Notes: a model not told the origin generated them from the letters alone. A stretch of 64,000 bases of DNA from an uncultured virus (IMG/VR IMGVR_UViG_2061766007_000547) (IMGVR_UViG_2061766007_000547); one strand, 5' to 3'; shown: positions 1-64,000, numbered from the stretch's first letter. Made by a program: numbers and translations.

Positions 1-158
1 TTATAACATAATTGAATAACTTAATATAATTTTTATATAAAAGTTAATGAAAAATACCAATAATATTTAGTTCCCAGAATATTGGAATATAATTACTTAA
101 GATAATTAGGGGTACGAGATCGGCAAATTTTGGAAAATTGACTCTTAATCAAGAGCTA

Positions 159-187
159 TTGACAGCGGGCGATGATTCTTATATACT
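159..187 (+). promoter_or_regulatory. sigma-A/sigma70-type promoter for the phage RNA polymerase gene
   Basis: TTGACA (159-164), 17 nt spacer, TATACT (182-187); GGAGGAG Shine-Dalgarno before the GTG at 225. Confidence 0.8.
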
Positions 188-224
188 CGAACTGTAGGGG
201 ATAATAACGGGGAGGAGCAGTGGC

Positions 225-2738
225 GTGAATGGAATACGGATAAAGAACTATGAGGCGGCGAGCGTCTATGAGCACTGGTGGGGGTTCAGGAAGAGGCTTG
301 ATTCGACAGACGCCATGCTGGTAGACAGCCTGTTCAAAGACTATATGGAAATGGAGAGCCGCGATATCATCTGTCTGGCGTTCTCATATCGGACGAAAAG
401 CTACGATGAGCTTAAGAAGCGGGAGGACGTCGGGGAGGCTCTTGAGAAGAACAAGGATAAGGCGATAGAGATCAGCCGTCAGCGCCTGAGGGAGCTGGCA
501 TATGAGAAGGGCGTGAGCATAAGATATTACGACGGCACGGAAATACACTACCGCATGCTGTACAGGACGCCAGGTAAAGCCAAGAAGGGAACCTGTATGT
601 TCATACGGGACGAGCTTTACGATAAGGCGCATGAATATCTCTGGATGGGGATCAAGCTGCCTGATAAGAAAGCGCCGATAGTCCAGATGGGCGCATATTC
701 GTCGCTCATTACTTCAGGCATAATAAGCAAGTTGCAAATTAAGCCCGAACAGATATTGGTGCTTCATGATATCGAATCCTCGTTTAGCGCCGACGTGATC
801 GCCATAGAGACCGATAAGGATAAGCACTGCATTGCGAAAAGATACGACGGGCTGGATTTAAAAAGCGTGAGTTTCGATGGTCAGGCGCTTATCGACGACA
901 GTATCTTTCCGTCGTGGGCGGACGGATATATATTATTAAGGAACCACATGACGAAGTGTGCCGCATTCCATACGAAGATCGGGCTTTTCATGCGTGAGCA
1001 TTTCGGGGCTAAATACGACACGGCGACTGTAAAGGACATGTGGGGGCGTGATGTCAGGGTAGCTGATATCAAGCTGATATGTACCGAGAGCACGTGTAAG
1101 TGGCTGACGTTCAAGGTGTCGTTTGACTACTGGGCTGAATGGATACGGAAGAACGACTGCATGTGGGGCATAGTAAAGACCACACATGAGAGTAAACTGG
1201 GCGACGTACAGCGCATGTCATACCAGATGGTTAATGCTCTTGATATGGATACGATGCCAGAGGTAACGCAGCGGTCGGTATCATATATCGACGGGCTTAA
1301 GAAGGACGACGCGGCGTTTCTGGAATACCTGAAGAAGAACTCAAGCTTTGCCAATGACTTTGAGGCGCTGCTTGCTATCGTGCATCAGTGCCCTGAGTTT
1401 GTGAACAGCGAATATTTCAGGGAGCGCAAGCAGGCGATAATCAGCGCATATGTTATGAATTTCAAGTCGGGGCGTCTGCTGCAGAATGCGGATAATCTCA
1501 CTATAGTCGGCTCGCCGTATGCCATGCTGCTTCATGCGGTCGGTGAGGACGTCGAGGACGATCCCACGTTTGAGACGGAGGATGGCGTGATACAGTGCTG
1601 GACGGAGCGCTTCAGGGATCGGGAATATCTGGCGGAGTTCAGGTCGCCGTTCAACAGCCGCAATAATCTGGGCTGTCTGCATAATGTCTATCATCCATAC
1701 TTTGACCGTTATTTCAGACTGGGTAAGCTGTGTATAGCGGTGAACACGCAGCATACGCCGTTTCAGGATAAGAACAACGGCTCCGATCAGGATTCCGATT
1801 CGATATATGTCACCAATCACCCAGATATCGTAGCCCACGCCAAGAAATGTATGGTGGAATATCCGACGATAACGAACAGGATACCGCAGGAAAAGAACAT
1901 ATATAATAATACGCCGCTGGATTTTGCCAAGATAGATAACCGTCTTGCCGCAGCGCAGATGGCGATAGGTCAGTCCAGCAATCTGGCACAGATCGATCTT
2001 ACATATACATATAATTTTGATGATCAGAAATATCAGGATTATGTCTGCATACTGAGTGTCATAGCGCAGCTGGCGATAGATTCGGCAAAGCGCTCGTTTG
2101 ACGTGGATATTCCAGCTGAGATAAGCAGGATCAAGGCGGACATGGATATCGACAATAACGGTCTCCCGCTCTTCTGGCAGATAACCAAGAAGGACAACCG
2201 CAAGGCAAGGACTGATGAGATACGGCTCCAGCGGGCTAAGGATAATAAGGAAAAGATCGCCAAGAAGGTGAACGAAAACCTTGTATGTCCTATGAACTAC
2301 ATTTACGGGCTGAAGCTCAGTAAGTATCGGAGCAGCATACCGACAGCGCCGAATAAGGACTTTGTTATCCGTCACAAGCTGGATATCAGCTGGAAGCTGG
2401 CAAGGAAGATCGAGCAGCTGATCGAAAAGTATTCGATAAAGATACATGAGATAAACGCTCATGGTGAAATGTGGTATGAGGATAATGAGCTTTTGCTGAT
2501 AGATGATTTTGATGAATTGATAAAGGACATCAGGAATACGAACATGTCCAATAGATATGTCGGGCTTATGTCGTGGCTGATCGACAGGGCGCTGCATGTT
2601 TCGGAACAGACAAAGAACAGCTTCACAAAACTGGATCGAAACCGCCCTCTTTTGCTTAAAACACTGTATGAAACGAATCCACAGTGTTTTTTAAGATGTT
2701 TCCGATCCAGTCAGGAAATAAATAAAATCGGGCTATAA
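225..2738 (+). CDS. YonO-like single-subunit (double-psi beta-barrel, RdRP-related) phage DNA-dependent RNA polymerase
   Basis: 837 aa. FDGQALID, FRSPFNS and metal-binding NGSDQDSD (DxDGD variant), then AIDSAK. Lies directly upstream of HU and the packaging genes, as yonO-yonN do in SPbeta. Confidence 0.8.
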   Translation: MNGIRIKNYEAASVYEHWWGFRKRLDSTDAMLVDSLFKDYMEMESRDIICLAFSYRTKSYDELKKREDVGEALEKNKDKAIEISRQRLRELAYEKGVSIRYYDGTEIHYRMLYRTPGKAKKGTCMFIRDELYDKAHEYLWMGIKLPDKKAPIVQMGAYSSLITSGIISKLQIKPEQILVLHDIESSFSADVIAIETDKDKHCIAKRYDGLDLKSVSFDGQALIDDSIFPSWADGYILLRNHMTKCAAFHTKIGLFMREHFGAKYDTATVKDMWGRDVRVADIKLICTESTCKWLTFKVSFDYWAEWIRKNDCMWGIVKTTHESKLGDVQRMSYQMVNALDMDTMPEVTQRSVSYIDGLKKDDAAFLEYLKKNSSFANDFEALLAIVHQCPEFVNSEYFRERKQAIISAYVMNFKSGRLLQNADNLTIVGSPYAMLLHAVGEDVEDDPTFETEDGVIQCWTERFRDREYLAEFRSPFNSRNNLGCLHNVYHPYFDRYFRLGKLCIAVNTQHTPFQDKNNGSDQDSDSIYVTNHPDIVAHAKKCMVEYPTITNRIPQEKNIYNNTPLDFAKIDNRLAAAQMAIGQSSNLAQIDLTYTYNFDDQKYQDYVCILSVIAQLAIDSAKRSFDVDIPAEISRIKADMDIDNNGLPLFWQITKKDNRKARTDEIRLQRAKDNKEKIAKKVNENLVCPMNYIYGLKLSKYRSSIPTAPNKDFVIRHKLDISWKLARKIEQLIEKYSIKIHEINAHGEMWYEDNELLLIDDFDELIKDIRNTNMSNRYVGLMSWLIDRALHVSEQTKNSFTKLDRNRPLLLKTLYETNPQCFLRCFRSSQEINKIGL

Positions 2739-2806
2739 TTGCGTACAGTACGATATACTACAGATGTAGTATAAAATGAGTGTATGAAGAAAAGGAGTTA
2801 GATACT

Positions 2807-3082
2807 ATGGATTACAAGAGTTTAGTGGCAAGGACGGCGGAGAAATCTGCTACCAGTAAAGCAAAGACAGGCGTAGTTCTGGCGGCGCTGAGACAGGTTA
2901 TTATCGAGGCTCTTAAGGAAGATGAGGCTGTTAAGTTTGCAAGTCTTGGCACGTTCAAGGTAGTCAAGCGCAAGGCGACTAACAGACGTGATCCTAAGAC
3001 GCGTGAGATAAGGAGTGTCCCTGCCAAGATCAAGCCGAAATTTAGTTTCAGTAAGATTGCGGAAGATGAGGTGATCGCATGA
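2807..3082 (+). CDS. hup: HU/IHF-family histone-like DNA-binding protein
   Basis: VKFASLGTFKVVKRKATNRRDPKT..VPAKIKPKFSFSK is the HU arm signature. AGGAG RBS favours the ATG at 2807. Confidence 0.9.
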   Translation: MDYKSLVARTAEKSATSKAKTGVVLAALRQVIIEALKEDEAVKFASLGTFKVVKRKATNRRDPKTREIRSVPAKIKPKFSFSKIAEDEVIA

Positions 3083-3255
3083 GTGTAAGGGTTTTTACTG
3101 CTGATAGCGGAACCTTTATTGATCCAAAGACAGGGAAAGTTATCTCTGTTGAAGAACTGAGAAAAGAGGAAGAGAATGTTTACAAGGATAGCGGTGACGG
3201 CGCCGAAAACGCCAGCACAGATAAAAAAGTTCTCTCTCGACAAGCTCAAGAATGA
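3079..3255 (+). CDS. small hypothetical protein (58 aa, not in ORF track)
   Basis: ATGA overlap with the HU stop and GAGGTG RBS; MSVRVFTADSGTFIDPKTGKVISVEELRKEEE...; overlaps the next ORF by 80 nt. Confidence 0.4.
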   Translation: MSVRVFTADSGTFIDPKTGKVISVEELRKEEENVYKDSGDGAENASTDKKVLSRQAQE

Positions 3256-4207
3256 ATATAATGATCTTGCCGAGGAGTATGGAAAGATCATTGATCACAA
3301 GGTATTATATTGCGCCAGCTGCGGACAGTACTATCCGCCTGACGCATTTTTTAGTAGTGGCGAATTTAAGACGGGGTGCTTTCCGATATGTAAGCAATGT
3401 CTGATAGACATGGCAACAGACTTTGATCAGAAGCGTAACGTCAGGGTAGATAATACAGATAAGCTGGCTAGGGTGTTCCACATGCTCAATATACCATATA
3501 GCGACGCAGCTTATAACAGCTTTAAAGAAAAGGCTGGTGGCGGCGTGAGCGTGGCGGGAACCATGATAAATCAGATATATGGATGGGCGTCTGCCAATAA
3601 TAAGACGTGGCTGGACGGAATGCCAGAAAAGCAGGACAATGAGGATAAGGACGATGTAAAGGCGAGAGCCGAGATCAAGAAGATATTCGGCAGAGGTCTG
3701 TCTGAGGACGATTATCTGTTCCTTCAGGATCAGTATGATGACTGGAGGGCGAGAACTCAGGTTGACAGCAAATCGCAGGAAACATATGTCCAGCAGATAT
3801 GCATGTCGCTGCTTGATATCGATAAGGATAGGAAGGCTGGCAGGGATGTTACCAATAAGCTTAAAGCGTTGGATATCCTTATGAACTCAGCCAATCTCCA
3901 GCCAAAGCAGAATGTGGCGAATGCCGCTACCGACGCTTTGACATTTGGTCAGCTGATAGAAAAATGGGAAAACGAGAAACCGATATCTGAGCCGTCTGAA
4001 GAATTTAAGGACGTTGATGGTATAGGTAAATATATAAGGGTTTGGTTTACGGGGTGGTTGGCTAAGGCACTGGGACTGAAGGCAAACGTATTTACTGCTG
4101 AATATGATAAGGAAGTCAGTCAGTATGAGGTAAGCCGTCCTGACGATGGTGAGGACGACGAGACCAGCAGTATCTATAATGAAATCTTCGGAGATACAGA
4201 TGGGTAA
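3176..4207 (+). CDS. probable terminase small subunit / Zn-finger packaging protein
   Basis: CxxC...CxxC (CASC, CKQC) near the N-terminus; immediately upstream of and overlapping terL. Confidence 0.5.
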   Translation: MFTRIAVTAPKTPAQIKKFSLDKLKNEYNDLAEEYGKIIDHKVLYCASCGQYYPPDAFFSSGEFKTGCFPICKQCLIDMATDFDQKRNVRVDNTDKLARVFHMLNIPYSDAAYNSFKEKAGGGVSVAGTMINQIYGWASANNKTWLDGMPEKQDNEDKDDVKARAEIKKIFGRGLSEDDYLFLQDQYDDWRARTQVDSKSQETYVQQICMSLLDIDKDRKAGRDVTNKLKALDILMNSANLQPKQNVANAATDALTFGQLIEKWENEKPISEPSEEFKDVDGIGKYIRVWFTGWLAKALGLKANVFTAEYDKEVSQYEVSRPDDGEDDETSSIYNEIFGDTDG

Positions 4208-5942
4208 GTCCGACAGTCAGATCCTTCAGGATCGTACCGAAGCTATTATGAACATCGTCGATGAGCGATGTTCTTTTTATCGAGCCAACCCGCACAGGTT
4301 TGTTGAGGAGTATCTTGGCATACCTGTTAAATTGTTCCAGAAGATATTGCTCTGGGCAATGATGTTTTTTGATAACTTTTATTTCCTTGCGGCGCGATCG
4401 CTGGGAAAGACGTGGCTGGTTGCAGTATTTGCTGTTACGCGGGCTATCCTTTATCCTGGAAGTAAGATCGTTGTCTGTTCATATACGTTCAAACAGGGCA
4501 AGGAGGTCATTGAAAAAATAATCAATGAGCTTATGCCGATCTCGCCAATGCTGCGCAATGAGATTGCGCGGGTAAGTAACGGCAAAGATGACTGCAGCGT
4601 GTATTTTAAAGACAGGTCATATATAAAGGTAGTCACAGCCAAAGAATCTGGCAGAGGCGGAAGATCGCATGTGTTGATAATCGATGAGTCGAGACTTGTC
4701 CCGCTGAAGATCGTTGATACCGTTCTCCGTCCGTTCAACGGAACGCCGAGAATGCCAGGATATACGGCAAAGCCAGAGTACGCAAATGTACTTGAGATGA
4801 ACAAAGAGATCAATATGAGTTCGGCATATTATGCAGCGTCCGAGATGTATAGCAAGGTCAAGGCGTACGTTGCCAATATGCTTGATCCTAAGCGAAAATA
4901 TTTTCTGTGTGATCTCCCATATATGCTTTCTATTAAGGAAGGCTTGCTGATGAGGCAGCAGATCGAAAACGAAATGTCCGAAAGGACGTTTAACGAATTT
5001 GATTTTTGTATGGAAAGAATGGGAATATTTATCGGGGAAAGTGAGGATGCTCTGTTTGATTTCAATGTTCTTAAAGATCGCAGGATTTTAAAGGACGCTC
5101 TCCGTCCGTTAGAATATTATAAGCTGAATAATATCAAGATTCCTGAGAAGAAGAAAGGCGAGATAAGGGTTCTGTCGTTGGATATCGCTCTTATGTCGTC
5201 AAAGAGAAGGAGCAATGATGCTTCAGCGTTCATTATCCACTCTGCTATCCCAACGCCGTCACATAATTATATGGATAACGTTGTGTTCATAGATACGCAG
5301 GAGGGACTGGTAACTGATGATCTGGGATTGTTGGCTATGAGATATTATTATCAGTACGACTGCGATTATATCGTAGTGGATGGTAAAGGTGTCGGTATTC
5401 CGATAATCGACTTTATCATGGCAGATCGATATGATTCTGAATACGGGCAGCTGTATCCAGCGATCAACTGTATGAACAATCCAGACTTTTCGGATAGGTG
5501 CAAGGTTAAGGGTGCGGCTAAGAAGCTGTATGTTGTCATAGCTACACCAAAGCTGAATAACGACATGTGCCTGTCTTTGAGGGCTGGATTCCAGAACGGA
5601 TATGTTAATCTGCTTATGGATGAGGATATCATTGAAGATGACGTCCTTCCTAATATAAGGAACTATAGCAGGCTGGGTGACGCTCTGATGGCAAAGATCA
5701 GATTGCCGTATGTGCAGACGACTTTGCTTATCAATGAGCTTGTTAATCTCCAGCATGAGACTACTGGTGGTCTCATTAAGGTCAAAGAAAAAGCAAGTAT
5801 CCGTAAAGACCGCTACTCTTCTCTCGAATACGGATATGCTTTTATTCAGGAATTAAGCAAGAACCTGAAACCCGCACGGGATTCAGAAAATAAACTGGTA
5901 GATAAATTCATCATGAAGCAGCCAAAGCTGCTCCATCGATAG
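4200..5942 (+). CDS. terL: terminase large subunit
   Basis: Walker A AARSLGKT, Walker B VLIIDESR, RNase H-like nuclease LSLDIAL ... KDRYSS. Likely start is the ATG at 4200. Confidence 0.9.
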   Translation: MGKSDSQILQDRTEAIMNIVDERCSFYRANPHRFVEEYLGIPVKLFQKILLWAMMFFDNFYFLAARSLGKTWLVAVFAVTRAILYPGSKIVVCSYTFKQGKEVIEKIINELMPISPMLRNEIARVSNGKDDCSVYFKDRSYIKVVTAKESGRGGRSHVLIIDESRLVPLKIVDTVLRPFNGTPRMPGYTAKPEYANVLEMNKEINMSSAYYAASEMYSKVKAYVANMLDPKRKYFLCDLPYMLSIKEGLLMRQQIENEMSERTFNEFDFCMERMGIFIGESEDALFDFNVLKDRRILKDALRPLEYYKLNNIKIPEKKKGEIRVLSLDIALMSSKRRSNDASAFIIHSAIPTPSHNYMDNVVFIDTQEGLVTDDLGLLAMRYYYQYDCDYIVVDGKGVGIPIIDFIMADRYDSEYGQLYPAINCMNNPDFSDRCKVKGAAKKLYVVIATPKLNNDMCLSLRAGFQNGYVNLLMDEDIIEDDVLPNIRNYSRLGDALMAKIRLPYVQTTLLINELVNLQHETTGGLIKVKEKASIRKDRYSSLEYGYAFIQELSKNLKPARDSENKLVDKFIMKQPKLLHR

Positions 5943-5955
5943 AGGGAGGTGCCTC

Positions 5956-7449
5956 ATGGCAAACAAGAAAAGTGCCCAAGGCACTAGCATGACAGCGGCT
6001 GAGCTTCGTAAGTGGTATAATGATAATCATAAGTCTATTGAGAACTATACCAGAGCCAAAGCCGCATTGAAGAAACTGATCGATCCTAAAGCAAACAGTT
6101 CGACAAGGTATGAGGTATTTGACAGGACAAAGCTCAGGGAATATATGAGGAATCCTCTTCGTTATTATAAGAACCTGATAGCACTGAGCAAATATCTATA
6201 TACACGATCACAGCCGTATCGTAAGATGATCGCATATAATGCTTCCATGATAGATGCGACATACCGCACTATTGTGCCTGTTATCGACATGACGAAAAAG
6301 AAGCAGATGACCGATGATAAGATATTGAAAGATTATTGGACTGTCTGCAATATTATGAACAGGTCGAACATGCAGGCTGAAATAAGGAAGATGAATATCA
6401 TAGCGTGGCGTGAAGATACCGCATTCGGAGTTTGGTACTCCGATCCCAGCGGTATTTTTATTTTGCCGTTGCCGTATGATTATTGCAAAGTCAACGCGAT
6501 CTATGCAGATGGCTGTCTTGGCTTTGTCATGGATATGACTTATTTTGATCAGCATACCGACTGGGTTGAGTTGTGGGGCGAACCTTTTATTACTATGTAT
6601 AATGAGTATTTAAAGGATAAGCAGAATAACAAGTGGCAACAGGTTCCTGACAGCAGGGCATATGTTGTTAAAGTTAATCTTGATGATCCTTTGAACCCTA
6701 TCCCGCCTTATATCGGACTGTTCAATAGTATTATCGGATTAGCTGATGATGAGGACTTACAGGAAACAAAGGACGCAGCGTCGGTATATAAGCTGCTGGC
6801 TTTTGAAATGGAAACCAAGGGCGATGATCCAGACGACTTCAAGGTTGATCCTGATACAGCGCTGGATTATGTGAACAGGGCAAATGAATCTCTTCCGCCC
6901 TATGTTGGTTCGATATTGTCTCCGCTCAAGGTTAATCCTATATCATTTGAAAAGGATCAGGCGGCTGATGTTAATATTATCGAGAATGCTACTAAGAACC
7001 TGTACAACAGTTCTGGTGGCGCTCAGATATTGAATAGTCTGAATATCAGTACGACAATCGGTTGGCTGAGTGTTCTTATTTCAGATGAACAGTTTGCGGC
7101 TGGCATATTGAGAGCGCAGGTTGAGAATAATCTTAACAGGCTTGTCAGTGCCGAGAAGCCGAATAACTGTCGTATCAAATTATTGCCTATCTCTCCTTAT
7201 ACAAAGAATTTATATAAGGAAAGTATAGATAAAGATTTCCAGTATGGCGTTCCGCTTAAACTGGTTGTTAATTGCCTGAACGGGTTTACAGAAGTTGAGA
7301 CCGTATCAATGGCAAAATTAGAAGAAATCCTTGATCTTCATGATTTATTCAAGCCGCCACAGAGTGCTAATACTCAGAGTGGGAAGAAAGAAGAAAAGTC
7401 GCCAGAGCAGTTATCCGATGAGGGTGACGAAAGTAGGGATAAAGGTTGA
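5956..7449 (+). CDS. portal protein
   Basis: 497 aa helical protein directly after terL, with a low-complexity charged C-terminal tail typical of portals; strong GGAGG RBS. Confidence 0.7.
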   Translation: MANKKSAQGTSMTAAELRKWYNDNHKSIENYTRAKAALKKLIDPKANSSTRYEVFDRTKLREYMRNPLRYYKNLIALSKYLYTRSQPYRKMIAYNASMIDATYRTIVPVIDMTKKKQMTDDKILKDYWTVCNIMNRSNMQAEIRKMNIIAWREDTAFGVWYSDPSGIFILPLPYDYCKVNAIYADGCLGFVMDMTYFDQHTDWVELWGEPFITMYNEYLKDKQNNKWQQVPDSRAYVVKVNLDDPLNPIPPYIGLFNSIIGLADDEDLQETKDAASVYKLLAFEMETKGDDPDDFKVDPDTALDYVNRANESLPPYVGSILSPLKVNPISFEKDQAADVNIIENATKNLYNSSGGAQILNSLNISTTIGWLSVLISDEQFAAGILRAQVENNLNRLVSAEKPNNCRIKLLPISPYTKNLYKESIDKDFQYGVPLKLVVNCLNGFTEVETVSMAKLEEILDLHDLFKPPQSANTQSGKKEEKSPEQLSDEGDESRDKG

Positions 7450-8366
7450 AATATTTCAGTACGAATAGCGATGATGCGTACTCTTCCGTCTCTGCTTCTA
7501 ACAGGCGGCTGGTAAGGGGCTTTATAAAGTATCTTAAGTCTAAACAGCGGCGTGACAGCTCGATTAAAGTTTACACTAATGACTTAAGAGCTTTTATGGT
7601 CTGGAACATGAATTATAATGATAACAAGGATTTCATTAAGATTACAGCAGATGATTTTTTGCGTTTTCAACAGGCGGGATTGCAAGATTGGAAATGGAGT
7701 TTTGCAAGGCTGCATGAAGTTGAGAGCGTCCTATCTTCTTTATCAAATTATATTGAGACAGAGGGTATATATGACGGCTATGTAAATATTATAAAGTCCG
7801 TCAGAAAAAAGCGTACATATGACAGTATGAAGCGCAGGGCTTATACTAAAAAAGAAATAGCGGAGCTGTTCGATCTGCTGATAACCAGAGAATGTTATCG
7901 GGAGGCTTGTGCGATTGCGATTGTTATTTTTTCTGGTATGAAGAAGGAAGATGTGCTGCGCCTTCAGATAGACGCATTTGATCATGCAGATATTTATGCT
8001 GATGTGTTTTATAAAATTTCTGTAAATGGGCGGCGTTATTATGTTTTAAGGGATAAGGTTCAGTCATACATAGATGGCTGGCTTGAATGTCGTAAAGACC
8101 GAAATGTTCAAGGTAAATGGTTATTTTCTGATTGTGATGAACAGTCGCAAAAGGGAGTGTCTTATGCCGTAGATAGCATGATGAAGGTTGTGATGTGCGA
8201 GTTGAACTTTCCTCTTAGCTGGGAAGCGCTGCGTTTATATGCAAAGCAGGAATTTATTGAAGCTGATCTGCCATATGAAGTAGTTAAAGAGATAGCTGGA
8301 ATAAGTAGGGAAGATATGATCGCCATGTATATTGGCGGTAGAAAGGAAACAAAACGCAATGGGTAA
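7446..8366 (+). CDS. tyrosine recombinase/integrase-family protein with degenerate catalytic residues
   Basis: SAM-like N-terminus (SSIKVYTNDLRAF...LSSLSNY). Catalytic-domain remnants FSGMKKEDV, WEALR and IAGISREDMIAMY. Confidence 0.65.
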   Translation: MKYFSTNSDDAYSSVSASNRRLVRGFIKYLKSKQRRDSSIKVYTNDLRAFMVWNMNYNDNKDFIKITADDFLRFQQAGLQDWKWSFARLHEVESVLSSLSNYIETEGIYDGYVNIIKSVRKKRTYDSMKRRAYTKKEIAELFDLLITRECYREACAIAIVIFSGMKKEDVLRLQIDAFDHADIYADVFYKISVNGRRYYVLRDKVQSYIDGWLECRKDRNVQGKWLFSDCDEQSQKGVSYAVDSMMKVVMCELNFPLSWEALRLYAKQEFIEADLPYEVVKEIAGISREDMIAMYIGGRKETKRNG

Positions 8367-9900
8367 GAAACGTGTTATGACTGTTGATGAGCTTCTGGCA
8401 TTTGTTAAAGAACAGAGAATGTCTAGCTTCAGCAGTAAAGAAAACGGTTTTGCGCTTGCTGTCCAGATGCCAGGTGTTTTTAGATTTACTGCCGATGATG
8501 ATAGGCGTGGATTGAGAAAGTTTGAATCCCGTGCATTTCATGATCACGTAAATCTCAATAGAACTAATATTGAGACTGAAGTGTTCAAGGATAAGATTGA
8601 GACTGCGGGTTTTCGTCCTGTATTGGCAAATATCGTTGTGGATTCAGCTGGGCAGAAAGATTTTGGCGCACATGATTTTCATGTTGAACATGATGAGGAT
8701 GGCAAAGAGATTATTATTTTTGATGAAAGACCTATTGGTGTCATAGATGGTTCACAAACAAGAATTGAATACGATGAGGACGCTGAGGTGAACAGGGCTA
8801 TTCTATCTGGTTTTATATTTGAGGAATATTGCCCTGACGCTGTAGAGATTTTTGAGAGGCGTGGCGGTGAAGTTGATAATTCTGTTGAATTAACTGTTGA
8901 AGCATTTTCATATGACGCAAAGAAGCAGGCTCTCACTTTTACGGATTATTATGTTTCAGGGCTTACGCTGCTTGGTGCTGAACACCAGCCTGGAATGGCG
9001 GGTAGCAGCATGACGCTTGAATCTGCCACTTTTGAATTTCAAGATGATGGCTTTAACGCGATTTTAGATAAGTTTAATGATATATTATCTAAATTTGAAA
9101 ATCTTCAGAAAGGGGGAGAAACCGTGAGCAAATTTGAAGAACTTCTTCAGAAGTATGGAAAAACTGCAGAAGATATCACATTTGAGCATGAGAACATGAG
9201 CGATGAAGAGCTTGAGGCTGCTTTCGAGGCTGCTTTCGCTACTCAGCCCGAAACCGCACCTGAATCTCAGCCTGAGCTGCAGACTGGTGTTGTATTCAGT
9301 GCTCAGTGTGGAGAAGCTAGGAAGGAATTTTCTTTAAGCCTTTCTGATAAGATCAGTGCCGTTTATGAGTTGATAAACGCAACCTATGCAGATGATTGGT
9401 ATGGTGTTGATGTTTACGAGGACGACGGCTATGTAGATATGTACGGATGGTGCTTTGGGAAAAATTATCGCCAGTCGTTCACTGTTGAGGATGGTGTTTA
9501 CACTCTCACAGGCGATCGTGTTGAAATCTTCGCAAGGTATCTTACGCAGGAAGAGCTTGACAGTCTTGAGTCGATGAAATCAAATTATGCGGCTCTTGAG
9601 CAGTATAAGAATGATAAAGAGGCTGAGATTGCTCGCGCTGACAAGATGTCTGCTCTTGTAGGATATTCGGCAATTGAGAATACCGACGAGTATAAGGCAC
9701 TTCTTGAAAGCATTGATAAGTATTCTAAGGAAGAACTTATCGAAAAGGCTGACGCTATTGTCGGCAAGTGTGCTCGTCAGGGCATGCAGTTTAGTTTTGA
9801 GGCTACACCGAAGTCCGCTGTCCGTGTAGCGTTCTCAGTTCAGGACGACGAAGTAGCGTCCGAGAATGTAAAATCATACAGCGGATTATTTGATGATTAA
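8359..9900 (+). CDS. prohead protease / scaffold protein
   Basis: Between portal and capsid genes. N-terminal protease-like part (HDHVNLN, DNSVEL, GLTLLG..PGM) and acidic coiled-coil C-terminal part. Confidence 0.65.
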   Translation: MGKKRVMTVDELLAFVKEQRMSSFSSKENGFALAVQMPGVFRFTADDDRRGLRKFESRAFHDHVNLNRTNIETEVFKDKIETAGFRPVLANIVVDSAGQKDFGAHDFHVEHDEDGKEIIIFDERPIGVIDGSQTRIEYDEDAEVNRAILSGFIFEEYCPDAVEIFERRGGEVDNSVELTVEAFSYDAKKQALTFTDYYVSGLTLLGAEHQPGMAGSSMTLESATFEFQDDGFNAILDKFNDILSKFENLQKGGETVSKFEELLQKYGKTAEDITFEHENMSDEELEAAFEAAFATQPETAPESQPELQTGVVFSAQCGEARKEFSLSLSDKISAVYELINATYADDWYGVDVYEDDGYVDMYGWCFGKNYRQSFTVEDGVYTLTGDRVEIFARYLTQEELDSLESMKSNYAALEQYKNDKEAEIARADKMSALVGYSAIENTDEYKALLESIDKYSKEELIEKADAIVGKCARQGMQFSFEATPKSAVRVAFSVQDDEVASENVKSYSGLFDD

Positions 9901-9919
9901 TTAATAGGAGGAAAAAAAG

Positions 9920-10399
9920 ATGGCACAGAGTGTTATTAATTTATCACCCAAGCATGCCGTAGCTGGCAGCACCAGACTTGCTGCTACAAATGCTTCTGGC
10001 GGACTTGGAATTTTTGATATCAAGATTTCTAAGGATCTTGATAACGGAACTATCATTGGTAAGGGCGATCTTATAGCTGGTGAAGTTTATGCTATGGCAG
10101 CACCTACTACATTTACAGGTAAGATCATTGACAAGGCAGCAAACGGCAACTGGTATGTTGAAGTTTTAACTGCAGCAAATGCTTATCTCGTTCTTACAGT
10201 ACCTTCAACACCTTATGACTTCACTACTGCTATGGCAGCAGAGAGCACATTCTACAATGCAAAGGACGACATTGTTCGTGCTTATAAGCTTCATGTTGGT
10301 GATGTATTCGAGCTTTCAGATGAAGGCTTTGACGGAACAGCAGCTAAAGATGCGTCCGTATCAGTTGATTCCACAACCTATCAGGTTGAGGTTCAGTAA
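9920..10399 (+). CDS. capsid decoration / head stabilising protein
   Basis: 159 aa beta-rich protein between scaffold and MCP (DLDNGTIIGKG, YKLHVGDVFELS); strong RBS. Confidence 0.55.
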   Translation: MAQSVINLSPKHAVAGSTRLAATNASGGLGIFDIKISKDLDNGTIIGKGDLIAGEVYAMAAPTTFTGKIIDKAANGNWYVEVLTAANAYLVLTVPSTPYDFTTAMAAESTFYNAKDDIVRAYKLHVGDVFELSDEGFDGTAAKDASVSVDSTTYQVEVQ

Positions 10400-10419
10400 G
10401 GGAAAGGAGGTAAAAAATA

Positions 10420-10853
10420 ATGGGAAAGAAAATGTTTTTCACAAATGAGAATACCGCTAAAATCTTTGAGAGCAAAGAGTGCGGCTTTGAAGGATATTTT
10501 GATCTGATGCTTGATCTTGCAGATGGCAAGGCTATCTTTAACAAGGAAGGCAAGGAAGTAAGCAAGGACGATGCAAACAAGAAGCTTCGTCAGGTTATGT
10601 TCTCAGTTCTTGGTGTTGAGGAAGGCACAAAGGGAACAAGACTTATGCAGGCTATGCGCAGACATAAGATCGATGTTTATGAAGTTACTGAGAATATCCT
10701 TGAGGAGAAGATCAAGACTGGATGGGGAGACAATCCTTTCTTCAACGAGTTCGTTGAGATCAAGAACGCTGATGATGACGAGGTTAATGAGTTCTATGTA
10801 GATACTCCTTGTATCTTAATGGTATCTGAGTTATCAGGCGGACATCACAACCT
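10420..10853 (+). CDS. major capsid protein, exon 1
   Basis: Strong RBS and highly expressed codon usage. Joins 12015-12711 in frame (..GGHHNL-FRQRLPEGKTFSVKTSWYGVKVYTEY..), giving 376 aa. Confidence 0.8.
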
Positions 10854-12014
10854 TAAATTGTGTCTAAATAGGGTTCGTGTAGCGTGAGCTGCATGTAAAA
10901 ATACGAATCGAATTGCTGGAAAATCCTAAAGATAATCAAACCACAACGTAACGATGAAATATGCGTAAGCGTGATGGTTACGAAAGTAGAAAGAATTGAT
11001 TATATTAGAGCGAGGTTAAATCCCCTGCTCTTCTGCAATGGACAATCAGCAGCGAAGTCTCGAATAGAGAAACGTTCAACGACTATCCCATCGGTCATGG
11101 AAACATGACAATAGGAGTACGGCTCAAAGCGAGTGGGTGAAAATCCCTTAAATGGAAGTGGTTCGCATCCAATCAAGGATGAAGATATAGTCTATTCACA
11201 CATGAAAGCGTGTGGAGCGGAAACGCTCAACGGGGAGTAGCGTCCCTATAAAATATTATCCTAAAAAATACACACAGAAAAGAGACGATACAGTGTTAAG
11301 TTTAAAAGATAGAAAGTCTGGCATTTACTGCATAGAGGATTTGATAACTCACCGAAAGTATATTGGACAGTCGTCAAATATGTATTCGCGTCAGCGCAAA
11401 CATGTTTGCGAGCTTAATAATGGAAAGCATCATAATGATTATCTCCAAAAGGCGTGGTTAAAATATGGGGCTGAGAATTTTGATTTTTCAGTATTGGAAT
11501 ATTGTGATGTGAGTATGTTAGATGAGCGTGAATGTTATTATATTGATAAATATAATACGTTAGATCGTAGTATGGGTTATAATCTGGCAAGTGGTGGGCA
11601 GTTAAACAAAGATTCGGCGACTGATGTTGTTCGTGAAAGAGTTCGTGTTGGCGTTAAAAATTCATATGATGAATCGTTGCGTCAACAAAGAAGAGAACAA
11701 TTAAAAGCTCAATGGTCTGACCCAGAAATCAGGGCTAAACTCAGCAAGGGTGGCATGAATGGCAGACATCATACGGACGAAGTAAAACAACGTCTTAGCG
11801 CTTTTCGTAAAGGCAAAAGTTTTAATGCAAAATATGTTGATCATGTATTATGTGTTGAGACTGGCGTTATATATGATAATGCTCGTGTGGCTGCTAAAGA
11901 ATTATCTTTAGATTCGTCCTGTATTGTCAAAGTGTGCAAAGGTGACCGTTATGTGTGTGGCGGTTATCATTGGAAATTTATTAGTTAGGATAATATATAA
12001 GTTAAATAATTAAG
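10854..12014 (+). mobile_element. group I intron (IA-like) in the major capsid gene
   Basis: P1 AACCU/GGGUU with U10853.G10871; P10 UGUCUAAAU (10861-69) pairs with exon 2 GUUUAGACA. Core P AAUUGCUGGAAA (10911), Q AAUCAGCAGC (11044), R GUUCAACGACUAU (11074), S AAGAUAUAGUCU (11182); terminal G at 12014. Confidence 0.9.
11293..11988 (+). CDS. intron-encoded GIY-YIG homing endonuclease with NUMOD3/NUMOD1-like DNA-binding modules
   Basis: SGIYCIEDLITHRKYIGQS, LDERECYYI, GYN; GRHHTDEVKQRLS; C-terminal VLCVETG..AAKEL..IVKVCKG..GGYHW. Start uncertain (GTG 11293; the ORF opens at 11212). Confidence 0.9.
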   Translation: MLSLKDRKSGIYCIEDLITHRKYIGQSSNMYSRQRKHVCELNNGKHHNDYLQKAWLKYGAENFDFSVLEYCDVSMLDERECYYIDKYNTLDRSMGYNLASGGQLNKDSATDVVRERVRVGVKNSYDESLRQQRREQLKAQWSDPEIRAKLSKGGMNGRHHTDEVKQRLSAFRKGKSFNAKYVDHVLCVETGVIYDNARVAAKELSLDSSCIVKVCKGDRYVCGGYHWKFIS

Positions 12015-12711
12015 GTTTAGACAGAGATTACCCGAAGGTAAAACCTTTAGTGTAAAGACGTCCTGGTACGGGGTAAAGGTGTACACCGAATACTTCCGTT
12101 TCCTTACAGGCAAGATTGACTGGGCAGGCTTCATCAACAAGGTTTATGAGGCATTTGACAAGAAGATCAATGCTATGATCTACACTGCATTCGGTTCAGT
12201 TGGCGATGAGCTTCCTGCAGGCGGACAGTGGGTTAAGAGTTCTCCTCTTAATGACACAACTAAGCCCATTTTCGATGAGCTTATCGAGGATGTTGAGACT
12301 GCAAACGGCACAACAGTTACTATCATGGGAACAAGAGTTGGTCTTGGACAGCTTGTTAATCTTGACAATGTAAACTGGATCAGTGAGCAGGCTAAGCTTG
12401 ACCGTTATACTACTGGTCGTGTTGGCTACTACGAGGGCAGAAGGCTTGTTGAAATTTCTCAGGTATTCGCTGACAATGATACAACCACAAAGCTCGTTGA
12501 TAACAACAAGCTTTTGATCATGCCTAACGTTTCTGATAACAAGTTCATCAAGCTCTTTAACGAGGGACTTGCTCAGATCAGAGAGACCAATGATCAGAAT
12601 ACCAATATGGATATGACTCTTGATTTTGAATACCAGCGCAAGATGGGTGTTGGTGTTATCATCGGCAGACTGTTTGGTATCTGGAATATTACTGCTAATG
12701 TTAGCGGCTGA
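12015..12711 (+). CDS. major capsid protein, exon 2
   Basis: Frame is open from the 3' splice site and codon usage matches exon 1; followed by a strong terminator. Confidence 0.8.
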
Positions 12712-12715
12712 TAAA

Positions 12716-12745
12716 AGAGGGGCTGTTTTAACACAGCCCTTTTTT
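12716..12745 (+). terminator. intrinsic terminator after MCP
   Basis: GGGCTGT...ACAGCCC stem followed by TTTTTT. Confidence 0.75.
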
Positions 12746-12768
12746 AATTGATTAAAAGGAGAAAGAAT

Positions 12769-13293
12769 ATGGCAACTAAAAAAACAAATGAATCTAAGAT
12801 TATAAGAGCTGCAGAGCTGGAAAATGCTTCGATCAAGCCTAATGACATGATTGAGGTTTCGTCTGTAACAGCGGGCGAACTTATTATGATAGGTCGTAAG
12901 AGCCGCCGTCTGTATAGATGGAAAGATTATGGTGATATAGCCTATGTTGAGTATCAGGATTTGATTGCTGAGAAATTCAGCGGTACAAGTAAGTACCTGT
13001 ATGATCCGCTGTTTATTATTAATAGTCCTGAAGTTCTTGAACAGCAGGAGTTTAAGACTGTTGCTGATCTGTATAATAACGTTTTGTCAACAAAGGACAT
13101 AGATAAGCTTTTTGCTTTAGATCTTCCGTCCTTTGAAAGATCGCTGAAGGGACTTCCTAAAGGATTAAAGAATAGCGTTAAGTCTATTGCTGCTAAGAAG
13201 ATTCTTGATGGCAGTCTTGATAGTATCAATAAAATAAAGGCGATTGATTCGATCTTAGGTTCTGATCTGTTTAACAGTTATATCGGTGGTTGA
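12769..13293 (+). CDS. hypothetical protein (head module)
   Basis: AGGAG RBS; position directly after MCP. Confidence 0.6.
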   Translation: MATKKTNESKIIRAAELENASIKPNDMIEVSSVTAGELIMIGRKSRRLYRWKDYGDIAYVEYQDLIAEKFSGTSKYLYDPLFIINSPEVLEQQEFKTVADLYNNVLSTKDIDKLFALDLPSFERSLKGLPKGLKNSVKSIAAKKILDGSLDSINKIKAIDSILGSDLFNSYIGG

Positions 13294-13307
13294 TCGGGGG
13301 AATCAGT

Positions 13308-13775
13308 ATGCTCTCTATTGAATTTGATGTTATCTACGAGCGTTTTTTATCGCAAACTCAGGCGTATGACCTGCTCACTTTACAGGAAGATGACGCAAGG
13401 CAGAAACTTGAGGCGTGGCTTAAATCGGTAAAGTCAAGTCCGAGAGTGCGTAAAATGTTTACATCATGTACGGTCATTGCCGAAACTGAGACCATAGAAT
13501 GCGAATTAAAAAACAAGGTGGATGATGAATCGGATACCGAGTTTGTAGTTGAAATGCTTGGACTGGGGCTTATCTGGAAATGGGTTAGCGAACAGTATAA
13601 TTCTGTACTCTTGACAAAGCAATATTTGGGCAGTGGGCAGAAAAAGTTCTATTCGCAGTCGGCTCATATGAAAGAAATGCATGACATGTTTAAACAGGCT
13701 AAATCAGAGTTCTTTGGGTTTATCAGGGATCATGGTACATATAATAACTCCTACATTAAAGGTGAGGGGGTATGA
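13308..13775 (+). CDS. putative head-tail adaptor
   Basis: Helical ~155 aa protein with KKFYSQSAHMKEM near the C-terminus; positional call. Confidence 0.45.
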   Translation: MLSIEFDVIYERFLSQTQAYDLLTLQEDDARQKLEAWLKSVKSSPRVRKMFTSCTVIAETETIECELKNKVDDESDTEFVVEMLGLGLIWKWVSEQYNSVLLTKQYLGSGQKKFYSQSAHMKEMHDMFKQAKSEFFGFIRDHGTYNNSYIKGEGV

Positions 13776-14086
13776 ACGTGATAACAGGTAAATACGGAAC
13801 ATTTAGCGATGAACAGTTTGAACAGTTCAAAAAGAAACTGCATAGCAAGGTACATTGGCTTCTACTTTATAAAGAAAAAGGCAACTGTGATTTTTATGAG
13901 AAATATTTTACTGACACCATGAAATACTTTAACAGTTTAAATACTGTTTTGGAAAATAATGAAAAAGTGATTGATGTTCTCGTAGTATTGCAGATTGCAT
14001 TTGATGAGGTTCATAAGAAAGACTTTGACTTCAAGACTTTCAAGAAAGAAATTTTTGAAGCTCATAATATCATTGATAGAATGTGA
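13772..14086 (+). CDS. hypothetical protein
   Basis: 104 aa ORF coupled by an ATGA overlap. Confidence 0.6.
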   Translation: MNVITGKYGTFSDEQFEQFKKKLHSKVHWLLLYKEKGNCDFYEKYFTDTMKYFNSLNTVLENNEKVIDVLVVLQIAFDEVHKKDFDFKTFKKEIFEAHNIIDRM

Positions 14087-14096
14087 GGTGGTTTAA

Positions 14097-15275
14097 ATGA
14101 TTACCTTGCAGAATTATGATGCATATGCTAAAAGCAAAAGCATAGGTAAGATCAGAAAAGCAATGTCTGATATGATCGAGGAGTTCTCATGGAACAACGA
14201 GATTGAAAGCCGCATAGGATATTTTTATGATTGGTATCACGATGCAGAACAGACAACCCTTGATAATCTTGAGCCGTGGAAAAATGCTAGAAAGATTCCT
14301 GTGGATATTAAATTCATAGTATCGTCTAATCAGACTATGGCAAAAGATGCGATAACATATCATTTACAGCTGCGTCCTAGTCAGGACGTCTGTGTGGATT
14401 ATTACAAGGAAATGTTTGAGAAGCGTTATGGTGCAACATTCCCGTGTGGTTTGTATGTGGATATTGAAGATAGAAACGGCATATGGAACAGGTGGCTGGT
14501 AGTAGCTCAGGCTGACTATAATGATCCCCAGTTTCCGACGTTTGAAATCTTGAGATGTGATTATGTTTTAAATGCAATAATTGATGGTATTAAGTACAAC
14601 TTTCCGATCGCGCTGAGAAGCCAGTCGTCTTATAACTCTGGTGTATGGCGTGATTACAGAACCGAAACGATTGAAGATCAGCAAAAGTTTATGATACCTT
14701 TGAACAGGCTGACGGAAAAGATCTGGTATAACATGAGGTTCTTAATAGACAACATGGTTATTACAGATGAATGTAGGGCTTGGAGAATAAGCAAGGTTAA
14801 CCGCATTAATTTCAGAGGATTGATGATGGCGACGCTTGTGCAGGATCACTTTAATAAAAATACAGACCTGATAGAAAAAGATGAGGGCGGCAATACTGTT
14901 GCTCTCTGGGCTGATATTTATAGTGAACCTGTAACTCCTGAAGATTATGAGCCTGAAACACATAGCGCTGAATATGGCATGATAACTTGTGCTGGTAAGA
15001 ACGAGATTAAAGTCGGCGGATCGTACAAGAAACTTACTATTAATTTCTTTGATAGTGAGGGACAGCCCGTCGCATATAAGTCAGGAACTTGGGGTTTCAA
15101 GATTGATGATGAGGTTATTACTCCTACGGTTAGTACTGAGGGTGTTGATGAAAACCAAATTAAGATCAAACTTCCGAATGAAGGCTTGTATATTAATAAA
15201 ATCCTTACCATAACATTTACTGTGACGGATGGTGGAGCCAAAACAGTACATGAAATGTCTGTGGTAAGTTTGTAA
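14097..15275 (+). CDS. putative head-closure/neck protein with C-terminal Ig-like domain
   Basis: Position in the neck module; beta-rich C-terminus; GAGGTG RBS. Confidence 0.45.
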   Translation: MITLQNYDAYAKSKSIGKIRKAMSDMIEEFSWNNEIESRIGYFYDWYHDAEQTTLDNLEPWKNARKIPVDIKFIVSSNQTMAKDAITYHLQLRPSQDVCVDYYKEMFEKRYGATFPCGLYVDIEDRNGIWNRWLVVAQADYNDPQFPTFEILRCDYVLNAIIDGIKYNFPIALRSQSSYNSGVWRDYRTETIEDQQKFMIPLNRLTEKIWYNMRFLIDNMVITDECRAWRISKVNRINFRGLMMATLVQDHFNKNTDLIEKDEGGNTVALWADIYSEPVTPEDYEPETHSAEYGMITCAGKNEIKVGGSYKKLTINFFDSEGQPVAYKSGTWGFKIDDEVITPTVSTEGVDENQIKIKLPNEGLYINKILTITFTVTDGGAKTVHEMSVVSL

Positions 15276-15288
15276 AGGGGGATTATGT

Positions 15289-15885
15289 ATGACGTGGAAT
15301 GAAGATGACGTTAGACGTCTGCTTTTGTTTAAAGATAAAAGTGATGCTGATGAAGTCAGAATTAAAGAGATCATCAAACAGAACCTCCTGAATGATAAAT
15401 ATATATTGCACGTGCTGGATAATAAGGAACTTGAAAAAGACCTTGAAGATGACGGCACTGGAGCTGATGCATATTTTGGTGAGAATATCTTGCCATTTTA
15501 TAATATTATGCCAACTCAGAGTGCAACTTCAACGTTTATCTGTTATGAGGTATCCTGTGAAAAAGACAGGTATGCTAAGAATAATGGACAAAAGAAGCTT
15601 AGGATAATCTTCTATGTATTGGTTGATCAAAAAATCATTTATGATAGAGATACGGGGATAGCTAAACATGATCTACTCTCCGCTCTTATTCAGAATAAAT
15701 TTAATTATACCAATTATTTTGGAAGGAAGATACATTTGATTTCCAATGTTCCGTCCGTCACAGATAATCAGTATTCATGTCGTACTCTCATATTCGAGCA
15801 ATTGACTGATGATAATGTCGTTAAGAGTTTTGATATGGGGTATGGTTTTGAAACGAGATTTGCCAATAAGGACACTGTTTATTAA
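15289..15885 (+). CDS. putative tail terminator / tail completion protein
   Basis: Positional; FICYEV, RIIFYVLV, HDLLSALIQNKFN and YSCRTLIF pattern. Confidence 0.45.
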   Translation: MTWNEDDVRRLLLFKDKSDADEVRIKEIIKQNLLNDKYILHVLDNKELEKDLEDDGTGADAYFGENILPFYNIMPTQSATSTFICYEVSCEKDRYAKNNGQKKLRIIFYVLVDQKIIYDRDTGIAKHDLLSALIQNKFNYTNYFGRKIHLISNVPSVTDNQYSCRTLIFEQLTDDNVVKSFDMGYGFETRFANKDTVY

Positions 15886-16718
15886 TGGCAACAACTGTTA
15901 TAGACGGATTTAAAAAGGACATAAAACGAAAGACAAGGTATCCACTTTTACACTTTGATATGCTTAGAATGTATTTCGGCAAACCATATGAAATTGATCT
16001 GCCGTCAGCTGACGGGGTGATCACGATATATGTACCGAGTATTAAAGATATCATTGATATTGGAGAAGAGAGATTTTATAATACGGTTAACGTGTTTACG
16101 ACTAATACTACTCAATATAGGCTGCCTCTTAGTAAGGCAGAACCGCCGATAGACTGGAATGAGATAAGTGACTTTGATCTTTTTAGGAGCCTGTATAAAC
16201 AGGCTGATCCTGAGGTTGTCAAGTGCCTGTTTGGTGATCTGAGGCTTAATGAGTTTGAAGTGTTTATTAAGGAAAAGAAGTCGGTGATTTTGTATCATGA
16301 AGCGGCTAAGATTGAGATAAATGAAGAGGTTTATCAGCATATTGCGCAATATTTACGGCTTGTATTCCACATACAGGTTGAAGAAAAGCTAACCAAAGAT
16401 CCTGTATTGAAGCAGATGTTTCTGGCGAAAGATCAGACAGCTTTGGAAATAGCAAAAAAGAAAAAAGATAAGGGCAAGGACGAACAGGGTTCAATCCAGC
16501 CTTTAGTATCTGCTTGTGTTAATCACCCTGGGTTTAAGTATAAACTGCATGAACTTGAAGAAGTAAATATCTGTGAGTTTTATGATAGCGTGGCTCGATT
16601 AAGAATTTATGAAAGTACACGTGCTCTTATGCAGGGAAGTTATTCTGGTATGGTTGATACAAGCAAGATAGATGTTGAAAATTTCAACTTTATGCGAAAA
16701 ATAAATAATGGAGGATAA
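15885..16718 (+). CDS. hypothetical tail-module protein (possible assembly chaperone)
   Basis: 277 aa immediately before the major tail protein. Confidence 0.45.
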   Translation: MATTVIDGFKKDIKRKTRYPLLHFDMLRMYFGKPYEIDLPSADGVITIYVPSIKDIIDIGEERFYNTVNVFTTNTTQYRLPLSKAEPPIDWNEISDFDLFRSLYKQADPEVVKCLFGDLRLNEFEVFIKEKKSVILYHEAAKIEINEEVYQHIAQYLRLVFHIQVEEKLTKDPVLKQMFLAKDQTALEIAKKKKDKGKDEQGSIQPLVSACVNHPGFKYKLHELEEVNICEFYDSVARLRIYESTRALMQGSYSGMVDTSKIDVENFNFMRKINNGG

Positions 16719-16722
16719 AACA

Positions 16723-17568
16723 ATGGCTTTTGTACTTGGTAATTTTAACATTGACGAGATCATCAGAGCCGCTGCTGAGAATTTCAGTGGCAGTTTGCTG
16801 TATGTACTTGATCAGTTAAGCGGAGCTTCCATCGAGATTACATCTGACAGCACCGAAATTACTGATAAGCGTGGTAATACAGTAAGAACGATCTACAAGA
16901 CAAAGAAGGGTACATTCAATGCTACATCGGCATTCATGACACCCGCAATCCTGAACAATGCTTCTGGCTCTTCTATTCAGAAAGCAACTGCAACCGCACC
17001 TATCAATATGCCTAAGTTCATGCTTATTGCCGCAGGTTCTGCCGCTGTTACTCTTGATACTGGTGTTGACGCATCTACAATCAAGGTTATGGCTATCTTT
17101 GGTAGTGGTGCTAATGGTGAATCTCTTACAAAGGTTACCACTGGTGATCCTACTTATGATGACTCAACAAGCACTTACACATATCTGTATGATGCAACAA
17201 ATAAGAAGATCACTATTCCTGCTAGTGGAGAAGGCAAGCCTACTCAGTACTTCGTAATGTACACCAGATCTGAGACCGCTGGTTACAAGATGGAGAATAC
17301 TGCTGATAAGTATCCCGATACTTGTAGACTTACCCTTTACTGCTCATACGTTGATCCTTGTGACGATTCTCTTCGTGCTTGCTACGTTGTACTGCCTTCG
17401 TTCACAGCTTCACCTGAGACAACCATCAATCTTAATGCAGATGAGCAGGAAATGAGCTTCAGCGGCAACCTTAACGTTGACTACTGTGCAAGTTCACCTG
17501 TTCTTTACTACATTTACTTCCCTGATGAGGATGCTGTTAAAACTGCTATTTATAACGCATCTACCTGA
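16723..17568 (+). CDS. major tail (tube) protein
   Basis: Thr/Ser/Ala-rich beta protein with highly expressed codon usage, GGAGG RBS and a strong terminator after it. Confidence 0.65.
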   Translation: MAFVLGNFNIDEIIRAAAENFSGSLLYVLDQLSGASIEITSDSTEITDKRGNTVRTIYKTKKGTFNATSAFMTPAILNNASGSSIQKATATAPINMPKFMLIAAGSAAVTLDTGVDASTIKVMAIFGSGANGESLTKVTTGDPTYDDSTSTYTYLYDATNKKITIPASGEGKPTQYFVMYTRSETAGYKMENTADKYPDTCRLTLYCSYVDPCDDSLRACYVVLPSFTASPETTINLNADEQEMSFSGNLNVDYCASSPVLYYIYFPDEDAVKTAIYNAST

Positions 17569-17583
17569 TCTTAGGGTTCTGAC

Positions 17584-17618
17584 GGCAGGAGGGTAAGACA
17601 CCCTCCTGTCATATTTTT
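17584..17618 (+). terminator. intrinsic terminator
   Basis: GGCAGGAGGGT/ACCCTCCTGTC stem followed by ATATTTTT. Confidence 0.7.
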
Positions 17619-17638
17619 AGAAAGGACGGTATCGTCGT

Positions 17639-17974
17639 ATGGCACATGAGAAAAAATGTATGATCTGTGGTCAGATATATAGATACTGCCCCAGATGTGA
17701 TGAGTTTAAAGGACTGCCTACGTGGATGACTGAGTTTGACAGTGAAAATTGCAGATCGCTTTATTATGATGTAATAAATCCTTTTGCATTTAAACACATC
17801 ACAAAAGAAGAAGCTTTGAATAGGCTTAAGAACATTCAAGTACCAAAGACAGATAGTGCTCCCGCTGACGTTAAAAAGGTTCTTAATGAACTTTTGGCAG
17901 TCGATATAAAGGAGAAGCCTGTTGAGGAACCGAAGTCTAAAAAGAAGCCGATATTCAAAAATAAAGAGGATTGA
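17639..17974 (+). CDS. Cys-rich (CxxC-CxxC) hypothetical protein
   Basis: KCMICGQIYRYCPRC...FDSENC. Confidence 0.65.
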   Translation: MAHEKKCMICGQIYRYCPRCDEFKGLPTWMTEFDSENCRSLYYDVINPFAFKHITKEEALNRLKNIQVPKTDSAPADVKKVLNELLAVDIKEKPVEEPKSKKKPIFKNKED

Positions 17975-17977
17975 GAT

Positions 17978-18014
17978 AAAGGCATGATCATTTTGGGTGG
18001 TTGTGCCTTTTTTT
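17978..18014 (+). terminator. intrinsic terminator
   Basis: GGCATGATCA/TGGTTGTGCC stem (with G-U pairs) followed by 7 T. Confidence 0.6.
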
Positions 18015-18036
18015 GTTGAAGAAAAGGATTAAGCGT

Positions 18037-18282
18037 ATGAGCGAATATATGAGATTTAGTACAGTAACGAATAAAAAATATAATATGTTTAATACTGTCA
18101 GAATATTGAATATGGAACAATGGAGCTTTTATATGGATCGGGGTGTTAATCCTGTAGATATAAAGGTGACCGAGAGTAACCGCAGTGATAAAAAAATGGT
18201 GGCTTTTTACTTTGATAAAGATGAGACTAAGAATGTGTATGCCGAATGGTGTGCCTATAAAGAAGGGCGTGATTCACAATGA
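18037..18282 (+). CDS. hypothetical protein
   Basis: AAGGA RBS; coupled to the desulfurase gene. Confidence 0.55.
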   Translation: MSEYMRFSTVTNKKYNMFNTVRILNMEQWSFYMDRGVNPVDIKVTESNRSDKKMVAFYFDKDETKNVYAEWCAYKEGRDSQ

Positions 18283-19376
18283 TCTATCTTGATAATGCAG
18301 CTTCAACAAAGCCGAGTGACAAGGTTATACAGGCACTTAATGAGGCGTTGCAGTGTTATGGAAACCCGTCATCGTTGCATGATGAAGGACAAAAGGCTCA
18401 GCGCTTGATCATGAAAGCTGAGAATATAATCCGTACAAAGATCAATGCTGATGATAAAGATGCTATAGTGTTTACATCTGGTGCAACAATGAGCAACAGC
18501 ATATTTATACAGGGCTGGTTAAGAAGGCACCCTAAAGGACGTTTGATCATATCGACTGTTGAACACAGTGATATCATGTTGCTGGCTGATTATCTTGAAA
18601 AACATGGTACTGATGTTGTACGTGTTCATGTAGATAATTGTGGTGCTGTAGATCTAAGTGCTTTGGAGTTTGCAGCGAATTGTGCATATCGGAATCACAA
18701 ACCTTTTTTATGTTCAATACAGGCTGCTAATGGCGAGTGTGGAACAATTCAGGATATAAGATTGATAGGTAAAATTGTGCATATGTATGGCGGAGTATTT
18801 CACAGTGACATAACGCAATATCTGCCGTATTATTCAATTGATATGTCTGATAAATGTTTTGATGCATTTAGCATGTCTGGACAGAAAATAGGTTCGATCA
18901 AAGGTACTGGTCTTTTATATATTCGTAATGGGATCAAGATTGATCCTGTGATATTTGGAGAACAGGGGCTTGTCGGCGGCACGGAAAATGTGCAGGGAAT
19001 AGCATGTCTTGGCACTGCTTTTAATGAACTTGAATATGATAATAATGAGCTTATAGATAAACAGATGGAATTGATCAAAGGACTTATACCTTATGGTCGG
19101 CTTATGGGTTCAGCGCATAGGCGGCTTCCTAATAATGTTTATTGGGCGTTTGATAAATATGATTTTGAATCGCTGGTTACATTGCTTGATGGGTTTGGGA
19201 TAGAGGTGTCGGCTGGTGCTGCATGCTCTTCTGGAAAGCCGTCGCACGTTGTAATGGCGATGGGTGAGAGTGAGGACTTGGCACGAAAGTGCGTTAGGTT
19301 TTCATTATCGAAAGATACAACTTATGAAGAAATTGATGAGACTATAAGGACTATAAGGGAGATTTTGACATTATGA
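18279..19376 (+). CDS. iscS: cysteine desulfurase (IscS/NifS, PLP-dependent)
   Basis: IYLDNAAST, GNPSSLH, VFTSGAT, STVEH, HSDITQ, SMSGQK (PLP lysine), GGTEN and catalytic-loop SAGAACSSG. Confidence 0.92.
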   Translation: MIYLDNAASTKPSDKVIQALNEALQCYGNPSSLHDEGQKAQRLIMKAENIIRTKINADDKDAIVFTSGATMSNSIFIQGWLRRHPKGRLIISTVEHSDIMLLADYLEKHGTDVVRVHVDNCGAVDLSALEFAANCAYRNHKPFLCSIQAANGECGTIQDIRLIGKIVHMYGGVFHSDITQYLPYYSIDMSDKCFDAFSMSGQKIGSIKGTGLLYIRNGIKIDPVIFGEQGLVGGTENVQGIACLGTAFNELEYDNNELIDKQMELIKGLIPYGRLMGSAHRRLPNNVYWAFDKYDFESLVTLLDGFGIEVSAGAACSSGKPSHVVMAMGESEDLARKCVRFSLSKDTTYEEIDETIRTIREILTL

Positions 19377-20479
19377 GTGATAAGCAGCTTAAAGTGATCA
19401 TTTATCATAAGTGGATATTGAAGATGGGCGGTGTTGAAACGTTCATATATAATTTCTGTGTGGCAATGCGGGACTTTTATGACATTACAGTTATGTATGA
19501 AACGGGCGATCTGTACCAGCTTGCACGAATGTTTCCTTATGTAAAGATTGAACAGATCGATATGAAGAAGAAATATCATGCTGACGTTGTTATTAATAAT
19601 ACAGCGTCATGGGTAAAGTTTCCAGATAATATTAAAGCCGATAAAATCTATACGATCATACATTGTGATTATACGGACTTTATGAAGTTTGGCGTAAAGC
19701 CTGTGCTTAATGAAGGGCATGAGTTTGTTTGTGTCAAAGGCTTTGCAAGAGACTCATATGAGAAGCTGTTTAATGTTAAATGTGATCTGATCGAGGGGAC
19801 ACTTCAGCCTGAGTTTAAACCTAAACAGGTTCTTCATCTGGTATCAGCTACAAGATTGACACCAGAAAAGGGACTTGAGAGAATGAAAACTCTGATGAGG
19901 ATATTGGCGGCGCATGGTGTGCGATATGATTGGAAGATCTTTACTAACGATCCGTTTGACGTTAGTGCATATCAGGGTGTATTTATAATGAAGCCTTGTT
20001 ATGATGTTATCGACTGGGTTGCGGACGCTGATTATCTTGTGCAGCTTTCTGATACCGAAGCGCTTTGTTTGGCGGTTAGGGAAGCTCTGAGTGTAGGTAC
20101 TCCTTGTTTGGTTACCGATATTCCAGGGTTCGACTATCTGATAGACGGCGAAATGGGTTATAAGTTTGATCTTAATATGAGCAATGTTGATGTAGATAAA
20201 ATTTGTAAACATATTCCTAAGGTGTCGTGGCATGAAGATAAAAAGGCTGTTATGGCTGCATGGATCGATAAGATCGGCAAGCCAGTTAAGGTTGAGAAAC
20301 CAGTGATCAATAAAGATGAAAAGGTTAAGATCAAAGCTTTGATCGGTTATACGGATATAATATTAAATAAATTTATACAGGAGGGGACGATTATGACTGT
20401 TACGAGGGAACGTGCATTTGTACTCTCCCACTCTGACGGCACTCGTCCCATAATTGCAGAGATATTGGAGGGCGAATAA
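19373..20479 (+). CDS. glycosyltransferase (GT-B fold, GT4-like) with small C-terminal extra domain
   Basis: MGGVETF, SATRLTPEKG, ADYLVQLSDTEALCLAVREALSVGTPCLVTD (ExxxxxxxE motif). Confidence 0.85.
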   Translation: MSDKQLKVIIYHKWILKMGGVETFIYNFCVAMRDFYDITVMYETGDLYQLARMFPYVKIEQIDMKKKYHADVVINNTASWVKFPDNIKADKIYTIIHCDYTDFMKFGVKPVLNEGHEFVCVKGFARDSYEKLFNVKCDLIEGTLQPEFKPKQVLHLVSATRLTPEKGLERMKTLMRILAAHGVRYDWKIFTNDPFDVSAYQGVFIMKPCYDVIDWVADADYLVQLSDTEALCLAVREALSVGTPCLVTDIPGFDYLIDGEMGYKFDLNMSNVDVDKICKHIPKVSWHEDKKAVMAAWIDKIGKPVKVEKPVINKDEKVKIKALIGYTDIILNKFIQEGTIMTVTRERAFVLSHSDGTRPIIAEILEGE

Positions 20480-20508
20480 TGTGAAAGCGAATATTGGGAG
20501 GTGGCGGC

Positions 20509-21087
20509 ATGAAAGAATTAATAGAATATTTTTCTGATTCAGGGAATGTCCTATCATTTTTCTTAGCATTGGTCATCTTGGTTGCGATAGTTAAGTTACT
20601 TGAAAAGTCTTTTTCGTGGGTATCTGCGAAACTGTTGAAGTATTACAATTTTAAACGTGGAAAAGAAACGGAAAAAGAAACAATAGAAACACAAGGGCAA
20701 CGTATTAAGGAATTAGATGAAAAACTAATTCAACATATGCACGACGCAGATAATGTAATGACACAGCGAATGGCAGAAGTGGACGGGAAATTGGATAAGA
20801 TCGGGGAAAAGGTTGATGATATAGCGCAGACTTTTGTTAAATATGAAGAACGACAAAAGAGTGTCAACACTATCCTGCTTCGTGATAAGATCAATTATAT
20901 TTATAAGGACTGCATTGCAAAAGGATATATACTTGAAAAACAGAAACAGGACTTTAAGTATGCGTATGATGAATATATAGCAAATGGCGGTAACTCATAT
21001 ATTATCAATGAGGTTGAACCATTTATCCATAATTGCAAAATGTTTTTATCCGACGCAGACGCAAAGAAGGCTGGGTTCGGAAAGTGA
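20509..21087 (+). CDS. membrane-anchored coiled-coil protein (holin-associated type)
   Basis: N-terminal TM FFLALVILVAIV, a coiled coil, and C-terminal YDEYIANGGNS. Confidence 0.55.
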   Translation: MKELIEYFSDSGNVLSFFLALVILVAIVKLLEKSFSWVSAKLLKYYNFKRGKETEKETIETQGQRIKELDEKLIQHMHDADNVMTQRMAEVDGKLDKIGEKVDDIAQTFVKYEERQKSVNTILLRDKINYIYKDCIAKGYILEKQKQDFKYAYDEYIANGGNSYIINEVEPFIHNCKMFLSDADAKKAGFGK

Positions 21088-21096
21088 GGTGGTTAA

Positions 21097-21435
21097 ATGC
21101 TTTGCATAAGACGACAGGCGATTATGCTTACAAGGGGTGACTCTGCTTATATCAGCTTTCAGCTGAAGAAGGCAGACGATAGTATTTATGAGCTTCAAGA
21201 GGGCGATCAGGTTATATTTAGATTTAAAGTAGGAAAAGAAATAACAGAGATAAACTGTTCAGTTGATATTAATAATCATATAACTGCGGTTGAAATATTG
21301 CCTGAACATACGCAGAACTTAAAGACTGGACAGTATAAGTATGAAGTTGAACTGATCACTTTTGACGGGAAGCATTCAACCTTTATTGCTGACCAGCCAT
21401 TTATAATCGGAAGGGAGTTGGAGGCGCGTGATTAA
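21097..21435 (+). CDS. BppU-like baseplate/Ig-fold protein
   Basis: IMLTRGDS...ILPEHTQNLKTGQYKYEVEL pattern. Confidence 0.55.
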   Translation: MLCIRRQAIMLTRGDSAYISFQLKKADDSIYELQEGDQVIFRFKVGKEITEINCSVDINNHITAVEILPEHTQNLKTGQYKYEVELITFDGKHSTFIADQPFIIGRELEARD

Positions 21436-21877
21436 TGATGGAAAGATAGTTGGATTGATCAATTCAATGTCGTCCATGAAAGGTAATCTGGCTTCACTTC
21501 AGGTTGAAACTGATAATCGCGGTGAACTAACGGGCATTGTTAATAGTCCGATGGTTTTAAAGGGTGTTGTTCAGGTGGCGGACAAATATCCATATGTTGC
21601 GATTATTTCTAAGACCAAGGCTGAGTGGGCGGCAATGCCGCAACTAATGTCGGTAAAAAATACACTGTATATTTATTCGGATTATCGGCAGGAAATAGAT
21701 CCTGAAACGGGCGATATTAAAAATATTCCGCGCGTAAAGATAGGCGACGGAATGGCTTATGTTGTTGATCTACCATTTACTACAATGTCGATTACTGATG
21801 AGGATATAGCAAAATGGAATGATCATGTTGGAGTTTATGTTGACGAAGAAACCTGCAATATGGTTTTCTATCATTAA
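21428..21877 (+). CDS. tail-fibre-associated protein with Mtd_N/hyaluronidase-N-like motif
   Basis: KTKAEW...LYIYSDY...RVKIGDG...DLPF. Confidence 0.55.
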   Translation: MINDGKIVGLINSMSSMKGNLASLQVETDNRGELTGIVNSPMVLKGVVQVADKYPYVAIISKTKAEWAAMPQLMSVKNTLYIYSDYRQEIDPETGDIKNIPRVKIGDGMAYVVDLPFTTMSITDEDIAKWNDHVGVYVDEETCNMVFYH

Positions 21878-21897
21878 AATTTAAGGAGGAATTTATT

Positions 21898-22137
21898 ATG
21901 AAGTATATCGTTATGGAATTACAGACAGCAGCAGATGGCACAGTAGCAAATTTGGTATCACAGTTTGACGACAGGCTTGCAGCAGAGTCGACTTATCATA
22001 GCATTTTAGCATCTGCAGCAATATCACAGCTGCCTATTCATGCGGCTATGATCTTTACAAATGATGGCACAATGGTTATGTCGGCTTATTATGTTCATGA
22101 GCAGCCTGCACCCGAACCTGAGCCTGAGCAGTCATGA
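21898..22137 (+). CDS. hypothetical protein
   Basis: 79 aa with AAGGAGG RBS. Confidence 0.65.
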   Translation: MKYIVMELQTAADGTVANLVSQFDDRLAAESTYHSILASAAISQLPIHAAMIFTNDGTMVMSAYYVHEQPAPEPEPEQS

Positions 22138-22170
22138 TATTAAAAAAATAAAATAGGAGGAAATTGATCA

Positions 22171-23016
22171 ATGGCAAATCCGATTATTTATACAGTCACG
22201 ATGCCCACTGGCAATGTATATGATATTGTTGACCAAGGTGCCAGAGAATTAATCAAAGAATTATTAAACTTCCATGAATGGTTGGGAGTTACTACGAGTG
22301 ATATAGAAGATGGTTCAACCACAAACCCTGTTTTAATTGATGGTGAGCCTGTTACTGCTGAAGCTGGTGACGTAGTTTCAAGAGATGATGATCATAGAGA
22401 CTTTGTGTTCTCAAGTACTGGTGTTTGGCAGAACTTTGGTAATCTACAGGGACTTGGAGCTTTGGCTTTTAAGGATAGTGCAAGTGGTTCATATACTCCT
22501 GCGGGAACTGTTAGCCAGCCCACATTTACAGGTGCTGCGACACAATCGACAGGTTCGTATACTCCTGCTGGTGATATTAGTCAGCCTACATTTACTGGTA
22601 CAGCATTTACTCCTGCGGGAACTGTTAGCACACCCACATTTACTGGAACTGAAGTAACACCCGCTGGTACAGTTTCGACAGTTAAGGCATTTAAAACTGC
22701 TGGAACGCTAGCAGAGTGTACAATGCCTACATTTACAGTAAGCAATGGCAATCTTACAATAACTGATGGTTCATATACGGCAGGGACTCTGCCTACTGGT
22801 GAGGACGTAACACCTACATTTACAGGTACAGCATTTACGCCTGCTGGTACAGTATCGCAGCCTACCTTTACTGGTACTGAGGTAACTCCTGCTGGTACGG
22901 TATCTCAGCCTACATTTAGCGGTACTGCAGCTACTATTGAAGTTGAGGGTACTCCTGCGGGTACAGTATCTCAGCCTACTTTCAGTGGTACTGCGGCAAC
23001 CATTACTGTTGAATAG
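22171..23016 (+). CDS. fibre/whisker-like structural protein with TPAGTVSQPTFTG repeats
   Basis: About 8 imperfect TPAGTVSxPTFxG repeats in the C-terminal two thirds. Confidence 0.7.
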   Translation: MANPIIYTVTMPTGNVYDIVDQGARELIKELLNFHEWLGVTTSDIEDGSTTNPVLIDGEPVTAEAGDVVSRDDDHRDFVFSSTGVWQNFGNLQGLGALAFKDSASGSYTPAGTVSQPTFTGAATQSTGSYTPAGDISQPTFTGTAFTPAGTVSTPTFTGTEVTPAGTVSTVKAFKTAGTLAECTMPTFTVSNGNLTITDGSYTAGTLPTGEDVTPTFTGTAFTPAGTVSQPTFTGTEVTPAGTVSQPTFSGTAATIEVEGTPAGTVSQPTFSGTAATITVE

Positions 23017-23044
23017 AAAATCAAAATAGGGAGGAAAAGTTCAT

Positions 23045-26000
23045 ATGCCTACAACAGATTATATATGGGAAGTGACGACTCCCGATTCTAACTTACATAA
23101 ATTAAAAGATGCTGAGTCAATGCATTACAGGGGAACCTTAGGTACTGGTGGTGATATTACTGTTCTTCCCACAGCATCAGCATCAAATAAAGGCGATACA
23201 TATAAAGTTATCACTGATGGAACTTATGCTGGTCAAGAAGCAAAAGCTGGCGATCTATTTATATCAAATGGATCTGCTTGGGTATTAATTAATGGTTCTG
23301 GTGGTAGTAGTGAAGATACAAAAGTAACCCAAACAGCAACTACAACAAATGCAAATTATGAAGTACTCTTTTCAGAGACTGCCGATAATACTACAAGGAC
23401 TGAAGGTGCTAGAAAAGCTGCAACTTTAAGATTTAATCCTTCTACATGCTCTTTAATGGAAGGTTCTGGTACTGCTTCTGGAAATTATTCACATGCAGAA
23501 GGTTCTGGTACAACTGCAAATGATGATTATACTCATGCTGAAGGTTATAATACAAGTGCATTTGGATTAGCTTCTCATGCAGAAGGTTATAGTTCAATTG
23601 CTACTCATAATTATACTCATGCTGAAGGTTTTTACACATGTGCTAGTGGTATAAATTCTCATACAGAAGGTGAAGGAAGTGTTACTTCTGAAAGAGCTGC
23701 ACATGCTGAAGGATTAGAATCAACTGCAAGTGGTATAGCTTCACACTCAGAAGGTTATAGAGGACTTGCTTCTGGAAATGGTGCACATGCCGAAGGTGGT
23801 TATGCTTCAGCTGGTGATTATTTGGGTACTTTTGCTACTGGAGAAAATTCTCATGCAGAAGGGTATTTGACTACTGCTAGCGGTAAAAATTCTCATGCTG
23901 AAGGTAATTATACTTGTGCTAACGGTATTGATTCTCATGCTGAAGGTACTCGAACTAAAGCAAATAGTACTGATTCTCATGCTGAAGGTAGTTATACTTA
24001 TGCCAATGGTACTGATTCTCATGCTGAAGGATATAGGACTTCTGCTTTAGCCTATGCAAGTCATGCTGAAGGATATGCTACAAGTGTTTCTGGAAGTTAT
24101 TCTCATGCTGAGGGTAGTTACAATTCTGCTAGTGGTAAAAATTCTCATGCTGAAGGTAACTATACTTGTGCTAATGGTACTGATTCTCATGCTGAAGGAT
24201 ATCAAACGAGAGCAAATAGTGCTGATTCTCATGCTGAAGGTAGTTATACTTGTACTTCTGGTACTTCGGCTCATGCTGAAGGATATGATACAATTGCAAG
24301 TGGTAAATATTCTCATGCTGCTGGTGAAGGTACTTGTGCTGCTGGTCAAGCTCAAACAGTAGTAGGTAAATTTAATATAGCTGATACTACATCATTATTT
24401 ATTATAGGTAATGGTACAAGTTCAGCAAGAAGTAATGCTTTACTAGTAGCTTCCGATGGCACAACAACACTTGGAGCTAGCGGTTCTATTGCTTCTGGAA
24501 ATTCGCAAGCAGTAACAGGTGGCGCTGTATATACTGCATTAGGTAATAAACTTGATGCTAGTCTTAAAGGTGCTGCGAATGGTGTTGCTGAGTTAGGATC
24601 TGATGGTAAAGTTCCTTCTGCTCAACTTCCTACAATTCCAGCAGCTCAGATACAGTCTGATTATACACAAAATGATAATACGAAGTTAGATTATATAAAG
24701 AATAAACCCACGTTGGGTACCGCGGCTGCTAAAGATATTCCTGCAACTGGTAATGCTTCAAGTAGTCAGGTGGTTTTGGGTAGTGATACTAGATTGTCTG
24801 ATTCAAGGACTCCTACATCACATACTCATGGCAATATACAAAATGGTGGTACACTTCAGACTAATGATGTTGCTATCGCTAATGGAGATAAATTAGTAGT
24901 AACTGATAGTAGTGATTCAAGTAAGGTAGCAAGATCATCGGTAACATTTGATGGTAGTACAACAACAAAGGCTCTTACACCAAAAGGAACTTTTGAGACA
25001 TTCTTGCAAACACATCAGAGTTTGGCTGCATATGCGCCGCTTAATAGTCCCGCATTAACAGGAACGCCTACTGCTCCTACTGCAACATCAGGTACAAATA
25101 CAACTCAGATTGCGACAACCGCATTTGTTCAGACCGCAATTGATAATTTACCTGAGCCTATGGTATTTAGAGGTTCATTAGGTACTGGCGGCACTATTAC
25201 TGCCCTACCCGTTGATGGTACTGCCAAAGTTGGTGATACTTATAAGGTTATTACCGCTGGTACATATGCTTCAAAGTCTGCCAAAGTTGGCGATACTTTT
25301 ATTTGTTTAACCAAAACTTCCACTGCAAATACATGGGAACTCATTCCTTCTGGTGATGAGCCGAGTGGAACTGTGACGAGTGTTGGAATTACTAATGGTG
25401 GTGGATTGAGTGTAAGCGGAAGTCCTATTACATCGTCGGGTATTATTACAATATCACATGCTGATACAAGTTCACAAGCAAGTGTTGATAATTCTGGCAG
25501 AACATATATTCAAGATATTACACTTGATACATATGGTCATGTTACTGGAATTGCTAGTGCTACTGAAACTGTAACTGATACACATAGACCGATACAGGTT
25601 AATGGTACACAAAATCTAGGTAATAACACAACACCATTAAATCTTAAAAATGGAACAAATATTACTGTTACTGCAGATGGCGGTAATGTTACAATTGCAA
25701 CAAGTGCCGAAGTAAATCAAAATGCATTTTCTACAATTGGTGTAAAAGTTGGCAGTACTACAACAAATGTTGCAGCTGATAGTAAAACTGATACTGTAAC
25801 ACTTATTCAAGGTAGTAATGTAACATTAACACCAGATGCTACTAATGATACTATTACTATCGCAGCTACTGATACAAAATATACAGCAGCTACAGCAGCT
25901 CCTGGTGATATTAGTTCATCTGCTGGTTCTGCTGGTAGTTCTACAAATTATGCAAGACAAGACCATACACATAAAATTACATTAGCAACTGGCGATTCAA

Positions 26001-29000
26001 ATGGACAAGTTAAGATTGCTGGTACAAATGTAAGTGTTAAAGGTTGGGATACTAAGAGAGATATAATTTATAAGAATTATCAAAGCGGATTTACAAATGG
26101 CACATGGTATAGATTATTTAAAGTGTCTTATTCTTCATGGAATTATTTTAATTATAGAATGACAGTTAAATGCGGTTATATGCCATTATATGAAGTTTTA
26201 ATGACTTTACGATTTACAAGTAGTGGTATATCAAGTAGTGAAACATATTGTAAGATAATTCCATCATCAAATGCAAGCGCAACTATAAAAAATAGCTTTA
26301 GGATATATCAAATTGATGATACTACTTTTGGTATTGCTGCTTTAGTATCTGGCGCAACTTCTGAACTTGGATTTGAAATATTAGATATGTCAAGAGAAGG
26401 AACTGTCGATATGTTAAGTTGTATGACAGTTGATGAACCATTCCTTGCTCTTAGTGCTGCTCCTACTGCATTTGGAAATCACATAGTTATTAGTGGTGAT
26501 TATAATGATTTAACTAATAGACCATCATTAAATTTCTTACCTTTATCAGGTGGAACAATGACTGGTGTGCTCAAAATGAAGGCTAGTATGTATGAAGATG
26601 CATATAATGGTGCCTTAGATATGAGTAACTCAGATATTTTTGGTTTGAATAGCATTTATACTGCTGACACATCTGATACTGCCGCTGAGGGTATTCATTT
26701 CTATAGAGATTCAACTCATGTTGATACTTTGTGGATGAGTGGTGGTGATATCCTATTTGTGCCAAATAGAGTATTAGGTACTAGTACAAGTAAAGCCGAC
26801 TCACAAAAAGTTGGTAGATTTACGGCTAATCCTACAAGTGGTCAAATAGTTATTACTGACGGTACTACTGGCGGAATGAAGTCTAGTGGATATACCACAT
26901 CGTCATTTGCAGCAGCAAGCCATACACATAATGTTGGTCAGATTACATGGGCTAGCGGACAGAACTTCACTACTTCAGCAACTGCAAATAATGCTGAATG
27001 GTCATTAGATTTAAATAGTGGTACTTATACTGGTGGATATTTTCATGTATGGTCTGGTAAAAATAGTAAATCTATTCTAATGTGTTATAATGATACTAAT
27101 GCTGTTACTATTCCAAGTGGTTCACTAACAGTATCAGGTGGAAAATTATTTGCAACTAAAGCAATAAATCAACTACTTACAGGTTCGGGAACTACTGCTC
27201 AAGATAAAGGTTCGGGAGTATCTCCAAGATATTTTCCTGCACTTTGGAAAATGAATGTAGGTATAGCAACACCAGCCGATGGTGATATAGTAACAATAAA
27301 AATACCATGTGCTGGTCATGATTTTGGTGTATTCTTATCTCTTGATAATGGTACTACATATAAACCAATCGGTCTTAAAACTCAAGATAATGGTCGTTTA
27401 ACTACACATTTTGGCAATGGCAAAATCATAACATTAATGTATGATTCAACTGCAGTAGTAGATCAAGTATTTGCTGCAGCTGGTGCAGATGCTAGATCAA
27501 ATATTACTGGTGCTTGGAAAGTTATAACAAGCTACTTAGATGGCAATACATATGATAGGAATGTATTTGGTTGGACTAATATTAAAGCATGGAGTACAGC
27601 TTTAACTGCTGGTAATATTATTGTTGGTATTAATGGTGTATTCCATCATCTTAAAGAAGGTACTGCATTTGATATTACTTACCCAATCTTGTATTTAAAT
27701 GCTAATGTTGGAGCAAATGGAACACAAAGTAATGTATATGATTGTATTAACTTTACCATAACAACAACTCAATCAATTACATTAACACAATTCTTACCTG
27801 TTTATATTAAGGGAACACTTAATGGTACTACATTTACACCAGTTAGTACTACCCCTTTAACTCAAACAGTTCCTACTTCATATGATGGTTATTATTATAT
27901 TGAATTAGGTATAGCTAGTAGTACAACTGCTGTTTATTTGGAACATAGGCATAAAATTTTAGCATTTCTTAATGGTAAGTTTGGTGAGGTTGTTAATGCT
28001 GCAGCTAATTGGGCTAATTATGCTGCTAGTGCTGGAACTGCTAGTACAGCTAGAAAAATTGTCAATGATACTATAAGAATGACCACTGCTGATACAGCGT
28101 ATAGTGATGCTGGTTTAAGATATTATCTTTCATCATCAAGTATGACTACTAATAAGCCTGTAGAAGATGGTAGTATTATACATATGCCATGGGACACAAC
28201 TGCGGGATGGGCTACTCAGCTTTTTGTTGGACATGCTAGTGCAGTACCTAAAGTATATGTTCGTACTCAAAATGATGCAACTTGGAAGAGTTGGCAGCCA
28301 GTAGGAGTATTTTCACAAACTGCTCCAACTTCTGGTCAAGTAGTTATTACTGATGGCACAACTGGTGGAATTAAATCAAGTGGTTACACAATAGCAAAAT
28401 CGGTTCCTTCAAATGCGGATTTTACTAATACTTGGAGAGGAATACAAAATAATCTTACAAGTGATTCTACTACAGATTCATTAAGTGCTGCTCAGGGTAA
28501 AGCATTAGCTAATGGCAGTGCAAGAGATTCGACAAAATTACCTTTAGCTGGCGGTACTATGACTGGACAGTTAAAGACATCTTATAATTCTGCTGTTGCT
28601 ATGGGTACTATGGAAGCCAATGCTCATACAATACCAGACTTATGTGAGTTATTAAGATACTCAAGTGGTGTTGCTGGATCAGTTAGTATTACTACTGCAT
28701 ATACCAAAGATGGCGTAACAATATCAAATGGTTGGTATAATTTCTTTTGGATACCGCATAGATCAGGTGGTGTAAATGGCGCTGCTAGTGGCGATAATTG
28801 TAATTACGGTTCTTTATATTTATCAGGTATGACTTTATCTGGGTTATATATGATTAGATATAGTAGTTCAGATATAGCAGAAGTAAAGTATATATATGCT
28901 GATACCAAAAACACTGCAGGCTCAACCGATACATCATCTAAGATATTCTTGATCGGTGCTACGAGTCAAGCAGCTAATCCACAGACTTATTCTGATGATC

Positions 29001-29407
29001 AGGTATATGTAACTAGTGGTACTTTACAAACCAATATAACTAAAGCTGTTACTGTATGTGCTAATAGTGGTGGTTCTAATACTGCTGGTGGATTAGCATT
29101 ATTTTCAGACGCAAATCCTGAACAATATGGTATAGCATTTAGAAATACTGGTAATAGTACTGGTCAGCTTGAAAAACACGGTTATGTACAAAGTGATTGG
29201 GCTACTTACTTTACCATGTCTAATACGGATAACCGTGGTTGGATATTTAGAAGAAATAAATCATCAGGTAATGTAGCCTCTATTGATACTTCTGGACGTG
29301 CAGTTTTTAATGGCAGTGTTACTGTTGGTGGCAATGCTGCTAATACAAGCGGTTGTCGTATGGAATTTAACAGTACAAATAAATGTGTAGATTTTGTATT
29401 TGCTTAA
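23045..29407 (+). CDS. long tail fibre 1 (2120 aa) with ~20 SHAEG 14-residue repeats
   Basis: YadA-head-like SHAEG repeats; fibre motifs SPALTGTPTAPT..TTQIATTAFV, NGVAELGSDGKVP, LPLxGGTMTG; internal duplications. Confidence 0.8.
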   Translation: MPTTDYIWEVTTPDSNLHKLKDAESMHYRGTLGTGGDITVLPTASASNKGDTYKVITDGTYAGQEAKAGDLFISNGSAWVLINGSGGSSEDTKVTQTATTTNANYEVLFSETADNTTRTEGARKAATLRFNPSTCSLMEGSGTASGNYSHAEGSGTTANDDYTHAEGYNTSAFGLASHAEGYSSIATHNYTHAEGFYTCASGINSHTEGEGSVTSERAAHAEGLESTASGIASHSEGYRGLASGNGAHAEGGYASAGDYLGTFATGENSHAEGYLTTASGKNSHAEGNYTCANGIDSHAEGTRTKANSTDSHAEGSYTYANGTDSHAEGYRTSALAYASHAEGYATSVSGSYSHAEGSYNSASGKNSHAEGNYTCANGTDSHAEGYQTRANSADSHAEGSYTCTSGTSAHAEGYDTIASGKYSHAAGEGTCAAGQAQTVVGKFNIADTTSLFIIGNGTSSARSNALLVASDGTTTLGASGSIASGNSQAVTGGAVYTALGNKLDASLKGAANGVAELGSDGKVPSAQLPTIPAAQIQSDYTQNDNTKLDYIKNKPTLGTAAAKDIPATGNASSSQVVLGSDTRLSDSRTPTSHTHGNIQNGGTLQTNDVAIANGDKLVVTDSSDSSKVARSSVTFDGSTTTKALTPKGTFETFLQTHQSLAAYAPLNSPALTGTPTAPTATSGTNTTQIATTAFVQTAIDNLPEPMVFRGSLGTGGTITALPVDGTAKVGDTYKVITAGTYASKSAKVGDTFICLTKTSTANTWELIPSGDEPSGTVTSVGITNGGGLSVSGSPITSSGIITISHADTSSQASVDNSGRTYIQDITLDTYGHVTGIASATETVTDTHRPIQVNGTQNLGNNTTPLNLKNGTNITVTADGGNVTIATSAEVNQNAFSTIGVKVGSTTTNVAADSKTDTVTLIQGSNVTLTPDATNDTITIAATDTKYTAATAAPGDISSSAGSAGSSTNYARQDHTHKITLATGDSNGQVKIAGTNVSVKGWDTKRDIIYKNYQSGFTNGTWYRLFKVSYSSWNYFNYRMTVKCGYMPLYEVLMTLRFTSSGISSSETYCKIIPSSNASATIKNSFRIYQIDDTTFGIAALVSGATSELGFEILDMSREGTVDMLSCMTVDEPFLALSAAPTAFGNHIVISGDYNDLTNRPSLNFLPLSGGTMTGVLKMKASMYEDAYNGALDMSNSDIFGLNSIYTADTSDTAAEGIHFYRDSTHVDTLWMSGGDILFVPNRVLGTSTSKADSQKVGRFTANPTSGQIVITDGTTGGMKSSGYTTSSFAAASHTHNVGQITWASGQNFTTSATANNAEWSLDLNSGTYTGGYFHVWSGKNSKSILMCYNDTNAVTIPSGSLTVSGGKLFATKAINQLLTGSGTTAQDKGSGVSPRYFPALWKMNVGIATPADGDIVTIKIPCAGHDFGVFLSLDNGTTYKPIGLKTQDNGRLTTHFGNGKIITLMYDSTAVVDQVFAAAGADARSNITGAWKVITSYLDGNTYDRNVFGWTNIKAWSTALTAGNIIVGINGVFHHLKEGTAFDITYPILYLNANVGANGTQSNVYDCINFTITTTQSITLTQFLPVYIKGTLNGTTFTPVSTTPLTQTVPTSYDGYYYIELGIASSTTAVYLEHRHKILAFLNGKFGEVVNAAANWANYAASAGTASTARKIVNDTIRMTTADTAYSDAGLRYYLSSSSMTTNKPVEDGSIIHMPWDTTAGWATQLFVGHASAVPKVYVRTQNDATWKSWQPVGVFSQTAPTSGQVVITDGTTGGIKSSGYTIAKSVPSNADFTNTWRGIQNNLTSDSTTDSLSAAQGKALANGSARDSTKLPLAGGTMTGQLKTSYNSAVAMGTMEANAHTIPDLCELLRYSSGVAGSVSITTAYTKDGVTISNGWYNFFWIPHRSGGVNGAASGDNCNYGSLYLSGMTLSGLYMIRYSSSDIAEVKYIYADTKNTAGSTDTSSKIFLIGATSQAANPQTYSDDQVYVTSGTLQTNITKAVTVCANSGGSNTAGGLALFSDANPEQYGIAFRNTGNSTGQLEKHGYVQSDWATYFTMSNTDNRGWIFRRNKSSGNVASIDTSGRAVFNGSVTVGGNAANTSGCRMEFNSTNKCVDFVFA

Positions 29408-29432
29408 TTTAACAAAAAAAATCAAAATAGGT

Positions 29433-29482
29433 ACTCAGGATAGTAATCAAGCTATATATAGGGTGCAATTCCCTACCTGAGT
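29433..29482 (+). ncRNA. tRNA-like element lacking an anticodon arm
   Basis: 7-bp stem ACUCAGG/CCUGAGU, 5-bp hairpin AUAGU/GCUAU, and T-arm UAGGG-UGCAAUU-CCCUA directly abutting the 3' strand. Confidence 0.5.
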
Positions 29483-29516
29483 TTAATTTAAATAATATGG
29501 AGAGGAGGTTAATAAT

Positions 29517-31364
29517 ATGGGATTAGCTGTATGGCTTCCTTTAAACGGAAATATTAATAACTATGGTTATGGTACTATTACAACTACTGGAACTTCATCA
29601 TTTTCCACTGGTGGAAAAATAGGACAATGTTTAACCTCTTCTGGCGGTTTTAATGTTCATTACACAGCTTTAGCAGGTTCTAAGGTCTGGTCATTTTGTT
29701 TTTGGGGTTATGTTATAAGTGCTAATATAACAGCTAACTGGACTAGACTTATACAAATACTTGATGGAGGAGCTAATCTTAGAGTTGAAGTATGCCCTTC
29801 ATCATATCAAAATGGTGTATATTGTTATTCAACACATAATAATGCAACATATAATATTACTAATGCTAGTACTCACGCCCCAAATGGTGGATATTATGAT
29901 CAATGGCATCATTTTGCAATAACAAGTGACGGAGCAACTATATCAGTGTATGATAATGGAATTTTACGTGAAACTTGTGCATATGATGGCAGCGGCAGTG
30001 TTACTGGAGTCGTGTATATCGAAAATAGTGATAAAATAAAAAAGAATGACTTCCGTATCTACGATCATTGCCTCTCTCCCAAAGAAGTTAAAGAAATAAG
30101 TAAAGCATTAGTTTGTCATTATCCTCTTGATAATAACGGGATTGGAAGTCCGAATTTAGCTAAGGGGACAAACACCGCATCTACAGGCACTAATGTGTTT
30201 GGATATGGAGAACAGATTGGTGGTTCTAGTAGGACTATAGAATATGATGGTGGAATACCTTGTGCTAAAATAACAAGAAATACTACAGCTCATAGTGGAT
30301 GGGCTTATTTATATTATGATAATTTAGATGTACCAGCAATAAAGACTAGTACAACTTATACTGTTTCATTTGATGTAATTGCTTCTGGGGTTGGTAGTAT
30401 TGGTTGGAATGGGTTTATGATGGGTAATGCAACAAATAGTCTTTCTCAATCATTAACAACAATACAAAATACATTTAATGCTGATACATGGTCACATATA
30501 GTATTTCAGGTTACAACTAAAAGTTCATTTGATGGTATAACTGTGGGTTCTCAACTTATATATATGAATACTGCTTATTTACAAGGAACAGGCACATGGC
30601 TTAAAATGAAAAATATGAAAGTTGAAGAAGGAATCAAAGATACATCATGGTGTCCCCACATTTCAGACGCTATTTATTCAATATTTAATATAAATGGAAC
30701 AACTGAGTTTGATACTAGTGGATTTAAGAATAATGGAACTAGAAATGCTATTACTATAGTTTCAGATTCACCAAGATATTCCTGTGCTACAAAATTTGAT
30801 GGAAGTACTTCATTTATAGCTTGCGGTAGAGGTGGAATGGTTAAAGATGAAATTACTCTTAATGTATGGGCTTACATGAATGACTGGTCAACTGTAAGTG
30901 ATATGAGAATAGTTTCATGCACTGAAGGCGGTGGATGGTGCATTGGTTATGTTACTGATGCTCTTAAATTCTATTGTGGGACTGGTACTACCTCAAATAC
31001 ATATAAGACAGTTACAGCAATAAAAAATATGAAAACATTATCTGCTGGTTGGCATATGTTTAGCGGAACTTATAATGGACTACAAACCAAGATATATATT
31101 GATGGTATTTTAGATAATACTTTGGACGGTTATACAACAAAAACACCATTATTTTATAATTCAAATAACGGTATATTTATAGGAGCCGAAGCTGGTGGCG
31201 ATCAAACTACCCCTATTAGTGGAAGTAAATTTCCAGGAAATATTTCAGATGTTCGCATCTATGCTACCGCCCTCTCGGATGCAGACATCCTAGAACTCTA
31301 TAATACAGGTGCATCAATTGATAATGGCGGAAATGTATTAACATATGATATACAAGAGAAATGA
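29517..31364 (+). CDS. LamG/concanavalin-A-like lectin tail protein
   Basis: Two LamG signatures (WHHFAITSDG..VYDNG..DFRIYDHCLS and WHMFSGTYNG..IYIDG..DVRIYATALS) flanking a CBM-like region (MKVEEG..W). Confidence 0.8.
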   Translation: MGLAVWLPLNGNINNYGYGTITTTGTSSFSTGGKIGQCLTSSGGFNVHYTALAGSKVWSFCFWGYVISANITANWTRLIQILDGGANLRVEVCPSSYQNGVYCYSTHNNATYNITNASTHAPNGGYYDQWHHFAITSDGATISVYDNGILRETCAYDGSGSVTGVVYIENSDKIKKNDFRIYDHCLSPKEVKEISKALVCHYPLDNNGIGSPNLAKGTNTASTGTNVFGYGEQIGGSSRTIEYDGGIPCAKITRNTTAHSGWAYLYYDNLDVPAIKTSTTYTVSFDVIASGVGSIGWNGFMMGNATNSLSQSLTTIQNTFNADTWSHIVFQVTTKSSFDGITVGSQLIYMNTAYLQGTGTWLKMKNMKVEEGIKDTSWCPHISDAIYSIFNINGTTEFDTSGFKNNGTRNAITIVSDSPRYSCATKFDGSTSFIACGRGGMVKDEITLNVWAYMNDWSTVSDMRIVSCTEGGGWCIGYVTDALKFYCGTGTTSNTYKTVTAIKNMKTLSAGWHMFSGTYNGLQTKIYIDGILDNTLDGYTTKTPLFYNSNNGIFIGAEAGGDQTTPISGSKFPGNISDVRIYATALSDADILELYNTGASIDNGGNVLTYDIQEK

Positions 31365-31375
31365 GGTGCTAATTT

Positions 31376-32455
31376 ATGGGAAGCAAGATATCAAAAGAAG
31401 GCATAGTTAGTGCTTCAGGTTCTACTGTAAATAGAAATATGATGTACACAGTTCCATTAACTTATGCTAGTGGATCATATAATGCATACGTTATTAATTT
31501 AAATGAAAATATGGTAGCTGGACAAAAATATACATTACAAATATGGGATGCTGATGTTTCTCATAGTGCTAAGACTGCTGATCAATTGTCTATAGCTTTT
31601 TATTGGGGCGGCGGAATGAATATAGAAGCACAATTCTACATTCCAACTGGACATACGGATTATATGGCAAAAACATTTACTGCACAAAATGCTGCTAGTA
31701 CAAGTGATGCAACTAAAACTGTATTATATGCTTGGAACTCGCCAGGTAATGCTGATGGTACTCGTAATATGAGAATTGGTAAATGGAAACTTGAAAAAGG
31801 TGAAGTTGCTACTCCATTCACATTAGCTCCTTTATATTGTCCATATGATACTACTATTTATACTGAACCAGATGGTAGTCAATGGATTCGTATAATACAT
31901 GAAGGAAATCCAACTAATAATACTTTATTTAGTAGTGGAAATACATTTACTGTTTCAGTATATATCAGTACTGCATTTTGGTTTTATGGTTCAATATGCG
32001 ATCAATTAAAAGATTCATGGGAATTGATGGTGAAACAAAAAACCACAGAAAGTGCTACTGAAGCAAAATATAGATGGATTCAATATGCTAATCCAATGTC
32101 TTGTGTTTATAGTGACGTAATAACTTCTAAAGTTACTAAAATCACTACTAGTGGTTATAGTAATAATACTTCTTATGGTGGTATTTTCAAAAAGAACTCT
32201 AGTACATATTTGGCTGCTGATAATAGCACAAGTGGTAGTAACTGGTTTGGTGCATTTGGTTGTTGGACAGCTTATAACGGTGGTATTCCTGGATGGGCTG
32301 GAGAAACAGTAACAACAGGTTATATGGATCTCTATCTCCGAATAGATACTACTCTAACTAATCCATCTAATAATCATGGACTATGTGAATCAAATTTATA
32401 CCCAGGCAAAATTGGTAATGATTGGATTCAAGCAAATGAATTTATAGAAATTTAA
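31376..32455 (+). CDS. putative receptor-binding/lectin-like tail protein
   Basis: KWKLEKGEVATP CBM-like motif, then an aromatic-rich YTEPDGSQWIRI domain. Confidence 0.55.
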   Translation: MGSKISKEGIVSASGSTVNRNMMYTVPLTYASGSYNAYVINLNENMVAGQKYTLQIWDADVSHSAKTADQLSIAFYWGGGMNIEAQFYIPTGHTDYMAKTFTAQNAASTSDATKTVLYAWNSPGNADGTRNMRIGKWKLEKGEVATPFTLAPLYCPYDTTIYTEPDGSQWIRIIHEGNPTNNTLFSSGNTFTVSVYISTAFWFYGSICDQLKDSWELMVKQKTTESATEAKYRWIQYANPMSCVYSDVITSKVTKITTSGYSNNTSYGGIFKKNSSTYLAADNSTSGSNWFGAFGCWTAYNGGIPGWAGETVTTGYMDLYLRIDTTLTNPSNNHGLCESNLYPGKIGNDWIQANEFIEI

Positions 32456-32568
32456 ATAAAAATCAAAATGGGTAGACTACTCACTTCGTTCCTAGTACAA
32501 TTTCTTCACTATGTTCGGAAATAGTAGTTCTCACCAAAGATTCAAACTAAAACAAAGGAGGTCAACAC

Positions 32569-35500
32569 ATGGCACATTTAGGTAATACCGTTGTAAATGG
32601 TGCTTTAAGGGTTATAGGCGGAGAGAACGTTGATACCATTAATGGTGTTACCGTTGGCTCTTCTCCTAAGTTTACGGATACAAATAATAGAAAAGCTTTT
32701 GCATGTACTTGTTCGTCAGCAGCTGATGCTGCGGCTAAAGTTGTTTCATTAGTTGATACAACTGGTTGGGAGCTTAGGGCTGGTGTTGTAATCGGTGTTA
32801 AGTTTACTAATACCAATACTGCTTCATCATGTACATTAAATGTAAATGGTAGTGGTGCTAAGAGTATATGGTATGATAGTGCTGCATATACTGGTAATAC
32901 TAATTGGATTTGTGGTATTGCTAGTAGATATATATATTATATGTATGATGGCACATACTGGGTTTGGTTAAACTTTGGTTGGCATTCTGATAGTAATAAT
33001 GCAGTAACTCAGACATCTACCACAACGAATGCAAATTATGAAATACTCTTCTCACAAACAGCTGATGATACTACTAGAACGGAAGGTGCTAGAAAGACTA
33101 CTACATTAAGGTTTAATCCATCTCTTGGCGCTTTAATGCAAGGTAATGCCACTGTTGCAGGTGGAAGTTATTCTCATGCGGAAGGTCAAACTACTTCAAC
33201 TTCAGCTTCATATGCTCATGCAGAAGGAGGAAAAACCACTGCTAGTGGTACGAGATCTCATTCGGAAGGTGAAAATACAATAGCTTCAGGTGAAGATTCT
33301 CATGCAGAAGGTAATAATACAAGAGCTGTATCATTAGGTGCTCATTCAGAAGGTTACATGACAACTGCTAGTGGTAATTATAGTCATGCTGAAGGACATA
33401 CTACAAGTACATCTGGTACGAGTTCTCATGCAGAGGGTAAAAATTGTACATCTGGTGGTGATTATTCTCATGCTGAGGGCTATCTGTCAATAGCTAGTGG
33501 TGCTTATGCACATGCAGAAGGTCATCAAACAACAGCTTTAAACAATTATTCTCATGCAGAAGGATTATCTACATCGGCAAAAGGTAATTATTCACATGTA
33601 GAAGGTGGTTTTACAAGTGTATCTGGCAATTATTCACATGCAGAAGGTTATCGTGCATTAGCTAGTGGTCATGGTACGCATGCTGAAGGTGGTTATACTA
33701 CTGCTAATACAGGTGGCGGTACGGTAGCTAGTGGTGAGAATGCACATAGTGAAGGTATGGAAACAACTGCTTCAGGTCGTAATTCACATGCCGAAGGAGA
33801 ATCTACAAGTGCAGTTGGTAGATCATCTCATGCTGAGGGATTAAATGCAACTGCAAATAGTGATTATTCACATGCAGAAGGATATCAAACAAGATCCGCA
33901 GCAGCTTATACACATGCCGAAGGTTATTCTACAGTTGTATCTGGTCAATATTCTCATGTTGAAGGTGCTAATAATAGATGCAGTGGAGAATTTGCACATG
34001 CTGAAGGTAATGGTTCTACTGCTAATGCTGGCGGAGCACATGCTGAAGGACATCAAACAATAGCAAGTCAAACATATACTCATACAGAAGGTCAATATAC
34101 GCGAGTTTCAGGCTCATATGCACATGCAGAAGGTAATAGTACAACCGCTGCAGTTTATGCACATGCAGAAGGTAATAGTACAAGTGCTGCAGCTTCTACA
34201 AGTCATGCAGAAGGATATCAATCTACTTCTGGTGGAATATATTCTCATGCAGAAGGATATCAAACTAGAACTTCTTCTCAAGGTGCACATAGTGAGGGTA
34301 TTGGCGGATTAGCATCAGGGCAATATTCACATACTGAAGGTGGTAATAATATTGCATCAAATACGTATGCACATGCAGAAGGTAGTAGTACTACTGCTAG
34401 CGGAGGTAGTTCTCATGCAGAAGGTGCTAATACAAGTGCATCTGGTAGTAATTCACATGCTGAAGGTAATGGTACTCATGCCGAAGGTGCATCATCTCAT
34501 TCAGAAGGTCATCAAACAACAGCTTTAAATAATTATTCTCATGCTGAAGGATTATCTACATCAGCAAGAGGTAATTATTCACACGCCGAAGGACATGGTA
34601 CCTCTACTTATGGTTCTTATAATCATAGTGAAGGAGAATATACATTAGCTGGTGCCGATGGTGCTGCTTATGCACATGCAGAAGGTAATGGAACAAGTGC
34701 TATTGCTAGTGGTGCTCATACGGAAGGAAATACTACTAAAGCATGGGGAATACATTCGCATGCTGAGGGCGGATTGACAAGCGCCTCTGGTTCGTATGCT
34801 CATGCTGAAGGAAGATATACAAAAGCTGGTGGTCTCAATTCGCATGCGGAAGGTTATCGTACATTAGCTAGCGGAAATGGCGCACATGCAGAAGGCGGTT
34901 ATACTACTGCTGAAACTGGTGGTGGTACAACCGCAAGTGGTAATAATTCACATTCAGAGGGATATGAAACTACAGCAATTGCTAGTAATTCTCATGCCGA
35001 AGGACAATCTACATGTGCTGCTGGTTCTTCTTCTCATGCCGAAGGTAGAAGCACAACTGCTCAGGCTAATTTTTCACATGCTGAAGGTCAAAGTACAATA
35101 ACTAGTGGGGAATATTCTCATGCTGAAGGATATAATACACGTGCTAGTGGTTCTTATACTCATGCGGAAGGATATCAATCTACTTCTGCTGGAGTATATT
35201 CTCATGCTGAAGGACAAGCTAGTATAGCTAAAGGTAGTTACTCTCATGCTGAAGGACGAGCAACAACTGCAAATGACGATTGTTCACATGCAGAAGGATA
35301 TAATTCAAGTGCTGGAGGTGAATATTCTCATGTTGAAGGTTATGGTACAAGAGCCATAAATAATTATACCCATGCTGAAGGCAGTTATACGACTACTAAT
35401 GCAGATTATTCGCATGCAGAAGGCAGTCGTACCTTAACTACAGGAACAACTTCGCATGCAGAAGGCAGTTATACGACTTCTCAAAATGCAAATTCGCATG

Positions 35501-36228
35501 CTTCAGGACATTACAATGCAGCTATGACAACTGGTGGCGGAGCTGGTAATACAACTGGTACAGCTTTTGTCATAGGTAATGGTACATCAGCTACTGCTTT
35601 AAAGAATGCGTTTTCAGTACAATTCAGTGGTGTTGTTAAGGCTGCATCAACTATCACAGCATCAACAACGGCAGACTATGCAGAGTACTTTGAGTGGGCT
35701 GATGAGAATCCTAATAATGAAGATAGAGTTGGATACTTTGTAACATTTGATTCTGGGGATAAAATCAAAATAGGTAGTCCCGAAGATGAATATATTCTTG
35801 GAATAGTATCTGGTGAACCTTTCGTATTAGGAAATGGCGATTGTGATGTGTGGAATGGTATGGTTATGAGAGATGCATTTAGGCGTACTATATATGAACC
35901 AGCACCGAAATATGAATACTTACCACATGGTGAAGCAATTTTAGCTAAAGATAAAGATGGTAAGCAAATATATGAAGGTACTAAACCTAAATACAATCCT
36001 AATTATGATCCTACTCAGCCATATATTAATAGAGCAGATAGACCAGAGTGGAGTGCTGTCGGAATGTTGGGTGTTCTTGCTGTACGAGACAATGGTCAAT
36101 GTCAGGTGAACAGTTATTGTACTGTTGGACAGAACGGCATTGCCGTGCCTGCTGATCATGATTCGATACATAAGTATAGAGTTATTAAACGAAATGCAAC
36201 TAATGTTGTAGAAGTTGTATTTAGATAA
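32569..36228 (+). CDS. long fibre/appendage 2 with ~55 SHAEG repeats and a C-terminal peptidase G2-like autocleaving chaperone
   Basis: Long 14-aa repeat array; C-terminal ADYAEYFEW..GYFVT..ILGIVS..Y.NR..RPEW.AVGMLG, as in the phi29 preneck appendage chaperone. Confidence 0.8.
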   Translation: MAHLGNTVVNGALRVIGGENVDTINGVTVGSSPKFTDTNNRKAFACTCSSAADAAAKVVSLVDTTGWELRAGVVIGVKFTNTNTASSCTLNVNGSGAKSIWYDSAAYTGNTNWICGIASRYIYYMYDGTYWVWLNFGWHSDSNNAVTQTSTTTNANYEILFSQTADDTTRTEGARKTTTLRFNPSLGALMQGNATVAGGSYSHAEGQTTSTSASYAHAEGGKTTASGTRSHSEGENTIASGEDSHAEGNNTRAVSLGAHSEGYMTTASGNYSHAEGHTTSTSGTSSHAEGKNCTSGGDYSHAEGYLSIASGAYAHAEGHQTTALNNYSHAEGLSTSAKGNYSHVEGGFTSVSGNYSHAEGYRALASGHGTHAEGGYTTANTGGGTVASGENAHSEGMETTASGRNSHAEGESTSAVGRSSHAEGLNATANSDYSHAEGYQTRSAAAYTHAEGYSTVVSGQYSHVEGANNRCSGEFAHAEGNGSTANAGGAHAEGHQTIASQTYTHTEGQYTRVSGSYAHAEGNSTTAAVYAHAEGNSTSAAASTSHAEGYQSTSGGIYSHAEGYQTRTSSQGAHSEGIGGLASGQYSHTEGGNNIASNTYAHAEGSSTTASGGSSHAEGANTSASGSNSHAEGNGTHAEGASSHSEGHQTTALNNYSHAEGLSTSARGNYSHAEGHGTSTYGSYNHSEGEYTLAGADGAAYAHAEGNGTSAIASGAHTEGNTTKAWGIHSHAEGGLTSASGSYAHAEGRYTKAGGLNSHAEGYRTLASGNGAHAEGGYTTAETGGGTTASGNNSHSEGYETTAIASNSHAEGQSTCAAGSSSHAEGRSTTAQANFSHAEGQSTITSGEYSHAEGYNTRASGSYTHAEGYQSTSAGVYSHAEGQASIAKGSYSHAEGRATTANDDCSHAEGYNSSAGGEYSHVEGYGTRAINNYTHAEGSYTTTNADYSHAEGSRTLTTGTTSHAEGSYTTSQNANSHASGHYNAAMTTGGGAGNTTGTAFVIGNGTSATALKNAFSVQFSGVVKAASTITASTTADYAEYFEWADENPNNEDRVGYFVTFDSGDKIKIGSPEDEYILGIVSGEPFVLGNGDCDVWNGMVMRDAFRRTIYEPAPKYEYLPHGEAILAKDKDGKQIYEGTKPKYNPNYDPTQPYINRADRPEWSAVGMLGVLAVRDNGQCQVNSYCTVGQNGIAVPADHDSIHKYRVIKRNATNVVEVVFR

Positions 36229-36251
36229 TAAGGAATTAAAAGGAGACAAAT

Positions 36252-37274
36252 ATGAAACTTTCAATAGTTATTCCGTGTTGGAATTGTGAAAAGACAATAG
36301 GTAGATTATTAGATTCGATAGTAGCTAATGGTTTATCCAAAGATGATTATGAAGTCATAATATGTAATGATAGATCAACAGATAATTTCTTAGATGTTGT
36401 CAAGACATACGAGGATAAAATGAATATTGTGTATTGTAATACCACAAGAGAATTTCATTGTCCTGGAAATACCAGACAGGCTGCTCTGCCCTATATTAAG
36501 GGCGACTGGTTTACATTTATTGACAATGATGATATGTTTGAGCCAGATGCATTTAAAACTGTTTTAAAGTATATTCAGGATAATAATTTGCAATACACAT
36601 TAGTTACATATTTTCGTCAGTTTTTTTATGAAGAAAATAAATACGGAAGGACTTTCGAACATGAAGAAACTGATACATGGCTTCATGGCAAATTCTTTAA
36701 TCGGGTAAATACGCTTGATAAGTTTCATTGTAGATTTAAAGATGATATGTTCTCGCATGAAGATTTATATTTTAACTCATATAATCTTGCATGTTTGATA
36801 AATGAGGGACGGGATTATGATTACCTGCCAATATACACATACAAGTGGGTACATAATCCTACTTCTTTATCAAGATCATATTTTAGCAAGAAAGACTTCT
36901 ACATTGAAACATATTTAGGTGATTACTTAATGGGCGGTTCATATCCATACTTTGATATGTATAATGAAACTGATAAGCCCGAAACAAAAGACTTTGCATG
37001 GAATCAGGTTCTTATGACATTCTTACATGGTTATTTCTATTATCAGGCAAGCATATGGCGTTTAGGACAGCATAATACTCTTGATGACGCCTATGTTGCT
37101 TTAAGACAATTCAAGAAAAAGATTATTGAAGAATTACATACAACAGATGCAGATATAATTAATTATATATATAGTATGCCAGAACGTTATGATCATGTTA
37201 AACTTGGTTGTAGGGCTGGCAGTAATGCATTTGTTGAAGCACAAAGTTTTAGGGACTTTGTATTAAATTTATAA
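36252..37274 (+). CDS. glycosyltransferase family 2 (GT-A)
   Basis: LSIVIPCWN, VIICNDRSTD, FTFIDNDD (DxD), HEDLYF. Confidence 0.88.
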   Translation: MKLSIVIPCWNCEKTIGRLLDSIVANGLSKDDYEVIICNDRSTDNFLDVVKTYEDKMNIVYCNTTREFHCPGNTRQAALPYIKGDWFTFIDNDDMFEPDAFKTVLKYIQDNNLQYTLVTYFRQFFYEENKYGRTFEHEETDTWLHGKFFNRVNTLDKFHCRFKDDMFSHEDLYFNSYNLACLINEGRDYDYLPIYTYKWVHNPTSLSRSYFSKKDFYIETYLGDYLMGGSYPYFDMYNETDKPETKDFAWNQVLMTFLHGYFYYQASIWRLGQHNTLDDAYVALRQFKKKIIEELHTTDADIINYIYSMPERYDHVKLGCRAGSNAFVEAQSFRDFVLNL

Positions 37275-37283
37275 GGAGATAAA

Positions 37284-37583
37284 ATGATGAGGATTATAGG
37301 AAAATCAGAAGAAGATTATGTAGTATTTGAGACAGAGAATGTGACATTTAACAAGGACGGTTTTGTGTATTGCCGTGTACCTTATGTTGCTGGCGGAATT
37401 GTTAGGTTTCAGCTTAAGGAAGATGATAACGCCGCTTTTATGAGGTTTAATCTTGCTAAGGATAATTATCTTGATCTGTCAACTAATGAGCTGCAGTATT
37501 ATGTGGAAAAGCCTGCCGAGGCACCTGAAGAAGTGGCTGAAGAACCTGAACAGGTTGAAGGTGAAGTTGTTACTGAACAGTAA
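37284..37583 (+). CDS. hypothetical protein
   Basis: AAGGAG RBS; acidic tail. Confidence 0.6.
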   Translation: MMRIIGKSEEDYVVFETENVTFNKDGFVYCRVPYVAGGIVRFQLKEDDNAAFMRFNLAKDNYLDLSTNELQYYVEKPAEAPEEVAEEPEQVEGEVVTEQ

Positions 37584-37587
37584 TATA

Positions 37588-37642
37588 TGATATAATTTTA
37601 ACATGTTTTTGATACGTTTCTAATCTGATTATATGTTACAAT
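37588..37642 (+). promoter_or_regulatory. 11-bp-period direct repeat array plus extended -10 upstream of endolysin
   Basis: TGATATAATTT/TAACATGTTTT/TGATACGTTTC/TAATCTGATTA, then TATGTTACAAT. Confidence 0.55.
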
Positions 37643-37662
37643 GTCAGAAAGGAGGTAATAAG

Positions 37663-38460
37663 ATGGCGAAAGTTAAACTTAATGACTGGCTTGATTATCT
37701 GAAGAGCCGTGTTAATATTGACCTTTATGTCTGGGGTGCTAATGGACAGCTGTTGGTTGATATCCTGAATAACTTGCGTGAAATGGAAAAGAATGAGAAC
37801 GATCTTGATCGCACTCTCACACTGTTGCAGAAACGACTTCGTGCAAATGTAAATATCTATGACATTTGCTGTGAAGATTGTAGCGGACTTGGCGTCAAGT
37901 TTTTGCTGCCTCGAAAATTAATTCCATACGATATGACGGCTAATGGCTTGTATGGATATATCGTAGGCACTAAAGAGATAGCGCCTCATGGTAAGAGTAT
38001 TCCTTTGTCAAAAGTTAAGGCTGGCGACTATCTGTTTAAAGGCAGTGATTCCAATAAGACGCATATCGGATATGCAATAGATTCCGAATGGGCTGTTGAA
38101 AGTCAGGATCATGATGTAGGCGTGGTTAAGACACGTATATCAGATCGTCCGTGGAAGTATGCTGCCCGTCCTAACTGGTATTCGGATTCTCCTGATCCTG
38201 AACCTACAAAGCCTATCTTAACCAGAGAGCTGTATTATAAAAAGACCAGCGATGGTTATATAGTAATCAGGGGTGATGATGTTAAGGAGGCTCAGGTATT
38301 ATTGACCGAACAGGGATATAATTGTGGCGAACTTGACGGAATATTTGGTAATAATACTCAAATTGCCACCAAAAACTTCCAGCATGATAATAATCTTGAC
38401 GAGGACGGCGTAATCGGCAAGAATACAGGCACAATGCTTGGTTTTGAATGGAAAGGATAA
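37663..38460 (+). CDS. endolysin (NlpC/P60-like catalytic domain plus peptidoglycan-binding domain)
   Basis: YVWGANG, EDCSGL, THIG; C-terminal GDDVKEAQ..L..GY..G.LDGIFG..T..A...FQ....L..DGVIG..T. Confidence 0.85.
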   Translation: MAKVKLNDWLDYLKSRVNIDLYVWGANGQLLVDILNNLREMEKNENDLDRTLTLLQKRLRANVNIYDICCEDCSGLGVKFLLPRKLIPYDMTANGLYGYIVGTKEIAPHGKSIPLSKVKAGDYLFKGSDSNKTHIGYAIDSEWAVESQDHDVGVVKTRISDRPWKYAARPNWYSDSPDPEPTKPILTRELYYKKTSDGYIVIRGDDVKEAQVLLTEQGYNCGELDGIFGNNTQIATKNFQHDNNLDEDGVIGKNTGTMLGFEWKG

Positions 38461-38469
38461 CAAGGACAT

Positions 38470-39228
38470 ATGAAGATTTCACGCTTTACTACTGATGAAA
38501 TATTGATGTTAAAAGAGAAATGTAACTTCTCTGCTACTGAACTTAAGTGCTTTGAGCTTAAAGCAAAAGACTACACCAATACGCAGATCACATTTGAACT
38601 GGGCATGTCATCTTCTAGCGTTGCTATCGCTATGAGGCGCATACGTGAAAAGATAACATTCGTCATGGAACGGCACATACAGGAAATGGGTTCTTCTACA
38701 GCTGTAGAAGGGTGTAATGGCAGTGGTTGTCCTGTGTATCATACTATGCAAGAGTGGGCGCGAATGCCAGATGCTCTATCTGTAAGGGGACGCCTGTATA
38801 TCTATGGTGATTATAGAACAGATGATGATGTCAGTATCCCTCGTATAAAAGTTGGAGATGGCGTTACTTCCATTTCTGCCCTGCCCTTTGCTACCATGTC
38901 GATAACCAATAACGACATGGAGCGCTGGGACGGGCGCTCAGAAACAGAGGGTAATAATCTGGGCGATGTTGTATGGCTTGATGATAGTTGTACTGTTGAT
39001 AAGCCGTTCACATTCCATACTGACGGATATATCGTATTAGTATTCAGATCAAGCAGGGACTTTGCCAAAGTCAATATCTATAGTGCAAGCATGAAATCTT
39101 TCTTTATATTTGAGAAACCAACTGATATCGATATTCATTCAAAGGAAGTCTTTGTTCGTAAGGGAATGAAATGTGTACATGTTTCATCTTCTGATGGTGC
39201 TAAGATTAAATTCGTGCCCTTGATATGA
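38470..39228 (+). CDS. HTH (LuxR/sigma region 4-like) regulator fused to a Mtd_N-like tail-fibre domain
   Basis: N-terminal CNFSATELKCFELKAKDYTNTQITFELGMSSSSV...RRIREKI; central segment paralogous to the 21428-21877 protein (RIKVGDG..LPF). Confidence 0.65.
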   Translation: MKISRFTTDEILMLKEKCNFSATELKCFELKAKDYTNTQITFELGMSSSSVAIAMRRIREKITFVMERHIQEMGSSTAVEGCNGSGCPVYHTMQEWARMPDALSVRGRLYIYGDYRTDDDVSIPRIKVGDGVTSISALPFATMSITNNDMERWDGRSETEGNNLGDVVWLDDSCTVDKPFTFHTDGYIVLVFRSSRDFAKVNIYSASMKSFFIFEKPTDIDIHSKEVFVRKGMKCVHVSSSDGAKIKFVPLI

Positions 39229-39302
39229 TAGTTTTTTGATAGTTTTTTAACAGTTTTATGATTTGATTATGATAAGTCGTAGCCCGATTTTTATGGTAAC
39301 AT
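39226..39302 (+). promoter_or_regulatory. 11-bp-period direct repeat array plus extended -10 upstream of the cassette
   Basis: TGATAGTTTTT x2, TAACAGTTTTA, TGATTTGATTA, TGATAAGTCGT; TATGGTAACAT downstream. Confidence 0.6.
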
Positions 39303-39334
39303 AACCTCATCAACAAGGAAGGAGGTATCGGGCT

Positions 39335-39718
39335 ATGGCTTATATATTTGCTAATACTAATCCTAAGCGCAAAATGACAAATGATTGTGTTGTCAGGGCG
39401 ATCAGTTTAGCGACGGGCAGATCTTGGAACGAAGTGTTCTGGGATTTGGCTGATGAATTGTATAGTGAAAAAGAAACATGTATGGACGCAAATAAGATAT
39501 GGGGACAGTATCTTGAGAAACAGGGTTGTCAGCGTTATATGATCTCCGATCCCTATGTTACACATTATACTTTACGCCAGTTCTGTGAGGATAACCCTAA
39601 GGGTACATACGTTGTAGGAACTGGAACACATGCGGTTTGTGTGATACATGGCGACTATTATGATACATTCAATAGTGGTTCGGTAACTCCTCTTTATTAT
39701 TTTTTCGTGGAGGAATAG
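39335..39718 (+). CDS. small putative papain-like Cys-His-Asp enzyme
   Basis: NP..TNDCVVRAIS ... GTHAVCVIHGDYYDTFNS. Confidence 0.55.
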   Translation: MAYIFANTNPKRKMTNDCVVRAISLATGRSWNEVFWDLADELYSEKETCMDANKIWGQYLEKQGCQRYMISDPYVTHYTLRQFCEDNPKGTYVVGTGTHAVCVIHGDYYDTFNSGSVTPLYYFFVEE

Positions 39719-39721
39719 CCG

Positions 39722-40072
39722 ATGTATTATCAAAATCCAATGTATAACTTGAATACTCAGCAGCAGGCGTCGAACTGTTTTGTTGGAGTATCATGCGAGA
39801 ATGAGGCAAGAAGTTATCCCGTGGCTTATGGTAACAGTGTGACATTCAAAAATGAGAATGAACCATATCTGTATTCAAAGACCGTATTGTCACAGATGGA
39901 GGCGCCGATATTTAAAAAGTATCGCCTCGTTGAAGAATTGCCTCAGAATGCCCCTCAAAATTCTCAGGGGTATGATTTATCCACTTTTGTAACAAAAGAC
40001 GAATTTGGGGCATTACAGAAAGAATTACGGACACTTCAGGAAGCGTTAGGAGGTGTCGGCAATGTTAAATAA
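39722..40072 (+). CDS. hypothetical protein (Q/N-rich N-terminus)
   Basis: GGAGG RBS; EARSYPVAYGNSVTF...FVTKDEF. Confidence 0.65.
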   Translation: MYYQNPMYNLNTQQQASNCFVGVSCENEARSYPVAYGNSVTFKNENEPYLYSKTVLSQMEAPIFKKYRLVEELPQNAPQNSQGYDLSTFVTKDEFGALQKELRTLQEALGGVGNVK

Positions 40073-40262
40073 GCAGAACCTCATGCAGCAGTATCAGCAG
40101 TTGAGACAGAATCCAGCGGCGATATTGTCAAAGAAGTATAAGTTTCCACAGAATATGAACATGACAAATTCAGATGATATTATCCAGTATCTTCTGAATA
40201 CAGGACAGGTAAGCCAGTCGGAATATAATATGATACGACAGGCGGCAAGAGCATTTAATTGA
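40062..40262 (+). CDS. small Q/N/M-rich hypothetical protein
   Basis: AGGAGG RBS before the ATG at 40062; IIQYLLNTGQVSQ. Confidence 0.6.
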   Translation: MLNKQNLMQQYQQLRQNPAAILSKKYKFPQNMNMTNSDDIIQYLLNTGQVSQSEYNMIRQAARAFN

Positions 40263-40355
40263 TATTAAAGTCAGTGCGCAGGGCTTTGATATAAAACGAT
40301 CATTCAATATGGAGGAATGATTGTAAACCTATAATAGTTTTAGGAGGAAATATTT

Positions 40356-41237
40356 ATGGCACTTGAGGACAATGGAATTGTGCCCACAATGCCGTTATCT
40401 CCCAGTAATGGAAGCGGCTTTGGTGGATTTGGCGGCGATGGCTGGCTTATCCTTCTCCTTCTCTTATTCGCTGGTGGCGGATGGGGTGGCTTCGGCGGAG
40501 GTTTTGGCGGTGGCTATGGAAATGCTCAGTTAAGTTATGACTTCCCATGGTTGCTTAATGGTCAGAATGCTATCAATGCTAACACAAATGACGGATTCCG
40601 TGATGCTATGATCAACAACGGAATCAGCAGTATTCAGAATGGTATCACCAGTGGTTTTGGCGATATTCAGACAGCGCTCTGCGGTGGATTTGCAGGCGTA
40701 AATGCAACTATTAACGGCGGACTGGCTGGCGTAAATTCAGCGATATCAAATGGATTTGCAACGGCAGAAAGTTCAGCTAATGCAAGGCAGATGGCTAATA
40801 TGAATCAGGCGTTTGCAAATCAAACGGCAATGAATCAGGGGTTCAATGGACTCCAGAGCCAGATGGCGACATGCTGTTGCGAAAATAGATTAGGACTTGC
40901 TAATCTTACTTCTACAATTCTTTCTGAGAATTGTGCTGATAGAGCTGCTATCTCTGATGGCATTCGTGATATCATCACAAATCAGACAAGTAATACCCAG
41001 CGTATTCTTGATAAACTCTGTGAACAGGAAATAGAGAATTTACGTGAACGTAATATCTCTCTCCAGAATCAGGTAAATATGCAGAACCTTGCAGCTTCAC
41101 AGGCTACACAGACTGCGCAGTTAATTGCTGATAATACAGCACAGACACAGTATTTAGTTAACAGAATCGCTCCGTATCCTTCGCCCGCATATGTGGTGAA
41201 CTCTCCTTATTCAACGCCTACAACGGCAACTGCTTGA
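40356..41237 (+). CDS. Gly-rich membrane-anchored coiled-coil protein
   Basis: GFGGFGGDG-WLILLLLLFA-GGGWGGFGGG, N/Q-rich heptads, CCCENR motif, Pro-rich tail; strong RBS. Confidence 0.75.
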   Translation: MALEDNGIVPTMPLSPSNGSGFGGFGGDGWLILLLLLFAGGGWGGFGGGFGGGYGNAQLSYDFPWLLNGQNAINANTNDGFRDAMINNGISSIQNGITSGFGDIQTALCGGFAGVNATINGGLAGVNSAISNGFATAESSANARQMANMNQAFANQTAMNQGFNGLQSQMATCCCENRLGLANLTSTILSENCADRAAISDGIRDIITNQTSNTQRILDKLCEQEIENLRERNISLQNQVNMQNLAASQATQTAQLIADNTAQTQYLVNRIAPYPSPAYVVNSPYSTPTTATA

Positions 41238-41253
41238 AGGGAGGCTGACGGGT

Positions 41254-41538
41254 ATGCATTCAATAGAAGAACTCGAAAAGCTCTGTCACAAAGCGATGGA
41301 GTCGATAGCGGAAGCAAACAAAAAACTCGAAAAAGACGGCGAAAAGCTGACCAGCAGTGATGCTGAGTATCTTGCTTATCTTGTCAAGATTGCAAAAAAT
41401 TGTAAGATTGTTATAGGTATGGAAGAATATGATGACGGATATTCAGGAACCTATGGTGACGGCTATTCTGGTGCAAGATACAGAATGAGACGTTATAGTA
41501 TGGACGGACATGAACCTATGACATATCGCAGATATTAA
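41254..41538 (+). CDS. hypothetical protein
   Basis: GGAGG RBS; helical N-terminus and a GYSG repeat. Confidence 0.65.
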   Translation: MHSIEELEKLCHKAMESIAEANKKLEKDGEKLTSSDAEYLAYLVKIAKNCKIVIGMEEYDDGYSGTYGDGYSGARYRMRRYSMDGHEPMTYRRY

Positions 41539-41547
41539 TTTGAACAT

Positions 41548-41635
41548 AAAGAGGGGCAGTCAATCCGACTGCTCTTCTTTTATATATATGAGGATTCAAT
41601 ATGGCAATCCCGAATTATCGTGATTGCCTTTTTTT
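41548..41635 (+). terminator. two tandem intrinsic terminators
   Basis: GGGGCAGTC/GACTGCTCT plus T-run (41548-41581), and GGCAATC/GATTGCC plus T-run (41603-41635). Confidence 0.65.
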
Positions 41636-41656
41636 ATTTATGAAAGGGGTGGTTTT

Positions 41657-41881
41657 ATGTTGAAGAAGCTGGCTAAGTTGGTTGATGTTAAAAGTATTGT
41701 AACATTAACACTGACTGGAGTTTTTGCTTATCTATCAATTATTGGCAGCGTGAATGCGGAACAGTTTCTTACGATCTTCACGACAATTATCGCATTCTTT
41801 TTTGGAACCAAAGTCGGTAAGCAGGAAGCTCAGGATCAGGCTGAAGAGGAAAAAGAGAAACATGATGACGATGTTTCCTAA
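41657..41881 (+). CDS. holin-like two-TM protein
   Basis: Two hydrophobic helices (SIVTLTLTGVFAYLSII; FLTIFTTIIAFFFG) and a charged tail; GAAAGGGG RBS. Confidence 0.6.
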   Translation: MLKKLAKLVDVKSIVTLTLTGVFAYLSIIGSVNAEQFLTIFTTIIAFFFGTKVGKQEAQDQAEEEKEKHDDDVS

Positions 41882-41909
41882 TATATAACGAAAGGATAAC
41901 AAGGATACT

Positions 41910-42086
41910 ATGGAAGAAAAAGAAATTAAACAGGCAAGAATGGAGTCGTATTTTCATGAGAGCTGGGCGAGATGTCCGTACTGTGACACGGCTAACGATA
42001 TGGTCGGTGCTGTTCCAGTAGAAAAGCGCAAAGGATATCAGGTGTATAGCTGCGAAAAGTGCGGCGGTCTGTTTACAGTGAGGTGA
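41910..42086 (+). CDS. small Zn-ribbon protein (58 aa, not in ORF track)
   Basis: MEEKEIKQARMESYFHESWARCPYCDTANDMVGAVPVEKRKGYQVYSCEKCGGLFTVR; AAGGA RBS; fills the gap exactly. Confidence 0.65.
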   Translation: MEEKEIKQARMESYFHESWARCPYCDTANDMVGAVPVEKRKGYQVYSCEKCGGLFTVR

Positions 42087-42089
42087 AGT

Positions 42090-42593
42090 ATGGAAACAAA
42101 ATTTGTAAGTTGTGATACGTCAACCAATAATAGTGGGCTGGCGTTGTTTGTTGAGGGTAAATATAAAGATCATGTGTTAATTAATAAGTCAAAAATTAAA
42201 GATACTTATGCTCGTATTAATGCCATGTGTCTGGATATTTACGAACAGTTAGACAAATGGAAGCCCGATGTATTGTGGATAGAACACCCTCAAGGACACG
42301 GCTCGAATGTTGATATGGTCGGTAAGTTATGTGAAATTCTTGGTGCAGTCCGCATGTGGTGTCTGGTTAATAAGTGTGAATACAATGAAATTTTGCCAAC
42401 CGAATGGCGTAAGTATGCTGGCTTTAAACAGGGCGGTGCTAAGCGTGAAGAATTAAAACAGATGAGCATTGATTATATTTATGACAAGCTCGGTATCCGT
42501 GAGGGCAATGATGTAGCTGATAGTATAGCTCTGGGCTATGCGGTGATTAACTGGTTTAAAAATGCTGATAAGGAGAATAATGATGAAGGTTGA
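42090..42593 (+). CDS. ruvC: RuvC-like Holliday junction resolvase
   Basis: VSCDTSTNNSGLALF, WIEHP, PTEWRK, DVADSIALG. Confidence 0.8.
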   Translation: METKFVSCDTSTNNSGLALFVEGKYKDHVLINKSKIKDTYARINAMCLDIYEQLDKWKPDVLWIEHPQGHGSNVDMVGKLCEILGAVRMWCLVNKCEYNEILPTEWRKYAGFKQGGAKREELKQMSIDYIYDKLGIREGNDVADSIALGYAVINWFKNADKENNDEG

Positions 42594-43041
42594 AGAATTT
42601 GTTACTGAGTTAAAGGCAAATATAGATAAAAAGGAAGAAGTATGCAGGAAACATGTTAAAAAAGTTTATGTATCATTTTTGGATAAAGTTCTTGATTGTC
42701 AACGTATTATCAATGCAACAATGGAAATTCCTGATAAGAACGATGAGACCAAAAGGATATTTAGACAGAATACACCAGCAAGAGCATTACAGTTTAACAT
42801 GGTTATGCTCATGCATTATACTGATCTTGAGATTGACGAGGGCGCATTGATTGCTCAGTATGATATGTTGGACGAGGTAGGGGCATTAGAGCCGTTGAAT
42901 GCAGTATTGCCACAGAATGAGATAAATGAGTTTACTACTCTTCTATCAATGACAGCTGATGATTATGTTGCTAATCATAGATCATTAGTGTCATATATTG
43001 ATATGTGGATGAACATGCCTGTTAAGGTAGATAAAGAATAG
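42580..43041 (+). CDS. hypothetical protein (possible tail assembly chaperone)
   Basis: AAGGAG RBS; lies upstream of the tape measure gene. Confidence 0.5.
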   Translation: MMKVEEFVTELKANIDKKEEVCRKHVKKVYVSFLDKVLDCQRIINATMEIPDKNDETKRIFRQNTPARALQFNMVMLMHYTDLEIDEGALIAQYDMLDEVGALEPLNAVLPQNEINEFTTLLSMTADDYVANHRSLVSYIDMWMNMPVKVDKE

Positions 43042-43097
43042 GGAGAAGGTGTAGGCGGGTGTTCGACTCCCCGCCCTCCTATTAGTGAGGTGATATT

Positions 43098-43670
43098 ATG
43101 GCTAAAAAGAAATTCAATAAATATATTGAGGAAAAAAGTAAGCCTTTGATCCAAGCAACATTAAAAAAGGCAAAACGTGATTTTTATAAATGTGCGCTTA
43201 GAACTAATAATATATTGTATAAAGAAGTTACTGCAATGTATGATACATTAATTAAGCAATTTTATCAATATCATACTAGTAGTTATGTTAGACATTGGGA
43301 ATTTGTTCCTGGCACTGAAGAGGGACAAAATCTATATTTTGGTAAAAATTTTAAGAAGGATAATCATTATAGAATATCTCCACTTTTAATAGTAGAATTT
43401 TCTGGTAATGAAATGGAGGGTGGATATCAATATCATACACCAGATGAGGTATTGCAATATGTTATGAATGGTATTAGATTTGCGACAGGTCAAGGATATA
43501 TCATGATGGCTGAAACGGATTTTCATTATATTGGACGATGTTTTGCATATCAAGGTGATACAATTCAAGGAGCATTTGATATGCTACATAAAAAATGGAA
43601 AGATATATCTAGTGATGTTTTTTATTCTATGTGGGACGATTATGTAAAACAATGGAAGGAGAAAGAATAA
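43098..43670 (+). CDS. hypothetical protein
   Basis: GAGGTG RBS; directly abuts the tape measure gene. Confidence 0.6.
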   Translation: MAKKKFNKYIEEKSKPLIQATLKKAKRDFYKCALRTNNILYKEVTAMYDTLIKQFYQYHTSSYVRHWEFVPGTEEGQNLYFGKNFKKDNHYRISPLLIVEFSGNEMEGGYQYHTPDEVLQYVMNGIRFATGQGYIMMAETDFHYIGRCFAYQGDTIQGAFDMLHKKWKDISSDVFYSMWDDYVKQWKEKE

Positions 43671-46600
43671 ATGGCACGATATAGTTATCAACATATAAGT
43701 AAAGAAATAGTTGGTGAACTTGAACATGATTTGCGAGAAGAAATTTCTAAAATTGATCTCCCAGGTATTATTCGAGATTCGTTAAAGAAGTTTCATATTG
43801 ATATTGAAGATATAGATATTCAGGATAAAAATTTTAAACTTGCTCTTGAACGTGGTTTGTTTTATGCGTTGAACCAAGTTAAGCGTGATATTAAAGTCGA
43901 TATGGGCGCTATTGATCTTGAAGAATTTGTCTCGTTGGATAGAGATGCGATGAATAAGAAATTAAAAGAACTGTATGGTGGTATGCAAAAAGCAATTAAA
44001 GAAAATGATAAAGAATTGGCTCGTCAATTCAGAGATGATTTCTTTGCTGCCATGACAGTTGCTACCGCAAATAATATTCCGTTTCTTAAAGAGTTTTCTG
44101 CACAATGGAAAAAAGCATATAAAGATGCTTTAGACGATATAGATCAGGCAACACAAACGAGATTCCAGAAACTGCAAATTGAAATTCAATCCCGTTTAGA
44201 AGATATGCAGAGAGCAAAGATTATTGCTGAAAATACGACAGCTCACTTACGTCAAAAGGGACATTCTGACGAAGAAATACAAACATTATTAAGTAATTTT
44301 CCACAGTTAAGTGCTGTAGCTAAAAATGCAACAAAGTCGCAAAAAGAATTTCAAGAAACTGTGGACGATACCAATTCTAGTATTGATGTTAACGGCAAGT
44401 CTTTACGTGAACTTGTTGAGTTATATCAACAGTTGGGAACGAATGGTGGAACGCAAAAGAGCTTAGAAGAAGTATCTAATGCAATTTTAAATATTGTTAA
44501 GGCTGAACGTCAACTTGATCCTGATGAAATGAGTCGTTTTACCGAGATTTTACAAAAGTTGACGGCGTCTGGTGAAGGTGGCGATATTGCAGATAGATCA
44601 TTTTCTATTGATGAGGCGATGAAGGCTTTATCTGAAGTTGAAACAATAGAAAGCAAGTTAAAACGTGCTCATCAAGATAATGTAAATCTCAAAACTCGTA
44701 TTGACGATCTTGAAGAACAACTTGAAATTACTAATGACCTTTCAGAAAAAATTGAATCAGTTAATGATGATTTAAGAGAACGCAATAGACTTTTAGAACA
44801 GGAGCGTAATACTCTTAGTAATAATCTTGAAGAAGAGAAAGAAAAAACTGCGGAACTTAAAGAACAAAATAAGTTATTAGAAGAACAGAGAAATGATGCT
44901 GAATATGACGCACAACATTCTAATTGGTTGGCTAATGAATATGCTAATAAAGCGTGGGACGCTGAAGATGAATTAAAAGCGGCAAATACACAAATTGAAG
45001 AATTAAAAGATAAGCTGAAAGATGTTAGTGCATTATCTCAAAATGAGGTAGAAGCTTTGCAAGAACAAGCTGCAGAGTTACGTGCCAAGGTTGAACTGCT
45101 TGAAGAATACAATGAATATTTGAGAAACAATAATATTGGAGAAGGGTGGGCAATGGCTTCAAGTTTTGAACGCGATCTTGATGATGCGCGTGATAAAATT
45201 GAAGATCTTGAAAATCAATTAAAAGAAGCAGCAAAAACGTCTCAAAATATTATGTCTGCTGGCGGCATACTTGATCCCGCTAATACTTCACAACTTGTTA
45301 ATTCTTTAGAAAAAATATCTAATGTTCTTGAGGATATCCGTGCAACGTTGGGTACGATTGATGATAATAATGGTTTTAAAAATCTTGTTACAAGTATTGA
45401 TGAACTTTTAGGTAAACTTGAGGCTATACAATCTAAAGTTGGTACTGGTGTTTATAATGTTCAGGTTCATCAAGGTGTAAGTCGAGAAGCGCTTTCGGCG
45501 TCGCAGGCAAGCGATTCGTATATTAGAGATACATATTCAAGATATGCAAATGCTTTTCAAAATATCACTGCTAAAGCTGGCAGTGAAGAAATATTGTTTT
45601 CGTATATTAATTCAGCTATTAATATTGCTGGTGGTATTGACGCATTACAGGAGGCATTTGGATCAATAAATGTTGCGCAAATAAATTCATCCGAAGAACG
45701 TATTCAGCGTCTTATGAAATTCTTTGGTGTTTTGCGTGAAGCAATGCAATCTCCGTATTTTGGACTTGATCTTAAAGGTGTTAAACTGCCAGCTTCTGAT
45801 GATGCTACTTTTAGATCTAAATTGAAAGAAATGAGTTTGTCAACTAAAACTGGTGATGAGTTGACTAATTTGACAGATGATACTGCAGAATTATCAAAGA
45901 TTGTTAATAAACTTGAAGAAATACGTGATCTTTTAAATCAGATTGTACAAAATAATAGCTTAAACGAATTGTTTACTTCTGCTGCAGATAAGCTTAATGA
46001 ATTATTAATAGGCTTAAAAAATATAGGCTTTGTTAGTGATGAAAGCAATATATTACGTGAATTAAAACAAGAACTTGAGGGTGTAGCACAGGCAATCCGT
46101 AATAAAAATGAATTGTTTGAAGCCGAGGACAATATAGTTTTTGGCACTATCAATTCAGAAATTGAAGTTCTTGAAACTTTGCGTCAGAAAATTGATAATG
46201 TAGTACAGGCAGTTCGTGCTAAAAATAACGAATTTGAAATTGAGGGCACTGTTGCAACACAAAGTATTCAAAAGGAAATTGATGCTCTTACTGAATTAAA
46301 GAATGTATTATCTGGACAGCTTACATCGCAAGGCGCAGGTGAAGAGCTTGATTCATTTAAGCAGCTTAAGGATATTATTAATGATATTCAGAGTGCTATT
46401 GATAATAAAACAGCTTCATTATCAAAAGAAATTGAAACTGCGGTTAATGAACTTCCGCAAGAAATTCTTTTATTTGAATCTTTGCGTAATACTATAGAAT
46501 TTATAAGTCAGCGTATAGCTGTTATTAATCAAGGCATAAGTAGGATTTCTAGCTCTGGTATGCTAAATGATTACAGGCAACAGGAAAGAAGAACTCAACA

Positions 46601-47843
46601 GCAGGCAGATCAGGATAGACGGCGTCAAGAAAGAGAAGAACAACAGAGACAAAGAGAGGCTCAGAGAGCTGCTGAAAGAAGGCAGCGTGAAGAACAAGCT
46701 AATATTAATAGACAGTCACGTAGAGTTGTTCAATATTATAAGAGCCTTGAAAGAAGTGAGGAAAGATATCAAAATCTTCTTGCAAAACGTAATGCTGGTG
46801 AAACTTTAACTCAACCTGAAAATTCACGTTTAGTTATGCTACAGGGTGAGCGTGATATGCAGGAGCAGATTTTAGCAACACTCCAGCAGGAAACTGAAGA
46901 AGTTATTAGAGAACGTGATGAATATGAACAGTTACGAGATCGTGCAATTGAAGCTGCACGTTATTCTTTAAATCAGAAATATATTAATGATATTACAAAG
47001 AATATGCGTAGCCTTCAGGCAAAAATTGACTCTGGTAAATATACAACCTTTTCTTCAAATGTAGCTCGGCAGGGCTTAAATGATATTAGAGATAATAGCG
47101 GATATTTGCAAGAAGAAAATGTTGATGCGTTAAGAACTTATATATCTTTGTTGGCTAATTTAGATAAACAGTTAACAAAAACTGCTAATAATACTAAGTT
47201 GACAAAGATGCTTGTGGACGTCAATACTGTAATTGCTGATAATTCTAAGATGTCTAGAGAATTAATGAGCGATTTCAGAAATCTTGCTGTGCAGATTCAA
47301 GATGCGATTGATACGGGTGCGCCTGCAGAGCAAATACAGGCATTATCACAGCGATTTTTGCAGCTGAAAAGTGCAATGATCAGTACTGGGCAAACTGGCA
47401 AATCATTTATTAATACAATTAAAAATGATATTTCGCAAGCTTCTGCTCGAATGATTGCACAATATATGTCATTCCAAGATTGGATAAGATATATACGATT
47501 GGCTATTGAGGCTGTTATGGAACTTGACAGTGCATTAACACAGTTAAAGATTGTTAGCGGTGCAACTGACGGTGCATTACAGGGCGTGGCAAGAGATGCG
47601 TATACTCTTGCAAATAATCTTGGTATGAGTACAGCCGAGGTTGTATCTTCTATCACTGAATGGAGACGTTTAGGTAAGACTATTGACGAATCTATGATAT
47701 TGGCTGAGCAGGCTGCAAGACTTTCAACTGGTGGTTTGATGGATATCAATAGTGCAACTACCGCTCTCGTATCTTCAATGCAGGCATTTGAAATGGGTGC
47801 TGAAGAAGCAAGTAGAATAGTTGATCAGTATATTTATTTGGGT
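43671..47843 (+). CDS. tape measure protein, exon 1
   Basis: Long coiled coil ending in the TP901-type TMP core (ELDSALTQLKIVS...EWRRLG...IVDQYIYLG). Confidence 0.85.
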
Positions 47844-49030
47844 AAATAATTGCCCATAGATAACTATATCGGTTAAAGGCTGGGGACAGTTAAGACCGAG
47901 GAAAGGTAATATGTTCATTATTATCATCCTGAAAGGGGTGATTTTTTATTATTAAAAAAGATCGTACTGGTGAAAAATTTGGTTATTTAACAGTTATTGG
48001 TATGATACAAAAACCAAACAAGGATAATAAATTAAATACTTTTTGTAAGTGTCAATGTGTATGTGGAAATATTGTTAACAAATCATATTCTGATTTAAAA
48101 CGTTCATCTATCGTTTCATGCGGATGTCGTTTGTATGAACGTAATGAAAAACAGGTTTGTAATATGACTGGGCGTAGATTTGGTAGATTAACTGTTTTAT
48201 CTGATTATCGTTCTGATCAAAAACACAGAAGATTATTATGCAAGTGTGATTGTGGCACTATTAAAGAATATAATAAAACAGATGTGACTTCTGGTCATAC
48301 AAAATCATGTGGGTGTTTATGGATGGACGATTGTTGTCATGCAAATGAAAAAGATTGGACAGGACAAATATCAGAAGCTGGTGTTAAATTTATATCAAAA
48401 GCACATATGAATAAAAAGGGACAATGGTTGTGGAATTGCGAATGTCCGTTATGTCATAGTGTTTTTATTATTTTACCAGCAAAAGTAATGTCTAATCATA
48501 CTTCATCTTGTGGATGCAGAATTAAATCTTTAGGAGAACAATTTATTAGGGAAATATTGGAAGAAAATCAAGTTGAATATATTCCACAGTATTCTTTTGC
48601 AGATTGTCGAGATAAGAAGAAATTAAGATTTGATTTTGCATTATTAAAAAATGGAAAAGTTTTTTATCTGATTGAATTTGATGGTGGGCAACATTATCAA
48701 CCAGTAAAATATTTTGGTGGTCAAGAACAATTTGATAAACAACATGCACGTGATTTATTAAAAGATGAATATTGTAAACAAAATAATATTCCACTTACAA
48801 GAATAAAATATACATTAAGTAAAAATACAATTAAAAAGATGATAATGAACATATTGAATCCGTAACGACTGCAGGATATATATGGTAACATATATATTGA
48901 AGTTATCTCAATTCGTATGAATTGCAATATACAGTCTGGACTCACGATATAATCTAATAATGAAACGTGAGAAGTAGCCAGAAATGACTACTCGCCTAAT
49001 AAATCATTAGGTCACAAAAGTAACAGGACG
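47844..49030 (+). mobile_element. group I intron in the tape measure gene
   Basis: P1 UGGGU/GCCCA with U47843.G; P3 AGAUAACU (47858)/AGUUAUCU (48901); P4-5 UCGGUU..GACCGA; P7 GACUG (48867)/CAGUC (48932); terminal G at 49030. Splicing restores ..YIYLG-NNYAITSEGLA.. Confidence 0.88.
47951..48865 (+). CDS. intron-encoded endonuclease: three Cys-rich repeats plus a Vsr/DUF559-like nuclease domain
   Basis: Repeats TGxxFGxLTV..CxCxCG..SCGC; C-terminal SLGEQFI..LRFDF..LIEFDGGQHY..DLLKDEYC..IPLTRI. The frame extends upstream of the ATG at 48002; start uncertain. Confidence 0.75.
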   Translation: MKKDRTGEKFGYLTVIGMIQKPNKDNKLNTFCKCQCVCGNIVNKSYSDLKRSSIVSCGCRLYERNEKQVCNMTGRRFGRLTVLSDYRSDQKHRRLLCKCDCGTIKEYNKTDVTSGHTKSCGCLWMDDCCHANEKDWTGQISEAGVKFISKAHMNKKGQWLWNCECPLCHSVFIILPAKVMSNHTSSCGCRIKSLGEQFIREILEENQVEYIPQYSFADCRDKKKLRFDFALLKNGKVFYLIEFDGGQHYQPVKYFGGQEQFDKQHARDLLKDEYCKQNNIPLTRIKYTLSKNTIKKMIMNILNP

Positions 49031-52000
49031 AATAACTATGCGATCACATCAGAGGGACTTGCTACATCTTTGACCAAATCAATGGCAGCGCTTAAAGTTG
49101 CTGGTAACTCATTAGAAGAAATTGAAGCTCTTGAAGTTGCTGGTAATGCAATGGTACAGGACGCTGATGTTGTAAGTAACTCTCTTAAGGTATTGTCATT
49201 AAGATTAAGAGGAACAACAGGTTCCGCTCTTGAAGAGATTGGTGAAGATACTGAAGGCTTGATTGAAGATTTTTCTAAGTTAAATAACAAGATCAAAGAT
49301 TTAACAAAAACCGCAAGTAATCCTGAGGGTGTTAGCATTGTTGACAAATTAACGGGTGGTTATAAGAGTACTTATAAGATATTGCTGGAGATTGCCAATG
49401 TTTGGGATGAAATTGGTGATATGCAGAAGGCAGAAATATTGGAAACAGTTGCAGGCAAAACCCGTGCCACTGCTGCTGCTGCTATTTTAGAGTCTCCTGA
49501 ATTGCTTGAACAGGCTTATGAGGACGCTATGAATAATGCCGCTGGTGCTGGTGCAAAAGCGGTTGAAACATCAATGGAGTCTATTGAGAAGCGTCTTAAT
49601 GTTCTTAAAAATGATTTAAGACAGTTTGCTGTTACGTTATTAGAGTCAGATAATTTAAGCAGTCTTATTAATTCTATAGATGAAGTTATTGTTAATATTA
49701 AGAATACAAGCGCTGATCTTGCTCCTATAATGGATACATTAACAACCGTCTTAAATCTTGCATTAAAAGTACTTGGTATGGCTCCTGCTGGTGGAATAAT
49801 TGGAGCAATTTTAACAGGTAAACAGGCATTTGGAAAAGACAGTCGTTTAAATAATTTACTTACAGATAAATTTTTCAGTTCTTTAAAACCTACTGCATAT
49901 ATTACACAAAAAGATTTAAGTATTATGCATGCTGCAATTGATGGCGTTGAAACACAGGCTGAAAAATATATAAACTTGAAAACTGTTTTGACTGAATTAT
50001 CGCCTGAAGCTCAACGTTATGTAATGCAAGAAAGAAGCCGACTTGATATAATGGAAGATGTTGTTGCTGGGGCTGAGCAACAAGCGGCAAAAACTAAGGC
50101 ACTTGCAATAGCTCAAGGGGCTTTAAACGCTGTATTAAGTATTGGTATTTCTTTACTGGCGTCGTTTGCTATTCAATTAGTAAGTAAATGGGTGCATGCT
50201 GAAGAAACCGCAAGGAAAGAACTTCGTGAAACACTTGATGCTGCTAAAGAAAGAAATAAACAGCTTAAAGAACAAACTGAACAAATAGATAATTATATCG
50301 CTAAGTATGAAGAATATTATGGCGTACTTAAAAATGAAAAATCTACTGATGAAGATTTATATACTGCAAGAAATAATTTATATGATCTTCAGCAAGATAT
50401 TATTGGACAATATGATAAAGTTGCAGATAAAATTGACTTAGTTAATGGTAGATATCAAACAGAACTTGATTTACTTAAAGGTATTACTGCAGAACAAAGG
50501 ACTGCTTATATTGGTGAAAATGCCAAAGCTTATCAAGAGGCTATAGAATCCGAAAGCGAGCGTTTTGGATATATAAATTTAGGTAATGAAAAATCAAATC
50601 ATAATCTTTTATTATCTGCCTTATTTGGTACGCAAGGAAAAAATGTGGCTAATGTTACCGCTGAAGAATATCGAGATATTTTAAATGGGTTGATTGCTGA
50701 AATTAATGATGAAAATATTGATATTGTTCAAGAACGATTAAATGATTTATTAAAAGATATTGATAAGTCCGAATGGCAGTATCCTGCGAACCGTACTAAT
50801 GCTGAAGCAAATTGGTTTAAAGAGATTATTCGTGAGTGGGATAATGCATTTAATGATGAGGCAAGTACTTTTAATAACGCATTAAAAAGCCAAGAGATTA
50901 TTAAAACATATCAAAAACAATTAACTTTAAATGATACTCAATATGGTGATACCTATCAAGCACTTGAAGAGCTTTTTGTTAAAATGCAAGAGGCTAAGCG
51001 TAAAAATGATCATGATGCTTTTGTAGAGGCTGAACGTAAATTTCAAGAGTTATATAATGGCAAGATTGATACTAATACTTCATCTGCTGTTGCTAATACA
51101 TATTATGATCTATTTGATCAGGCAGAAGAATTAATCAATGATTATTATGCTAAGATTGAAGCTAGTGATGCAGATTTATGGGACGTTGTAGATTTAGTAT
51201 TTAAACAGATAGAAGCTGGGTTTAGTCCTAAAATGGACGCTGAGCAATATCTTAAAGAATTTGTTAAGCTTATGGCTCAAGAGGGCAAGACATGGGAAGA
51301 ACTTTCTCATGAAATTGAACTTACTGGCTATGATATAGATGGATTCTTAGCAAAGTATAGAAATACATACAAGGAAATCGAAAAGATTCCGTTCTCTGAT
51401 TGGCTTGGTAAGACATCGTCATTTAAGCAGGAAGATAAGGTTTTATTAAATTCTGATTTACTTAAAGAATATGAATCTGCAATTGGTCAATTTAAAGATT
51501 TTCTTGTTAATGACAGAGAAGGACAGGTTGAAATTCCCCTGTCAGACATTCTGCGAGTGACTGGCGATCCAAACGGTTTCTTTGAAGCAATCGGCATGCC
51601 GAACTTTGAAGATTACATGGAAAAGTTTGGTGGCGACATGAGCTTTTCTATGCTGGCATATATGTCAGAAGTTGGCAGAAAAGTTGAGGAAATGTTCGGC
51701 GGTAATCTTGATGTGTCTGGCGTTGAAAATTTACGTGAGCAGATGCAACAGATTATGCTTGAAGCTACTGGCTTTGATCCTGCGGCTAATGTTCATAAGA
51801 TTGAAGAATCGTATAGAGAACTTGTCCATTTATCAAAATTAGTTTCTGATGGTCATCAATTTAGTTCTGAAAGAATGGACGAACTAATTGAGAAATATCC
51901 TGAATTAAAGAGCGGTATTGATACAATTACCACAACGATTGATAAGGAAACAGGTGTAGCCGAAACTTCTTATACAATTCAGGCAGGTGCAATTGATAAT

Positions 52001-54643
52001 CTTATTGGTGAATATGCAACACTATCTAATGAAGCAATAGATGCATGGCGTATTATTAAAAAGGAAACTCTTGAGGCGTCAATTGCTAATTTAAATAATT
52101 TCTTATCACTTGATAGGATTTTTGAATTATATCATGAGATTGTTGATACTGAAAACTATAGAGGTGAAAATGTTTTTGGTGAACATACTGGTGAAATTTC
52201 AGCACTTATCCGTGAATATGAAAAAGAACTAGATCTTCTTGATAGTTTAAAAAAGAATCCTGAAACAAATTATCATTATAAGCATAATATGAATAAAGAC
52301 GAAGATGGCGATGGTGATAAGGATAAGGATAATAAGTCGGAAATCGACTGGCTTGAACAGTATCTTGAAAAACGTAATCGTGCAGTTGATGAAACTCAAA
52401 AGAAATATGAGCAATTACGTGCGACCATTATTAACACAGATAATGTTGAGTCTGATTATTATGATAAGCGCGCAAAAGCAATGGCTGTAGCTAATAATGC
52501 ACTTCAGGAACAAATGAATGCATATAAGGTTGCTGAAGATGAATATGACAGACGTATGACTTCTGGTTTGTTATATGATAATCTTGTTAAGGCGGCTAAA
52601 AGTGAGGCGGCGGCTAATGCGTATGTTGAGAAAATTAAAGCTGGCGAAGATATTAACCTTGAAGAGTTAGATTCTGAACTTCAGAGTGCCATTACTGCTA
52701 TGGTTAATAACTGGAACAGCAAGCGCGACGCAGCCGAAAAGCAGATTGAAATCGGTATTCAGATAAAAGATAATAATCTTGCTCAAAAGAAAGAAGATGT
52801 TGAACGTATTGTTAAGGCATATGATAAAGTGCTTAATGAATATGAAAGACGTCAAAAATCTCTTGAACATTATCAGACAATGCAGACAGTGCAGGGACTT
52901 ATGCAGAACGAGCAATATATAATTGCTCTTATGGATAATGAAGCTCGCAAGCTTGACGATAATATCAAAAAGCGCGATGCACTTACTGCCGAACTTAAGT
53001 CATTTATCCCGACTACAGAGGACGAATTAAATCATTGGTATGATCTTAAGGATCAGATTGATAGTACAACTGAAGCAATATATGCAAATCAGGAGGCTAT
53101 CGCACAGTGGCAGAATGAAGTCAAGAAACTTGAATGGTCTCTTGATGATAAGATAATGGAAATGAAATATGCTGTTACTGATGAAACTGATTTCTTGATT
53201 AATACTTTGTCTAATAGTGATATGTATAAATATATGCGTGAGTTCTTAGGAAATGATGCAGTTAAGACTAAGTTATATAGTGGTGACATGTCTGATGAAG
53301 GGCTTGCGACATTAGCTATGCGACTGACAAAACGCAAGGCTTATTATGAACAGATCAAAGATTATGAAAAACAAATAGCGGCGGCTGAAGAATTGTACAT
53401 GAAAGATACCGCTAATACTGAAAATCTGGATAGGCTGAATGAATTAACTGCTAAACAAAGAGAAGTAGTTAATAATTATAACGAAGAAAAGCAAGCCATC
53501 CTTGATTTAATTCAAGAAGGATATGACAAACAGCTTGAAAGTTTGCAAAATCTGATAGACAAATACATGGAGGCTGTAAATGCCGAAAAGGATTTGTATG
53601 ATTACCAGAAAAATATGGCAAAACAGACTAAAAATATTGCAAATCTTCGTAAGCAAATGTCTGCTTATGCTAATGATACTTCTGAAGAAGCAAGAATGAA
53701 ACTTCAACAGTTAAGCGTACAGCTTGAAGAAGCTGAAGAAGGACGTGCAGATACAGAGTATACAAGGCGCCTTCAGGATCAGCAGGATATTCTTGATCGT
53801 ATGTATCAGTCACTTGAAGATTTCTTCAATGACAAAATGGAAAATCAAGACCAGATACTTAAAGAGGCTAAGGAATTGGTACAGGATAATGTGCCTAGCA
53901 TAAAGAATATACTGTCAAGCACATTAACATTTAGCAAGAGTAGCTCTATGGATATTTCAGGTACTTTGGATAATATCCTTAATAGCGGTATTGCAAGTGT
54001 TAAGAATAATCTTGATATAGCTGATGGTGATATTAAGGCTGTTAAAGATAGCGTTGTAGGAAAGACTAATGATCTGATAGAGTATTATAAGCAGAATGAT
54101 CTGACACAGGCTCAGAAAGATGAGGTATATGGTTGGGTTAAAAATCTTAGTGATAGGGCTGACGAGTTTAATGGTAACTTTACTGAATTTGCAAATCAGT
54201 TTAATAGTCAGATTGGCAAAATGTTAAAATCTACTGATCAAGATGAAAAGATCAATACTATTAAAGATAAGCTTGTTTCAGCTATTACTCCTGCAATTAA
54301 GACAGGTTTAGATACTTTTACAACATTACAAGGTGCAACACTTGAAAAAGTATCGTCGTCAGCTATATCTAATCTTAATACGGCAGATGTGCTTGATCCT
54401 ATAATGAATAGTATTTTCAATGCTTATAATGCTACGAAGTCTATCGATAGCGCTATTCAGTCAGTATTGAGAGTGCCTAGTAACATATCGTTCAGCACAT
54501 CAATTAATCTTGATAATGTAACTGATTATCAGTCATTCATTGACGAGTGCAAGAAGAGCAAACAGTTTGAAAATCTTATTCAGACTATGATAGGTAGTTC
54601 GTTAAATATGGGCACAAGTGCAATGAAGAAGTACAATATTTAG
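49031..54643 (+). CDS. tape measure protein, exon 2
   Basis: Continues the TMP core (NNYAITSEGLA..SLKVLSLRLRG..YKSTYKIL..AGKTRA). Spliced product is 3261 aa. Confidence 0.85.
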   Translation, partial: NNYAITSEGLATSLTKSMAALKVAGNSLEEIEALEVAGNAMVQDADVVSNSLKVLSLRLRGTTGSALEEIGEDTEGLIEDFSKLNNKIKDLTKTASNPEGVSIVDKLTGGYKSTYKILLEIANVWDEIGDMQKAEILETVAGKTRATAAAAILESPELLEQAYEDAMNNAAGAGAKAVETSMESIEKRLNVLKNDLRQFAVTLLESDNLSSLINSIDEVIVNIKNTSADLAPIMDTLTTVLNLALKVLGMAPAGGIIGAILTGKQAFGKDSRLNNLLTDKFFSSLKPTAYITQKDLSIMHAAIDGVETQAEKYINLKTVLTELSPEAQRYVMQERSRLDIMEDVVAGAEQQAAKTKALAIAQGALNAVLSIGISLLASFAIQLVSKWVHAEETARKELRETLDAAKERNKQLKEQTEQIDNYIAKYEEYYGVLKNEKSTDEDLYTARNNLYDLQQDIIGQYDKVADKIDLVNGRYQTELDLLKGITAEQRTAYIGENAKAYQEAIESESERFGYINLGNEKSNHNLLLSALFGTQGKNVANVTAEEYRDILNGLIAEINDENIDIVQERLNDLLKDIDKSEWQYPANRTNAEANWFKEIIREWDNAFNDEASTFNNALKSQEIIKTYQKQLTLNDTQYGDTYQALEELFVKMQEAKRKNDHDAFVEAERKFQELYNGKIDTNTSSAVANTYYDLFDQAEELINDYYAKIEASDADLWDVVDLVFKQIEAGFSPKMDAEQYLKEFVKLMAQEGKTWEELSHEIELTGYDIDGFLAKYRNTYKEIEKIPFSDWLGKTSSFKQEDKVLLNSDLLKEYESAIGQFKDFLVNDREGQVEIPLSDILRVTGDPNGFFEAIGMPNFEDYMEKFGGDMSFSMLAYMSEVGRKVEEMFGGNLDVSGVENLREQMQQIMLEATGFDPAANVHKIEESYRELVHLSKLVSDGHQFSSERMDELIEKYPELKSGIDTITTTIDKETGVAETSYTIQAGAIDNLIGEYATLSNEAIDAWRIIKKETLEASIANLNNFLSLDRIFELYHEIVDTENYRGENVFGEHTGEISALIREYEKELDLLDSLKKNPETNYHYKHNMNKDEDGDGDKDKDNKSEIDWLEQYLEKRNRAVDETQKKYEQLRATIINTDNVESDYYDKRAKAMAVANNALQEQMNAYKVAEDEYDRRMTSGLLYDNLVKAAKSEAAANAYVEKIKAGEDINLEELDSELQSAITAMVNNWNSKRDAAEKQIEIGIQIKDNNLAQKKEDVERIVKAYDKVLNEYERRQKSLEHYQTMQTVQGLMQNEQYIIALMDNEARKLDDNIKKRDALTAELKSFIPTTEDELNHWYDLKDQIDSTTEAIYANQEAIAQWQNEVKKLEWSLDDKIMEMKYAVTDETDFLINTLSNSDMYKYMREFLGNDAVKTKLYSGDMSDEGLATLAMRLTKRKAYYEQIKDYEKQIAAAEELYMKDTANTENLDRLNELTAKQREVVNNYNEEKQAILDLIQEGYDKQLESLQNLIDKYMEAVNAEKDLYDYQKNMAKQTKNIANLRKQMSAYANDTSEEARMKLQQLSVQLEEAEEGRADTEYTRRLQDQQDILDRMYQSLEDFFNDKMENQDQILKEAKELVQDNVPSIKNILSSTLTFSKSSSMDISGTLDNILNSGIASVKNNLDIADGDIKAVKDSVVGKTNDLIEYYKQNDLTQAQKDEVYGWVKNLSDRADEFNGNFTEFANQFNSQIGKMLKSTDQDEKINTIKDKLVSAITPAIKTGLDTFTTLQGATLEKVSSSAISNLNTADVLDPIMNSIFNAYNATKSIDSAIQSVLRVPSNISFSTSINLDNVTDYQSFIDECKKSKQFENLIQTMIGSSLNMGTSAMKKYNI

Positions 54644-54650
54644 TAAGTTT

Positions 54651-54681
54651 GGGGAGGAGCTGTATGGCTCCTCTCCTATTT
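54651..54681 (+). terminator. intrinsic terminator
   Basis: GGGGAGGAGC/GCTCCTCTCC stem followed by TATTT. Confidence 0.65.
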
Positions 54682-54700
54682 AATTAAAAGGAGAAAACAT

Positions 54701-55000
54701 ATGGATTTTCAAAAAGGATACGAAAGAGAAAAAAGGATAAATAAAAGCCTGCGTGAAGAGCTGGCGAAAGTTCAAATAGAAAATTCCGAGTTGATAGAAA
54801 AGTGTATGGAACCTGATATTGAGGTAACAGAACTTATTGAAACTCTTAAACAGATAAATAAAGAATGGGAAGCTACATTAAAAAGCTTAAAAGCAAAGGA
54901 CGCGGAATATACTAAGCTCATAGCTGAAATGAAAGAGTTCCGCAATAGTATTATGGGAAGCACGAAATTACAGCGGTTAGTTGCAAAGAAACTCTTATGA
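54701..55000 (+). CDS. hypothetical coiled-coil protein
   Basis: AAGGAG RBS; 99 aa. Confidence 0.6.
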   Translation: MDFQKGYEREKRINKSLREELAKVQIENSELIEKCMEPDIEVTELIETLKQINKEWEATLKSLKAKDAEYTKLIAEMKEFRNSIMGSTKLQRLVAKKLL

Positions 55001-55013
55001 CGAGGTGATAAAT

Positions 55014-55817
55014 ATGTATGCAAAAAATTTTACTTATGATGGAACAACACTGAGTAGTTTGGGATACACATTATGTTCATTTGATAATGGCAGTGATAGG
55101 GCTACTGGTTCAGAGATAACATTCAGCACTGTAGCACTGAATAAGGGAAACAAGTATCTTTTGGCAGATTATAAATATGATAAATGTCTGGAAACCACAT
55201 TATATATTTGTAAAAATCCTTGCAATCATAGCGCACAGTCTGATCTGATAATTACTCCAGCAGAGTTTTCAACATTGTCACGATGGCTGAATAAAAAGAA
55301 TTATCGTCCATTGACATTTGACGCTACTGGTTGGACAGATATAATCTTTGAAGCGTCATTCAATGTGGCAGCTGTGCTTGTTGGTGGTGATATATATGGA
55401 CTTGAATTACAGATGACTACTAACAGACCTTTTGCTATTAAATCTGCGGTTACAAAGACTTTAACATTTACTGCTGCAAGTCAGGCGCAAACGTTTAATG
55501 ATGATTCAGACGAAATAGGATTTATCTACCCTACTTCTATGGAAGTAACATGTGGTGCAGCTGGCACATTGACTTTGACTAATGCTATTGAGAACCGTAC
55601 TACAACTGTAGAAAACTGTGCAGCAAATGAAAAAATAACTTTTGCATATCCTGTTATATCATCGTCTAGTAGTGGTCATACTACCTTGCTGAATGATTTT
55701 AATTATATCTTTCCGAGAGTAGCCAATACATCATCGTCAAAAGTTAATTCGATCACTGCTTCAATGGCATGTACTGTAGTAATAATTTATAATCCGATAA
55801 TCAAGATTGCAGTTTAA
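55014..55817 (+). CDS. distal tail protein (Dit)
   Basis: Follows TMP; NFTYDG..LSSLG, LSRWLNKK, MTTNRPFA pattern. Confidence 0.65.
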   Translation: MYAKNFTYDGTTLSSLGYTLCSFDNGSDRATGSEITFSTVALNKGNKYLLADYKYDKCLETTLYICKNPCNHSAQSDLIITPAEFSTLSRWLNKKNYRPLTFDATGWTDIIFEASFNVAAVLVGGDIYGLELQMTTNRPFAIKSAVTKTLTFTAASQAQTFNDDSDEIGFIYPTSMEVTCGAAGTLTLTNAIENRTTTVENCAANEKITFAYPVISSSSSGHTTLLNDFNYIFPRVANTSSSKVNSITASMACTVVIIYNPIIKIAV

Positions 55818-55827
55818 GGAGGGAATT

Positions 55828-58800
55828 ATGATAAATTATAATATACGCTTTGATACCTCCAACAAGGCGGAACTTCCTACATTTGTTCTTGCTACAAAAA
55901 GCGGACAGAAAATAGGGCTGTTAACTAATGTTCAAGGTGTAACATTTAAAAATAGCGTAGAAACGCCTGAAATGGCTTTAAAGGTTTATAGAGGGGACGG
56001 GGATAATCTCACGCCTTACTGGGACGATATCAACATGTATAAGCTTTTGTATGTGCCTGAAATGGACACATATTTTTCAATTGCATGTGACATACAGGAA
56101 AGTCCCGATGGTATATTAAAAGCCTTAACATTGACAAGGCTGGCTGAAGCAGAGCTTAGTTTGATCAAGGTTTATGGATTACAGATTAATACAGAACAGG
56201 CAATCATTATGCCAGATTATGATCCTGAGCACCCTGTTGTATTGTATCGATCTGATCCTAATTTAAAAAGTTCATCATTGTTGCATAAGATATTTAGTTA
56301 TGCGCCACATTATACTATAGGTTATGTAGCGGATAGTGTTAAAAATATACAAAGAACTTTTGAATTTAATGGCAATAGTATTACGGACGTACTTAAAACA
56401 GTTGCCGACGAAGAATCGGTCATCTTTGATTTTTCATGTGGTGATACGGCTAACAGAGTAGTCAACGTATATGACGCATTAACCAGTTGTAATGTGTGTG
56501 GTTTCAGAGGACACTTTACTGGCACATGTCCTAATTGTGGAAGTTCTAATGTTAATGAAGGCTTTGGTGAAAATACTGGCATCCTTGTAAGTAAAGATGT
56601 ACTTGGAACAAATCTTACCATTACGAGAAATCCTGACGCAATAGCAAATTGTTATCATGTTTCAGGTGGTGACGATCTGATGACTGATACAATCCGTATG
56701 TGTAACCCCAATGGTGGTTATGTGTGGGCGTTTTCAGATGAGATGAAAGACGAAATGAGTTCGGGATTAAAAACCGCCCTGAACGCATATGAAGCTTTGT
56801 ATGATGATTACCAGAGTGACCATGTGTTTGACATCTCTTCTCTTCCGCTTTCTGATTATAATGCTTTGATTACCAAATATCGTGCTCTTGATCCAGATGT
56901 TACGATTGAAACAATTAGTAGTATTACTGGTTATTCAGAATTGATCAAGGCATATTATGAGGCAATAGATTTTGGTGAATATCTGAATCATTCTTTGTTG
57001 CCATCGGTAGCAAACAGCGGAACAACGGCGGCTGAGGTTGTTGCTGGTCTGACAACTGCAACCATGTCGCCAGTATCTTTATTGAATACCGATGTCATGT
57101 CATTAGCGCAGGCGTCAACAGCCGTTGTTAATTATGCAAAGATATTGTCCGATCCGTTATATAATATTCAGGTTGTTGAACAGGAACTTCAAAGATTATT
57201 AGGTGGTTATAAATGGGTAGGTGTTTTATCGGCAACAAATTATTATGATAAAATGGATACTGCTAAGACAGGTACGCTAGAAATTATTATTAATGCCGAT
57301 ATAGCTAACTATGCTCAAAATAGCGTTATGCAAACATTGCTCAATCGTTCTCAAGGTATATCGGCTATTGTTGCTATGTATAGCATGACCACATTTGAGT
57401 TAGAGGACGCATTACAGTATTATTCATATCACATGTTACAGGATATTAATGACTGTTTTGTTAAAGCTGTTGAAATGCTGACCAGTATTGGTGCTGATGA
57501 TCCAACTAATCATGCATATACTGTATATCAGGCAACACAAAGTAAGTTAACTATTGTTAGCACTGAGCTTGCATTAAGAGAAACAGAAGTAAAGATAGTA
57601 GATTTTAAAGATTTGTCGACGTGTATGACGGCAAAGCTCTGGGATATGATAACTGCTGCTATTACTACTATGAAGATTGAAAATAATCTTACCAGTGCAC
57701 AGTGGATAGAACTTAATGCATTCAGACGTGAAATGGATTATTCAAATGATAATTATGTATCAACATCATTTAGAAGAAAGTTTGATTATACGGATAGTAA
57801 TTTTATATCTGATTCGTTAACTAATGCTGAACTGATCAAAAGGGCTTATGAATTTATATTACAGGCTGAATATAAGATCAGGGAAAATAGCACATATAGT
57901 TATAGTATTAGCACAAGTTTACGAAATCTTCTTGTTATTGATGAATTTGCTGGATTGCGTAACAGTTTTAAAGTTGGCAATTGGATGAGAATTATAGATG
58001 ATAATGGCAGATTATATAAATTGCGTCTGATTGATTATGAAATTGATTTTGATAAGCTTGAAGAATTATCGGTAAACTTTTCTGATATTTCATTAGATCA
58101 TGATACATCTGATAGGCTGCGTAAGTTTATGTCGAAAACTCAGATTATCGTCGGCAATTTTAACAAAACAACTAATCAAGCGCAGACTAATCTTGTTAAT
58201 AAAGGTAGTGACATTACTGGTAACTATACATACAGTGACGCTTATACGGCTGGCTCAAGTAATCAGAATGTTGAGATATTGAACAATAATGTTGTTACCA
58301 GATTTGATGTTATTGACGGACTTATTGAAGGTAAGATTTCGTCTGATCAGGCTTTGTCATTAATTGCACAGGAGATTAATAAGATTACACTTCAGGTTAA
58401 TAATGGTGATGAAACAAGTAGTATTACTATTAAATACGATGGTGTTAATATCAGTACAACTGGCTCAATCACATTGGGCGGCACTGTTATTTTCCAAGAG
58501 AATTTGACAGACGGCGTAACTGTTATTAGCGGTGATAATATTCTTACTGGTATAATCATGTCTGCCAATTATCAGTTTAGAACAGGACAAACATTTAGTG
58601 ATGCTGGTTCAATGTTTAATCTTATCAATGGTGATATCAGAACGCCTGGGCTATATACTAACGGCGCAACTGGTGATCTCTATGTTAAAGGTACTATTTA
58701 TGCGGACGCTGGACGTATTGGTGATTTTAATTTGATTAATGCTGATAATAGTTATGCACTTGATCATTCGCAGAATACGTGGAAATTAAGAACAGCTCCT

Positions 58801-60183
58801 ATTGCTGGTCAAAATGGTAAGAGATATTATGTGTGGATGACAAAACAGCGAAACTTCATTGCTGGCGATTCAAAGATGGACTCACACACTGCCGAAAATG
58901 ATAAGACAACCGAATGTAGTATAGGTTCAAAGAGTTATCCTTGGAGGCGTGGATATTTTAAGCGACTTTATATGGATAACTGTTTGCTTGGTGTTGAATA
59001 TTGTAAGGTTACACTTGGTGCAGCTAACTGGAATAACAATCATCGTCAGGCTAAGACTGTTGTTGGTATTACTGCTGATACCGCCGATGATACTAAGATA
59101 AGGCAGTTTGTACAGATCATGCCGTCTTACAATGTTTCTGATACAGAGGCGGGTAATGATGATGTTATTAATAATGTCGTTGCTTTTCAGGAAGCTGGCA
59201 TTGTATGTGTTGCAAAAAAGAAGAATAAGCTGACGTTCCAGTGGACAAATGAAGAGCCTGAGCAGGATATTGATGTTTATATCTATGTTCAGTATGCTCG
59301 CCCTCAGAATGGACTTGATACTCCTTATAATGCATCTGTTTATTATGATATTGAAGATGAAACATGTTATGTATCATGGCAAGATCCTGATAATGAAATG
59401 TTTGCTCTGTGGGATCATACTGTTCTTGTCAGAAAATTTGGTTCGGCTCCTTCTGGCGTAAGTGACGGCACCGTGCTTGCAACATATGGTATCAATACTG
59501 GTAGTGGCGGAACATCTGAAAAGGATAAATACGAAACTCCTAATGCCTTTACGGATAACTATGCAACGCTTGGAAGTAACTGTGTTGCAAGTCAAACCCC
59601 TGGGGTATATTACTACGGTATATTCGCAGTTGATTCTAATGGCGAGACTGCTTCGTTTATTGATTGTATCTACACAAGTGATGCTCCTATACTTCATGAA
59701 GTTACTGAAACAAGTGCATTGTTTGAAATGTTTGTAGGACATTATGATTATATTGCTCTTACATATAAGGACGGCAGCGCGCCTGAGGATGTTAACGATG
59801 GTATAATAGCTGCAATCTATACAAATATTACTCTTGAGGGTGCTACAAGATATTCAGTTACATTGTCAAATCTTCCTGTTGGTGACCTGTTCTTTAAGGT
59901 ATTTGCTGCAACAGATGAGTCAACAACTCTTGAAAGTAATACATATGAGCTTGTCGTTACCAATGGTTATGAATTTGATTATACTGGTAGCATACAGACC
60001 TTTGTTGTACCTGAAACGGGTATATATCAGATTGAAACATGGGGTGCTCAGGGTGAAGGCGCTGGCACTACTGCTGGTGGCTACGGCGGATATTCAACTG
60101 TTGAAACTATATTACAGAAAGATGAAGTTCTGTATATCAATGTTGGTGGACAGAACGGATATAACGGCGGAGGCGTTGATTAA
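55828..60183 (+). CDS. Tal/baseplate hub-like large tail protein with a Zn ribbon and the first half of a Gly-rich domain
   Basis: Follows Dit; FKVGNWMRI..RLIDYEIDF; CNVC..CPNC; ends FDYTGSIQTF..WGAQG..GGYGGY..LYINVGG. Confidence 0.7.
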   Translation: MINYNIRFDTSNKAELPTFVLATKSGQKIGLLTNVQGVTFKNSVETPEMALKVYRGDGDNLTPYWDDINMYKLLYVPEMDTYFSIACDIQESPDGILKALTLTRLAEAELSLIKVYGLQINTEQAIIMPDYDPEHPVVLYRSDPNLKSSSLLHKIFSYAPHYTIGYVADSVKNIQRTFEFNGNSITDVLKTVADEESVIFDFSCGDTANRVVNVYDALTSCNVCGFRGHFTGTCPNCGSSNVNEGFGENTGILVSKDVLGTNLTITRNPDAIANCYHVSGGDDLMTDTIRMCNPNGGYVWAFSDEMKDEMSSGLKTALNAYEALYDDYQSDHVFDISSLPLSDYNALITKYRALDPDVTIETISSITGYSELIKAYYEAIDFGEYLNHSLLPSVANSGTTAAEVVAGLTTATMSPVSLLNTDVMSLAQASTAVVNYAKILSDPLYNIQVVEQELQRLLGGYKWVGVLSATNYYDKMDTAKTGTLEIIINADIANYAQNSVMQTLLNRSQGISAIVAMYSMTTFELEDALQYYSYHMLQDINDCFVKAVEMLTSIGADDPTNHAYTVYQATQSKLTIVSTELALRETEVKIVDFKDLSTCMTAKLWDMITAAITTMKIENNLTSAQWIELNAFRREMDYSNDNYVSTSFRRKFDYTDSNFISDSLTNAELIKRAYEFILQAEYKIRENSTYSYSISTSLRNLLVIDEFAGLRNSFKVGNWMRIIDDNGRLYKLRLIDYEIDFDKLEELSVNFSDISLDHDTSDRLRKFMSKTQIIVGNFNKTTNQAQTNLVNKGSDITGNYTYSDAYTAGSSNQNVEILNNNVVTRFDVIDGLIEGKISSDQALSLIAQEINKITLQVNNGDETSSITIKYDGVNISTTGSITLGGTVIFQENLTDGVTVISGDNILTGIIMSANYQFRTGQTFSDAGSMFNLINGDIRTPGLYTNGATGDLYVKGTIYADAGRIGDFNLINADNSYALDHSQNTWKLRTAPIAGQNGKRYYVWMTKQRNFIAGDSKMDSHTAENDKTTECSIGSKSYPWRRGYFKRLYMDNCLLGVEYCKVTLGAANWNNNHRQAKTVVGITADTADDTKIRQFVQIMPSYNVSDTEAGNDDVINNVVAFQEAGIVCVAKKKNKLTFQWTNEEPEQDIDVYIYVQYARPQNGLDTPYNASVYYDIEDETCYVSWQDPDNEMFALWDHTVLVRKFGSAPSGVSDGTVLATYGINTGSGGTSEKDKYETPNAFTDNYATLGSNCVASQTPGVYYYGIFAVDSNGETASFIDCIYTSDAPILHEVTETSALFEMFVGHYDYIALTYKDGSAPEDVNDGIIAAIYTNITLEGATRYSVTLSNLPVGDLFFKVFAATDESTTLESNTYELVVTNGYEFDYTGSIQTFVVPETGIYQIETWGAQGEGAGTTAGGYGGYSTVETILQKDEVLYINVGGQNGYNGGGVD

Positions 60184-61148
60184 TGAGTGATACATATTTA
60201 ACTGGTGGCGGAGGCGGGGCAACTACGGTTGCCCGTGTCTCTGGTAATTTATCGACACTGTCAAGTCAGTTATCGCAAGTATTAGTTGTTGCTGCTGGCG
60301 GAGGTGGCAGTGCTATTATGATGACTGATGGACTTGTTACCAGTATTGCCCGTGGTGGTTCTGGTGGTGGATTTGTCGGCGGCGACGCTGATTTAGATGG
60401 TGTAAAGATTTTAGGCACTGGCGCAACACAGGCAGATGGTTATGCATTCGGTCAAGGACAGGCACAAACGAATCTGCTTGGTGGTGGTGGTAGCGGCTTG
60501 TATGGTGGATATAATGTAACAAACACTACGGAAATACAGGCATTTGGCATGAGTAGTTATACTGGTAATGATGCTGTAAGATATGATGCATCAGATATTG
60601 TTGTATCAGAATCTGGCATTACTATTTGTCATGGTGGATTTGGCGATCTCAACTCTTTGTCTAATCCATATGCTTCATTTGAAGATGGAGTTTTAACCAT
60701 TAGTTCTTATGGTGATGGTGCAAGAGGTTGGGTATATGATACTTCTGTTAATCATAATATTATCCCAGCTAATTGCATTATTAATGTTAAGCTTGATATC
60801 TTGTTTACTTCAGGTAATGACTTTGAACTTTATTTTTCATCTGAAACAACTGACCGTAAACGTTTTGAATATAATTATAATGTTTGTCTTGATTATGGCA
60901 ATGTATTACCTCAGATCAGTCAAAATGTTTGGTATTCAACGGAATATAAGATCAATATGGTCAATGGTGTTCTTTTAAATTATACATTTTATGTGAATGA
61001 TGCTTCTATTACAAGCGGCACATTAAACCAACATATGGTTAATGTGGACGAGTTAAATTCAATACCATGTAGTGTTATTGGAATTAAAGTTCCTAGTAGT
61101 GATGTTAAAATAAGAAATTTCTATATTAGTTGGGAGGAAAGAGTGTGA
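60183..61148 (+). CDS. tail accessory protein carrying the second half of a Gly-rich domain
   Basis: GGGGGATT..VLVVAAGGGGS..GGSGGG..GYAFGQG..GGGGSGLYGG; TAATG coupling with GGAGG RBS. Confidence 0.6.
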   Translation: MSDTYLTGGGGGATTVARVSGNLSTLSSQLSQVLVVAAGGGGSAIMMTDGLVTSIARGGSGGGFVGGDADLDGVKILGTGATQADGYAFGQGQAQTNLLGGGGSGLYGGYNVTNTTEIQAFGMSSYTGNDAVRYDASDIVVSESGITICHGGFGDLNSLSNPYASFEDGVLTISSYGDGARGWVYDTSVNHNIIPANCIINVKLDILFTSGNDFELYFSSETTDRKRFEYNYNVCLDYGNVLPQISQNVWYSTEYKINMVNGVLLNYTFYVNDASITSGTLNQHMVNVDELNSIPCSVIGIKVPSSDVKIRNFYISWEERV

Positions 61149-62914
61149 TTTCAGTAATATGTACGATATATAATGCAAAAAAATATCTTAAACAATGCCT
61201 TGATTCTATAATTAATCAGACATATAAAGATATTCAGATCGTACTGATAGATGACGGATCAATAGATGGTTCGGCTGTAATACTGAATGAATACGCCCAG
61301 AAGGATAAAAGGATTAAACTGATTAATCAGGATAACAAGGGGCATTCAGAAGCAAGAAATGTAGGGCTTTCAATTGCTGAGAGTGAATATATTTATTTCG
61401 TTGATGCGGACGATTATATTCACCCTCAAACTTTAGAAATATTATATGACAATATGATACAGACCAGCGCTGATATATCTATTGGTAATGTAACTAGATA
61501 TGCGGCGCTGGATGTATCTAATAACAGATACGAAGTAATGGACAATATGGAAGCCTTACATATTCTTGTGGATTCAGTACAAAGACGTTACAAAAATGGA
61601 AGGTATATGCCTATATGTGCAACGTGGAATAAGATATTCAAGAAAACTTTATTTGATGATATCAAATTTCCAACAGGGCGTGTACATGATGATAATGCAA
61701 CAGCGCATAGGCTGTTGTATAAAGCAAGAACAATTGTTTTAACACATGCAGTAACATATTTTTATAGACCAAATCAGAACGGCATTGCCCTGAATGGTTT
61801 ATATGATAAAGATATGGTTGCTGCATATGAGGACAGAATAAACTTTTTTATAAGTCAAGGACTTGATGAGTTTTTGCCATTGACTTATAGTAGGTATGGT
61901 GAAGTATTATATCGCACTTATCTCAATTTTAAAACAAAAGATTTATATGACAAGATAATGAATTGTCTGAATTACACAATACCAGAGATTAGAATATATA
62001 AAACTATTGGTTTATATTTTGATAATCTTTATTTCTTAACTGGCATAGTAAGTTGGATGTATAATTTAATTCAGGGGCTTAAAGACGATTATCGTTTTGT
62101 TATTTATACAAAACATGTATCTTCAAGAGTGGCTGATAGATTTAAACGTCTTGCAGAGATTATTGAGATTAATGAAGAGATTGATTATGATTGTGACATC
62201 CTTCTTAATAATTCGTTGTTTACGCCTTTGCCTGATTGTTTAAAATATAAACAACTTTATGGTGTGATACATTGTGATTATGCACGATTTAAAAATGCTG
62301 ATGAGATTAATCTTAATCCTGATATTGATTACATAGCAGTGTCTGATATTGCTGCTGATGGAGTGCGTAAACGCTGGAATGTCAGATGTCAATCTATTGA
62401 AGGTCTGTTCGTTAAGACTAAACCTGTATGCCGAAAGGTATTACATCTGATAAGTGCCACGAGATTTACAACAGAAAAGGGTTTTGCAAACTTTGTTAAA
62501 TTTGCAGAGTTGCTTAAGGATAATGACATCCTTTTTGAATGGCGTATATATGCCGATATGGATATGATGTCAGCAAGAAAGATGATGCCATATCCTGAGA
62601 TGGTCAGATGTAATGGTATTGACCATGAGATATTAATGAATTATATGGCTGATGCTGATTATGTCGTACAGTTATCTGATTCAGAAGGTTTTGGGATGGT
62701 GGTACATGAGGCGCTTATGATGGGTACACCAGTGATTGCTTCAGATATACCGATATTTAATAAGTATATTAAAAACGGATATAATGGATATTTACTGCCA
62801 GTTAATATGGAGAATGTAGATGTCTATCAAATATGTAACAATATTCCAAAAGATTTTGTATATGATAATCAATATGATTCATTACAGAATCAATGGAAAA
62901 CAATATTAAAATAA
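61145..62914 (+). CDS. bifunctional glycosyltransferase (GT2 fused to GT-B/GT4-like)
   Basis: N-terminal ISVICTIYN..LIDDGS..FVDADD; C-terminal SATRFTTEKG..ADYVVQLSDSEGFGMVVHEALMMGTPVIASD. Confidence 0.88.
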   Translation: MISVICTIYNAKKYLKQCLDSIINQTYKDIQIVLIDDGSIDGSAVILNEYAQKDKRIKLINQDNKGHSEARNVGLSIAESEYIYFVDADDYIHPQTLEILYDNMIQTSADISIGNVTRYAALDVSNNRYEVMDNMEALHILVDSVQRRYKNGRYMPICATWNKIFKKTLFDDIKFPTGRVHDDNATAHRLLYKARTIVLTHAVTYFYRPNQNGIALNGLYDKDMVAAYEDRINFFISQGLDEFLPLTYSRYGEVLYRTYLNFKTKDLYDKIMNCLNYTIPEIRIYKTIGLYFDNLYFLTGIVSWMYNLIQGLKDDYRFVIYTKHVSSRVADRFKRLAEIIEINEEIDYDCDILLNNSLFTPLPDCLKYKQLYGVIHCDYARFKNADEINLNPDIDYIAVSDIAADGVRKRWNVRCQSIEGLFVKTKPVCRKVLHLISATRFTTEKGFANFVKFAELLKDNDILFEWRIYADMDMMSARKMMPYPEMVRCNGIDHEILMNYMADADYVVQLSDSEGFGMVVHEALMMGTPVIASDIPIFNKYIKNGYNGYLLPVNMENVDVYQICNNIPKDFVYDNQYDSLQNQWKTILK

Positions 62915-62929
62915 TGGAGGTACAAACAT

Positions 62930-64000
62930 ATGGCTGATCCATATCCTTGGATATTTTACAGTAGTGCTTCAAGATCAACTTTTGGTTCGTTCTATGACGG
63001 CAGTAGTAGTACTGAGTCCGCACAGCCTTTGAGTTCGTGTCCTGTTGCAGTGTTAACTAAAAATACTGATTTTGGACGCATACATAGGTCTGCTATCTAT
63101 GTTAAAAATGCTGTTAGTGGCATCAATTATGAATTTGAGGCGGCATTTATATTTTCGGCTGACAATTTACCAACAGACGAATTAAATCTTGATCTGTATA
63201 ATGTGTGCGATCTTGATTTGAGGTCTTTGGTGCTTGATAATAATAATGGATATAGCGGCTTCTATGTTCGTGTTGGTTATAATATAGAGGGCGGCAGTGA
63301 TACTTCAAAGGGTATTTATAGTAGATCGAATAGTTCAAGCACAATGGCTAATCTGTCAACAAGCTACTCATATACTGTTCCTCCTGTACCTATCTATACT
63401 GACAGAGACCAATGGCTTGCTTATGTAAGGGCGCAGGATTGGGAAACAGTTTCTTCTGTCAGAGGTAAGTTAGGCACTCAGTATTTGTCAAAGGTAAAAG
63501 CAGATGCACTTAATAATGGTGAATCGGTTACTGGCGCAAGCGGCTCTGTTATAGATGCGCTTGTAGATTCAACTAAATTAGCGACTTTGGCTCAAGGTTT
63601 GTCGGCAGAAACGCCAGTATTATATACTGATGATGTAAATTATATGAGTCTTACGCCTACAGCAAATAATACTTGTACATTAAAGTTTTATTTGGATAAT
63701 AGTGTAATTTATACATTAACAGGTGTAAGTACCAATGCATATTTGCAGTTTCTTAAAGATGAAACAAGTGAAATTATGAAGCCTAGTATTATATATAAGG
63801 CTGGACAAGAGTCGTATTTATTCGCTCCAAACTTTTATTCAGATGGTAGAGATACAGTCAGATATGATCCTAATGCCTTAGTTACTGTAGCAACGAATTC
63901 TGGTGATCTTGTGCATAATTATGCTGAAGGTGCATTATTTGATGATTCTTATAATAAGGACTTTATAATCAGTTCAGGTGAGGCTTATTGGAATGATGTA
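62930..64000 (+). CDS. putative structural protein, truncated by the window end
   Basis: GGAGG RBS, ATG at 62930, MADPYPWIFYSS...; frame appears open to the window end (absent from the ORF track because it has no stop). Confidence 0.6.
   Translation, partial: MADPYPWIFYSSASRSTFGSFYDGSSSTESAQPLSSCPVAVLTKNTDFGRIHRSAIYVKNAVSGINYEFEAAFIFSADNLPTDELNLDLYNVCDLDLRSLVLDNNNGYSGFYVRVGYNIEGGSDTSKGIYSRSNSSSTMANLSTSYSYTVPPVPIYTDRDQWLAYVRAQDWETVSSVRGKLGTQYLSKVKADALNNGESVTGASGSVIDALVDSTKLATLAQGLSAETPVLYTDDVNYMSLTPTANNTCTLKFYLDNSVIYTLTGVSTNAYLQFLKDETSEIMKPSIIYKAGQESYLFAPNFYSDGRDTVRYDPNALVTVATNSGDLVHNYAEGALFDDSYNKDFIISSGEAYWNDV

Follow-up and report, generated by a model that had tools for sequence, protein, structure and literature searches.

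Five consecutive genes of an uncultured virus (IMG/VR IMGVR_UViG_2061766007_000547), here termed A to E, are best explained as one autonomous accessory cassette of Clostridia phages and not as virion genes. Within the 64,000-nucleotide stretch that we analyzed (the window), the five genes are co-directional, each is preceded by a strong Shine-Dalgarno site, and the set lies between endolysin and holin as originally predicted, with the endolysin gene and an HTH gene upstream and a holin-like gene downstream (Table 1). Two start codons deviate from the gene listing. The reading frame of C is listed from GTG 40053 (69 aa), but ATG 40062 is the likelier start because it is preceded by AGGAGG at a distance of 8 nt. 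The holin-like gene probably starts at ATG 41657, as the listed TTG 41624 falls inside terminator 2. The gene content of the original prediction was confirmed, while two of its details, a repeat-array promoter and N/Q heptads, did not hold.

Table 1. Features of the cassette and its surroundings in the window
Feature	Position	Strand	Basis or remark
Endolysin (context)	37633..38460	+	PG_binding_1 1.7e-12; NLPC_P60 0.0018, weak
HTH252 gene	38470..39228	+	N-terminal GerE/sigma-70-region-4-type HTH
Tandem 11-nt repeat, two copies of TGATAGTTTTT	39226..39247	+	Within 106-nt gap before A
Leader hairpin	39272..39343	+	Pairs Shine-Dalgarno site and AUG of A
A127 (127 aa), predicted peptidase gene	39335..39718	+	ORF and Shine-Dalgarno site
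B116 (116 aa)	39722..40072	+	Start 3 nt past A stop
C (66 aa)	40062..40262	+	Overlaps B end; AGGAGG before ATG
C-D spacer, 93 nt	40263..40355	+	Spacer recurs in relatives
D293 (293 aa), predicted membrane protein gene	40356..41237	+	ORF and Shine-Dalgarno site
E94 (94 aa)	41254..41538	+	ORF and Shine-Dalgarno site
Terminator 1	41548..41580	+	14-bp stem, A-tract before, U-rich run after
Terminator 2	41603..41635	+	GGCAAUC/GAUUGCC stem, then U7
Holin-like gene (context)	41657..41881	+	Two hydrophobic segments, charged C-terminus

A recurring gene set without named families

Similar gene sets had been expected to recur as hypotheticals in Clostridia phages, and a gene-neighbourhood census bore this out. 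We found 161 related loci with the same order A, B, C, D, often F9, then E, or in full A-B-C-D-(F9)-E-(G8). Where 1.8 kb or more of sequence preceded D (139 loci), A was found in 129 loci, C in 119 and B in 108; where 1.5 kb or more of downstream sequence was available (142 loci), E was found in 127 and F9 in 82. These counts include the window and the cultured Butyrivibrio phage Ceridwen as well as some near-duplicates. The five largest protein clusters of the 81 phage loci were the five cassette families, and A came first in a fixed order across D identities of 38–57%. The cassette is a recurring, self-contained unit and no chance neighbourhood, and it has no assigned function. Its carriers are phages of Lachnospiraceae, Oscillospiraceae, Ruminococcus and relatives from human, ruminant and other animal guts. 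Ceridwen has the arrangement A B C D F9. E G8; the accessible part of its description treats the cassette genes as hypothetical and does not report virion proteomics (PMC7372960).

Searches of Pfam, NCBIfam, PADLOC and solved-structure sequences yielded no named family for the cassette proteins, and B to E gave nothing from Pfam, NCBIfam, PADLOC and PDB-profile libraries apart from weak, sub-cut-off Pfam matches of D (the PDB profile searches covered A, D, B, E and F9). At E ≤ 0.1, no PADLOC model matched A–E, HTH252, F9, H11 or T15; weak matches were limited to G27 (DpdE, 0.0053) and the holin-like gene (0.02). The genes might have mapped to already characterized virion components, which was not the case: all PHROGs matched by the cassette carry the label 'unknown function'. 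A full-text literature search with the five PHROG identifiers found no mention, and literature searches on phage C39-like peptidases, papain-like anti-defence proteases and Lachnospiraceae prophage lysis or conversion genes brought up nothing relevant. A blastn search of 7.5 kb against 50,697 phage records gave no match. Six short contigs of the bovine-gut metatranscriptome X1 fell within 37896–40641 at a depth of 2–6.3, leaving parts uncovered, which indicates presence in an RNA library only and bears on neither the timing nor the ends or level of transcripts.

The commonest identifiable neighbours of the cassette were holins and endolysins on the upstream side and integrases or early genes on the downstream side. 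For 107 loci, 3 kb or more of upstream sequence was available. In 50 of these, Pfam identified a holin or endolysin gene on the same strand within 3 kb upstream; 14 had other identified neighbours and 43 none that was identified by the Pfam scan, which covered 132 of the 191 neighbour representatives. Three gene orders were observed, namely holin-lysin-HTH-cassette (common), lysin-HTH-cassette-holin (the window) and holin-cassette-787 aa-lysin (locus L036). The endolysin gene of the window also matches PHROG endolysin families. Its holin-like gene matches phrog_13256 (7.1e-19, labelled function unknown), and homologues of the latter lie immediately 5' of the lysin in L010, L028 and L049. An integrase or serine recombinase flanked the cassette in 28 of the 107 loci, and an integrase cluster was found in 36 loci; in 31 of these it lay downstream and was encoded on the other strand. 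A Tad2-like gene immediately precedes the cassette in L065, an ArdC-like gene in L016 and a Lar-like gene in L158, and early genes are the upstream neighbours in some loci. In the L033–L036 group the cassette follows scaffold-like and major-head genes and precedes a 787-aa protein, while in the window it lies among late genes, between the fibre/lysin genes and the tape-measure gene. Neither the window nor Ceridwen, both of which carry the cassette, has a visible lysogeny module.

A predicted papain-like peptidase

The predicted Cys-His-Asp enzyme could be recognized in A. The triad C18, H99 and D110 was unchanged in 61 aligned homologues, in which P10, D17, L60 and F83 were invariant as well. 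In the AF2 model (pLDDT 93.3), C18 opens a helix (18–27), and H99 and D110 are on adjacent strands (100–104 and 107–110), as read from the model. VIA-align assigned Z values of 6.3–7.0 to prostaphopain B, the peptidase domains of PCAT1, ComA and LahT, Josephin and AvrPphB; 49 of the 50 matches listed were cysteine-peptidase or amidase-type chains, the exception being 8brf (YopQ). The fold call rests on VIA-align, because Foldseek, run with the model on the PDB, retrieved nothing at E ≤ 0.001. Against BFVD the model gave 17 matches at E ≤ 0.001, all of them uncharacterized phage proteins. At the sequence level, A matched phrog_3754 (1.8e-26), but no Pfam family at E ≤ 0.1 and no NCBIfam family at E ≤ 1, and its profile retrieved only a chance glutaredoxin (E 0.76) from the PDB. 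We thus regard A, confidently for the fold, as a predicted minimal stand-alone papain-like Cys-His-Asp peptidase of the cytoplasm. Judged by the model, it appears closest in size to C39 leader peptidases and to Gly-Gly-cutting deubiquitinase-like enzymes.

The C39 domains of PCAT1 (151 aa; Z 7.0, 106 aligned residues), ComA (135 aa; Z 6.7, 105 aligned) and LahT150 (Z 6.3, 105 aligned) resemble A in fold and nearly in size, and share the order Cys...His...Asp with the Cys at a helix N-terminus. A cluster neighbouring A in the Atlas is auto-named 'Peptidase C39-like'. C39 peptidases have a papain-like fold of about 130–150 residues. A shares this fold, which is, however, unspecific to C39, as other papain-fold families score alike; staphopain, Josephin and AvrPphB do as well as the C39 domains. 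In contrast to C39 (PF03412), A did not match the Peptidase_C39 profile at E ≤ 0.1 and is neither fused to nor located beside an ABC exporter, no ABC-transporter family having turned up among 56 + 132 scanned neighbour proteins. B–E lack a canonical double-glycine leader. The conserved Asn7/Asn9 of A we take to occupy the place of the C39 oxyanion Gln. Papain-fold proteases of ubiquitin-like modifiers (Josephin, bacterial 'clippases', UfSP, ZUFSP, herpesvirus tegument DUB) resembled A with Z values of 5.4–6.9. Such enzymes cut after a C-terminal Gly or Gly-Gly, and motifs of this type are abundant in D; their identity to A is only 7–14%, though, the cassette has no ubiquitin-like gene and the activity of A is predicted only. 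Z values for OspI and PeiR (papain-fold deamidase / isopeptidase) were 5.3 and 5.8, respectively.

A-like proteins without D were detected in early or accessory regions of Bacillus Tsamsa-like phages (beside an Ocr-like gene) and of Geobacillus GBK2, in Prevotella (Lak) and other phages, and as uncharacterized proteins in phages of Gram-negative hosts; phage Izhevsk carries a solitary A near an Ocr-like gene. Since A-like proteins occur alone, A may have a host-directed role of its own. Six fused forms (350–405 aa) were also found, the extra part of which contains no Pfam domain and no cassette family.

A predicted membrane protein and its small partners

According to prediction, D spans the membrane once and carries a large amphipathic-helical domain that is rich in Cys and poor in Lys. 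An acidic, variable N-tail is followed by a TM helix flanked by Gly and bordered by Trp (its hydrophobic core being at about residues 29–40), 11-residue GF repeats, a CCC motif, a long amphipathic helix and a Pro-rich C-tail. Besides the TM helix, D has about 230 residues of Cys-rich amphipathic helix. The protein contains 12.6% Gly and 0.3% Lys (pI 4.3; family medians, 1.1% Lys and 10 Cys), and its one Lys falls in a conserved Q-x-ILDK-x-C motif. Invariant residues are G80, F81, C173–175 (the CCC motif, invariant in 61 sequences), R196, Q215, I217, D219, L236, S248 and Q249. The AF2 model, which is poor overall, has helices at 31–39, 64–99, 125–162 and 174–271 with a mean pLDDT of 59 and blocks at 82–92 in residues 201–270. 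The Gly-rich/hydrophobic N-terminal segment and the CCC motif ascribed to this 293-aa protein were thus found, but its presumed N/Q heptads were not: for residues 190–271, helix power was 27.5 at a period of 3.6 versus 6.9 at 3.5, indicating an amphipathic helix (3.6–3.8) instead. The anticipated membrane insertion agrees with the predicted anchor followed by long helices, whereas the likeness to fusion or pore proteins stays an analogy because the helices are not a heptad coiled coil. As both TM flanks are devoid of Lys and Arg, topology is not readable from charge. The exposed N-tail is the most variable part of D. It comes in three or more variants and shows no conserved leader motif that follows the occurrence of A; a loose MxxPxxP pattern (57 of 128 loci with A, 1 of 10 without) is uninformative, as N-tails without A still appear normal.

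D matches phrog_16490 (1.3e-31) and belongs to an unnamed family of 1218 clusters at 50% identity (E ≤ 1e-3) and at least 8000 clusters at 90% identity. Several candidate assignments were rejected. The Pfam matches of D are generic coiled-coil families below cut-off (CCDC92 in 19 of 61 members), and its structure matches in the Atlas (SPFH, RmuC, TPR; TM ≤ 0.51) are long-helix look-alikes. Mimicry of a tape-measure protein was rejected after single comparisons with the tape-measure protein of this phage (best E 0.013 and 0.066). Holins are small membrane proteins, usually <150 aa, that contain one to four TM helices and end in a charged C-terminus; D, by contrast, has 293 aa, one TM helix, an acidic Pro-rich C-terminus and no Pfam holin family, such families being matched by its neighbours.

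The two small Q/N-rich proteins of the original prediction correspond to B and C. B begins with a Y/Q/N-rich segment (8.6% Q and 9.5% N overall), continues with a conserved domain (about 60 aa) and ends in an amphipathic helix. It matches phrog_21718 (1.1e-7) and has 5795 relatives at E ≤ 1e-5, none of which is named; no PDB or Pfam match was obtained. C is helical (15.9% Q, 13% N) and matches phrog_22984 (1.3e-5). E was correctly described as a helical protein with GYSG repeats: its helical N-terminal half precedes a Tyr/Gly/Arg-rich tail with two GYSG copies, and the family alignment revealed a conserved GYS plus an RDSMGRYS-type motif. Pfam, PDB and PHROG searches with E gave no match, and homology of E to G8 or to the C-terminus of D was dismissed (hhalign probability <1%). 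The maximum 19-residue hydropathy of A, B, C and E is ≤0.83, and none of the four starts with a hydrophobic segment; B, C and E should be cytoplasmic, because they lack any hydrophobic segment. F9, an extra beta-rich protein often encoded between D and E, has conserved Cys pairs. F9, G8, G27 and B are variably present among the loci.

Candidate control elements

The upstream HTH gene had been noticed correctly. HTH252 begins 9 nt after the lysin stop, and its GerE match (4.1e-4, 20.4 bits) is below the Pfam cut-off of 23.5 bits, while homologues matched GerE at 1.3e-6 and 3.3e-4, one of them with 28.4 bits; the C-terminal 180 aa belong to no recognized family. Elsewhere its counterpart is H11, a gene of about 70 aa just before A with weak sigma-70 matches, which was found in 62 of 139 loci. 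The proposed repeat-array promoter is reduced to two tandem 11-nt copies, and a sigma-70 scan of 39229–39334 found no site (33 sites region-wide versus 31.8 expected). The TGATAGTTTTT repeats are a possible operator or promoter element. RNA folding supported the structured leader (–34.9 kcal/mol, z –4.3, with 0 of 200 shuffles as stable) and the double terminator after E, which consists of two hairpins with U-runs (z –4.2). The terminator calls rest on folding, because a simple scan flagged neither plus-strand hairpin and found no excess over chance (3 versus 3.5 expected); it flagged the hairpin of terminator 1 on the minus strand. Rfam gave no family in leader or terminators, only chance sub-threshold matches.

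Terminator-like hairpins were present upstream of the cassette in 80 of 126 distinct relatives and downstream in 91 of 141 loci, versus 67 of 378 random windows. In relatives, the interval from the HTH gene to A contains a hairpin or terminator, the end of which is often 20–55 nt before the A start. Ahead of the HTH gene, terminators do not exceed background (13 of 58). The C-D spacer of relatives has a median of 70 nt, measured to the longest-ORF start of D.

Possible roles

Our preferred reading, which we hold tentatively, is an assembly that is matured by a protease, anchored in the membrane and linked to lysis; we consider a conflict or superinfection-exclusion system almost equally probable. 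D would tether an assembly of several proteins, in which B, C and E are its partners, to the cytoplasmic membrane of the host. A would mature a low-complexity member, either the Gly-rich linkers of D by the TM helix or the GYSG tail of E; we infer a Gly-rich member because A lies in the structural neighbourhood of Gly-Gly-cutting enzymes. The cassette would be transcribed mainly by polymerases that come from the lysis operon and read through the leader hairpin. The assembly would be produced late, act with holin and endolysin at the membrane, and time or complete envelope breakdown in the manner of XhlA-type or spanin-type accessory lysis proteins. Lysis linkage is supported by the holins and endolysins upstream in 50 of 107 loci and by three gene orders that keep the link, and read-through by the 9-nt lysin-HTH gap, the hairpin between HTH gene and A, and the background level of terminators further upstream (13/58). 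Against lysis count the terminator between lysis genes and cassette and the dedicated HTH gene, both of which are uncommon among lysis genes and characteristic of morons or conflict systems. The same holds for a D N-tail without a leader motif tracking A, for the occurrence of A alone, for anti-defence-type or early genes upstream in some loci and for the 43 of 107 unlabelled contexts. Moreover, we know of no need for a third lysis component in monoderm hosts.

As a conflict system, the cassette would be a moron-like unit in the variable region between lysis and lysogeny or early genes, and its membrane complex would block DNA entry of rival phages or counter host defence, with a host or rival-phage protein, e.g., a ubiquitin-like conjugate, as the target of A. 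This would fit the hairpins on both sides, the HTH gene of its own, the flanking integrases and recombinases, the Tad2-like, ArdC-like and Lar-like genes, the Ocr-like neighbour of the solitary A in Izhevsk, the deubiquitinase-like and effector proteases among the best structural neighbours of A, the variable, exposed N-tail of D and the accessory members that come and go. However, no PADLOC model matched A–E, the cassette is far commoner and better conserved than typical exclusion genes (1218 D clusters, many invariant residues), phages in which no lysogeny module is visible carry it too, and the leader hairpin leaves scant space for a promoter of its own. We consider it unlikely that D, B, C, E and F9 polymerize into a coat- or lattice-like material processed or cross-linked by A, acting as a protease or in a reaction of the transglutaminase/deamidase type, under GerE-type control, in parallel to spore-coat maturation. 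The Lys-poor, Cys-rich D with its one Lys inside a conserved motif, the 29% Q+N of C, the Tyr, Gly and Arg of E, the papain-fold deamidases and isopeptidases (OspI, PeiR), the GerE-type HTH and the Cys pairs of F9 suggest such a matrix. The reading rests on analogy, though; no Pfam spore-coat or transglutaminase family was matched, and the host of Ceridwen is, to our knowledge, not a spore former.

Even less probable is that the genes do not form one system and that A is an independent host-takeover or anti-defence protease travelling with an unrelated D-E membrane unit. While Bacillus, Geobacillus, Prevotella (Lak) and other phages carry A but not D, and a spacer separates A-B-C from D-E, A accompanies D in 129 of 139 loci, always first and in fixed order, B starts 3 nt past the A stop, and C overlaps B. 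We regard as least probable a virion or DNA-ejection function in which D, as an internal or tail protein, would pierce membranes and the small proteins would serve as assembly factors. The position after head genes in L033–L036 and among late genes in the window would suit it, as would the Gly-rich hydrophobic segment of D, a kind known from ejection and tape-measure proteins. Yet the cassette is usually placed after the lysis genes, outside the structural block, is bracketed by terminators and varies in genome position; D shows no similarity to the tape-measure protein of this phage, and the PHROGs are not labelled structural. Of the original interpretation, a recurring set without assigned function, the protease fold of A and the membrane anchor of D stood, and the heptad did not; the suggested roles in lysis, exclusion, defence and envelope remodelling could not be narrowed decisively. 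A bolder, rather doubtful possibility is an unrecognized, very widespread multi-protein membrane system of gut and rumen Clostridia phages in which a Gly-Gly-type protease A would mature the Cys-rich, Lys-poor D to give a cross-linked lattice with Q/N/Y-rich partners at the host membrane, serving as a third lysis component and spanin analogue for monoderms or as a barrier to incoming phage DNA.

Relation to known systems and significance

Accessory lysis membrane proteins include the lambda Rz-type i-spanin, a type II membrane protein with a helical periplasmic domain, and PBSX XhlA. D resembles these in that it adjoins holin and endolysin and is predicted to combine a single TM helix with a long helical region, and it shares conserved Cys and a Pro-rich end with Rz. 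Unlike spanins, the cassette encodes no lipobox-bearing lipoprotein of the outer membrane as a partner (neither A nor B, C or E starts with a hydrophobic segment, and B, C and E are devoid of signal peptide and lipobox), its hosts are mostly Clostridia, taken as monoderm, D is larger with helices of period 3.6–3.8, and terminators part the cassette from the lysis genes. With morons and superinfection-exclusion genes (HK97 gp15, lambda bor, Ltp/Sie2009 of dairy phages) it shares a variable slot at the late-operon end near int, a membrane protein and flanking terminators (two in the window, and in most relatives), but it comprises five to nine genes instead of one, includes an enzyme and is conserved throughout a very large group of phages, and it is present even where no lysogeny genes are visible. 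The SPbeta sublancin locus (sunA-sunT) is comparable as a prophage locus in which a C39-type peptidase is encoded together with a Cys-containing product processed at Gly-Gly and with an immunity protein of the membrane, whereas ABC transporter, small precursor peptide, glycosyltransferase and thiol-disulfide oxidoreductase are absent from the cassette.

All cassette families are unnamed although those of D and B are very large. As a conserved unit of several genes next to the lysis genes, in which an enzyme is joined by a membrane anchor, the cassette ranks among the larger gaps in the annotation of gut-phage genomes. It is directly testable in a cultured pair, Ceridwen and its host Butyrivibrio fibrisolvens DSM 3071. 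If the lysis role is true, the two-component picture of monoderm lysis would change; if exclusion or counter-defence is true, the cassette would represent a new and common conflict system.

Results

The window is a portion of a large tailed phage with all genes on the + strand. Among them are genes for terminase, portal, glycosyltransferases and a repeat-rich fibre of 1219 aa, and the tape-measure gene is very long. Downstream of the endolysin lie five closely packed genes, A to E, each with a strong Shine-Dalgarno site (5/5). The stop of A is followed after 3 nt by the start of B. C, for which ATG 40062 is the best start, overlaps B; the spacer between C and D measures 93 nt, and the D–E gap is 16 nt. 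For the holin-like gene, ATG 41657, preceded by AAAGGGG, is a likelier start than the listed TTG 41624, which falls within terminator 2 (41603-41635); the holin gene thus stands behind two terminators, separated from its endolysin.

Features of the window and of related loci
Feature	Position	Strand	Remark
Tyrosine-recombinase-like ORF	7446-8366		phrog_1, 1e-15
phrog_4088, first half	10420-10887		profile positions 17-116
Group I intron	10854-11214		RF00028, 74.8 bits
GIY-YIG homing-endonuclease ORF	11212-11988
phrog_4088, second half	12079-12711		profile positions 137-332
Glycosyltransferase genes	19373-20479; 36252-37274; 61130-62914		amid structural genes
Endolysin	37633-38460	+	first in the 37.6-42.6 kb gene order
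HTH gene	38470-39228	+	3' of endolysin
Gap, 106 nt			between HTH gene and A
A-E	39335-41538	+	five closely packed genes
Gap, 118 nt			two terminators; between E and holin-like gene
Holin-like, zinc-ribbon, RuvC-like resolvase genes	to ~42.6 kb	+	3' of 118-nt gap
Tape-measure-like ORFs	43671-47849; 49070-54643		phrog_4211
HNH endonuclease ORF	48002-48865		between tape-measure-like ORFs
Tad2-like (anti-Thoeris) gene	L065:3786-4046		PF11195, 5.9e-22; just 5' of cassette
ArdC-like gene	L016:2607-3494		just 5' of cassette
Lar-like gene	L158:1133-1315		just 5' of cassette

A tblastn search with D matched 19 phage records, among them the cultured Butyrivibrio phage Ceridwen, whose record has the same gene run, annotated as hypothetical (126, 121, 66, 275 and 151 aa, among others); the available text of the Ceridwen paper also treats the cassette genes as hypothetical (PMC7372960). 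Scans of viral contigs and of species-representative genomes confirmed 130 and 181 D relatives, respectively, of which 80 each were taken further. Those in the genomes all derived from gut or rumen MAGs, mostly Clostridia, and the labels of some D-carrying bins are probably mis-assignments. We carried out the neighbourhood census proposed in the original prediction at 161 loci around D, using HMMs built from the first clusters, and the gene set indeed recurred. Where the sequence extended 1.8 kb or more upstream of D, A was found in 129/139 loci, C in 119/139 and B in 108/139; where it extended 1.5 kb or more downstream, E was found in 127/142. These counts include near-duplicates and hence overstate independence. 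D of the window shares just 38–57% identity with its relatives. The cassette is thus a real, recurring gene set.

Additional families accompany it. F9 (~154 aa, beta-rich, phrog_20016) lies between D and E in 82/142 loci, helical proteins of the G8 or G27 family follow E (41 and 13 loci), a ~70-aa GerE/sigma-region-4-type HTH protein (H11) directly precedes A in 62/139 loci, and a ~90-aa protein with a single TM segment (T15) occurs in 40/139. F9 (L053:6702-7166 and 81 other loci) carries conserved Cys pairs, and we take its strand pattern to be reminiscent of TNF/C1q-like jelly rolls. In the window the cassette is minimal (A B C D E); it lacks F9, and its larger HTH gene replaces H11.

The D family, uniform in its architecture, is very large: its clusters number at least 8000 when formed at 90% identity and 1218 at 50% identity (E ≤ 1e-3). 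Among the 150 of the latter listed, lengths ranged from 100 to 367 aa, and the conserved domain lay nearer the C terminus. For B, 5795 relatives were found. Relatives of D and B bore no name beyond 'hypothetical protein' in any source, searches of Pfam, NCBIfam, PADLOC and the PDB returned no match for B, C, E or F9, and a literature search for the cassette PHROG families found no mention.

The model of A was confident (pLDDT 93.3, pTM 0.88). While Foldseek against the PDB gave weak matches, a structural search against representatives yielded 50 rows, 49 of them cysteine-peptidase or amidase-type chains, the exception being 8brf (YopQ). The top neighbours (Z 6.3–7.0, a range that allows a claim of fold only, not of family) were prostaphopain B, the C39 peptidase domains of PCAT1, ComA and LahT150, Josephin-type enzymes and AvrPphB, followed by UfSP, ZUFSP and viral tegument DUBs and then by deamidases and isopeptidases, OspI and PeiR among them. 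Cys18 at a helix start and His99 and Asp110 on neighbouring strands, as a papain fold expects, are invariant, in line with the predicted Cys-His-Asp enzyme; the model thus shows A as a papain-fold protein of this type. Its modelled fold resembles C39- and DUB-type cysteine peptidases, but A differs from C39 enzymes in having no Pfam C39 match and no exporter or leader context. A-like proteins are common in phages, all uncharacterised; they stand without D in Geobacillus GBK2 and in Tsamsa-like phages of Bacillus, where the surrounding region is of early type and includes an Ocr-like gene.

D was modelled poorly (pLDDT 59), the consistent parts being a short TM helix and helices 64–99 and 125–162; a single long confident helix reaches residue 271. 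Its Gly-flanked hydrophobic segment and invariant CCC motif agreed with the original prediction, whereas the supposed heptads did not, the helix period being 3.6–3.8 rather than 3.5. Across the family, the TM segment has no Lys/Arg on either flank and the N-terminal tail varies and is acidic; Lys content is low (median 1.1%), whereas Cys residues are common (median 10). In D of the window, GF motifs recur at 11-residue spacing in the central part. B and C are both rich in Q/N and E combines a helical half with two GYSG repeats, as had been described. No hydrophobic segment was found in A, B, C or E, which should therefore be cytoplasmic.

The proposed repeat-array promoter was not borne out: the array consists of just two tandem 11-nt copies, and a sigma-70 scan found no sigma-70-like site in the HTH–A gap. 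The structured leader was recovered as a hairpin (39272-39343, z –4.3) pairing the AUG and ribosome-binding site of A, with no Rfam family over it. This stem is a long, near-perfect duplex; because it lacks a clean U-run, it could be a translational lock or an RNase III-type processing site instead of a terminator. As for the double terminator, two U-run hairpins do end the unit (z –4.2), but a simple scan, whose total was not above chance, flagged neither of these + strand hairpins. T-run terminator-like hairpins occurred within 200 nt 5' of A in 80/126 distinct loci and within 200 nt 3' of the last cassette gene in 91/141, against 67/378 for 200-nt windows placed at random in these loci. Many upstream hairpins stop just 20–55 nt before A, and 5' of the H11 gene they were at background level (13/58), so the HTH gene closes the lysis transcription unit and the cassette needs either read-through of the hairpin or a very compact promoter after it.

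Neighbours were clustered and Pfam-scanned for 56 representatives and then for 132/191 of a second set. Upstream, on the same strand, were holins (Dp-1, holin_4_1, holin_1, r1t, Hol44, holin_6_1), endolysins (CHAP+SH3, ELLD, GH25, amidase_2/3, M15, glucosaminidase) and GerE-type HTH genes. Downstream, 36 loci had a tyrosine integrase, encoded on the opposite strand in 31; serine recombinases and XRE repressors also occurred on this side or, alternatively, same-strand early genes (SNF2 helicase, SSB, ERF, PD-(D/E)XK). Upstream sequence of 3 kb or more was available for 107 loci: an identified lysis gene lay within 3 kb in 50, anti-defence-type genes (Tad2-, ArdC- or Lar-like) in 3, early/other genes in 5, structural genes in 4 and other genes in 2; 43 had no identified neighbour in the scanned set. 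The cassette adjoins lysis genes in three orders, including lysin–HTH–cassette–holin in the window and holin–cassette–787 aa–lysin in L036. The anti-defence-type genes just 5' of the cassette in some relatives mark its site as a hot spot for accessory or anti-defence genes. GT1, GT2 or GT10 genes stand just 5' of it in L004, L081 and L129.

Elsewhere in the window, a group I intron and a GIY-YIG ORF split the phrog_4088 gene (10420-12711). The tape-measure-like gene comprises two ORFs matching phrog_4211 over consecutive profile ranges, separated by an HNH endonuclease ORF, and Rfam gave no intron call at this site (43671-54643). A 2120-aa protein and the fibre share phrog_25468 (23045-36228), and the fibre has dozens of ~14-residue SHAEG-type repeats, with a pre-neck-appendage-like domain (phrog_4775) at its end. 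The recombinase-like ORF directly 3' of the portal gene is an odd integrase site.

Discussion

The conserved cassette, bracketed by terminators and linked to lysis genes, encodes a membrane-anchored, helical, Cys-rich D and low-complexity, predicted cytoplasmic partners. We tentatively favour a membrane assembly: D would anchor the other cassette proteins on the cytoplasmic membrane, A may mature one of them, expression would follow the lysis operon through read-through, and the assembly may work together with holin and endolysin. A role of A as maturase is suggested by its structural neighbours, which mostly cut after Gly or Gly-Gly, and by the GG runs flanking the TM helix of D. D resembles i-spanins and XhlA in outline only, and it has no lipoprotein partner; sublancin and spore-coat systems are further points of comparison.

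Nearly as likely is a moron-type conflict system serving exclusion, defence or counter-defence, as the terminators, an HTH gene of its own, the slot common to Tad2-, ArdC- and Lar-like genes, the presence of A alone in other phages and the variable outer tail of D would suggest. The cassette is like morons in placement and terminators, but unlike them in size and conservation. Both readings are preferred over a cross-linked matrix, which seems improbable, over A merely hitch-hiking, which is slightly more doubtful, and over a virion or ejection role, the least probable of all.

The cassette is real, sharply bounded and very widespread, and its members match nothing described, save for the fold of A. 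A cultured rumen phage–host pair makes its function testable.
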